Shown here one piece after another: positions 1-35,535 of a stretch of 35,535 nt of DNA (position 1 is its first letter; every line of letters starts with the position of its first letter). The position numbers and the translations under genes are program-made. The notes under the pieces were generated by a model. The model was not told where the DNA came from, made no database searches, and saw only the letters and a program-made list of their open reading frames with translations. Source of the DNA: a virus (taxonomy: Duplodnaviria > Caudoviricetes); IMG/VR virus record IMGVR_UViG_3300022074_003403, positions 1 to 35,535 of that record; one strand, written 5' to 3'.

Positions 1-88
1 AGTCGCAGTTTTGTTTAGCTTCCTTGAGCATGACTATGTGGCCAGAATGACATAAGTCAAACGCTCCACAAGTGAAGCCTGTACGCAT
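1..88 (-). CDS. Cytidylyltransferase-like (HxGH nucleotidyltransferase, TagD-like), 5' part only; runs off the window edge
   Basis: Not in the ORF track. ATG at 88 overlaps the upstream stop (TAATG); reads MRTGFTCGAFDLCHSGHIVMLKEAKQNCD, with the GxFDxxHxGH signature. Confidence 0.85.
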   Translation of the reverse strand, partial: MRTGFTCGAFDLCHSGHIVMLKEAKQNCD

Positions 89-858
89 TAGACAAATTGA
101 ATCCAAGTACTATAACCTGCGTTATTTTGTCCACTTATGGAAAAGTACCTTGATGTCGGTGTTGTCCCAAGACTTACATTTTCATATTTATAAACTATTC
201 TACTAAAAGATGTATAAACACTGTCTGCGTCTGTTCTGTTAAAAGTTCCAGATATTCCAAGACTTGTATAATCAAGAGGTTGAGTTGCTTCTCCATCAAA
301 CTTAAATCTTAATGATGTCCAGTCTGTATCAGTGGTCTGCGCTCCACTTCCTTCAAAACATAAATAGACATCTGATTGACTAGCAAAACCACTTAGAAAA
401 GTATCTGTCAATACAGCACTTAGCCATTTATTAGAATCAAACCCACTATTAAAATGACTAAAAGGTTTCGCTGCTGTTGTGTAATTATTATCGCCATCCC
501 ATAATTCACCAGATTGTGAGGTTGTCCCATTGTTTGTAGCACCTTGCATACCACCTGTAGTGGCCCATCCAGTTAATGAATGTGTGACGGCACTTTTACC
601 AGAACCAGTTGTATATGATCTAATAGCATTTGTTTGGATAATTCTTACGGATGATCTGTAGTCATTGTATTGTCTTGTGCTTCCTGCAGGTTGTTGAGTC
701 CTTAATGTAGTTGAACCATTTGCCACTGGTGATCTGTCAGCGTAGGTATCTTGAGTAGTAATACTGACGGAACTACCTCTTCCATTTGTGTCTCTTGTAT
801 CTTCAAAGACATCGCCTATGCCATCTGCTTGTATATTGTTTTGTGATATTTTTGTCAT
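88..858 (-). CDS. Hypothetical protein, Ser/Thr/Gly-rich, probably virion-associated
   Basis: 256-aa ORF translationally coupled to both neighbours; composition typical of beta-rich fibre-associated proteins; no recognised motif. Confidence 0.6.
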   Translation of the reverse strand: MTKISQNNIQADGIGDVFEDTRDTNGRGSSVSITTQDTYADRSPVANGSTTLRTQQPAGSTRQYNDYRSSVRIIQTNAIRSYTTGSGKSAVTHSLTGWATTGGMQGATNNGTTSQSGELWDGDNNYTTAAKPFSHFNSGFDSNKWLSAVLTDTFLSGFASQSDVYLCFEGSGAQTTDTDWTSLRFKFDGEATQPLDYTSLGISGTFNRTDADSVYTSFSRIVYKYENVSLGTTPTSRYFSISGQNNAGYSTWIQFV

Positions 859-1508
859 TTTAAGGGTCTTACTGTTTTAATTGTTGTTGTTGCTTGTTGT
901 AATATTTTTATAGTTTCAGCAGCTTTAGTTGAGCCATCCTCTGTTGGAATAACATTAACTTCTTCTGAATCAATATCATACACCTCTTCTTCCTCAGTCT
1001 GAACATGATTATCATAATCAAATAGAGCAGGACTGCCTTGTGCTGTTATTGCTCTGAATGACAAAGACCCACCTTGCGTGGACCAGAATACCATCTTATC
1101 AGCGCCTACTGATTTCATTAATGTTGCTTGTGGTGTAAAAAAATCTGTTGTAAAAGAATATGCTTTTGACCCATCAATCTTACCGACCAGAGCATGACAA
1201 TAATTGTAAGAGTTATCTGCTGAATCAAAATAACATGCTGACATCATACATAGAACATTATCTTTATAAGTGGCCAAACAGTAATGAGTGTAGGTACTCT
1301 TATCAATAATATCGCTATTTGAAAATGATCTCATTATAGATACCCAGTGATCTAATTTGTCTTCGTCACTTAGTTCTGTATCTGAATTATATATATAATT
1401 ACCATTCTCAATGTATGCCTTTGAGTCATCATATATTCTTTCAAAGTCTTTGCTATCTATGAGTTCGTCAAGTTCACTTAGAGTTAGATGTTTGCAAGTG
1501 TAAGACAT
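855..1508 (-). CDS. Hypothetical protein
   Basis: 217-aa ORF coupled to the fibre gene (TAATG) and to the next gene (ATGA overlap). Confidence 0.65.
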   Translation of the reverse strand: MSYTCKHLTLSELDELIDSKDFERIYDDSKAYIENGNYIYNSDTELSDEDKLDHWVSIMRSFSNSDIIDKSTYTHYCLATYKDNVLCMMSACYFDSADNSYNYCHALVGKIDGSKAYSFTTDFFTPQATLMKSVGADKMVFWSTQGGSLSFRAITAQGSPALFDYDNHVQTEEEEVYDIDSEEVNVIPTEDGSTKAAETIKILQQATTTIKTVRPLK

Positions 1509-4500
1509 TAATCTTCCTCAAGTTTTTTAATCCTCTCATTTAAGTCGTCAAACCCATGTAGGTCTTCTAATCCTTTTGGAGAGTGTGAATCTATGGCAAG
1601 TTCTTTGATTGCTTCTATAAGTAGAGGAATCAATTTATCATACCAAACAGTAAGGTATTTATCGTCTATAGGAGCGCTTGTGACCACCTCTGGCAAGACC
1701 TTTTGTACTTCTTGAGCGCTAACACCAACCTGCAATAAATCGTTGTCATAGCCAAGCTCCTTAGCTGTTTCATTTTCTGTAAAGTAATAACCATTGAGCT
1801 GCATAACTTTCTCTATGGCATTGACTATTGTGCCTTCAAAATCTTTTAATCTTTCATCTGAATAGAAAGCAGTTATATTATTTGTCGCTCTGATCTCACC
1901 TGCTGTACCACTTGCGTTTGTATTTATACCTAAGCTATTGACTCTTGCATTTGAGTTTGTGGTGAATGAACCACTTGGTCCAGTAGGTCCTGTTGGCCCA
2001 GACGGCCCAGTTGGTCCTGTAGGACCTGCAGGACCAGTAGGTCCAGTTGGACCAGTTCCACCTGTACCACCATTACTTCCTGCTTGACCTTTCTGCCCTT
2101 TACTTCCTGTTGGACCTGTCGGACCAGTAGGTCCTGTCGGTCCTGTACCACCACCTGCTCCTTGCTGACCTTTCTGACCTTTCTGTCCTGTAGGACCTGT
2201 TCCACCATTACTACCTGCTTGTCCTTTCTGTCCTTTAGAACCTGTAGGTCCTGTAGGTCCAGTAGGTCCAGTAGGCCCTGTTGGTCCAGTTCCACCACCT
2301 GCTCCTTGTTGTCCCTTTTGTCCTTTCTGTCCAGTTGACCCAGTACCACCTGCTTGTCCTTTCTGACCCTTCGCTCCAGTAGGTCCATTTGGTCCAGTTG
2401 GTCCTGTACCACCAGTTGGTCCAGTGCCACCAGTAGAACCAGTCTGTCCTTTTTGACCCTTACTTCCTGTAGGTCCAGTTCCACCTGTTGGACCAGTTCC
2501 ACCAGTTGGGCCTGTAGGTCCAGTAGGTCCTGTACCACCAGTACTTCCTGTTTGACCTTTTTGTCCCTTAGAACCATTACTACCATTACTACCATTAGGT
2601 CCTGTCGGCCCTGTAGGACCAGTAGGACCTGTACCACCTGTTTGACCTTTCTGACCTTTTGAACCTGTTGGTCCAGTTGAACCAGTCGGTCCTGTTCCAC
2701 CAGTATTACCTGTCTGGCCTTTCTGACCTTTTGAACCTGTAGGTCCTGTTGAGCCAGTTGGACCTGTTGAACCTGTATTACCAGTCTGACCTTTCTGTCC
2801 CTTAGAACCTGTTGGCCCAGTGCTTCCAGTAGGACCTGTTCCACCTGTAGAACCAGTGCTTCCTGTTTGACCTTTTTGACCTTTACTACCAGTCGGACCA
2901 GTTGAGCCAGTTGGGCCTGTCCCACCAGTATTACCAGTTTGTCCCTTTTGTCCTTTAGAACCAGTTGGCCCTGTTCCACCAGTTGGACCTGTTGGACCTG
3001 TTCCACCAGTAGGTCCTGTAGAACCAGTTGAACCCACTTCACCTTTCTGGCCTTTACTTCCATTTGAGCCGTTGCTTCCAGAAGGACCTGTCGGACCTGT
3101 TGGACCAGTACCACCTGTAGAACCTGTTTGTCCTTTCTGGCCTTTGCTTCCGTCATTTCCTGTAGGGCCAGTCGGTCCTGTAGAACCAGTACTACCTGTA
3201 GTTCCTGTCTGTCCCTTTTGGCCTTTGCTTCCAGTAGGGCCTGTTGGTCCAGTATTACCAGTATCTCCTGTTGGACCAGTATTGCCGACTTCTCCTTTTT
3301 GTCCTTTTGAGCCTGTAGGACCAGTGCCACCTGTAGGCCCTGTACTACCAGTGTTTCCTGTAGTACCCTTTTGACCTTTATCACCTTGGCTTCCTGTCGG
3401 TCCAGTACTTCCTGTCGGTCCAGTACCACCAGTCTGTCCCTTCTGTCCTTTAGAGCCGTCACTTCCGTCATTACCATTTGGACCTGTCGGACCTGTTGGA
3501 CCTGTTGAACCAGTGTTTCCAGTAGTTCCTTTTTGTCCTTTATCGCCTGTAGAACCTGTATTTCCTGTTGGGCCTGTAGAGCCTTGTGGTCCAGTAGACC
3601 CTACCTCACCCTTCTGTCCCTTACTTCCGTTGCTTCCTGCGCTTCCTGTTTCTCCCTTCTGCCCTTTTGAACCTGTTGGTCCTTGTATAGAACCACCACT
3701 TGTAAAAGAAGAACCATTATAAATATGAAGGCTATCGTCAGTTTGTACTATGTAGGCGTCACCTTGACTTGGTGTTGGACTTGAAGGTAGCGCTCCTGTA
3801 TTGGCGACTTGCCCTTTGAAAGTGATACCAGTTCCAGTAGAACCTGTAGGACCTGTCGGTCCATCTGTACCAGTGACACCCTTCTGTCCTTTCTCACCTT
3901 TACTTCCATCATTACCATCCGAACCACTAGGACCAGTATTACCAGTTGGACCAGTATTACCTGTTGAGCCTGTAGTACCTTTCTGACCTTTGTCTCCTGC
4001 TGCTCCAGTTGGTCCAGTATTTCCTGTCGGCCCAGTGCTACCTGTATTACCAGTCTGACCCTTCTGTCCTTTATCTCCATCGCTACCATTATTACCTGTA
4101 GGGCCAGTACTACCAGTAGGGCCAGTTCCACCTGTCTGGCCTTTTTGACCTTTATCTCCTGCTGAACCTGTACTACCAGTATTACCAGTGACACCGACCT
4201 CACCTTTCTGACCTTTGTCTCCACCACTTCCTTGTGAGCCAGTATTACCTGTAGTACCTTTTTGACCTTTACTACCTGTTGAACCAGAAGGTCCTGTCGG
4301 TCCGTCATTACCAGTAATTCCGATCTCGCCTTTCTGACCCTTATCACCAGTAGTTCCTACTTCACCTTTTTGGCCCTTGCTACCATCTGAGCCATCGTTT
4401 CCATTATTACCTGCAGGACCAGTATTTCCTGTTGTTCCTTTCTGACCTTTATCACCAGAAGCACCAGTGTTCCCAGTCGGACCAGTTGAACCTGTAGGAC

Positions 4501-6631
4501 CTGTAGAACCTGTACTTCCTACTTCACCTTTTTGTCCTTTACTTCCGTCACTACCATCATTTCCGTCACTACCAGAAGGACCAGTTGGCCCTGTATTTCC
4601 TGTAGTTCCAGTCTGTCCTTTCTGACCCTTATCGCCAGTAGAACCTTGTGGTCCTGTTCCACCAGTAGGCCCAGTAGACCCTTCTACACCTTTTTGACCC
4701 TTATCACCTGTCGGCCCTGTTGGCCCTGTTGGTCCTGTATCTCCTTGTGGTCCTTGACTTCCTGTAGGACCTGTAGGTCCACTTGGTCCAGTGTTTCCTG
4801 TTGGTCCTGTATTTCCTGTTGGTCCTGTTGAACCTGTATTACCTGTACTTCCAGTATCTCCTTTTTGTCCCTTATCTCCACCACTACCTGTAGGTCCGTC
4901 TGGTCCTGTAGGTCCAGTACTACCTTGTGACCCTGTAGAACCAGTTGTACCCTTTTGTCCTTTGTCTCCGTCTGAACCACTAGGCCCACTTGGTCCAGTT
5001 GAGCCTTGAGAACCAGTGCTTCCTGTTTCTCCTTTCTGTCCTTTATCACCACCACTTCCTGTTGGCCCTGCGTTGCCTTGCGCTCCGTCTTCACCTTTCT
5101 GTCCTTTGTCTCCAACATTACCTTGAGGTCCTGTACTTCCACCTGCTCCTGTCGGTCCTGTTGGACCAGTGACTCCAATCTCACCTTTCTGACCCTTATC
5201 TCCGTCAGTGCCGTCAGTACCATTACTTCCGTTTGACCCTGCTACACCTTTCTGTCCTTTGTCTCCTGCAGTACCACCACTTCCCTGCGCTCCTTGTGGG
5301 CCTGTAGGTCCAGTAGAACCATCTTGTCCTGCTTCACCCTTCTGGCCTTTTGACCCATCGCTGCCATCGTTCCCATCGTTTCCTGCAGGTCCTTGGCTAC
5401 CTGTTGAACCAGTCTGTCCTTTTTCACCTTTGTCGCCAGTTATAGACTGACCATCTTGTCCTTTCTGTCCTTTGCTACCATCTGAGCCATCATTACCTGC
5501 AGGTCCAGTCGGTCCTGTAGAACCAGTCGGACCACTAGGTCCTGTACTTCCAGTAGGACCAGTTGAGCCAGTATCACCTGTTGTACCCTTCTGACCTTTG
5601 TCTCCGTCTGTTCCTGCGCTTCCTGTTGAACCAGTAGTACCTTTCTGTCCCTTAGAACCAGTATCACCAATGTCACCAGTTCTAGCAAAAGTCACAATAA
5701 GTTCTTCGCCATTTGAGAATGATGTTGCTCCAGATAGATAAGATACTGGGACTTTGAAATATCCTGTTGCTTCTGTTATAGCTCCACCAATCTGGAATAA
5801 GACAAAGTCAGTGGCGTCTGTTTTATTGGATATTCTTACATGGCCTTTTATAGTAGATGTTGAGTCATCTATTGTTCTAAGGTATGCCTGTATATCAGTT
5901 GAACTTTGATCTTCGTCATCAATAAATAATTGATTGGCGCTTGATAAATTTGCATTGTTGAATTTTAGTAGACCTGCTGTTGGGTCACTATCTGCTGTAT
6001 TGGTAGAAAAATTATAATTAACTGTCTGGCCACCAAAGTTTCCTTCTACACCTTTGAGACCTTTCTGGCCCTTGTCTCCTTTGCTTCCTGTACTACCTGT
6101 ACTACCAGTGCTACCAGTGACACCTATTTCACCCTTCTGACCCTTGTCACCTGTATTACCAGTGACACCTACTTCTCCTTTTTGTCCTTTGCTTCCTTCT
6201 GCTCCAGTGTTTCCAGTAGTTCCTGTCTGGCCCTTCTGACCCTTGTCTCCTGTCGCTCCAGTATCTCCAGTAGTTCCCTTTTGACCTTTATCCCCAGTAG
6301 AACCAGTTGGTCCAGTTGGTCCAGTGTTTCCTGTATTTCCTGTTGTTCCTTTCTGTCCTTTGTCACCCTTGTCTCCTTGTGAACCTGTCGGACCTGTACT
6401 ACCTGTAGAACCTGTTGAACCAGTAGGACCACTTGGCCCTGTCACACCTATTTCACCTTTTTGGCCTTTATCTCCTGTTGAACCTGTAGGCCCTGCAACA
6501 GAACTTGCAGCTCCGACAGCTCCTTTCTCACCCTTCTGACCTGCTCCACCAGTAGCACCTTGCGTTGCTACAGTGACAACAGATATATCATTTGGGCCAG
6601 TTATGGTTATGCTTTTGACTAGATCACTCAT
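1508..6631 (-). CDS. Giant collagen-like (Gly-X-Y) fibre protein with C-terminal peptidase S74 intramolecular chaperone
   Basis: Long GXY runs ([13 protein letters not shown]), two globular interruptions, and a C-terminal FYSDERLK...[15 protein letters not shown]...[15 protein letters not shown] typical of S74 chaperones. Confidence 0.93.
1970..6560 (-). repeat. Degenerate collagen-coding repeat region (9-nt periodicity)
   Basis: Recurring plus-strand units such as CCTGTAGGA/CCAGTTGGT and CCTTTCTGACCTTT; synonymous variation between units. Confidence 0.9.
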
Positions 6632-6981
6632 TATCTACTCACACTTCCTCGTACAGAAAAAGTACCTTCTAATATTCTATCTACCTTGGCATTAGAATCG
6701 GTTAATTTTAGATCATAGACTCCATCGCCTACGGCCATACTTGATGTATCACTTGCTGATATTTCTAATACTATAGTCCCATTACTTCCACCCATAGTCA
6801 CTCTATTGTTTGCTACAGTGAGGGTAAGAACTTCCGAACTATCATCTTGATTTCTTCTCAAGTCCATTTCTGCTGAGAAGCCTGTAAGATTTATGAGTGA
6901 ATCTGCAGAGTCTTTAAGCGTTAGAGTATGCTTAAATGTAGCACCCTGCTCAATGATAAAATGAAAAAAACCTGCACTCAT
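6631..6981 (-). CDS. Small phage structural/adaptor protein (IEQGATF-type beta-sandwich)
   Basis: IEQGATF...[13 protein letters not shown]...GVYDL...RILEGTF pattern, commonly found just upstream of fibre genes; coupled to the fibre gene. Confidence 0.7.
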
Positions 6982-7079
6982 ATAATATTCCTAGTTTATA
7001 TATGACTGCTGTCATAAACTTTAGCGTCTGCTTTAATTACTATACCACCCTTTTAGATGGCTATGTACCTATGAGTGTC

Positions 7080-7439
7080 CTAGCTTTTTTTCTTGGTAGA
7101 TTTCTTTGCTGTAGATTTTTTCTTAGATGATTTCTTGACTGGCGCTTCACCACCTTCCCATGCTTCATTGACATCTGGTGTACTAGGGTCATCGCCTTTC
7201 AATGTACCATCTTCGTTTCTTGCTCTTTTGATCTCAGCTTCTACTTCTACTGTTTCGTCAGCAGAGTCTACCTTGACTTCCATGGCCCATCCATTTTGCA
7301 CAAACTGTTCCATATTAGAATTCATGACATCATTGTCAGCTTCTATTATTGAATCAGCTTTCATTAACTGGACATCCATACCATGCTCATCAACAGCGCA
7401 TGGCTTCGGTACTAAAATTTTGTATTTCTTATTTGCCAT
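7080..7439 (-). CDS. Hypothetical head-associated protein with Lys-rich tail
   Basis: AAGGA RBS; RARNEDGTLKGDDPSTPDVNEAW motif and KKSSKKKSTAKKSTKKKS tail; follows the capsid genes. Confidence 0.7.
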   Translation of the reverse strand: MANKKYKILVPKPCAVDEHGMDVQLMKADSIIEADNDVMNSNMEQFVQNGWAMEVKVDSADETVEVEAEIKRARNEDGTLKGDDPSTPDVNEAWEGGEAPVKKSSKKKSTAKKSTKKKS

Positions 7440-7450
7440 ATTAATTCCTT

Positions 7451-7480
7451 AATAAAATGAGGTGGCCCTAAGACCACCTC
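7451..7480 (-). terminator. Intrinsic terminator after the capsid/decoration genes
   Basis: Minus strand GAGGTGGTC-TTAG-GGCCACCTC followed by ATTTTATT. Confidence 0.7.
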
Positions 7481-7490
7481 GTAAGTTCAA

Positions 7491-7940
7491 TTATGAACTA
7501 GAGCTACTGTCAGCTCCACCTGCATGTCTAGGTACGCCTTTAAGAATCATAGCACCCATAGGTGTCCCACTTGAATGAGAACCTGTAAAGTCTGCTACTA
7601 CTCTAATATAACGCTTACCACCGACATAACCGATAGCTGCTATAGCAGGAGCTTCTGCGTTGTCATCAAAGGTTGCGAAGATTCCATTAGAATCTACACT
7701 TCCGTCAGTGACATCTAGTGAAGAGCTTACTGCTGAGTAAGAACTGTCATCGTCAGAATGTTCCAATTTGAAATCAATCTTGACAGACGAACTCAGTGTA
7801 TCGCCTTCTGCTCCAACATCAACTATAGCCATAGCACCTTCAAAGAATTGTAGGTCTACTCCAGTACCATTGGCGTCAGCAGTTCTGACTGCAGGAGCTA
7901 GTGATTGAACACCGATTAGATTATTTGCTAAATCTTTCAT
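7491..7940 (-). CDS. Capsid decoration/cement protein (Bbp16-like beta-sandwich)
   Basis: Directly after the major capsid gene; NGTGVDL...LEHSDD...GYVGGKRYIRVV pattern; GAGGAG RBS. Confidence 0.7.
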   Translation of the reverse strand: MKDLANNLIGVQSLAPAVRTADANGTGVDLQFFEGAMAIVDVGAEGDTLSSSVKIDFKLEHSDDDSSYSAVSSSLDVTDGSVDSNGIFATFDDNAEAPAIAAIGYVGGKRYIRVVADFTGSHSSGTPMGAMILKGVPRHAGGADSSSSS

Positions 7941-7957
7941 ATCTATTTACTCCTCGC

Positions 7958-9172
7958 TTACGCTGATATTTTAAGTTTTGTTAATGCTTCTGGAAGGACT
8001 ACCTGTCCACCAACTCTTCTTCTTGCAACATATCTTACATTACCAGAAGTAGCTTGTGTGAATGGGTCTCTCAGAACAGCTAATGCTACTCTGTCCACTA
8101 TCATATATGCTCTTGCAAAATCACCAAAGGCGACTGGAAAAGCATTACCTGCAACATTAGGCATGTCACTAGCTTCCACATAGTTATAACCTAAGATAGT
8201 AGCTGTAGCTCCACCTTGTAGGTTCATCCCTGCTTGGAATACATATTGACCTGCAGTGTCTTTCAGTTTTCTGATAGCTGCTAATGTGTTTCTATTAAAT
8301 ACAAACACACCATTTCTTCCGTACTCACTCTTAATGTTATGAACTAAAGAGATCAAAGAGTCAGCCGTTATAGCTGTACCACTTCCACTATTTACTTCAC
8401 TCACACTTGAGTTAGTCATAAATCCTTCTGGCTTACCAACAGCGTCACCAGAAACAAAAGCTGCGCCTTCTGCTTTCGCAAACTGCTCAGAGAACTCAGA
8501 TTGCATTTCTGCTTCTAAGTCAAATACTGTATCTTCTAAGTCTTGCTCAGAAATATCTACAAGAGCGTAATGCTCATGCGCAGGTATCTCTTCAAGGCCT
8601 ACTTGATAACCAGTAGTCTCACTTCTAGTACCACTCTCAGCCACCCATTGGGCTGCGAATTGTCCAGTTCTTTTAGGAATCTGGATACTTCTTTGTCCTG
8701 TACTTCTGACTTTACCGATAGAACGGATAGGTGAGATTTCAGTCACATCCTTAATCAGTTCTCTCACATACTCTGGTGGTGCTAAATAACCACCTGTAGA
8801 GTCATTAGATACAGTTAATGCTTTTTTCTCGTCTGGAGTCAGAGCTTCTGCGCCCTTTCTGCAGTACAAATCAAAAGCCTTAGTTAGCTCATCAACTTGC
8901 TTAGATTCAAAACCAGAGTTTGGTCTGCTTAATACAGTCTCTAGTTTATCAACTTGCTCCTTAATGGCATTTTGGCTTTGCTCTGCTTTAGTTAATTGTT
9001 GATTAACTTCTTCAAGAGAATCTAACTTAGATTCAATCTTCGCCATCTTCTCGTCAAGAACAGCAGTGCTTTCACCTTTCTCTAGCTTTTCAAGTCTTTC
9101 GTCATTGACCTTCTTAAATTCATTGAAGGTTGATCCCATTTCTTGAATAGCGTTTTTTACATCTTCCGACAT
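7958..9172 (-). CDS. HK97-family major capsid protein
   Basis: N-terminal coiled-coil delta domain, GGYLAPPE, AQWVAE, GxGKPEG, AFGDF, RRVGG motifs; AGGAG RBS. Confidence 0.97.
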   Translation of the reverse strand: MSEDVKNAIQEMGSTFNEFKKVNDERLEKLEKGESTAVLDEKMAKIESKLDSLEEVNQQLTKAEQSQNAIKEQVDKLETVLSRPNSGFESKQVDELTKAFDLYCRKGAEALTPDEKKALTVSNDSTGGYLAPPEYVRELIKDVTEISPIRSIGKVRSTGQRSIQIPKRTGQFAAQWVAESGTRSETTGYQVGLEEIPAHEHYALVDISEQDLEDTVFDLEAEMQSEFSEQFAKAEGAAFVSGDAVGKPEGFMTNSSVSEVNSGSGTAITADSLISLVHNIKSEYGRNGVFVFNRNTLAAIRKLKDTAGQYVFQAGMNLQGGATATILGYNYVEASDMPNVAGNAFPVAFGDFARAYMIVDRVALAVLRDPFTQATSGNVRYVARRRVGGQVVLPEALTKLKISA

Positions 9173-9184
9173 ATTAATCTCCTA

Positions 9185-10093
9185 TTAAGATTTTAAGGTT
9201 AAAGTTAAGTTTTTTATGGCGTCTACCAGTTCAGCCGTAGAGTCAGCGTCTCGCTGACCAAAAGACTTGTGTACTGCTGCTGCAGCCACTTTTGCTTCTG
9301 AACGAGATAATGCGAAAGCGTCTCGCAGTCCATTCTCCCACTCCCTAACGGAAATACTATCACCCTTGACACTCCTAATCTTCGCTTTCGGATTCATAGG
9401 GAAGGTCACAAGTGATACTTCCATAAGTTCTACTTCTTTGATAATACGCTTTCTTGAGCGCTTATCGTATGAAACTTCGTCTGGATTTACACGGAAGCCT
9501 ATGCTTAGGCCATCCAATGCACCCATCTTCATTAATTCGTATGCTTCTTTCCCTGCTTGTGTTTGCAGAGCTAGTCTTCCTTTTACATAAAGACCATGTC
9601 CGTCTTCTTTGATTTCATCAAAAACACCGATAGGCATTTCTGATTTATGTTGATATAGAAGTTTTACATCTTTTGGTTTTTTACGCTTTAGTGATTTTGC
9701 AAAAGCGCCAGATTGAATTACATCATTCCCTAAATCTTTATTGCCAAAGACAGAACCATACCCTTCAAACTTTCCATATTGTTTGTCTTCGTCTTCATCC
9801 TCATCGTGGTACGCTTTGATCTCGGCTTTGACTTCTTGATGTTCTTCTTCTTGTCGGACATCCATTCCGACTTTGTCTATGTATTCTTCGTGAGTCTTAC
9901 ATGGCATAAAGACTTCTTGTCCATCTTCGTCATGTGCATGTGTTCCTACACATCCTATTTCCTCAGCTCTGTCGGCTGCTTCTTTCTCAGTAGAGAATAC
10001 ATCCCTTCTGAGTTCTGCTTTTGAGTCATTAGATTCTTCTATTTCTTTAATATACCCACTGGTACTGACACTGCTTTCTAAATTACTTGCCAT
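9185..10093 (-). CDS. HK97-family prohead protease with an N-terminal Cys/His extension
   Basis: FEGYGSVFGNKD, LLYQH, GLSIGF, LMEVSLVTFPMN motifs; AGGAG RBS. Confidence 0.95.
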   Translation of the reverse strand: MASNLESSVSTSGYIKEIEESNDSKAELRRDVFSTEKEAADRAEEIGCVGTHAHDEDGQEVFMPCKTHEEYIDKVGMDVRQEEEHQEVKAEIKAYHDEDEDEDKQYGKFEGYGSVFGNKDLGNDVIQSGAFAKSLKRKKPKDVKLLYQHKSEMPIGVFDEIKEDGHGLYVKGRLALQTQAGKEAYELMKMGALDGLSIGFRVNPDEVSYDKRSRKRIIKEVELMEVSLVTFPMNPKAKIRSVKGDSISVREWENGLRDAFALSRSEAKVAAAAVHKSFGQRDADSTAELVDAIKNLTLTLKS

Positions 10094-10200
10094 GTGTCAT
10101 CTCCTAATAAAATGCTCTTGTCAATCATACCACTTAAAAACGAAGGTGCATAATCCTATATATAGTACTCCAACTCTGAAAAACGCACAATATATAGAGA

Positions 10201-11019
10201 TCAATCCTCTTCCATGTCTCTGGCGTCCAAATAAATTATATTACATCTGCAGTTTATAACATTCTTTGCACCACCTGCAGGGTCACCTGCATGTTTCATT
10301 CTTGCACCACCGACCTCAAACTTTTCACTCATATCTATACTTGGCTTTGCGTTCATCGCAAAATGATCTGGCCTTGTCCGTTCATCGTTTGTGGCCACCC
10401 ATTTCTTTTTCATTTCTATACCAGTATCGTCTTGGACTGTTTGATAATATTGGTCATGAGCAAAACTTGCAGCTCCATGAGTTTCTGTTCTTGCTATCAA
10501 AGCTGCTCTTCTCATTGTCAAAGCTCCAACTCTAGTCACAAGCGTCCTAGAAATCTCTGGGAGCGATTGTCCTTCTAATTGACCTTCTTCTATTATCTTC
10601 TTAATCTGTTCGCTTAGACGAGAGCTAAGGCCGTCTAAGAAGTCAATTCTACCAGTAAAGTATCTTGAAACTAATATATCTATATCTTGATTTCTACCAA
10701 AGACCAGAGCTTCTTGTTTCACACTAAAGTATCTTTGTTCATTACCCTCATAGATAACAGCAAAGATTCTTTTTATATGTTGCTGCATGATAGGTATTAA
10801 TGATTCTCTGAGCGCCATAGAAGCTGCTACTGGCTCGTAAACTCCAAACTCTCTATACATATAGGCTTGACCATTTAGCCACTTAGAGAAGACAGCACGA
10901 AGCTCTTTGAAGTTTCTTCTTTCTAATCTATCTCTGGTGACTCTGGCTTTCAGCGCTTCTCTTTGTATGCTTACTCTACCAAGTCTTATGTCATGAAATT
11001 GTTTCTTCTGTCGCTTCAT
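10201..11019 (-). CDS. Minor head morphogenesis protein (Mu gpF / SPP1 gp7 family)
   Basis: RAALIARTETH, KKWVATNDERTRPDH and INCRC motifs. Confidence 0.9.
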   Translation of the reverse strand: MKRQKKQFHDIRLGRVSIQREALKARVTRDRLERRNFKELRAVFSKWLNGQAYMYREFGVYEPVAASMALRESLIPIMQQHIKRIFAVIYEGNEQRYFSVKQEALVFGRNQDIDILVSRYFTGRIDFLDGLSSRLSEQIKKIIEEGQLEGQSLPEISRTLVTRVGALTMRRAALIARTETHGAASFAHDQYYQTVQDDTGIEMKKKWVATNDERTRPDHFAMNAKPSIDMSEKFEVGGARMKHAGDPAGGAKNVINCRCNIIYLDARDMEED

Positions 11020-13067
11020 GTTTTGCTTGAGAGAGGATGGCCCTTTGGAAATAAATCGGTGTCATGTTTACCACTTCTGAATCTTCCTGTTCTCAAAGCT
11101 CTAAGGTAGCTGTTCACTCTGGCCAAGGCCCACTGGTCTGGTCCTGTCACATTTGGTCTGACTGATTGAGGATTAGTTCTGTATGCACCTACACCTCTTC
11201 GGAAGACAGCTTCCAAAGTTCTTATGTTTGTTTTCTTAGTCTTGCTGTCACCATACTTTTCATTATGATCTTTTACTTTCTTCTCTAATGCTTTTCGCAT
11301 TGGACCAGAAATGCTTGGTGCTTTCTCTTCCAAGTCCTTTGTATCTATATGCTCTTCTAAGGCATACAGTTTATCTTCTTCAATCTCTATCTGCTTTCTT
11401 ACTTTCTTGGCCCAAGAGAAACCATCGTCACCACCCCACAAGGCCCAAGCGATTCTACCTGCGCTTGGATAACCCTCTTGGCCTTGTCTAAAACCTTGGC
11501 CTTGTTTATCCACTTCATGCCTAGAGAAAAAACTAAACATTCTCTTTACAGTAGATATAGATAGATTTTCTCTATTGACTAATTGGTTTGCTCTAGCAAC
11601 ACCAACAGAAGTCCCACCTCGGTTGAACTCCTTTCTCCAATCAAGTCCTCTCTGCGCTTCCTCAGCCATAGAAGCTGTAGGCTTAGTATCTATATCCTCA
11701 AGAGCTTTCTCTTCGGCTAGATAATATTCATCAACTTCCTTATCGTCTACATCGTCCTCATCGTCTGGCATGTATTCTTCAAGGTCTTGTTCTTGGACTG
11801 GATTCTCTGGCTCTGGGACGGACTCGTCTCCAAGAGGGAATAGGGTAGCAGGTACTAGTAAATCGTCAGCACCTTTCTTTGGCTCTAAGCCTATGGCAGC
11901 TCTTGCTTCATTTCTTGACATGATTCCCTGCGCTACTGCAGAGGTCACATTCTCATATATTCTTTTTCTTCTTTCTGACAAAGCAGGTATGGCGTCAATG
12001 TCAAACTCAAGAGTAAGTCTGTCATCAAACATAGGTATAAGCCACTCATTTAAGTCAGAAGCGATTTTTTTAAGGAAGGGTATGATAGTCTCTTCATACA
12101 ATGCAAGACGAGCTTCTGCAACATTTGCGTAAGTCTGAGCGTCTGGCACTCCAACTAACTGGGACGGAACTCCGAAGCAAAGCGCAATATCACTCGCACT
12201 CATGTGTTTTAAATTGAGGAAATCCATGTCCTTCGGAGACAGTCCCATTTCTTTCCAATCAAAATCGCCTTCTAATAATAGAGGTCTACCTGCATTGTTT
12301 GACCCACTGAATCTATTGTTGATGTCTGTTAGTAGCTGTTGTCTTTGGGAATCGGATAAGTTTATTGAAAAGCCTTGCTCGTCTCTTGGTTTAAATATGA
12401 CAGCTCCACTTGGTCTTGCTCCATTACTTAATAGATTTACATTATGAGTACTGGCCATATTGAACTGATCTACTTCTACTGCAGCAGCAGCTAATGGACT
12501 GCAGCCGTAGTAATCATCAAGAGGTGACCAGAGCTTTATATGTTTCAATTCAGAGAATCCGTTTTCTTGATCTACTTCATAACTTGCTTCTAATCTACCA
12601 CCGACAGTGTAGTCATATCTACTTGGTATAGCTTTACCACTTCCTTTTATAGTAATCCTATCTGGTCTCAAAAGATGTAGCTCTCTTGGCGTCCCTAATG
12701 AGCCACCTGCTTTTAGTACATAAGCATTACCAGAAAGAAGTAAGAAGCCAAAGAGACTGCTCATGAACTCATAGTAAGATTCAAGAGGATTAGGCCTGTC
12801 TAGCAGGTCCATCAAAGGATGATTCTCAAGAGGAGTGTCACCTGCTTTGATTTTATATGGAACAGCAGCAGCACCTTTGGCTATTTCATTAACACATTTA
12901 TAGACTATTGGATTTTGTAGGTAGCCTTCTTTGGCTAGGTCTTGGTACTTGTAATCTTTGCCACTAGAGTTTACGCCAAAGTAGCCAAGCATATTTGTAT
13001 TACCCATTTGCTTTTCTTCTTGATTCAATCCGAAGAGTCGCTGAAAAAATGTTCTTTCTTTTGCCAT
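11016..13067 (-). CDS. HK97-family portal protein with ~230-aa C-terminal extension
   Basis: LLSGNAY, LHLLRPDR, YYGCSPL, NGARPSG, IALCFGVP, YANVAEA, RNEARA motifs; then an acidic linker and two extra domains. Confidence 0.95.
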   Translation of the reverse strand: MAKERTFFQRLFGLNQEEKQMGNTNMLGYFGVNSSGKDYKYQDLAKEGYLQNPIVYKCVNEIAKGAAAVPYKIKAGDTPLENHPLMDLLDRPNPLESYYEFMSSLFGFLLLSGNAYVLKAGGSLGTPRELHLLRPDRITIKGSGKAIPSRYDYTVGGRLEASYEVDQENGFSELKHIKLWSPLDDYYGCSPLAAAAVEVDQFNMASTHNVNLLSNGARPSGAVIFKPRDEQGFSINLSDSQRQQLLTDINNRFSGSNNAGRPLLLEGDFDWKEMGLSPKDMDFLNLKHMSASDIALCFGVPSQLVGVPDAQTYANVAEARLALYEETIIPFLKKIASDLNEWLIPMFDDRLTLEFDIDAIPALSERRKRIYENVTSAVAQGIMSRNEARAAIGLEPKKGADDLLVPATLFPLGDESVPEPENPVQEQDLEEYMPDDEDDVDDKEVDEYYLAEEKALEDIDTKPTASMAEEAQRGLDWRKEFNRGGTSVGVARANQLVNRENLSISTVKRMFSFFSRHEVDKQGQGFRQGQEGYPSAGRIAWALWGGDDGFSWAKKVRKQIEIEEDKLYALEEHIDTKDLEEKAPSISGPMRKALEKKVKDHNEKYGDSKTKKTNIRTLEAVFRRGVGAYRTNPQSVRPNVTGPDQWALARVNSYLRALRTGRFRSGKHDTDLFPKGHPLSSKT

Positions 13068-14374
13068 TATGTAATTCTCCAGTTTACATTACCACGAGAC
13101 TTGCTTAATTCAAACAAGCTCCATACCAAAGCGTCCAGTCTATCTGGACTTGCTTCTTTTGATAGGCCAGTGTAAGTACACATTTGAGCTTCTAAATCCT
13201 CGTAGAATCCAATATGGTGACACCTACCCTGCTCGTACAAAGCAGCTATCGGTTCGGCTCGTAAAATCTTCCCTCGTGTAGCTCTGACTGCTCTGTATGG
13301 AACTGTATCATCTATAGTCCTCAGCAGCCTTTCTACTAGGTCACCACCATTGTTCACCTCTGCGACAATCCTATCTGCTTCCCATTCATAGAAAGCTCTT
13401 ACAGCTATTCTACACCATTTGTCTGGACTATGTCTCCCACTAAGGTCCTCAAGTATATAGAAGTGTCCTTGGTTATCTTTACCTGCAACTACAATGCCAG
13501 TCTCGTCAGCCTTCTCTCCACTGGTCACTGCAGGGTCAATACCTACCACAATTTGTTGCAGCTCTATATCTGTACCCTCTGGTAATCTTTGTGACTCTAT
13601 CATATTGACATTCCATAAAGCGCCTTCAACATCTTCTAGCACTTCTGCATAAAGTTCTTGTCGGCCTATAGATGTACCCTCATATCTTTCCAACATCATG
13701 GCCAAAGCAGACTCAGCTAAGTTCTCTTGATTCTCAAAGGTGTTGCCTTTGGTTATAGCAACATCTTTTCTTGTGACAAGTTCTTTGATTAGCTTGATAG
13801 GTTTAGGTGTTGTAGTGATTACACATTGAGGTCTGTCACCAAGTCTAAGGCCAAACATGATCTGGTCAAATACTTCTTGTGGGTCTTGCCATGCACATAA
13901 TTCATCGGCCCAAACTCTATGATATTGTGGACCTCTTAATCTGTCTGGTTTGATAGCAGCAAAGCCAACAATCTTTGACCCATTGGCCAATCTAATTTCT
14001 TGTGTTGTCTGAGAGTATCCATTTGTCCCATAGTTTTTGTCATAACAATCTTCTGGAATAATAGATAGAAGTCCAGAGTCGCCACCAAAACAAACTCTTC
14101 TTAGGTCACCGAAAGTAGGAGCTACTACTGCGCATATAGTATTTGGATTCTTCAAAGCATAGAGAGCTATGTCTTGCGCTCCAGTCCGTGTTTTTCCCCA
14201 CCCTCTACCTGCGAGTATAAGCCAGATAAAATGATCTGACATCGGCTGTAGCTGTTTCTCTCTTGCTGTCTTTAGCCAGTTAGTGTAGAGATTCCATGTC
14301 GCCAGTTCGCTTGGCGTCTGCAATCTCGTCCAAGAGTTCCATAGCTTCTTTGAAAGCTGTTGTGTCTTTGACAT
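13067..14374 (-). CDS. terL: Terminase large subunit
   Basis: Walker A AGRGWGKT, Walker B WADE, TTTP coupling motif, nuclease GIDPA...DETGI and PDRLDALVW. Start uncertain because of overlap with the upstream gene. Confidence 0.95.
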   Translation of the reverse strand: MSKTQQLSKKLWNSWTRLQTPSELATWNLYTNWLKTAREKQLQPMSDHFIWLILAGRGWGKTRTGAQDIALYALKNPNTICAVVAPTFGDLRRVCFGGDSGLLSIIPEDCYDKNYGTNGYSQTTQEIRLANGSKIVGFAAIKPDRLRGPQYHRVWADELCAWQDPQEVFDQIMFGLRLGDRPQCVITTTPKPIKLIKELVTRKDVAITKGNTFENQENLAESALAMMLERYEGTSIGRQELYAEVLEDVEGALWNVNMIESQRLPEGTDIELQQIVVGIDPAVTSGEKADETGIVVAGKDNQGHFYILEDLSGRHSPDKWCRIAVRAFYEWEADRIVAEVNNGGDLVERLLRTIDDTVPYRAVRATRGKILRAEPIAALYEQGRCHHIGFYEDLEAQMCTYTGLSKEASPDRLDALVWSLFELSKSRGNVNWRIT

Positions 14375-14828
14375 TTGCGTTTAGGTTCATATTGTCAGTC
14401 GCTTCACCAAGGGCCAGTTTTGCTACTCGCTGTACCTTATATGTTGCTTCTGCAATAGTAGATAATAAATTTGGTGTGATACTTTTTCTTTCTTCGCTTT
14501 CTTTTATAAGACTGGCAATCTGTCTTAGTAAAGTTTTTGATATGTCTAATGTGTCTGAATCAAACTTGACACTGTCTTGAACTAATACTTCTCTTCTCTT
14601 TTCATCAAGCTCTGATAGGTATTCGGCTTGGAACTGATCTTGTTGTATTTTCCAGTCTTCATTCCTTGCATGTCTATAGAGAGTAGATTGGCCTACTGAG
14701 AATTGTTTTGCTAGTTCTGCAAGAGAGTACATGACCCTCTCACCCTGCTCGTTATCAAACCCTTGGACATATAGGTTTCTGATTTTCTCCTTTAGAGTCT
14801 TGTCTAGTTTGGTCACTTTTTTGTTCAT
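14280..14828 (-). CDS. Putative terminase small subunit
   Basis: N-terminal HTH (YSLAELAKQFSVGQSTLYRH), helical body, immediately upstream of terL. Confidence 0.75.
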   Translation of the reverse strand: MNKKVTKLDKTLKEKIRNLYVQGFDNEQGERVMYSLAELAKQFSVGQSTLYRHARNEDWKIQQDQFQAEYLSELDEKRREVLVQDSVKFDSDTLDISKTLLRQIASLIKESEERKSITPNLLSTIAEATYKVQRVAKLALGEATDNMNLNANVKDTTAFKEAMELLDEIADAKRTGDMESLH

Positions 14829-14847
14829 TATTTCTCAAGTTTTCTCA

Positions 14848-14876
14848 ATCATAATGGTTTGTAAACCAACTATCAA
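14848..14876 (-). promoter_or_regulatory. Sigma70-like promoter for the packaging/head genes, with operator copy
   Basis: Minus strand TTGATA-N17-TATGAT; TAGTT-GGTTTACA-AACCA at 14855-14872 fills the spacer. Confidence 0.65.
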
Positions 14877-16084
14877 GAAATCTGAGAAGGAACATTGTAG
14901 TCCTTAGTGACTACTCCATACTCTTTACTACCTCTAAAGTGAGCCTTTACCCAAGTCTTTTTACCTGTACTGTAGGTCCTTAAATGCTTTCTAACGCTAT
15001 GTAATGCCTTACCCTCTGTCTTACCATCACCTTGCACATTTCCGTGGCTCTCCTCGTACATTTTGATGTCCACTTCTATATGTGCGAAAGTAGGTTTGCG
15101 CCTATACTCAGACAGACTATGCTTCCTCATTGGTATATCCATCCACACATTACCTCTTCCTTTCTTTTCTTTCTTTTCTGCTATCTGCGAATATTGGATA
15201 TAGACCATAAAGGCTAACCATATTGATACGCAGCTTCCTCTAAAAGTTTCTGCTGCAGGATGATTATGTTCTGTCACATTAGACCAGAAGTTTGGTAGCA
15301 CTTCGCTGTCATACTTTACACCTATAGAGTTCTCTGGGTCTTTGTAAAAAAATATCCTTGTCTGAGATAAGTCAGTCTGAAATGCTTTCTGTTCTTTTGA
15401 CCAGACATTGAGATTAAAGTCTATGACTGTATGGAAAGCAGTGTCTCTATTTCTACCAGTTTCTTTCTCATATTGTTTTGCGTCTTCTTCATTTGCTGCT
15501 TCTGTCATTACTTCTGTCGCCAGTAAATTAAATATGAAGTCTGGTGTCTCATATTGCAGAAATGTTTTTGGATATGGACAATAGATTTTTATGTCTTGAA
15601 TACAGTCTCTTATTTCTTTCTCAGTAAGTTCTTCTTCTGGCTTCACATTCAAATAGAACTTTCCTGCTTGTGTAATATCATAAGATAGATTCTGCATGGC
15701 CTTTCTCATGAGTGTTGGTGGTATTGTAAAATTGACTGCATTATCTTTTTGGAACTGAGACATCTGATCTACTTTCAAAAATTCACCAGTGTCTTTGTCA
15801 TAGTATTCTGCAGTAGGGTCTGGATTTTTTGTTTGCTGTTTCATACCAGTAGCTACATGTGGTGGTATGGTAAATGTCTTGGCCCACTCTTTTGAAAACT
15901 CATTACCGAAGTTTGGATTATGTAAATCATGGTGTGACTGATAATCAAAATTCTTCTGAGGATTAAATGGACCATCTTCTGCAGATATAAATGGTTTCTC
16001 TTGTGCGTTAAAAGCAGCGTCAAAATGCTTAGTGTCTATGAGCTGATACCCATGTATCAATCTTTGCAGCACTATGTTATTCAT
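14873..16084 (-). CDS. Hypothetical phage protein with basic His-containing C-terminal motif
   Basis: 403 aa; ends HSVRKHLRTYSTGKKTWVKAHFRGSKEYGVVTKDY, a motif type recurring in uncharacterised phage proteins. Confidence 0.7.
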   Translation of the reverse strand: MNNIVLQRLIHGYQLIDTKHFDAAFNAQEKPFISAEDGPFNPQKNFDYQSHHDLHNPNFGNEFSKEWAKTFTIPPHVATGMKQQTKNPDPTAEYYDKDTGEFLKVDQMSQFQKDNAVNFTIPPTLMRKAMQNLSYDITQAGKFYLNVKPEEELTEKEIRDCIQDIKIYCPYPKTFLQYETPDFIFNLLATEVMTEAANEEDAKQYEKETGRNRDTAFHTVIDFNLNVWSKEQKAFQTDLSQTRIFFYKDPENSIGVKYDSEVLPNFWSNVTEHNHPAAETFRGSCVSIWLAFMVYIQYSQIAEKKEKKGRGNVWMDIPMRKHSLSEYRRKPTFAHIEVDIKMYEESHGNVQGDGKTEGKALHSVRKHLRTYSTGKKTWVKAHFRGSKEYGVVTKDYNVPSQIS

Positions 16085-16413
16085 GATACTAGGTTATTGG
16101 GTATGCCTTTCGGATACTTAAGAGCAGTCTTAAACATTTCTCTGTCATCGCCATTGAGATTATTAAGAATGTCAAAAAGACTATCGTGCATATTGATAAC
16201 TATACCCTTATTGGCCAAAGCGATTACAGCGTCTCTAACCATCGGTAAATTATCCAGAGAGCCTTCATTCACCTGCAGCCATTTCTGATAGTCTTGTCTA
16301 CACTCGTTGCACTTAGGTATGACTTCTTCATATCCATTCTCAACAGTGTAGCCATTTTCTTTCATAAGTTTTTTTATCCTTTCGCACTTTTTACAATTCA
16401 ATTTATCTTTCAT
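16081..16413 (-). CDS. Hypothetical protein with two CxxC motifs
   Basis: AGGAG RBS; CKKC and CNEC; ATGA coupling to the next gene. Confidence 0.7.
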   Translation of the reverse strand: MKDKLNCKKCERIKKLMKENGYTVENGYEEVIPKCNECRQDYQKWLQVNEGSLDNLPMVRDAVIALANKGIVINMHDSLFDILNNLNGDDREMFKTALKYPKGIPNNLVS

Positions 16414-16427
16414 TTTATTCTCCTATA

Positions 16428-16877
16428 TTAATAATCAAAATCATCAAAATGTATATGTCTAAAACATTCAATATAATCTATGTTGTCATTGGTATGATTA
16501 CATCCATAAAAAATATTGTTGGCAAGATCACGGACATCTTCTATGTGTTTGTATCCTTGTATATAAATATTTTTTATATTGTATTGAGTATGGTAGTCAT
16601 GTTTGATTGATCTGCTAAACTCTTGCATGTCTTTGTTGGTGTCAAAAAACTTGATCTGTTTTCTGTATGTTCTTTGCTGCAAGTCATCTATATTATCTTT
16701 TGAACTGGCGCTTTGAGTACACCAGATAATTGCATACCTTTCTTTTATGTAATCTAGGTACTCATTAAAAGTATTGATTCTGTCATCTACTGGCATAACT
16801 GGCTTGGGATAAGTTTCCCAGTAGCCAGTCATATCCTTGACAAACTTGTTAAGAATTAATTTTTTCTTATCATCCAT
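16428..16877 (-). CDS. Hypothetical protein (start revised to MDDKKK)
   Basis: The track start at 16952 overlaps the upstream gene by 83 nt; ATG at 16877 gives an 8-nt overlap and 149 aa. Confidence 0.6.
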   Translation of the reverse strand: MDDKKKLILNKFVKDMTGYWETYPKPVMPVDDRINTFNEYLDYIKERYAIIWCTQSASSKDNIDDLQQRTYRKQIKFFDTNKDMQEFSRSIKHDYHTQYNIKNIYIQGYKHIEDVRDLANNIFYGCNHTNDNIDYIECFRHIHFDDFDY

Positions 16878-17133
16878 ACAGCTCGTCCTGTATCTCCATA
16901 GCTTGGTGATACGCTTCCTCATCTTCGTAAATCTGTCCACCTCTGGATACATATTTACCTTGATACTCAGCTACAGCTAACTGCTCAGCTCTAGCTTTTT
17001 TGTCTTCCCAGTATTGAGTCACAATGTAATTGCAACCTCTCTCTCTTGGAAACTTCTTGCCGTTGATGACCACTTGATAGTGGTCACCATAGAAATCTGC
17101 TCCAATATATTTACTAACTATTTTCACGCTCAT
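16870..17133 (-). CDS. Hypothetical protein
   Basis: 87 aa, GGGAG RBS, packed between neighbours. Confidence 0.65.
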   Translation of the reverse strand: MSVKIVSKYIGADFYGDHYQVVINGKKFPRERGCNYIVTQYWEDKKARAEQLAVAEYQGKYVSRGGQIYEDEEAYHQAMEIQDELYG

Positions 17134-17470
17134 ACTCCCTTTTCATTTCAAGTACATTCCTAAAATTCTCTTTGTGCATTTCGTACTTTTTCTTTTGGTA
17201 TGGTGTCAGCTTCTCACCTCTGGCCATTTTAAGTTCATAGAACTCAGTCTCAGTAAGAAAATTACCATCCCTTTCCCACCACATTAGTCTAATCTTTAGC
17301 TGAGAAGTACTGACTTGAGTCTGTCCAAGTTCAGCCAAAGTAGAAATGATTTCTTTGATAGTCTCTTTACACTCTTCTATCCACTTCATTTTCATGTAGT
17401 GTTTATCAACAGACGAATCATAAAACATGTAATGTTCTTTTTCCGTCATACATTCATATATGTCTTTCAT
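17114..17470 (-). CDS. Hypothetical protein (start revised to MKDIYE)
   Basis: AAGGAG 5 nt before ATG 17470; promoter just upstream. Confidence 0.7.
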   Translation of the reverse strand: MKDIYECMTEKEHYMFYDSSVDKHYMKMKWIEECKETIKEIISTLAELGQTQVSTSQLKIRLMWWERDGNFLTETEFYELKMARGEKLTPYQKKKYEMHKENFRNVLEMKREYERENS

Positions 17471-17504
17471 GTTATCTCCTTTATTTATATTTGACATACT
17501 AGTT

Positions 17505-17535
17505 ATTATACACACCCTAGTTAAAATAACAACTA
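17505..17535 (-). promoter_or_regulatory. Sigma70-like promoter with perfect operator
   Basis: Minus strand TTGTTA-N16-TATAAT; TAGTT-N8-AACTA at 17518-17535 overlaps the -35. Confidence 0.75.
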
Positions 17536-17540
17536 TTAAT

Positions 17541-17705
17541 TTACTTTATTTCATCGTAGCAAAGATCAATCATTTTCTTTATAAGCTCACCATTCTTGAC
17601 CATGTAATATTTTCTAAGAGCCGTCAGCTTTTTGTTTGTCTCTGGGTCAATCCTAAACTGGACTGTCTGAGTATTTGGTTTCTTGTTTTCAAAATGTAGT
17701 TTCAT
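17541..17705 (-). CDS. Small ribbon-helix-helix-like DNA-binding protein (54 aa)
   Basis: Not in the track. AGGAG RBS; MKLHFENKKPNTQTVQFRIDPETNKKLTALRKYYMVKNGELIKKMIDLCYDEIK has the alternating strand plus two-helix RHH pattern. Confidence 0.65.
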   Translation of the reverse strand: MKLHFENKKPNTQTVQFRIDPETNKKLTALRKYYMVKNGELIKKMIDLCYDEIK

Positions 17706-17713
17706 AGTTTCTC

Positions 17714-19423
17714 CTAGTCTTTATAAATATCTTTGTAAGAAAAAGTCGGTTCTCCTCGTTCTTCAAACACCCTCTTTGAAGCGTTGTAATAAAATCTTGC
17801 TTCACCAATCTGGCCATACAAACCCTGCTCTCTGATCTTGCGAGTAAGTACTTGTATAGAGTCATCCTCAAACATTCTATGTATTGATAGAATACAGTCG
17901 CTCTGATTGTTCCAATGACTTGCGCCAGAAATATCATAGGCCGTGACTGGGTCAAACTCTCCTTTATTATTTTTTTGCTGCTTTGTTGGATGGGCCACTA
18001 TCCAAACCACTATGTCATGCACACGAGCAAACCTTTTGCACTTTGATATAAAGTCTCGGATATGCTCATCCTCACGCTTAGAAGCGTCCCTAGAAGCGCT
18101 TACTTCATTGTAAGGGTCTATCACTAGGCCATCGCAGCCATACTTCAATACAGAGCTTTTAGCGACATCTAAAATGTAATCTATATCTGGAACACTCTCT
18201 GGTGTTTCAATGAAATAAAATCTTTCATTCAACCAATCAAGCGCAGCTTGAAGTTCGTCTCTTGACATTCTATTGTTAAAGCCTTCGTCAAAAGATTTTT
18301 GTAGGTGCATTTGCACCAACCTTCTAAGGTGCATAGCCGTAGAATGTTCTGGAGAATATACTGCATATCTCCAATTATGTTCCTTGCTAAGTTTTAATAA
18401 TATCTGATCTAGCCAAGATGACTTACCATGATTTGGAATACCAGTGATAACATGAAATGTCCCTCGCAAGACTTTGTAGATTTTATCTAGCTCGTCATAT
18501 CCAATCTCTACTGGCTTTGCATAATTGCCATTGTAAAGATCAATCACTGCTCCATAAAACTCATTGGCACTATAAAGTCCATCCACTGGATATGGCTTGG
18601 CAGTCTCAATCATATTCTTTAATCTCATAGGACCATGCTTTACAAGGACCTCATTTGCGTCCTTACAGTCGCTAGGATATTCAACAAACCAACACATATC
18701 CTTTCCGAATCTATGCAGCAGCTCAGCATGAAGAGCTTGTCCTGCTTCATCATTATCTGTAAATAGGATTACTTTTTTAGCCTTGAGTGGACAGTTTTCT
18801 AAGGCTGTAAACCTTGCGTCTTTCTCATTAAACTTTGCTTCTTTTGGCGCTCCGTCTGGTAGAGATACAGCATTTTCATACCCTACCTCTATCAGACTAA
18901 GAACATCCATTTCTCCTTCCACAAAAATGATAGTGTCTTGGTCATAGGCCAAGTCATAATTATAGAGAGTTCGTTTTGCGTTAGGAGTCTGCTTGAATTT
19001 TTTTGATTTACTTCTGTATTTAATATTGACTGTTGCCTTATTCTCATCCTTATATGGAAGAGCTATCCAAACTTCTTGGTCAATATATATATCTTTTTTT
19101 TCTACTGTCTCTTTTGATATTCCTCTGTTGCTAAACCACGAGTATAAAGTCTCTGGCTTCTTAGGATTTTGTGGAGTTTTTGGTGCAATAAAAACTTTCT
19201 TTGGCCGTGCTACAAAATTATGAGTCTTGCCACGCATGGTAGTTCCTGTTCTTCCACAATGATGACAATTCCAAACTGCATGATCTGATTGAATAGTGAC
19301 ACTCAATGGATTATCTTTTGAGTCATGAGGTGGCTGACATGCACTGCATTTTGTTTTGTAGCTACCCTCACTGTAGCTTTTAAGTTTTATATTCTCATTA
19401 TATAAAATATCTATCATATTCAT
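17714..19423 (-). CDS. Bifunctional primase-helicase (T7 gp4 / Twinkle-like)
   Basis: Zn-binding CSAC...CHHC, TOPRIM FVEGEMD...DND...KDANE, SF4 helicase TGIPNHGKS, LVIDPYN, VAHP, YDISGAS. Confidence 0.93.
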   Translation of the reverse strand: MNMIDILYNENIKLKSYSEGSYKTKCSACQPPHDSKDNPLSVTIQSDHAVWNCHHCGRTGTTMRGKTHNFVARPKKVFIAPKTPQNPKKPETLYSWFSNRGISKETVEKKDIYIDQEVWIALPYKDENKATVNIKYRSKSKKFKQTPNAKRTLYNYDLAYDQDTIIFVEGEMDVLSLIEVGYENAVSLPDGAPKEAKFNEKDARFTALENCPLKAKKVILFTDNDEAGQALHAELLHRFGKDMCWFVEYPSDCKDANEVLVKHGPMRLKNMIETAKPYPVDGLYSANEFYGAVIDLYNGNYAKPVEIGYDELDKIYKVLRGTFHVITGIPNHGKSSWLDQILLKLSKEHNWRYAVYSPEHSTAMHLRRLVQMHLQKSFDEGFNNRMSRDELQAALDWLNERFYFIETPESVPDIDYILDVAKSSVLKYGCDGLVIDPYNEVSASRDASKREDEHIRDFISKCKRFARVHDIVVWIVAHPTKQQKNNKGEFDPVTAYDISGASHWNNQSDCILSIHRMFEDDSIQVLTRKIREQGLYGQIGEARFYYNASKRVFEERGEPTFSYKDIYKD

Positions 19424-19432
19424 TTTATTCTC

Positions 19433-20017
19433 CTATCCTTGTATCCATGACTTGGATTTTTTATTTATTAATTTTGGTTTCTTTATCTCGTCATACAGTC
19501 TTTGGTTTAGCCAAGTTGTAGGATGTTTGATAAAGCACTCCTCAGTGTTCTGTTGTTCTAATGCAAACCACTTAGCTTTCTGGACTAATATCTTTGGGTC
19601 TACTCTTCTGGATTCTTTCAAAAATGATTTGGCTGCAGGATACTTTCCAACCTTCCGTGGATAACTCTTCCAGAACTCATTGAACTCTGGCCCATATATA
19701 TCTTTAGTTTCTACTTTAGTATTAGAGGAAGTGGATGTCCTACCTTTTTGGACCTCTGAGTCCATACATAGATAATATCTGTTTGAAGTACCTCTTCTCT
19801 TCTCAACAGTTATCAACCCTTTGTCCACAAGTTTTGTGAGTATGCGTCTGACTTGCCTGTCAGAGATTCTTGCTTTTTGACCTAGCCATTTTTCACTTGG
19901 ATAGGCGCTCTGATTTTCGTCTGCGTAGTTGGATAATAAAAAAAGAATTGCAACCTCACTCGGCATGTCACAATTCTCTGCGTTTTCAAGACACCAATTT
20001 AATCCCTGTATGCTCAT
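19433..20017 (-). CDS. Phage replication initiator / replisome organiser (wHTH)
   Basis: N-terminal LSNYAD...AYPS...ISDRQVRRIL..L..KGLI; C-terminal FNEFWKSYPRKVGK...HPTTWLNQ. Confidence 0.85.
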   Translation of the reverse strand: MSIQGLNWCLENAENCDMPSEVAILFLLSNYADENQSAYPSEKWLGQKARISDRQVRRILTKLVDKGLITVEKRRGTSNRYYLCMDSEVQKGRTSTSSNTKVETKDIYGPEFNEFWKSYPRKVGKYPAAKSFLKESRRVDPKILVQKAKWFALEQQNTEECFIKHPTTWLNQRLYDEIKKPKLINKKSKSWIQG

Positions 20018-20053
20018 GTAATCTCCAATATAATTTAATAATACTTTTTTGTC

Positions 20054-20098
20054 TAGTTCCTATTGCAACCATATCATAAATAGTTATAATAACAACAC
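20054..20098 (+). promoter_or_regulatory. Divergent control region: rightward sigma70-like promoter with two operator copies
   Basis: TTGCAA(20063)-N16-TATAAT(20085); TAGTT-N8-AACCA at 20054-20071 and TAGTT-N8-AACAC at 20081-20098. Confidence 0.75.
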
Positions 20099-20126
20099 TA
20101 TAACTTGAAAATAAATAGGAGATAAA

Positions 20127-20921
20127 ATGAAAAACAATGTTTTTGAAGCTCATGGGATTACAAAATTAAGTCCCAATCAATTCAATAAATTCGTAAGAGA
20201 CCCTGCAAAATGGCTCGTCAATACTGCAGGATATTATGACCAACAATATTCACCTGCTTTTACTAATGGTAATGCAGTAGAGTCAATGTTAAACGCAGCT
20301 CTAAATAATCTAAGACTGAAACCAGAGACATGTATTGCTCATGGCCTAGAAGTTTTTGATGAGATAGAGAATATGAAACTGCCAGAAGATCAATACTCAA
20401 TCAGCGCACATAACAAGAACAAGGAAAAGTGTTTGAAGTTTATGCCAGATATTATCAAGAGATATAGAAGTCTTGGTAAGCCGATTGCTATGCAAGAGAA
20501 TGTTGAGTTTCAGATTGATGATTTTCCAATACCCATAGTGGGCCGTGTTGATTATCTGTTTGAAGATTCAGTCCGTGACTTGAAGACAGCGAGTAGAGAA
20601 CCTAAAGAGGTTTCCGAGTTTTACGGAAGACAGTTGTCTTTCTACTCGTTGGCTACTGGTAAGCCACCGATCATAGACTATGTCTATATGACAACATCCA
20701 AAGCCGACATAATTAGTTTTGAAGTTCCCAATGTAGATCAATACATTGAGGACATCTACCGAATTGTCAGAAAGATGGAGCGTTTGCTTTCTCTGTCTGA
20801 CGATATTACAGAGGTCTGTAAATTATCATGTCTTGAGCCAAACTTGAGTAATGATAACTTTATGAACTTCTGGACTCCCACTGAGATAGAGGGAGCGAAG
20901 AAATTATTTATAAATATATAG
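20127..20921 (+). CDS. PD-(D/E)XK exonuclease (RecB/Cas4-like recombination nuclease)
   Basis: LSPNQ, G..VE, QE, IVGRVDY...VRDLKT, QLSFY motifs; adjacent to ERF. Confidence 0.85.
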   Translation: MKNNVFEAHGITKLSPNQFNKFVRDPAKWLVNTAGYYDQQYSPAFTNGNAVESMLNAALNNLRLKPETCIAHGLEVFDEIENMKLPEDQYSISAHNKNKEKCLKFMPDIIKRYRSLGKPIAMQENVEFQIDDFPIPIVGRVDYLFEDSVRDLKTASREPKEVSEFYGRQLSFYSLATGKPPIIDYVYMTTSKADIISFEVPNVDQYIEDIYRIVRKMERLLSLSDDITEVCKLSCLEPNLSNDNFMNFWTPTEIEGAKKLFINI

Positions 20922-20930
20922 GAGTATAAA

Positions 20931-21398
20931 ATGAAGATAAATGATGGATTAATAACTGCGCTAATCAAGGCGCAAACCGAAATTGAAAGCGTGTCTAAGG
21001 ACGCAAAGAACCCTGCTTTCAATAGTGGCTATGCCACACTTAACGCTGTTCTACTTGCAGTGAAAGAACCATTGAATAAGAATGGTATCTACTTTCACCA
21101 AGTAGTATCAGAGCATGATACTGGTGTTGTTGTTGAGACAATTCTTTATGGCCATGGTGGCTCAATCAGTAATGGTAGAGTTTACATTCCTGCGCCTAAG
21201 AATAATCCTCACGGCTTTGGTTCAGCACTGAGCTATGCAAGACGCTATAGTTTAATGTTGGCCACTGGTGTTGGAACTACTGACGATGATGATGGTAATG
21301 CTGCAGTCGCAGCTAGACTTGAAGAACATAAACAAGTCAAAACCATATCACCAAAAACTACAGTCAAGGACGCAGAGGGTAGTCCTAAGAAGTTCTAA
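20931..21398 (+). CDS. erf: ERF-family ssDNA annealing protein
   Basis: KNPAFNSGYATL and GSALSYARRYSL...DDDG signature. Confidence 0.92.
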   Translation: MKINDGLITALIKAQTEIESVSKDAKNPAFNSGYATLNAVLLAVKEPLNKNGIYFHQVVSEHDTGVVVETILYGHGGSISNGRVYIPAPKNNPHGFGSALSYARRYSLMLATGVGTTDDDDGNAAVAARLEEHKQVKTISPKTTVKDAEGSPKKF

Positions 21399-21658
21399 TG
21401 GCTAAGAAGCTGACACTAGATGACGCTGTATTTCTTACAATGAGGGACGGACAATACTGGACCTATTGGGATTTACAGCGAGTCATCAAGAATAACACTG
21501 GCACTTTCTATGGCGAAAACTCTATTGCTGCTGCGACCAGAAATATGCGCAAGGATTATTGTAGAATAAAATATAACTTGCCTATGGACAAAGAGGTCTT
21601 AGTCAGTAGACGGATTGCAGGTAGAAAAGGCTATGAATATAAACTTATAACGGAGTAA
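21398..21658 (+). CDS. Hypothetical winged-helix-like protein
   Basis: TAATG coupling; WTYWDLQ...ENSIAAATRNMRK...YEYKL pattern. Confidence 0.65.
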   Translation: MAKKLTLDDAVFLTMRDGQYWTYWDLQRVIKNNTGTFYGENSIAAATRNMRKDYCRIKYNLPMDKEVLVSRRIAGRKGYEYKLITE

Positions 21659-21661
21659 ATT

Positions 21662-22165
21662 ATGGAAGATAAATCTTTTGATAATGATAACTATGGAGCT
21701 ATGTTCTCTGACCCAGACGCTAAGATTCTGAGGAAGGGTACATTCCATTTAGATGGTAAAAAATATTATGGCATGGTCATTGAGAAAAAAAATAATGAAG
21801 GCCAGACCCAATATGAAATGTTAGTTTCTATGGGACTGCTTCATTACAATGCGCCAGAAAATAAAAAGAGTGAAGCTAGTCCAGACATGGGTGGAAAAGT
21901 CACAATGCCTTTGGTGAGGAACGATGACTTTAAAAGATACATGTCTGATCTAAAAGCTCTTGGCGAAGAGAATGAAGATGTCAGAAAAGTCTATGACGGA
22001 CTTGCTAAATATGATGTACCTTTGATCTATAAACTTGGTATCTGGGCCAAGGAGTCTGCTGCAGGTAGACCATATTCAAGTCTTGGATTTGAATTGGTAG
22101 ATGATGTAGCTGAAACCAATGTAGAACCAGAGCAACCTGTAGATGATTTCAAGCCAAAGTTTTAA
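21662..22165 (+). CDS. Putative single-stranded DNA-binding protein
   Basis: Position after ERF; SPDMGGKV...IWAKES..GRPYSSL and an acidic C-terminal tail ending in Phe. Confidence 0.6.
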   Translation: MEDKSFDNDNYGAMFSDPDAKILRKGTFHLDGKKYYGMVIEKKNNEGQTQYEMLVSMGLLHYNAPENKKSEASPDMGGKVTMPLVRNDDFKRYMSDLKALGEENEDVRKVYDGLAKYDVPLIYKLGIWAKESAAGRPYSSLGFELVDDVAETNVEPEQPVDDFKPKF

Positions 22166-22509
22166 TGGCTAATAAACAATACAGAGACAAGAGACATGTC
22201 AGATTCATTCAAGGTCTGACATGTCTGATAGGTCAAAAGATTGGCTCTAGCTGCTGCAGTGGACCTACCCAAGCTCACCATCTACTCAAGCCTTGGGATG
22301 GCGTTAGAGGAGCTTCTATGCGTTCTGGTGACCAGAATTGTATACCTTTATGTATGAAACACCACATGGAGCTGCATACAAAACACGGCACTGAGAAGAA
22401 TCTTTTTGAAGCGTATGGCCTTGACCCAGACCTTGGAAAAAAATATGCACAAGCACAATATGAGGGTGCAAAATTTTACATAGATCAAGATGGCGACCTA
22501 CCCTTCTAA
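22165..22509 (+). CDS. DUF968-like HNH-type zinc-binding protein
   Basis: C..C...AHH...D..CIPLCMKHHMELH motif. Confidence 0.7.
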   Translation: MANKQYRDKRHVRFIQGLTCLIGQKIGSSCCSGPTQAHHLLKPWDGVRGASMRSGDQNCIPLCMKHHMELHTKHGTEKNLFEAYGLDPDLGKKYAQAQYEGAKFYIDQDGDLPF

Positions 22510-22516
22510 TATTTAA

Positions 22517-22547
22517 TAGTTGCAATAATAACTACTTCCTGTATAAT
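22517..22547 (+). promoter_or_regulatory. Sigma70-like promoter with perfect operator
   Basis: TTGCAA(22520)-N16-TATAAT(22542); TAGTT-GCAATAAT-AACTA at 22517-22534. Confidence 0.8.
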
Positions 22548-22585
22548 GGGTACTGTATGTTAAATAAATATAGGAGAAAATAAAT

Positions 22586-23524
22586 ATGAAAACATCGCAA
22601 GAAGCACTAGAGCTTTATAAAAAACTAGACTCGTTATGGGTGGCTAATGGTGTCACTCCTGCAAATAAGTTATACAAAGAATCACGCACCACTTGGGGTG
22701 AAGAGAATTCTGCGTATGAAAATAAACTTGAGAGAGTTGACTTTGATATTGCCAAGAAGTTTGTTCAGTTGGCATTGAAAAAGTTTTGTAAACCTTCTGT
22801 CTACAAAAGATGGTTTAAGGGCCTAGAGTACAAGCAAGTATCTGGCCGTAGTCATTCTTGGCCTAGAAGAAAGTGGCCAAACCAAAACTCTCACTTCAAT
22901 ATAAATTGTGACTTTGGATGGGCGCATATAGTTCATGATCTTGGACATTGTATTCACGCATACAATACTGATCTCAGACCTCACTGCGCAGAACATGCTG
23001 TCTTGGAATTAAAGTTAGTCAAGTATTGCGTAGAGAATCTTTACATTGAGAAGTCTACAGAAGCAGTAGAGGTAGCTATGGTTATAGCTGACCATGAGTT
23101 CATTGAAAAAGAAAACATAGTTGGTAAGAATTACAGAGCTGCTAAGAGTAGACTGGCCAACAATAAAAGGCTGCTTAAAAAATATACAAGCGCTGTCAAG
23201 TCGGCTGAGAAAAGAATCAAGGCTGACCAGAAGAAGATTGCCAAGTATGAGAAGGAGAATACTCCAGAGCAGCTTGAGAAGAAGACAGTCTTAGTTGCCA
23301 AACCTCAGAGTCCTAAGCAGAAGTGTATGTCTCTGGTCCAAGAGATTGAGTGGCTAAATATTGAGCGAGACGAGGACTATACTTGGAGAACAGTCATTGA
23401 TGTTCTTGATAAGAGAAAAGAATATGACTGGGACGAAGACTCTGATATTAGAGAGTGGACTTTTGATTCATGGAAGTCAGCTTATGATTATGCTTGTGAG
23501 TTAATTCAAGAGGAGAAGTCATAA
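22586..23524 (+). CDS. Hypothetical early protein with zincin-like HDxxH motif and coiled coil
   Basis: AGGAG RBS; HIVHDLGHCIH...PHCAEH followed by a Lys-rich helical segment. Confidence 0.7.
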   Translation: MKTSQEALELYKKLDSLWVANGVTPANKLYKESRTTWGEENSAYENKLERVDFDIAKKFVQLALKKFCKPSVYKRWFKGLEYKQVSGRSHSWPRRKWPNQNSHFNINCDFGWAHIVHDLGHCIHAYNTDLRPHCAEHAVLELKLVKYCVENLYIEKSTEAVEVAMVIADHEFIEKENIVGKNYRAAKSRLANNKRLLKKYTSAVKSAEKRIKADQKKIAKYEKENTPEQLEKKTVLVAKPQSPKQKCMSLVQEIEWLNIERDEDYTWRTVIDVLDKRKEYDWDEDSDIREWTFDSWKSAYDYACELIQEEKS

Positions 23525-23679
23525 TGTCTTGGAGACTAAAGGTAAAGAACCAAGCTATCTACGGCCAATACTATGGCCGTAGTAAGCTGAACAAAAAGAT
23601 CATTCTTTTTATGGACGAAGAGACTGGCCAGATAAAGAAGATTCATTCTAATAAATTACAGATTGTAGCTGAGAAATAA
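23524..23679 (+). CDS. Small hypothetical protein (51 aa)
   Basis: Not in the track. TAATG coupling and AAGGAG RBS; MSWRLKVKNQAIYGQYYGRSKLNKKIILFMDEETGQIKKIHSNKLQIVAEK. Confidence 0.65.
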   Translation: MSWRLKVKNQAIYGQYYGRSKLNKKIILFMDEETGQIKKIHSNKLQIVAEK

Positions 23680-23709
23680 AGTTGCAATAAAAACTAGAGG
23701 ACTTATAAT
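23679..23709 (+). promoter_or_regulatory. Promoter/operator of the XRE gene (predicted leaderless transcript)
   Basis: TTGCAA(23682)-N16-TATAAT(23704); AAGTT-N8-AACTA at 23679-23696; ATG only 6 nt after the -10. Confidence 0.75.
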
Positions 23710-23715
23710 TTAACC

Positions 23716-23928
23716 ATGGACGGAACTAAACTACAAAGACTTAGAGAGAAACACGGAGTATCACAAACGGATGTGGCCAAGTACTTAGGCTATGAAGTTA
23801 AAGGAAAACCTAATCGGTCAATGATTGCTAGGTTTGAAAACGGATACTCTAACATCAATCCAAGGATTCAAATGCTGCTCCAGAACTACTTTCATAATCT
23901 TGAGCAGAGAGAGGAGCTTGTAGATTAA
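23716..23928 (+). CDS. XRE/Cro-like HTH transcriptional regulator
   Basis: LQRLREKHGVSQTDVAKYLG...RSMIARFENG. Confidence 0.88.
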   Translation: MDGTKLQRLREKHGVSQTDVAKYLGYEVKGKPNRSMIARFENGYSNINPRIQMLLQNYFHNLEQREELVD

Positions 23929-24023
23929 CTGCTTATTTACTGTTGTCATAACAGTCTTAGCAGGTCTGTTCGCTTGGGAGTCTACACTAGCTGTAGAGGA
24001 CCAGAAAAGAAGAGGGAGAAAAA

Positions 24024-24242
24024 ATGAAAGAGATAGCACCATATAAACAATTCAAATATGATGTCAGAAAATCATACGAAATGAATTACTGGATTTGGAA
24101 AGACATGGCTGACTATGAAGCTAAGTGTGAGAATAGAAAATACTATAGCGAAGATGAAGGACAGTCTATATTCAGAAAACAGTATGGGTATCACATGCCA
24201 AAACACGAATCCAGATACGCACAAGTAATTAACTTTAGGTAA
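24024..24242 (+). CDS. Hypothetical protein
   Basis: 72 aa, GGGAG RBS, aromatic-rich; last plus-strand gene before convergence. Confidence 0.65.
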   Translation: MKEIAPYKQFKYDVRKSYEMNYWIWKDMADYEAKCENRKYYSEDEGQSIFRKQYGYHMPKHESRYAQVINFR

Positions 24243-24284
24243 TTTTAGGGATACCTAGACCCTTGCCTACCCTAACAAAATGCG

Positions 24285-24542
24285 TTAGGCGTGATCTGGT
24301 GAAGCCGAATCTGGTGATTCTGTAGCTTTTCGCTCAGATGAGTAAGCAATATTTAAACCTGCAAGAGTACAGAGCCTTCGCTTTTCGTCCATACCCTTCT
24401 GCGATAGCAAGGCTTTGTCCTCTACTATCTCTACAAAGCCTTCCTTTATAAGCTCTGTTAATACTTCACTCGGCATACTATCACCAAACATTATGGATAG
24501 TATCCCACCTAGTCTCCTCGTCTGAGTCTTACTTAATGCCAT
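24285..24542 (-). CDS. Hypothetical protein at the end of the lysis operon
   Basis: 85 aa; ATG directly follows the endolysin stop. Confidence 0.7.
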   Translation of the reverse strand: MALSKTQTRRLGGILSIMFGDSMPSEVLTELIKEGFVEIVEDKALLSQKGMDEKRRLCTLAGLNIAYSSERKATESPDSASPDHA

Positions 24543-24995
24543 TTAGATATGTGTCCAGTCCTTGCCCTCAAATAATAATGCTTCTGCTTCTCTTCGTCTA
24601 ACCAATCCTTCAAGGACTTGGCCACCTGCTTTGTTCCATCTTTTAATCTGCGCAGGGACTTCGTCATATTGACCTTCGTTCAAGACACGAAGGAGTGTAG
24701 AACTCATGAAATTATTTGGCCCAAGATTGTAAACGAAAGCAGTTAAAGAATCATGGTGGCACTGCTTGAGTGGCACTTTTACATATTGATTTACATAGCC
24801 TTCATACTCTTCTAGCTCTACCTCTAATAAATGATTGGCATGATCTTCGCTTATTACATCGCCTTGCTTTACTCCTTTTGTGTGGCCATATCCTATGGTC
24901 CATACATTAGCGCTGCATTGATACGCTTCTAGCTCAAGGCCTTCAAACTTCTTTATAAGTCCAACGCCTTCTGCTGATATTTTGTTGTTGTTCAT
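24543..24995 (-). CDS. Endolysin, GH24 lysozyme (start revised to MNNNKIS, 150 aa)
   Basis: IKKFEG...AYQCSANVWTIGYGHT (E-x8-C-x5-T triad), FVYNLG, GLVRRREAE; GGGGAG RBS before 24995. Confidence 0.95.
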   Translation of the reverse strand: MNNNKISAEGVGLIKKFEGLELEAYQCSANVWTIGYGHTKGVKQGDVISEDHANHLLEVELEEYEGYVNQYVKVPLKQCHHDSLTAFVYNLGPNNFMSSTLLRVLNEGQYDEVPAQIKRWNKAGGQVLEGLVRRREAEALLFEGKDWTHI

Positions 24996-24996
24996 T

Positions 24997-25371
24997 TTAA
25001 TAATCTCCCCAGACTTTTGTTTTTTTACCACCAAAGTACTCAACAGCGTGACCTTCTTTAATAAGAATTGCACAAATATCCTCACCATTTTCTGTAAATG
25101 GCGTGGCCAAGATTCTTCCATATTTATCTATACCTGCTGATTTGATGACTAGCTTTTCTGCGCAAAGCTCAGATAGTCTGGCTGCTGCTGCTTTGCCTAA
25201 TGCTTTCTCTTTTAAGTCCCTTGTCCTAGACTCTGGTGTGTCTATACCCATAAGTCTGCAGCGTTGCTTGTGTAGCTTGACTGAGAATCCAAGGTCCAAG
25301 GTGACATCAATAGTGTCTCCATCTACCACTCTTTCTAAAAGAGCGTTATATACAAATGGCACTACTTCCAT
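24997..25371 (-). CDS. Thermonuclease (SNase-like)
   Basis: RVVDGDTIDV, RLMGIDTPES and DKYGRIL motifs. Confidence 0.92.
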   Translation of the reverse strand: MEVVPFVYNALLERVVDGDTIDVTLDLGFSVKLHKQRCRLMGIDTPESRTRDLKEKALGKAAAARLSELCAEKLVIKSAGIDKYGRILATPFTENGEDICAILIKEGHAVEYFGGKKTKVWGDY

Positions 25372-25379
25372 AGTCTCTA

Positions 25380-25556
25380 CTATTTATCTTTGGCCTTACC
25401 GATATTGAGCGCTATTGCGTCAAGTATAGAATAGGCCTTCTTTACCCACCCATCATCTACTGGTGTTGGTGTGATAGCTGCTATAGCACTAGCACCTACA
25501 ACCAACCAAGGTAGAATCTCTATGAGTATTCTTATCCATTGAAAAAACTCCAACAT
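25380..25556 (-). CDS. Small holin-like membrane protein (58 aa)
   Basis: Not in the track. AGGAG RBS; MLEFFQWIRILIEILPWLVVGASAIAAITPTPVDDGWVKKAYSILDAIALNIGKAKDK; one hydrophobic helix and a basic C-terminus. Holin role inferred from context. Confidence 0.7.
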   Translation of the reverse strand: MLEFFQWIRILIEILPWLVVGASAIAAITPTPVDDGWVKKAYSILDAIALNIGKAKDK

Positions 25557-25598
25557 AATTCACTCTCCTATATTAGTTGAAGACCTTAGCATAACACT

Positions 25599-25982
25599 TT
25601 AATCTTTGGTCTGCTTATTTTCTTCGTCTTCATCATCTTCATATTCTCTATAGAATTCAATAATATGCAGAGTATCTTTCAAGTATCTTTTAAGTTCAGC
25701 CATGTTCATGCTTAGATTTTCATACTCTTTTGTAGTCAAAGCATAGTATGCTGAGCGTGGTGCTTCACCTGCTTCAATCCTTTGTAGATATTCTGCCATA
25801 AGTTCTGGAGTCAGAACTGTCCAATCAACATCTACTAGTTGTACCTCAAGGGGGAGAGGTGGATGATACATTGGCATACGCTCAGCAATAGTGACTACTT
25901 CTACTGGCTTTGTTTGGCTCGGTATCATTGAGCAGCTTGTCATTAGAGCTGCAAAACTAGCCGTCAGTATTATCTTCTTCAT
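25599..25982 (-). CDS. Outer-membrane spanin (Rz1-like lipoprotein)
   Basis: Signal peptide with lipobox (MKKIILTASFAALMTSC), Pro-rich segment, overlaps the i-spanin gene by 26 nt. Confidence 0.75.
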   Translation of the reverse strand: MKKIILTASFAALMTSCSMIPSQTKPVEVVTIAERMPMYHPPLPLEVQLVDVDWTVLTPELMAEYLQRIEAGEAPRSAYYALTTKEYENLSMNMAELKRYLKDTLHIIEFYREYEDDEDEENKQTKD

Positions 25983-26364
25983 TGAATTGATCTGGGTCTG
26001 TTATATCTCTGAACTCTTGCATAAGTCTTTTGACTGCTTTATTTACCTTAGATTCTATCAAAGCAGGTTTGGCTAATGCCAGATTGTCTAAGTCATGAGA
26101 AGCAAAAGTGTTTCTTAGTTTATTTACTTCTCTCATAGACTCTTGATTCTGAGAAGCGAGTTTATTGTTTTGATTTTGTAGCGCTTCGGCCTTGGCCTTG
26201 TGCTGTAGGATTTGTTCGTTTTGTTGAGCTATAGAATTTTCTAATGCTATGGCATTACCTTTAAGGACTGAGATTTGATCTTGTAGTCTGTCTATGTACC
26301 ATGCTGAACCTGCTACTGATATTACTAGCAGCAAACCCAATACACCTGCGATTTTTATACCCAT
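25957..26364 (-). CDS. Inner-membrane spanin (Rz-like)
   Basis: N-terminal TM helix followed by a long coiled coil; upstream of the lipoprotein gene. Confidence 0.75.
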   Translation of the reverse strand: MGIKIAGVLGLLLVISVAGSAWYIDRLQDQISVLKGNAIALENSIAQQNEQILQHKAKAEALQNQNNKLASQNQESMREVNKLRNTFASHDLDNLALAKPALIESKVNKAVKRLMQEFRDITDPDQFNEEDNTDG

Positions 26365-28121
26365 GTATACACCTGTAATTTTTCTTTCTTACCTTTGGCT
26401 TCTATCTCTCCAAGAGGTAAGAGCTTAAATGATATGCCGTCTTTTGCTGTTTGTCCAATCACCAGATCAACACCTAAACCTTTTGTAGCTGACTCATATC
26501 TAGCTGCGCAGTTTACTGGGTCACCAACAGCAGAGTATTCAAACCTACTTTCAGAACCCATATTACCTACTACAGCATAGCCTGTTTCTATGCCTATACC
26601 TATTTGCACTGGTTCAATCCCTTCTTCTTCAAGCTCTTTATTTAGAATTTTAATATTGTTTTGTATCTGCATAGCAGTCTTAAGCGCAGCTTCTTCATGA
26701 TTCTCTAGGCCAAGAGGTGGTCCAAATTGTGCAAACATAGCGTCACCTATAAATTTGTCTACCAATCCGTCATACTTTTGCACTGCAGAAACTTGAGCTG
26801 TCAATGCTTTGTTCATAATATAACAAGTCATTTCTGGGCCTACCCTCTCACTCATGGAAGTAAAATTTCTCAAGTCGGTAAAGAGGAAAGTCGCATACTG
26901 TTTCTCTCCACCAAGTTTTAAAAGAGAAGGATTTTTTTGCAGCCTTGCAATTTGTCTTGGGTCTAAATATTTCTCAAACTGTTTCTTTATTTGTTGGCGT
27001 AGTTTGTACTGCTGACGGAACTTCAAAAAGAAGCCAGTACTAGCTATAACAAATTGTGATATTAAAGTATAACTAACATCTATAAGTAGACCACTTCTGA
27101 TTAGCCAGAAGCCACCAGAAGCCGTTAGAGCGAAGGTAAAACTAAGGGATGTTAGCGTACCAACCACACCAAAAGAACTCGTTAGAACGCAAATGAGAGC
27201 GCCAGATAATAAGAAAATAAGTATTTCTAGGCCAAAAGAGTAGTCTGGTATGTATGGAGAGTCTTCTATTAAGATAGATTCTGCTAAGGCTGCTTGGACC
27301 TTATGTGGCTCTTTCAATCCTACTGGAGTTGGTATTTGTATTTGTATACCTGCAGCGTCCACTCCGACAATAACAAAGCGTCCTTTTACTTTATCTAATT
27401 CTTGCAGTGTAATCTCTGGAGTTTCTACCCATGAAATCCATTTTCTTCCAAGGCTATCTGTCTTGACTGGATTCAATCCTTGTATGACTATCTCTTGGAT
27501 TCCGTTCTGATTGGTAGTAATGATATAGCTATTGCTGCCTGTCACTAGCTTATATATCTGGGTGGCGAAACTTGGTATCCATCCGTCTGGACTTCTGGCT
27601 AACAATGGTACTCGTCTTACTATAAGGTCTGCTTCTGTAGGAGCGAAAGCTAAACCCTGCAGACTAGACTCACGGAGTTCCAGATAGTTTTGTTTCACTC
27701 CCTCTAACATCATACCACCAATATCTTCTCCTTTGATAATCGTAGAAGTTGTCTTAGGATACTCGCCACTTTGATCTGGAAACATAGCTATCACTGAACC
27801 AGTTTCAGATAATGCTTGAGCAAAGACTTGATCTCCACCCATCCTGTCTTTTTGTGGAAAGCTGATTCCGTAGGCCACACCAGTTGCTCCGTATTCAATA
27901 AGAGCATAATGAAGCTGCGCAAATATATCTCTTGGTAAAGGCCATCCACCAAAGTTCTCTAGGTCTTGCTCAGAGATATTTAAAATAATAAAATTACCAG
28001 ACTCGTTTGGCGTCTCAATCAGAGAATCAAAGACTCTCATCTTCATTACTTGCAGTGGAGTCCAGTTAAATACCAATGGTATAGATAAGATTATAAGCAG
28101 TACAAATAGTATGCGCTTCAT
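26355..28121 (-). CDS. CHASE2-domain membrane class III adenylate cyclase
   Basis: N-terminal TM, GGWPLPR (CHASE2), three TMs, then FTDLRNFT, DKFIGDA, GNMGS..RFEYSAVGDPVNCAARYES, KGK; all catalytic residues present. Confidence 0.95.
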   Translation of the reverse strand: MKRILFVLLIILSIPLVFNWTPLQVMKMRVFDSLIETPNESGNFIILNISEQDLENFGGWPLPRDIFAQLHYALIEYGATGVAYGISFPQKDRMGGDQVFAQALSETGSVIAMFPDQSGEYPKTTSTIIKGEDIGGMMLEGVKQNYLELRESSLQGLAFAPTEADLIVRRVPLLARSPDGWIPSFATQIYKLVTGSNSYIITTNQNGIQEIVIQGLNPVKTDSLGRKWISWVETPEITLQELDKVKGRFVIVGVDAAGIQIQIPTPVGLKEPHKVQAALAESILIEDSPYIPDYSFGLEILIFLLSGALICVLTSSFGVVGTLTSLSFTFALTASGGFWLIRSGLLIDVSYTLISQFVIASTGFFLKFRQQYKLRQQIKKQFEKYLDPRQIARLQKNPSLLKLGGEKQYATFLFTDLRNFTSMSERVGPEMTCYIMNKALTAQVSAVQKYDGLVDKFIGDAMFAQFGPPLGLENHEEAALKTAMQIQNNIKILNKELEEEGIEPVQIGIGIETGYAVVGNMGSESRFEYSAVGDPVNCAARYESATKGLGVDLVIGQTAKDGISFKLLPLGEIEAKGKKEKLQVYTWV

Positions 28122-28140
28122 AATATAAGTACCATTTATA

Positions 28141-29235
28141 TTAGCTTCCTTGTCTTATGGTTATTTGAGTAGAACTTCCACCATTGATTGTGACTGTTCT
28201 TGAAACGCCATCTTGAATAAAGATTACTGTATATGAACCTGCGCTATCTATATCTACTCTTGCATTACCTGCAACATTTCTTTGCAAGGTCAGCACTTGA
28301 CCAGTTAGGAATGTTGTTATTTGTGTCTCTGTATCTTGTCCAAAAGATGTACCGACAATGGATAGACTGCCTTCAAGCGCAAGAGCGTCTTCATCCTCAG
28401 CTACATCTAAAGCGTCAAGGACATCTAACAAATCTTCTAAAAAATTTACATCCAGATAATTAATATCTAACTCCGTAAATTCTAAGTCTGCTTCATTATC
28501 TAAAAAATCTTCGTCTAAATAATCTACATCTAAGTCATTAAAATCTAAGTAGTCTGCAGTCTGCGTTGTCTGTTCTTCTTCTAAACTTACTTCTTCTCTT
28601 GGTGGATTTACTATGAGCATATTGTCAATGATGTCTAAGGTAAGGTCTAAGATTACTGGCGAAGTTGGTATGCTTTCAAAAGTATTTACAGAAGTTGCTT
28701 CAAACGGCTGCGATAGTATGACACTTCCCATAGCAGTCTGAACTTCTATTTCTCCAATCATAGAATCGTTTGGACCATAGGGAAGATTAATTAAAAGTGA
28801 TCTACCGAACTCATCTACTGTTGCTGAAAAACTACTACCTCTGATAAATATGTTAGCGCTTGGTGTTTTCAAAGTGACATTTTGCTTTGACATTCTGTCT
28901 ACATTTCCACTAAGAAATCTTGTAGTCCCTAATGCAAAGTTGAGAGACATCTTTGCTTTGCTTGGGTCTGGGTCATAGATGTAAGTATCTATAAGAAGAG
29001 AACTGTTTTCTGTAAGACGAACAATAGATTCATCCAGAAACTCTATGGCCATACGGCCATTCTTTGTTATTGCTTTGTCATTGGATTGTATTGCAAAGTC
29101 TAGCTCTGCAATATAATCCCTATCTCTGACTATCTGAGCTTTACCATTAAGCTCTGATATGTCGCCTATATCTAAATCAGCACCCAGTAGAGGTAGAGCC
29201 GTCAGACTGAATAATACAAATCGTACCATTATCAC
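28141..29235 (-). CDS. Exported FecR-domain protein with acidic repeat linker
   Basis: Signal peptide; IGDISELNG...FLDESIVRLTENS...TPSANIFIRGSSF FecR-type pattern; start may be 29229. Confidence 0.85.
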   Translation of the reverse strand: MIMVRFVLFSLTALPLLGADLDIGDISELNGKAQIVRDRDYIAELDFAIQSNDKAITKNGRMAIEFLDESIVRLTENSSLLIDTYIYDPDPSKAKMSLNFALGTTRFLSGNVDRMSKQNVTLKTPSANIFIRGSSFSATVDEFGRSLLINLPYGPNDSMIGEIEVQTAMGSVILSQPFEATSVNTFESIPTSPVILDLTLDIIDNMLIVNPPREEVSLEEEQTTQTADYLDFNDLDVDYLDEDFLDNEADLEFTELDINYLDVNFLEDLLDVLDALDVAEDEDALALEGSLSIVGTSFGQDTETQITTFLTGQVLTLQRNVAGNARVDIDSAGSYTVIFIQDGVSRTVTINGGSSTQITIRQGS

Positions 29236-29887
29236 CTATTGAGATTAGCTTTAAATAGGCATTATCTAAAGTGTCTATTTGCTGAATATTAAAGGTGCGA
29301 TCATCGCCTGTCTGGTCAAGATAGAAGAAACCATTTGCAGCACCAGAACCAGTAAAATTTACAGTGTTATCGTCACCATCAAGGTCCATAAAGTTTGTTG
29401 CTCCATCATAGTTAATATCAAAATCTAGTGTGTTGCCAGAACCTTGGATAATCCAATCTAAATCAAGCGTACCTGCAAGAGCAGTAGTACCTACATCAAG
29501 AGTAGCAGCGTTAGTATTGCCTGTAATATCTATATCATAGTCGCCAGTGTCAGCGCCAAAAGTATTACTAGGGTCTACTTGGATGGTCATAGAATTACTA
29601 TCTCCGTCAGCGTCATAAACAAAATTAATATTATCACCCAATATATCACCTAAGAAAATATTGCTACTTCCTATTTGATAAAGTTGTAAATTCATATTAA
29701 GTCCGTCAAGGTCAAACGGCTGTAAGCTACCTGCAGTGGAGTTCAAACCACCTATGATATTTCCAGAACCACCAATTTGCTCAATCTTAATTGTACTTTG
29801 ATTTCCGTTTTGATCTAAATAAATTTCATTATCGTCAGCCAAAACAGACATGCTTAGAATAAGACTTAAACTAATTAGCTTTTTCAT
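29177..29887 (-). CDS. Secreted curlin-like beta-repeat protein (CsgA/CsgB-like)
   Basis: Signal peptide MKKLISLSLILSMSVLA; repeated hydrophobic-alternating strands ending Q/x-x-G-x-x-N; directly downstream of csgG. Confidence 0.7.
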   Translation of the reverse strand: MKKLISLSLILSMSVLADDNEIYLDQNGNQSTIKIEQIGGSGNIIGGLNSTAGSLQPFDLDGLNMNLQLYQIGSSNIFLGDILGDNINFVYDADGDSNSMTIQVDPSNTFGADTGDYDIDITGNTNAATLDVGTTALAGTLDLDWIIQGSGNTLDFDINYDGATNFMDLDGDDNTVNFTGSGAANGFFYLDQTGDDRTFNIQQIDTLDNAYLKLISIGDNGTICIIQSDGSTSTGC

Positions 29888-30710
29888 GTTTCCAAAACCC
29901 TCGGTCATAACCGATATTAATTATTTCTAGTACACCTTGTTCTATCGCTTTTGAAAGAGCTAAGGTAGCACTCTCATTGGTAGAAGCACCCACTTCTATT
30001 TCAACGAGTTCTGTACCCATTTCTATGAATCGGAAAACATCTTCTGATATTCCAGTAGACCAGATAGTTTTAGAGCTGCTAACTTCTATTAGTATCTCTC
30101 CAGTAGCGACAGATACAAGACGGAGACTTACGCTCACATTGTCTTGTCTGTACTGACTAGAAGAACCAATACCGAGGTATCTAGCTCCTGCGCCACCAGT
30201 CACTAAGTTAGTATCATAACTTACTACAGCACCTTCCACAAGAAGACCTGCAAATAGCAAGGGTGGTAGCTCTGTTCCTTCGCCATTATCTGCAAATTGA
30301 TTTCTTGTACTACGAATTAATTGTCTTTCTCGGCTGAGCGAATCCAGATTAATTCTTTCTATAACTGTAAAGAAGTTTCCATTGTCCTTACCTGCATGTT
30401 TCAAAGCTCTTATAAGTATTGTATAAGGCGCTTGTGTTATAGCTGTAGAGAATAAAGCGAAACTACTATTGCTTTTTCTTTGACCTGTTTGGTCAGTAAA
30501 TGAAGTCGGATAGACTGCTACTACTGGCTTTTTGAGTGGCACTTCTACAGCAGCAAGAGCTTCACTCTGTAGATCAAGTATTTGTACTTCTTCTCGTGTG
30601 TCTGCTTTGAACCTATAAGGATTAGTGGCTTCGTCTATCTCTACTAGACTACAGCTAGAAAGTAAGATCACCAATAGGTATGGTAATTTCTGTGACATTT
30701 CCAAGCTCAT
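29871..30710 (-). CDS. csgG: Curli secretion channel CsgG-like lipoprotein
   Basis: Lipobox LLSSC; VAVY..FTDQTGQRK, FSTAITQ, F.VIER..L..L.RERQLIRSTR, GGAGARYLGIG, LRLVSVATGEIL; start 30710 or 30698. Confidence 0.93.
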   Translation of the reverse strand: MSLEMSQKLPYLLVILLSSCSLVEIDEATNPYRFKADTREEVQILDLQSEALAAVEVPLKKPVVAVYPTSFTDQTGQRKSNSSFALFSTAITQAPYTILIRALKHAGKDNGNFFTVIERINLDSLSRERQLIRSTRNQFADNGEGTELPPLLFAGLLVEGAVVSYDTNLVTGGAGARYLGIGSSSQYRQDNVSVSLRLVSVATGEILIEVSSSKTIWSTGISEDVFRFIEMGTELVEIEVGASTNESATLALSKAIEQGVLEIINIGYDRGFWKHEKAN

Positions 30711-31155
30711 CTGTAATAGTTAATGTTATAAATTCACCATCGCTTGTGTAAGTAATGGTGTTGCCAAATAGTGTGAATGTTCCACTCTCGCTTGGATTCT
30801 CTCCAAACAGATTGTCTACTATCTGTCTGCTAATCTGAGCGAATATGCGTGATTCTAAGTTCCTCTGGAAGCGACTTATTACACTGTTCTCTTCGTCCCT
30901 TTTTCTCTGTTCTTCAAGGGCCAGTAAATCTTTCCGAAGTTGCTCAGCTCTGGAATACTCCTGCTGTTCTATGGTCAGATAATGGGCCGAGGTATTTAGA
31001 GAACCATTGAATGAAGGTGACTTGAATTTGTGTGTGATCTCATCTGCTGCTAGTGAACAAGTAAGAAATGCGACAGCAAGAATCCCTACTATAATAAGTA
31101 TTTTATTTCTTCCGAATTGCAGTTCCTTTTCTACCTGCTTTTTTTTCTTCGCCAT
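30655..31155 (-). CDS. csgF: Curli assembly component CsgF-like
   Basis: Signal peptide, then HKFKSPSFNG (cf. CsgF F.NP.FGG), F..NLESRI...ISRQ, ITDELGNVTEITIP; immediately upstream of csgG. Confidence 0.85.
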   Translation of the reverse strand: MAKKKKQVEKELQFGRNKILIIVGILAVAFLTCSLAADEITHKFKSPSFNGSLNTSAHYLTIEQQEYSRAEQLRKDLLALEEQRKRDEENSVISRFQRNLESRIFAQISRQIVDNLFGENPSESGTFTLFGNTITYTSDGEFITLTITDELGNVTEITIPIGDLTF

Positions 31156-31378
31156 CTTTTAGTTTTTCTATAGTCAAGACCTTTTCTTTTAAGCGTATCA
31201 TATCTTGGTCTAAAAGTCTTAGAGCGTCTGTCAGTCTAATGATAGTCTTCTTCATATCATCAACAGCAGGGTCAATCTTATTGGTTATTGTTTGCCATAC
31301 AAAATAAACAAAATATCCAAGACCCACTACCATTACAGTAGTGAAACCAAACTTATCTATAAGTTCTACTATGTCCAC
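31103..31378 (-). CDS. Small single-TM coiled-coil membrane protein
   Basis: 91 aa, one TM plus amphipathic helix; paralogue of 31380-31673. Confidence 0.75.
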   Translation of the reverse strand: MDIVELIDKFGFTTVMVVGLGYFVYFVWQTITNKIDPAVDDMKKTIIRLTDALRLLDQDMIRLKEKVLTIEKLKDGEEKKAGRKGTAIRKK

Positions 31379-31379
31379 G

Positions 31380-31673
31380 CTAGTCCCTTCTAGCGTCTAT
31401 CTTTCCGTCCTCTACAAAGTTCTCAGCTCTCGCTATCCTTTCTAGGTCTGGAGATAAATCTAAAGCAGCAGACACTATTGTGTCTATGCGTATCATTTCA
31501 TTGTTCATTATTGTAGCTCTGGTTATGAGCATTTTAGTAATGCCTTGTATGGTCTTTATCTCGCCAACAAGTTCACCCATAAGTTGTCTCATAATAAGAA
31601 ATATAAAATAACCCATTACAAGGCCAGAAGCTATAGGAAGGCCTACAGATTCAATTAATTCAAAGGCGTTCAT
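31380..31673 (-). CDS. Small single-TM coiled-coil membrane protein
   Basis: 97 aa; aligns without gaps to the neighbour (ELI 5-7, G11, GYF 21-23, MIR 60-62). Confidence 0.75.
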   Translation of the reverse strand: MNAFELIESVGLPIASGLVMGYFIFLIMRQLMGELVGEIKTIQGITKMLITRATIMNNEMIRIDTIVSAALDLSPDLERIARAENFVEDGKIDARRD

Positions 31674-31676
31674 CTA

Positions 31677-32066
31677 CTATTTGTCTTCACCTTTAAAGCT
31701 CTTAGAAGCTCCACTAGTACCTGCATAAAGGCCAAACCATGCTGCTCCTGCTCCCACTACTACAGAGATCAAGCCAGACTGTTCAAAGTTTGGTGCTTCT
31801 AAATCCATAAACCACATTACTGTAGAGTACAGAAGTATTATATAAACAGTTAAAAACAAGCGAGGGAATATTCTCCATGCGTCTACGGCTTGTGCAAGGT
31901 GTATCCACTTTTGATGAGGATTGACATTCTTTGTGTCTTCTAATTCTCTAATCTTATCTTTAAGTTCTGATATTTCTTGTATCATGGCCATGAACTTATT
32001 GAGGTCCATTTCCACTTCATTTCGGTCCATGTCACCACCGAATCTACCACTTCCCATATTATCCAT
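31677..32066 (-). CDS. Two-TM holin-like membrane protein
   Basis: AGGAG RBS; N-terminal coiled coil, then DAWRIFPRLFL TM1 and GLISVVVGAGAAWFGLY TM2. Holin role is inference. Confidence 0.7.
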   Translation of the reverse strand: MDNMGSGRFGGDMDRNEVEMDLNKFMAMIQEISELKDKIRELEDTKNVNPHQKWIHLAQAVDAWRIFPRLFLTVYIILLYSTVMWFMDLEAPNFEQSGLISVVVGAGAAWFGLYAGTSGASKSFKGEDK

Positions 32067-32067
32067 A

Positions 32068-32436
32068 CTATGCTCCTATTGTGTAATCAGCAAAATTTTT
32101 CAAGCTCTGTAATTGTGCTGCGTCATTTTCATGATGATTTCTTAACCATGTTATCAAATCATTTGGTAAGTTAAGATCATCATACTCTGTAAAATCTGTC
32201 CTGTCAGCGTACTCACTTTCTGCAATAACATTATCTGAGCCATCATATTTTTGTCTTGTATAAGGTATAACTTTTGTGGCGCAGTCTAAAGGATAATTGA
32301 TAGATAGCTCTAAGTTGCAAGACTTACCATCGCTTCTTGACACTGCTATGGTATACATTATCTGGCTTATAACCTTCTTGCCTAGATACTCTTTGATACT
32401 ATGAGTGTTGATTGAATATGTAAATGTGTAAGTCAT
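32068..32436 (-). CDS. Hypothetical protein, possibly tail fibre-associated
   Basis: 122 aa directly after the tail-tip gene; FTEYDDL...LITWL pattern. Confidence 0.6.
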   Translation of the reverse strand: MTYTFTYSINTHSIKEYLGKKVISQIMYTIAVSRSDGKSCNLELSINYPLDCATKVIPYTRQKYDGSDNVIAESEYADRTDFTEYDDLNLPNDLITWLRNHHENDAAQLQSLKNFADYTIGA

Positions 32437-32438
32437 AA

Positions 32439-35400
32439 TTAATTGAGCTGAGTTGTACTTTCAAAACCACCACCTGCAGAACCACTACCACCACCACCAG
32501 AATATGTAGGTGTATATGTTCCAGTAGTTGTCACTGAGAAAGTGATTGCAGTTCCACCTATTTCTATAGTAGCAGTTCTTACTGCTCCTGCTGTAGCAGA
32601 AGATGTAATCTTTACTTGGAATGTTTGATTGGCACTGATAGCAGGGATACTTGAGTTCACAAAAGTCCCACTATTTACACTAACTAAAGCTGTTGAATTA
32701 CCAGAAAGATTTACTGCTTTTGTTCCTGTAAATCCACTGACTGTCACTGCAGAAAAAGTGACTGTAGTACTTGCTGATACAGTAGCACCAGAAACAGAAG
32801 TAGGATTGAAAGTCACTGTCTCAGCTCCGAATCTTACAGCTCTAGCTTTGACAAGACATGTTGTTGTACTGTCATTTGAGTCTGCATTGACAAATAAATT
32901 TAGAGCAGTGTTTGATGTATGGAAGTAGCCAAACTCAAGGTGCATTACTGGCAAGTCATTGTTGTCTCCGAACTGGTCACCTGCGTCATAATATTGATTG
33001 CCTTCTTTGATACCTATAGGCCAGTACTTTGTATAGACAGTAGTGAAGCCAGACTTTAAATCTATATGAAATGAAGCACCTCTAATGTCATCGTTTTGAG
33101 CGTCAGTTATTTCTACTGATATTGTACCCATATAGAAACCTGCTCCATCGCCAATAGAACCGAGACTCACTTGGGTCATAGAAGAACCAAAGTTCACTGT
33201 CTGGCCAGTGGTAGCTGTACCCTCAGTAGGTAAAAACAGTTCATCTAGTCTTAGTAAAGATGTATTTATTTCTCCTGCATTTAAAGAATTAGCACTAACA
33301 CTTTGCGCACCAGAAGCGAGTCCAGATACAATAGAAGCCACATTGGTTTGCGTTCCTGTAATTGCACTTGTCACATCGGCTTTGGCCACACTGTTTACAT
33401 TGTTAGTATCGTTAGATGTACCTTGGCTTGTAATTACTATGGCGTCTGTAAGGTTGTTATCGTTTTCGTCTAAAAGATTTCCAGTACCAGAAGAACCAAG
33501 TACAGCTCCAAAGGTTGCATTTGTTTCTATGCCAGAAAGTTTTGTTCCTGCTCCACTTTCTAAAGAATTAAGATCAGACAGTCCTACATTTGTTTTAGAT
33601 AAAGTTTGAGTACCACTACCTGCGTTATTGAGACCAAGCGTTGTACCACTTAAAGATAATGTTATCTGGTCATTCTTTAATATATCTGGTGCGTTGCTTC
33701 CGTCACTTTTTACTTGAGCATGATTGGTCACATTAGATAGACCGACATCGGACTTAGTGGTGTTTGAATTTACTATAGTAGTTGGTGCATTTGTTAAATC
33801 AGTTTTTACAGCGCCAACACCGACAGCAGTGACTTGTCCACCACCTGCGCCAGACAAAGTTCCGTTAGCAGCTATAGATATTTGTGCATTTTTAAGAGCG
33901 TTCTTTGCTTGTAGAGAACCACTACTGACTTCTAAGTCAGAAGAGTTGATGGTCAAGTTTGATAAATCATCTTTTACTTGTGCGTCATTTGTGACATTTG
34001 CTAGACCCACATCGGACTTAGTTGTATTGGCATTTATGATTGTACTTGGAGCATTACCAAGGCCTGTCTCAATAGCACTAATACCATCAGCCGTGACAGT
34101 ACCACCACCTGCTCCAGATAAAACACCTGCAGAAGATATGCTTACACTAGAGTTTTTAATTGTATTTGGAGCGTTGGTCAAGTCAGTTTTGACAGCTCCC
34201 AAACCACTAGCACTTACTGTACCACCACCTGCTCCAGATAAAACACCTGCAGCACTGATAGATATTTGAGCATTTTTAAGAGCGTTCTTAGCTGCAAGAT
34301 TACCACCACTTACTTCAAAGTCATCGCTTGTCAAAGATAGATTACTAAGATCATCCTTAACTTGTGCATGATTCGTCACATTAGATAGGCCGACATTTGC
34401 ATTAGATAAAGTTTGTGTACCACTCCCTGCATTATTAAGACCTAAAGTTGTACCACTTAGACTGATTGATATTTGGTCATTCTTGATTGCAGTTTTACCT
34501 CTTAGCTCTGAGCTTGTGATCTCAAACAAGTCACTCTCTACACTAAAATTAGAAAGGTCAGATTTTACTTGTTGATGATTAGTCACATTGTTAAGGCCTA
34601 TATCTTCTTTGCCAAAACGAAAACTTGCATTGACCACACTGGTAAATGCAGATTGCACACCCAATGTAGATACAGCTCTCAGCGCAAAGTAGTAGGTGAC
34701 ACCTGCAGACAGTCCATCAAGAATACTTTGAAATGCAAATTGAGTTTGTAATGGCCTTGTCGCAGGAATAACTTGGTTTAGATAAGTGTCATCCGTTGGT
34801 GTAAAGTTGGATGTATGTCTGTAGATTTTAATATCTTTTAGCTCATTGTTATTTGGATTGGTCCACTGTAATAAGATACCACCCACTGGTCCATCACCAT
34901 CGCCTTGCGCAGTGAAAGAGCTTGGAGCTGAGATTGTGGTAGGGTCTGATATTGTGATATTGACTGCGCTTGTATAGGCACTATTGATACCATTAATATC
35001 AAAGTGTCTTACCTTTACATTGTATGTATTACCGATAACTAAGTTTGGAATGATAGCTTTTGATACACCTTTACCTACAGTAATATCTCCAGTGTAGTCT
35101 GAATCAGTAGATTGTTTGTAGGCCACCTCAGTTCCTTGGACTCTATCAGATACAAGGTTTGTCCATGAAGCTACAACATTAACTTTTAAAGTTTGTCCTT
35201 CTGACTGTATATCACTTGCAAGAGAAAGACTTGTTGGTGGGTCTAATGCAAGACCACCTATATCTCCATCATCAATCCCTACATCCTCTGGGTCAATGTA
35301 ATCTGTTGATAGAAAATTGTAGACAGAACCATCTATTTCTTTCAGTTGTATGTTGCAGACTAGAATAGAATTTTCAGAATCTCCTTGAGGTTCAATGTTT

Positions 35401-35535
35401 AAAGTCATGACTTCAAACAATTTATTATTGAAACCCAGTCTCGTATTGGTGACATTTACATAGTCATGTGGTTGGAGCTGCATGTATCTGATTGGCACTA
35501 TGGTAGAGATAGTTGTATCTTGCCTAGAATACAGA
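32439..35535 (-). CDS. Tail-tip / host-specificity protein (J-like), C-terminal part with FN3 domains and internal repeats; 5'-truncated
   Basis: Frame is open to the window edge; LQPHDYVNVT..LGF..KLFEV, two FN3-like domains (PPTSL...W...YNVKVR; APSSF...W...YYFALRAV), repeated VGLSNVTN units. Confidence 0.85.
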   Translation of the reverse strand, partial: LYSRQDTTISTIVPIRYMQLQPHDYVNVTNTRLGFNNKLFEVMTLNIEPQGDSENSILVCNIQLKEIDGSVYNFLSTDYIDPEDVGIDDGDIGGLALDPPTSLSLASDIQSEGQTLKVNVVASWTNLVSDRVQGTEVAYKQSTDSDYTGDITVGKGVSKAIIPNLVIGNTYNVKVRHFDINGINSAYTSAVNITISDPTTISAPSSFTAQGDGDGPVGGILLQWTNPNNNELKDIKIYRHTSNFTPTDDTYLNQVIPATRPLQTQFAFQSILDGLSAGVTYYFALRAVSTLGVQSAFTSVVNASFRFGKEDIGLNNVTNHQQVKSDLSNFSVESDLFEITSSELRGKTAIKNDQISISLSGTTLGLNNAGSGTQTLSNANVGLSNVTNHAQVKDDLSNLSLTSDDFEVSGGNLAAKNALKNAQISISAAGVLSGAGGGTVSASGLGAVKTDLTNAPNTIKNSSVSISSAGVLSGAGGGTVTADGISAIETGLGNAPSTIINANTTKSDVGLANVTNDAQVKDDLSNLTINSSDLEVSSGSLQAKNALKNAQISIAANGTLSGAGGGQVTAVGVGAVKTDLTNAPTTIVNSNTTKSDVGLSNVTNHAQVKSDGSNAPDILKNDQITLSLSGTTLGLNNAGSGTQTLSKTNVGLSDLNSLESGAGTKLSGIETNATFGAVLGSSGTGNLLDENDNNLTDAIVITSQGTSNDTNNVNSVAKADVTSAITGTQTNVASIVSGLASGAQSVSANSLNAGEINTSLLRLDELFLPTEGTATTGQTVNFGSSMTQVSLGSIGDGAGFYMGTISVEITDAQNDDIRGASFHIDLKSGFTTVYTKYWPIGIKEGNQYYDAGDQFGDNNDLPVMHLEFGYFHTSNTALNLFVNADSNDSTTTCLVKARAVRFGAETVTFNPTSVSGATVSASTTVTFSAVTVSGFTGTKAVNLSGNSTALVSVNSGTFVNSSIPAISANQTFQVKITSSATAGAVRTATIEIGGTAITFSVTTTGTYTPTYSGGGGSGSAGGGFESTTQLN
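34099..34252. repeat. 34-bp exact direct repeat, 120-bp period, within the tail gene
   Basis: GTACCACCACCTGCTCCAGATAAAACACCTGCAG at 34099-34132 and 34219-34252. Confidence 0.85.

What the first reader, a model, noticed from the sequence alone, without database searches (positions are those of the whole stretch)
26355..32066. Phage curli-pore / curlin / FecR / CHASE2 adenylate cyclase cassette embedded in the lysis operon: candidate trans-envelope signalling system
Seen: eight co-oriented, abutting or overlapping genes (three small membrane proteins, CsgF, CsgG, secreted curlin-like repeat protein, FecR protein, CHASE2 cyclase) between the tail gene and the spanins; the cyclase stop overlaps the i-spanin start. 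No CsgE, CsgD, ECF sigma or TonB receptor is recognisable in the window. Known: CsgG/CsgF form the outer-membrane curli pore; csgF/csgG have been reported in some marine T4-like phages without a proven function; CHASE2 cyclases often neighbour FecR-domain genes in bacteria. Inference: the genes span every envelope compartment (surface amyloid-like subunit, OM pore, periplasmic FecR, IM sensor-cyclase), so they may form one relay converting an outside event (superinfecting phage, cell contact, fibre polymerisation) into cAMP that tunes lysis timing or host physiology. I know of no description of this complete set in an HK97-type phage.
Basis: partly seen in the sequence, partly recalled or inferred. 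Interest (0 to 1): 0.95.

Follow-up and report, generated by a model that had tools for sequence, protein, structure and literature searches.

The report
Siphovirus curli-pore cAMP sensor cassette
A group of uncultured marine phages, predicted to be long-tailed, carries between its tail and cell-bursting genes the already published 'viral curli' gene block (outer-membrane pore, fibre-like subunit, exported FecR-fold protein, membrane enzyme predicted to make cAMP), and the FecR protein ends in a curli-type strand, so it likely hangs in the pore as a tether that would report surface events to the enzyme, which remains untested.

Summary
The eight genes are real, intact and under purifying selection, but the cassette is published: Wittmers 2022 (PMC9599517) describes small gene(s)-CsgF-CsgG-curlin-FecR-adenylate cyclase in podo- and myoviruses, and cultured HTVC008M and Melnitz carry it. 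This scan met it before on other DNA (81 notes), including siphoviruses and lysis regions. Added here: (1) the carrier is a siphovirus group in which the cassette looks core (41 of 41 informative loci); (2) lysis linkage is common, not obligatory (38 of 57; absent in T4-like phages); (3) the FecR protein is a PupR-like domain, a flexible linker and a beta domain ending in a curlin half-repeat (50 of 50 loci; 0 of 1046 controls), with weak model support for binding the curlin (0.41, control 0.01); (4) the two small genes, likely the published 'histidine kinases', have no histidine; (5) the 129-aa gene is not cassette-specific. Best reading: a trans-pore tether coupling the surface to cAMP synthesis (0.45). 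No cAMP receptor was found and the host is unknown, so output and lysis timing are unshown.

The parts
31677..32066 (-). 129-aa membrane protein (phrog_10198); loosely attached, possibly holin-like (unproven)
   Evidence: PHROG hit; upstream of the cassette in 44 loci, downstream in 5; relatives in 355 cultured phage records, 348 of them Vibrio phages, against 7 records with CsgG
31380..31673 (-). 97-aa single-TM coiled-coil protein (phrog_18771); core of the cassette; likely one of the published 'HK' genes; no His
   Evidence: (38-39% to the genes before csgF in HTVC008M and Melnitz); weak YvrJ/BhlA likeness only
31103..31378 (-). 91-aa paralogue of the 97-aa protein (phrog_18771); no His
30655..31155 (-). 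CsgF with signal peptide and F-x-x-P-x-F-x-G motif
   Evidence: Pfam CsgF 1.9e-20; motif in 110 of 118 distinct homologues
29871..30710 (-). CsgG outer-membrane pore lipoprotein (lipobox read in the sequence)
   Evidence: Pfam CsgG 7.1e-49; NCBIfam PRK15184 2.4e-46, below its equivalog cut-off
29177..29887 (-). Exported degenerate curlin (236 aa from the ATG at 29887, start inferred; ORF list starts at 29908), acidic, with two C-terminal Cys
28141..29229 (-). Exported FecR-fold protein (start inferred): domain 20-200, flexible acidic linker 201-290, beta domain 291-361 ending in a curlin half-repeat
26355..28121 (-). Inner-membrane CHASE2 / class III cyclase; D416, K456, D460, S530, N537, R541 present, so predicted ATP-specific
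25957..26364 (-). i-spanin (context); start overlaps the cyclase end by 10 nt
   Evidence: phrog_739
25599..25982 (-). o-spanin lipoprotein (context)
   Evidence: phrog_812
25380..25556 (-). 58-aa single-TM protein (context; lies before or after the cassette in relatives)
24997..25371 (-). SNase-family nuclease (context; lies before or after the cassette in relatives)
24543..24995 (-). Endolysin, phage lysozyme (context; start inferred)
32439..35534 (-). C-terminal part of the central tail fibre J gene, cut by the contig end (context)
   Evidence: 69% to the J protein of G006

Best explanation
This is the published viral curli module, here in a late tail-to-lysis gene run of a predicted siphovirus, and it likely works as a trans-envelope sensor: CsgG/CsgF would form an outer-membrane pore carrying the curlin, the FecR protein would be caught in that pore with its curlin-type C-terminal strand docked on the curlin outside and its folded FecR domain left in the periplasm, and a change in that tether would switch the CHASE2 cyclase, predicted to make cAMP. 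SHOWN: gene set, order, conservation, export signals, catalytic residues, the terminal curlin strand, the FecR fold. PREDICTED: three-part architecture; FecR C-domain binding to the curlin (weak). INFERRED: threading through CsgG, FecR-CHASE2 contact, late co-transcription with tail and lysis genes. UNKNOWN: the stimulus (cell or particle contact, or completion of the fibre stub) and the cAMP target; a late infection decision such as lysis timing is the likeliest output in this lineage but is not required by the module.
For: Order never rearranged among CsgF, CsgG, curlin and FecR in the viral loci. Cyclase present in 68 of 80 CsgG loci, the other 12 ending at a contig edge. Terminal [NSTG]-x-hydrophobic-x-hydrophobic-x-Q within 0-4 residues of the C-terminus in 50 of 50 dereplicated FecR proteins (149 before), 55 of 79 distant near-full representatives (70 of 79 loose), 0 of 1046 control ORFs (14 loose), both cultured T4-like phages and 0 of 11 bacterial FecR-domain proteins; it matches the curlin motif N-$-psi-$-psi-$-Q (PMC10192328, passages). 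AF2 with a 117-row alignment: mean pLDDT 83, low-confidence linker; linker 46-119 aa in 108 rows. Fold matches PupR (Z 15.2, rmsd 2.9, 137 aligned) and, as a lead under Z 8, 5ix9 (Z 7.2, rmsd 2.2, 72 aligned), the template for the LapA retention module that hangs in a TolC-like pore (10.1101/198937, passages). Among 9 close bacterial FecR-domain proteins scanned, 5 carry RTX repeats, 5 sit beside type I secretion genes and 3 near a CHASE2 protein. Complex curlin + FecR C-domain: weak support, 0.41 against best control 0.01; mark reached by 116 of 157 solved complexes and 2 of 215 mismatches, but at 0.60 or under by only 18 solved ones and both mismatches; runs agree in at least 0% of contacts; partner pLDDT at least 82. 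Precedent: S. meliloti outer-membrane NsrA activates CHASE2 cyclases (PMC13001267, PMC7529298, passages).
Against: No FecR-CHASE2 contact was modelled or shown. The complex pass is weak and its runs do not agree on contacts. In the monomer model the terminal strand is part of the C-domain, so it may only be an export tag. One locus lacks the cyclase (L124), and PMC9599517 reports FecR and cyclase are not always present. FecR and cyclase are over 300 nt apart in 8 of 30 siphovirus loci, with unrelated ORFs between them in some. No cNMP-binding or CRP family among 44 window ORFs; CRP-like sites are below chance (15 against 24); only 7 of 151 Pelagibacteraceae genomes have a CRP-type HTH over cut-off, though this phage's host is unknown. 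Melnitz infections showed no clumping (PMC9004378, passages). Linker acidity is not universal (net 10 or more in 58 of 108).
Confidence: 0.45

Rival explanations
1. Adhesive fibre first ('sibling capture' or superinfection shield, as published): the curlin polymerises on the infected cell, the FecR protein is fully secreted as a fibre cap or tip domain, and the cyclase is a separate, optional accessory.
For: CsgF, CsgG and a curlin suffice in principle (PMC7029224). The terminal strand would also serve a cap. Many relatives have a second, more canonical curlin. Cyclase missing in L124.
Against: This lineage has a single degenerate curlin with terminal Cys. A folded 180-residue FecR domain is unlikely to pass a pore of about 13-15 A (sizes from PMC9004378; inference). 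The cyclase is kept in 41 of 41 siphovirus loci. No clumping seen with Melnitz.
Confidence: 0.22
2. Periplasmic export checkpoint: the FecR protein never crosses the outer membrane; it binds unexported curlin in the periplasm and tells the cyclase whether the pore or outer membrane is intact.
For: Fits the same terminal strand, weak complex pass and CHASE2 linkage without threading.
Against: A conserved long linker (median 87 aa) and the retention-module likeness are not needed for it.
Confidence: 0.15
3. Lysis device: the pore or the small membrane proteins act directly in lysis (pinholin-like, as proposed for Melnitz) and the cassette belongs to the lysis machinery.
For: Lysis genes follow within 2.5 kb in 38 of 57 loci; gap to the i-spanin is 41 nt or less in 25 of 39 siphovirus loci; no recognised holin in the window; weak YvrJ/BhlA likeness of the small proteins; proposal in PMC9004378.
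Against: 19 of 57 loci and both cultured T4-like phages show no adjacent lysis gene. The same spanin-endolysin cluster occurs without the cassette (L104, L107). CsgG is an outer-membrane pore and cannot depolarise the inner membrane (established knowledge).
Confidence: 0.12
4. Chimeric assembly or recent, non-functional host insertion.
For: None found.
Against: Independent contig with the same order; even depth and a contig across the junction; GC 34-40% against 38-43% for core genes, dN/dS 0.10 or less; 0 of 27 bacterial csgF loci have this arrangement.
Confidence: 0.01

Closest known systems
Viral T8SS (curli) module of HTVC023P-type podoviruses and pelagimyophages (Wittmers 2022, PMC9599517; Zaragoza-Solas 2020, PMC7029224; cultured HTVC008M KC465899.1 and Melnitz MZ577097.1, PMC9004378)
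   Same: Same genes in the same order: one or two small genes, CsgF, CsgG, curlin, FecR, cyclase; no CsgC/D/E. Protein identity to HTVC008M 28-48%.
   Different: Carrier is a siphovirus with an HK97-family capsid and unknown host; no second curlin; sits between tail fibre J and spanins. The searched passages of PMC9599517 contain no 'CHASE', 'holin' or 'spanin' and no curli-bearing siphovirus. Its 'histidine kinase' label and iron-regulator reading of FecR do not fit these proteins.
Bacterial curli (type VIII secretion)
   Same: CsgG lipoprotein, CsgF with conserved N-terminal motif, exported curlin-repeat protein.
   Different: One degenerate curlin, no CsgE or CsgD; FecR and CHASE2 cyclase attached, seen in 0 of 27 sampled bacterial csgF loci.
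Sinorhizobium NsrA - CyaK/CyaD1/D2 - Clr, and Campylobacterota CHASE2 cyclase-FecR-TPR-phosphodiesterase clusters (PMC13001267, PMC7529298, PMC9239204)
   Same: Outer-membrane input to an inner-membrane CHASE2 class III cyclase; FecR-domain neighbour in Campylobacterota.
   Different: The outer-membrane part is a curli pore, not a receptor barrel; no TPR protein, phosphodiesterase or CRP-family gene found in the phage.
Retention module of type I-secreted adhesins (LapA, MpIBP; PDB 5ix9)
   Same: N-terminal beta domain of similar fold (Z 7.2, a lead), flexible linker, C-terminal part with a signal for its own pore; the closest bacterial FecR domains head RTX proteins.
   Different: Sec signal peptide and CsgG instead of ABC/HlyD/TolC; 362 aa; no RTX repeats.
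FecI/FecR/FecA cell-surface signalling (PupR, 6ovm)
   Same: Periplasmic FecR fold (Z 15.2).
   Different: No cytoplasmic anti-sigma domain or membrane anchor, no ECF sigma or TonB receptor; different C-terminal domain.

Membership tests
Viral T8SS/curli module (PMC9599517) | CsgF-CsgG-curlin in conserved order | tested here: met
Viral T8SS/curli module (PMC9599517) | Preceded by one or two small 'HK' genes | tested here: met
   97- and 91-aa genes match the genes before csgF in HTVC008M and Melnitz at 33-39%; that these are the paper's 'HK' is inferred from position
Viral T8SS/curli module (PMC9599517) | Followed by FecR, often by adenylate cyclase; second curlin optional | tested here: met
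   second curlin absent here
Viral T8SS/curli module (PMC9599517) | No CsgD or CsgE | tested here: met
   no such Pfam hit among 44 window ORFs; contig incomplete
Viral T8SS/curli module (PMC9599517) | Host is Pelagibacter (describes the published carriers, not the module; Melnitz infects OM43) | not testable with these tools
   no close cultured relative: best capsid match 50.5%
Bacterial curli system | CsgG lipoprotein and CsgF | tested here: met
Bacterial curli system | Subunit of regular N-x-psi-x-psi-x-Q repeats | tested here: inconclusive
   7 strand-like motifs found by pattern, 4 of them ending in Q; Pfam below cut-off; 18 of 90 homologues hit; monomer not folded alone
Bacterial curli system | Separate major and minor subunits plus CsgE (enterobacterial type) | tested here: not met
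   one curlin, no CsgE hit
Bacterial curli system | Amyloid fibre formation | not testable with these tools
   needs experiment
Histidine kinase (97/91-aa proteins) | Phospho-acceptor His and ATP-binding domain | tested here: not met
   0 His in both; at most 13 of 36 rows have His in any column; no kinase family among 36 members
FecI/FecR/FecA signalling | FecR-fold periplasmic domain | tested here: met
FecI/FecR/FecA signalling | Cytoplasmic anti-sigma domain with TM anchor; ECF sigma and TonB receptor | tested here: not met
   only a ~17-residue signal-like N-terminus precedes the domain; no such partners found
CHASE2 class III adenylate cyclase | TM-CHASE2-TM-cyclase layout and catalytic residues (two Asp, Lys, Ser/Thr, Asn, Arg; rule recalled) | tested here: met
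   D416 56/56, K456 55/56, D460 56/56, S/T530 56/56, N537 56/56, R541 56/56; alignment to 6fht
CHASE2 class III adenylate cyclase | cAMP synthesis | not testable with these tools
   needs assay
NsrA-CyaK-Clr system | NsrA beta-barrel receptor and CRP-family effector | tested here: not met
   none found in the window
T1SS adhesin retention module | 5ix9-like N-terminal plug domain | tested here: inconclusive
   Z 7.2, rmsd 2.2, 72 aligned; Foldseek E 9.2e-3
T1SS adhesin retention module | RTX repeats and ABC/HlyD/TolC genes | tested here: not met
Holin (129-aa protein) | Small multi-TM protein of a holin family beside an endolysin | tested here: inconclusive
   one TM above threshold, a second by eye; no holin family hit; neighbours in Vibrio phage 70E37.1 unannotated
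Siphovirus morphotype with HK97-family capsid | Phage_capsid major head, S78 protease, portal; major tail, terminator, tape measure, distal tail, fibre J, no sheath | tested here: met
   head genes in the window; tail genes in relative G006, 97% complete, capsid 71% identical; the window itself lacks most of the tail region

The most novel reading that the evidence does not exclude
Ocean phages of all three tail types have built a sensing machine not seen in the bacteria sampled: an adhesin-type retention plug grafted onto a curli export strand, so that a phage protein spans the CsgG pore and turns contact at the infected cell's surface into cAMP; in this siphovirus group, where it is a core late gene block overlapping the spanin gene, it would act as an outside-in switch on when to lyse, for example when a neighbouring host is touched.
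Probability: 0.15. Interest if true: 0.9.

Novelty: new member of a known kind. Interest (0 to 1): 0.48.

Why it matters
Viral curli proteins make up about 0.1% of assembled ocean viral proteins and their function is unknown (PMC9599517). This locus extends the module to a siphovirus group where it looks core, questions the published 'histidine kinase' and iron-regulator readings, and offers a precise handle: a conserved terminal curlin strand on the FecR protein that links the sensor half to the pore half and can be deleted in one experiment, also in two cultured phages' genes. If the tether model holds, it is a phage-made trans-envelope signalling device and a new use of the CsgG pore.

Tried and rejected
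AF2 of the FecR protein on a shallow 57-row alignment failed (pLDDT 42.5) and was replaced. PDB sequence searches with the FecR and curlin profiles gave nothing below E 0.08. The fold search barely tested the FecR C-domain, so its fold is unassigned. Promoter and terminator scans were at chance (33 against 33.7; 5 against 6.9). CRP-type sites (consensus recalled) were below chance. No RNA holder listed. The GTDB-wide scan found only 4 loci; three lie beside an endolysin and all look like phage contigs inside MAGs, so they are not host evidence. Plasmids gave one weak partial FecR hit. Cluster look-up of 10 distant FecR proteins named no organism. Host assignment failed. Holin identity of the 129-aa protein not established. 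Distal-tail-anchored test: 15 of 45 loci had 7 kb or more downstream; 10 showed the cassette, 5 ended in or just after long tail genes and are uninformative. The idea that the acidic linker binds basic lysis debris, by analogy with NsrA and uL2, was dropped: acidity is strong in only 58 of 108 rows. The primary NsrA paper was not available, so NsrA's domain layout was not checked. Supplements of PMC9599517 (Data Set S1F, Fig. S3) were not opened; they could list siphovirus contigs or flanking lysis genes.


Full report
OBSERVATION. The window is a whole 35.5-kb linear virus record. On the minus strand the run is: tail fibre fragment, 122-aa gene, 129-, 97- and 91-aa membrane proteins, CsgF, CsgG, curlin-like protein, FecR protein, CHASE2 cyclase, i-spanin, o-spanin, 58-aa protein, SNase nuclease, endolysin, 85-aa gene. 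No gap in that run exceeds 42 nt and the cyclase overlaps the i-spanin by 10 nt. Promoter and terminator matches are at chance, so one late transcript is inferred, not shown. GC matches the core genes and dN/dS against a close relative is 0.00-0.10 for all eight genes. An independent contig has the same order (L001), and one contig of the probable source run crosses the cyclase-spanin junction unchanged.

IT IS PUBLISHED. PMC9599517 (passages and section 9 read) describes one or two 'HK' genes, CsgF, CsgG, CsgA/B, FecR, often a second curlin and an adenylate cyclase, in nine HTVC023P-type podoviruses and in T4-like pelagimyophages, with metatranscriptome expression. PMC7029224 and PMC9004378 (passages) proposed sibling capture and a role in lysis timing. 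GenBank records of HTVC008M and Melnitz show the whole set after the ssDNA-binding gene, with no annotated lysis gene beside it. A search for phage + curli + adenylate cyclase + FecR returned only PMC9599517; curlin + FecR + CsgG returned none; (listings) showed no siphovirus report. Earlier notes of this scan reached the same identification on other DNA (81 notes), some in siphoviruses and lysis regions; they are leads, not support.

THE CARRIER. The window has a Phage_capsid-family head gene, S78 protease and portal but lacks most of its tail region. G006 (49.8 kb, 97% complete, capsid 71% identical) has the same layout plus adaptor, head closure, neck, terminator, major tail, tape measure, distal tail and fibre J genes: a siphovirus; no integrase appeared among the ORFs scanned. 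Anchoring on the 85-aa gene behind the endolysin, outside the cassette, gave 92 relatives, 80 kept, 78 labelled in the new loci; 37 were too short, and all 41 with 3.5 kb or more upstream carry the cassette (32, 28 or 21 distinct at 95, 90 or 80% nucleotide identity). It therefore looks like a core block of this group. Three other complete records are podovirus-like, one with the DNA polymerase and thymidylate synthase reported for HTVC023P types. In a CsgG tree of 52 rows (91 unlabelled loci left out) siphovirus and podovirus labels interleave, with at least 7 changes forced by well-supported branches. Labels are crude: three 'sipho' rows rest on a weak portal hit and some 'podo' rows on one gene. 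Repeated exchange between morphotypes is the likely reading; no direction was tested. The host is unknown.

LYSIS LINKAGE. Of 142 loci with a cyclase, 72 remained at 90% identity, 66 had 1.5 kb or more downstream, and 9 spanin-anchored ones were set aside as circular. Of the remaining 57, 38 have a spanin or endolysin within 2.5 kb and 19 have none detected; the sample is biased towards two clades. Anchoring on the i-spanin gave 27 loci: 4 too short, 21 with the cyclase upstream, 2 near-identical ones with other genes in that slot. The 58-aa, nuclease and 129-aa genes lie on either side of the cassette in different phages. So the cassette shares the late region with lysis genes in most small phages sampled but does not need them, and they do not need it. 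The 129-aa protein has relatives in 355 cultured phage records, against 7 for CsgG, and is not core.

THE PARTS. CsgG has a lipobox and CsgF its N-terminal motif. The curlin is exported, acidic and degenerate, with invariant N, Q and G positions; 18 of 90 homologues hit Curlin_rpt. The 97- and 91-aa proteins are paralogues with one TM helix and a coiled coil; they have no His and no kinase domain, so if they are the paper's 'HK' genes, as their position suggests, that label is wrong. The cyclase keeps D416, K456, D460, S530, N537 and R541, conserved in 55-56 of 56 relatives; by the recalled specificity rule it should use ATP.

THE FecR PROTEIN IS THE LINK. With a deep alignment AF2 gives a confident domain 20-200, a low-confidence linker and a confident seven-strand domain 291-361. 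The first matches PupR (Z 15.2) and, weakly, 5ix9 (Z 7.2), which serves as model for the LapA retention module that stays in the periplasm while the adhesin threads its pore (10.1101/198937, passages). In 401 genomes of the class of G012, 146 matched the profile, nearly all on the N-domain and often in very long proteins; of 9 scanned, 5 carry RTX repeats, 5 neighbour type I secretion genes and 3 lie near a CHASE2 protein, two of these in Pelagibacteraceae. The phage proteins instead end in a curlin half-repeat: 50 of 50 dereplicated loci, 55 of 79 distant representatives, 0 of 1046 controls, both cultured T4-like phages, 0 of 11 bacterial homologues. A model of curlin with the FecR C-domain gave weak support: 0.41 against best control 0.01, runs agreeing in at least 0% of contacts, partner pLDDT at least 82; at this level a pass is more often wrong than right unless likely beforehand. 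None of 27 bacterial csgF loci (from 401 genomes; several cut short by contig ends) has a FecR, CHASE2 cyclase or small-protein homologue within about 9 kb, so the join appears phage-made in this sample.

HOW IT LIKELY WORKS. Late in infection CsgG/CsgF would assemble in the outer membrane and export the curlin. The FecR protein would enter the pore by its curlin-type end and dock on the curlin, while its folded N-domain, too large for the pore, stays inside, where it would contact CHASE2 and set cAMP synthesis (0.45). The precedent for outer-membrane control of CHASE2 cyclases is NsrA-CyaK (passages) and for FecR-CHASE2 clustering PMC9239204 (passages). Rivals: adhesive fibre with a secreted cap (0.22), periplasmic export checkpoint (0.15), direct lysis device (0.12), artefact (0.01). 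The main gap is the output: no cAMP-binding protein in the scanned ORFs, no excess of CRP sites, and CRP-type regulators in only 7 of 151 Pelagibacteraceae genomes.

VERDICT. Real, conserved and functional-looking, but a new member of a published module. Its value lies in the siphovirus carrier and in the testable terminal-strand link. Interest 0.48; novel case (outside-in lysis switch) probability 0.15, interest 0.9.

Noticed in passing
window 1508-6631 (-): 1707-aa collagen-like (Gly-X-Y) protein directly after the head genes; G006 has an 1843-aa counterpart followed by two 2OG-Fe(II) oxygenases (one with a glycosyltransferase-like N-terminus) and a methyltransferase, possibly a fibre-modification set.
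   Followed up: no
L104:514-1600 and L107:1187-2273: Two unannotated genes (146 and 208 aa) replace the cassette directly upstream of the i-spanin; no PHROG hit.
   Followed up: partly
L224:4230-10335 (G382) and L233:4049-8919 (G124): Pelagibacteraceae genomes carry CHASE2-SpoIIE phosphatase, an unannotated ~450-aa gene and a FecR-domain protein in a row: a host-side FecR-CHASE2 module with a different output.
   Followed up: partly
L355:5753-6214, L400:5648-6094, L402:1644-2880: Unrelated ~150-220-aa ORFs are inserted between FecR and the cyclase in some siphoviruses; 8 of 30 loci have a gap over 300 nt there.
   Followed up: partly
L061, L078, L093, L123, L179: One cyclase subtype with distinctive motifs occurs with different FecR/curlin clades, suggesting the cyclase is swapped independently.
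   Followed up: no
L124:920-4795: Cassette without a cyclase: the endolysin follows FecR within about 0.5 kb.
   Followed up: partly
window 24997-25371 (-): An SNase-family nuclease travels with the lysis genes and cassette in many of these phages, before or after it.
   Followed up: partly
window 24285-24542 (-): Conserved 85-aa gene without family hit closes the late run in this siphovirus group; a useful marker.
   Followed up: partly
window 11016-13067 (-): Portal protein has a ~200-aa C-terminal extension matching phrog_2859 and weakly DUF5824.
   Followed up: no
L233:8923-9561: Alternative oxidase gene directly after the FecR-domain gene in a Pelagibacteraceae genome.
   Followed up: no
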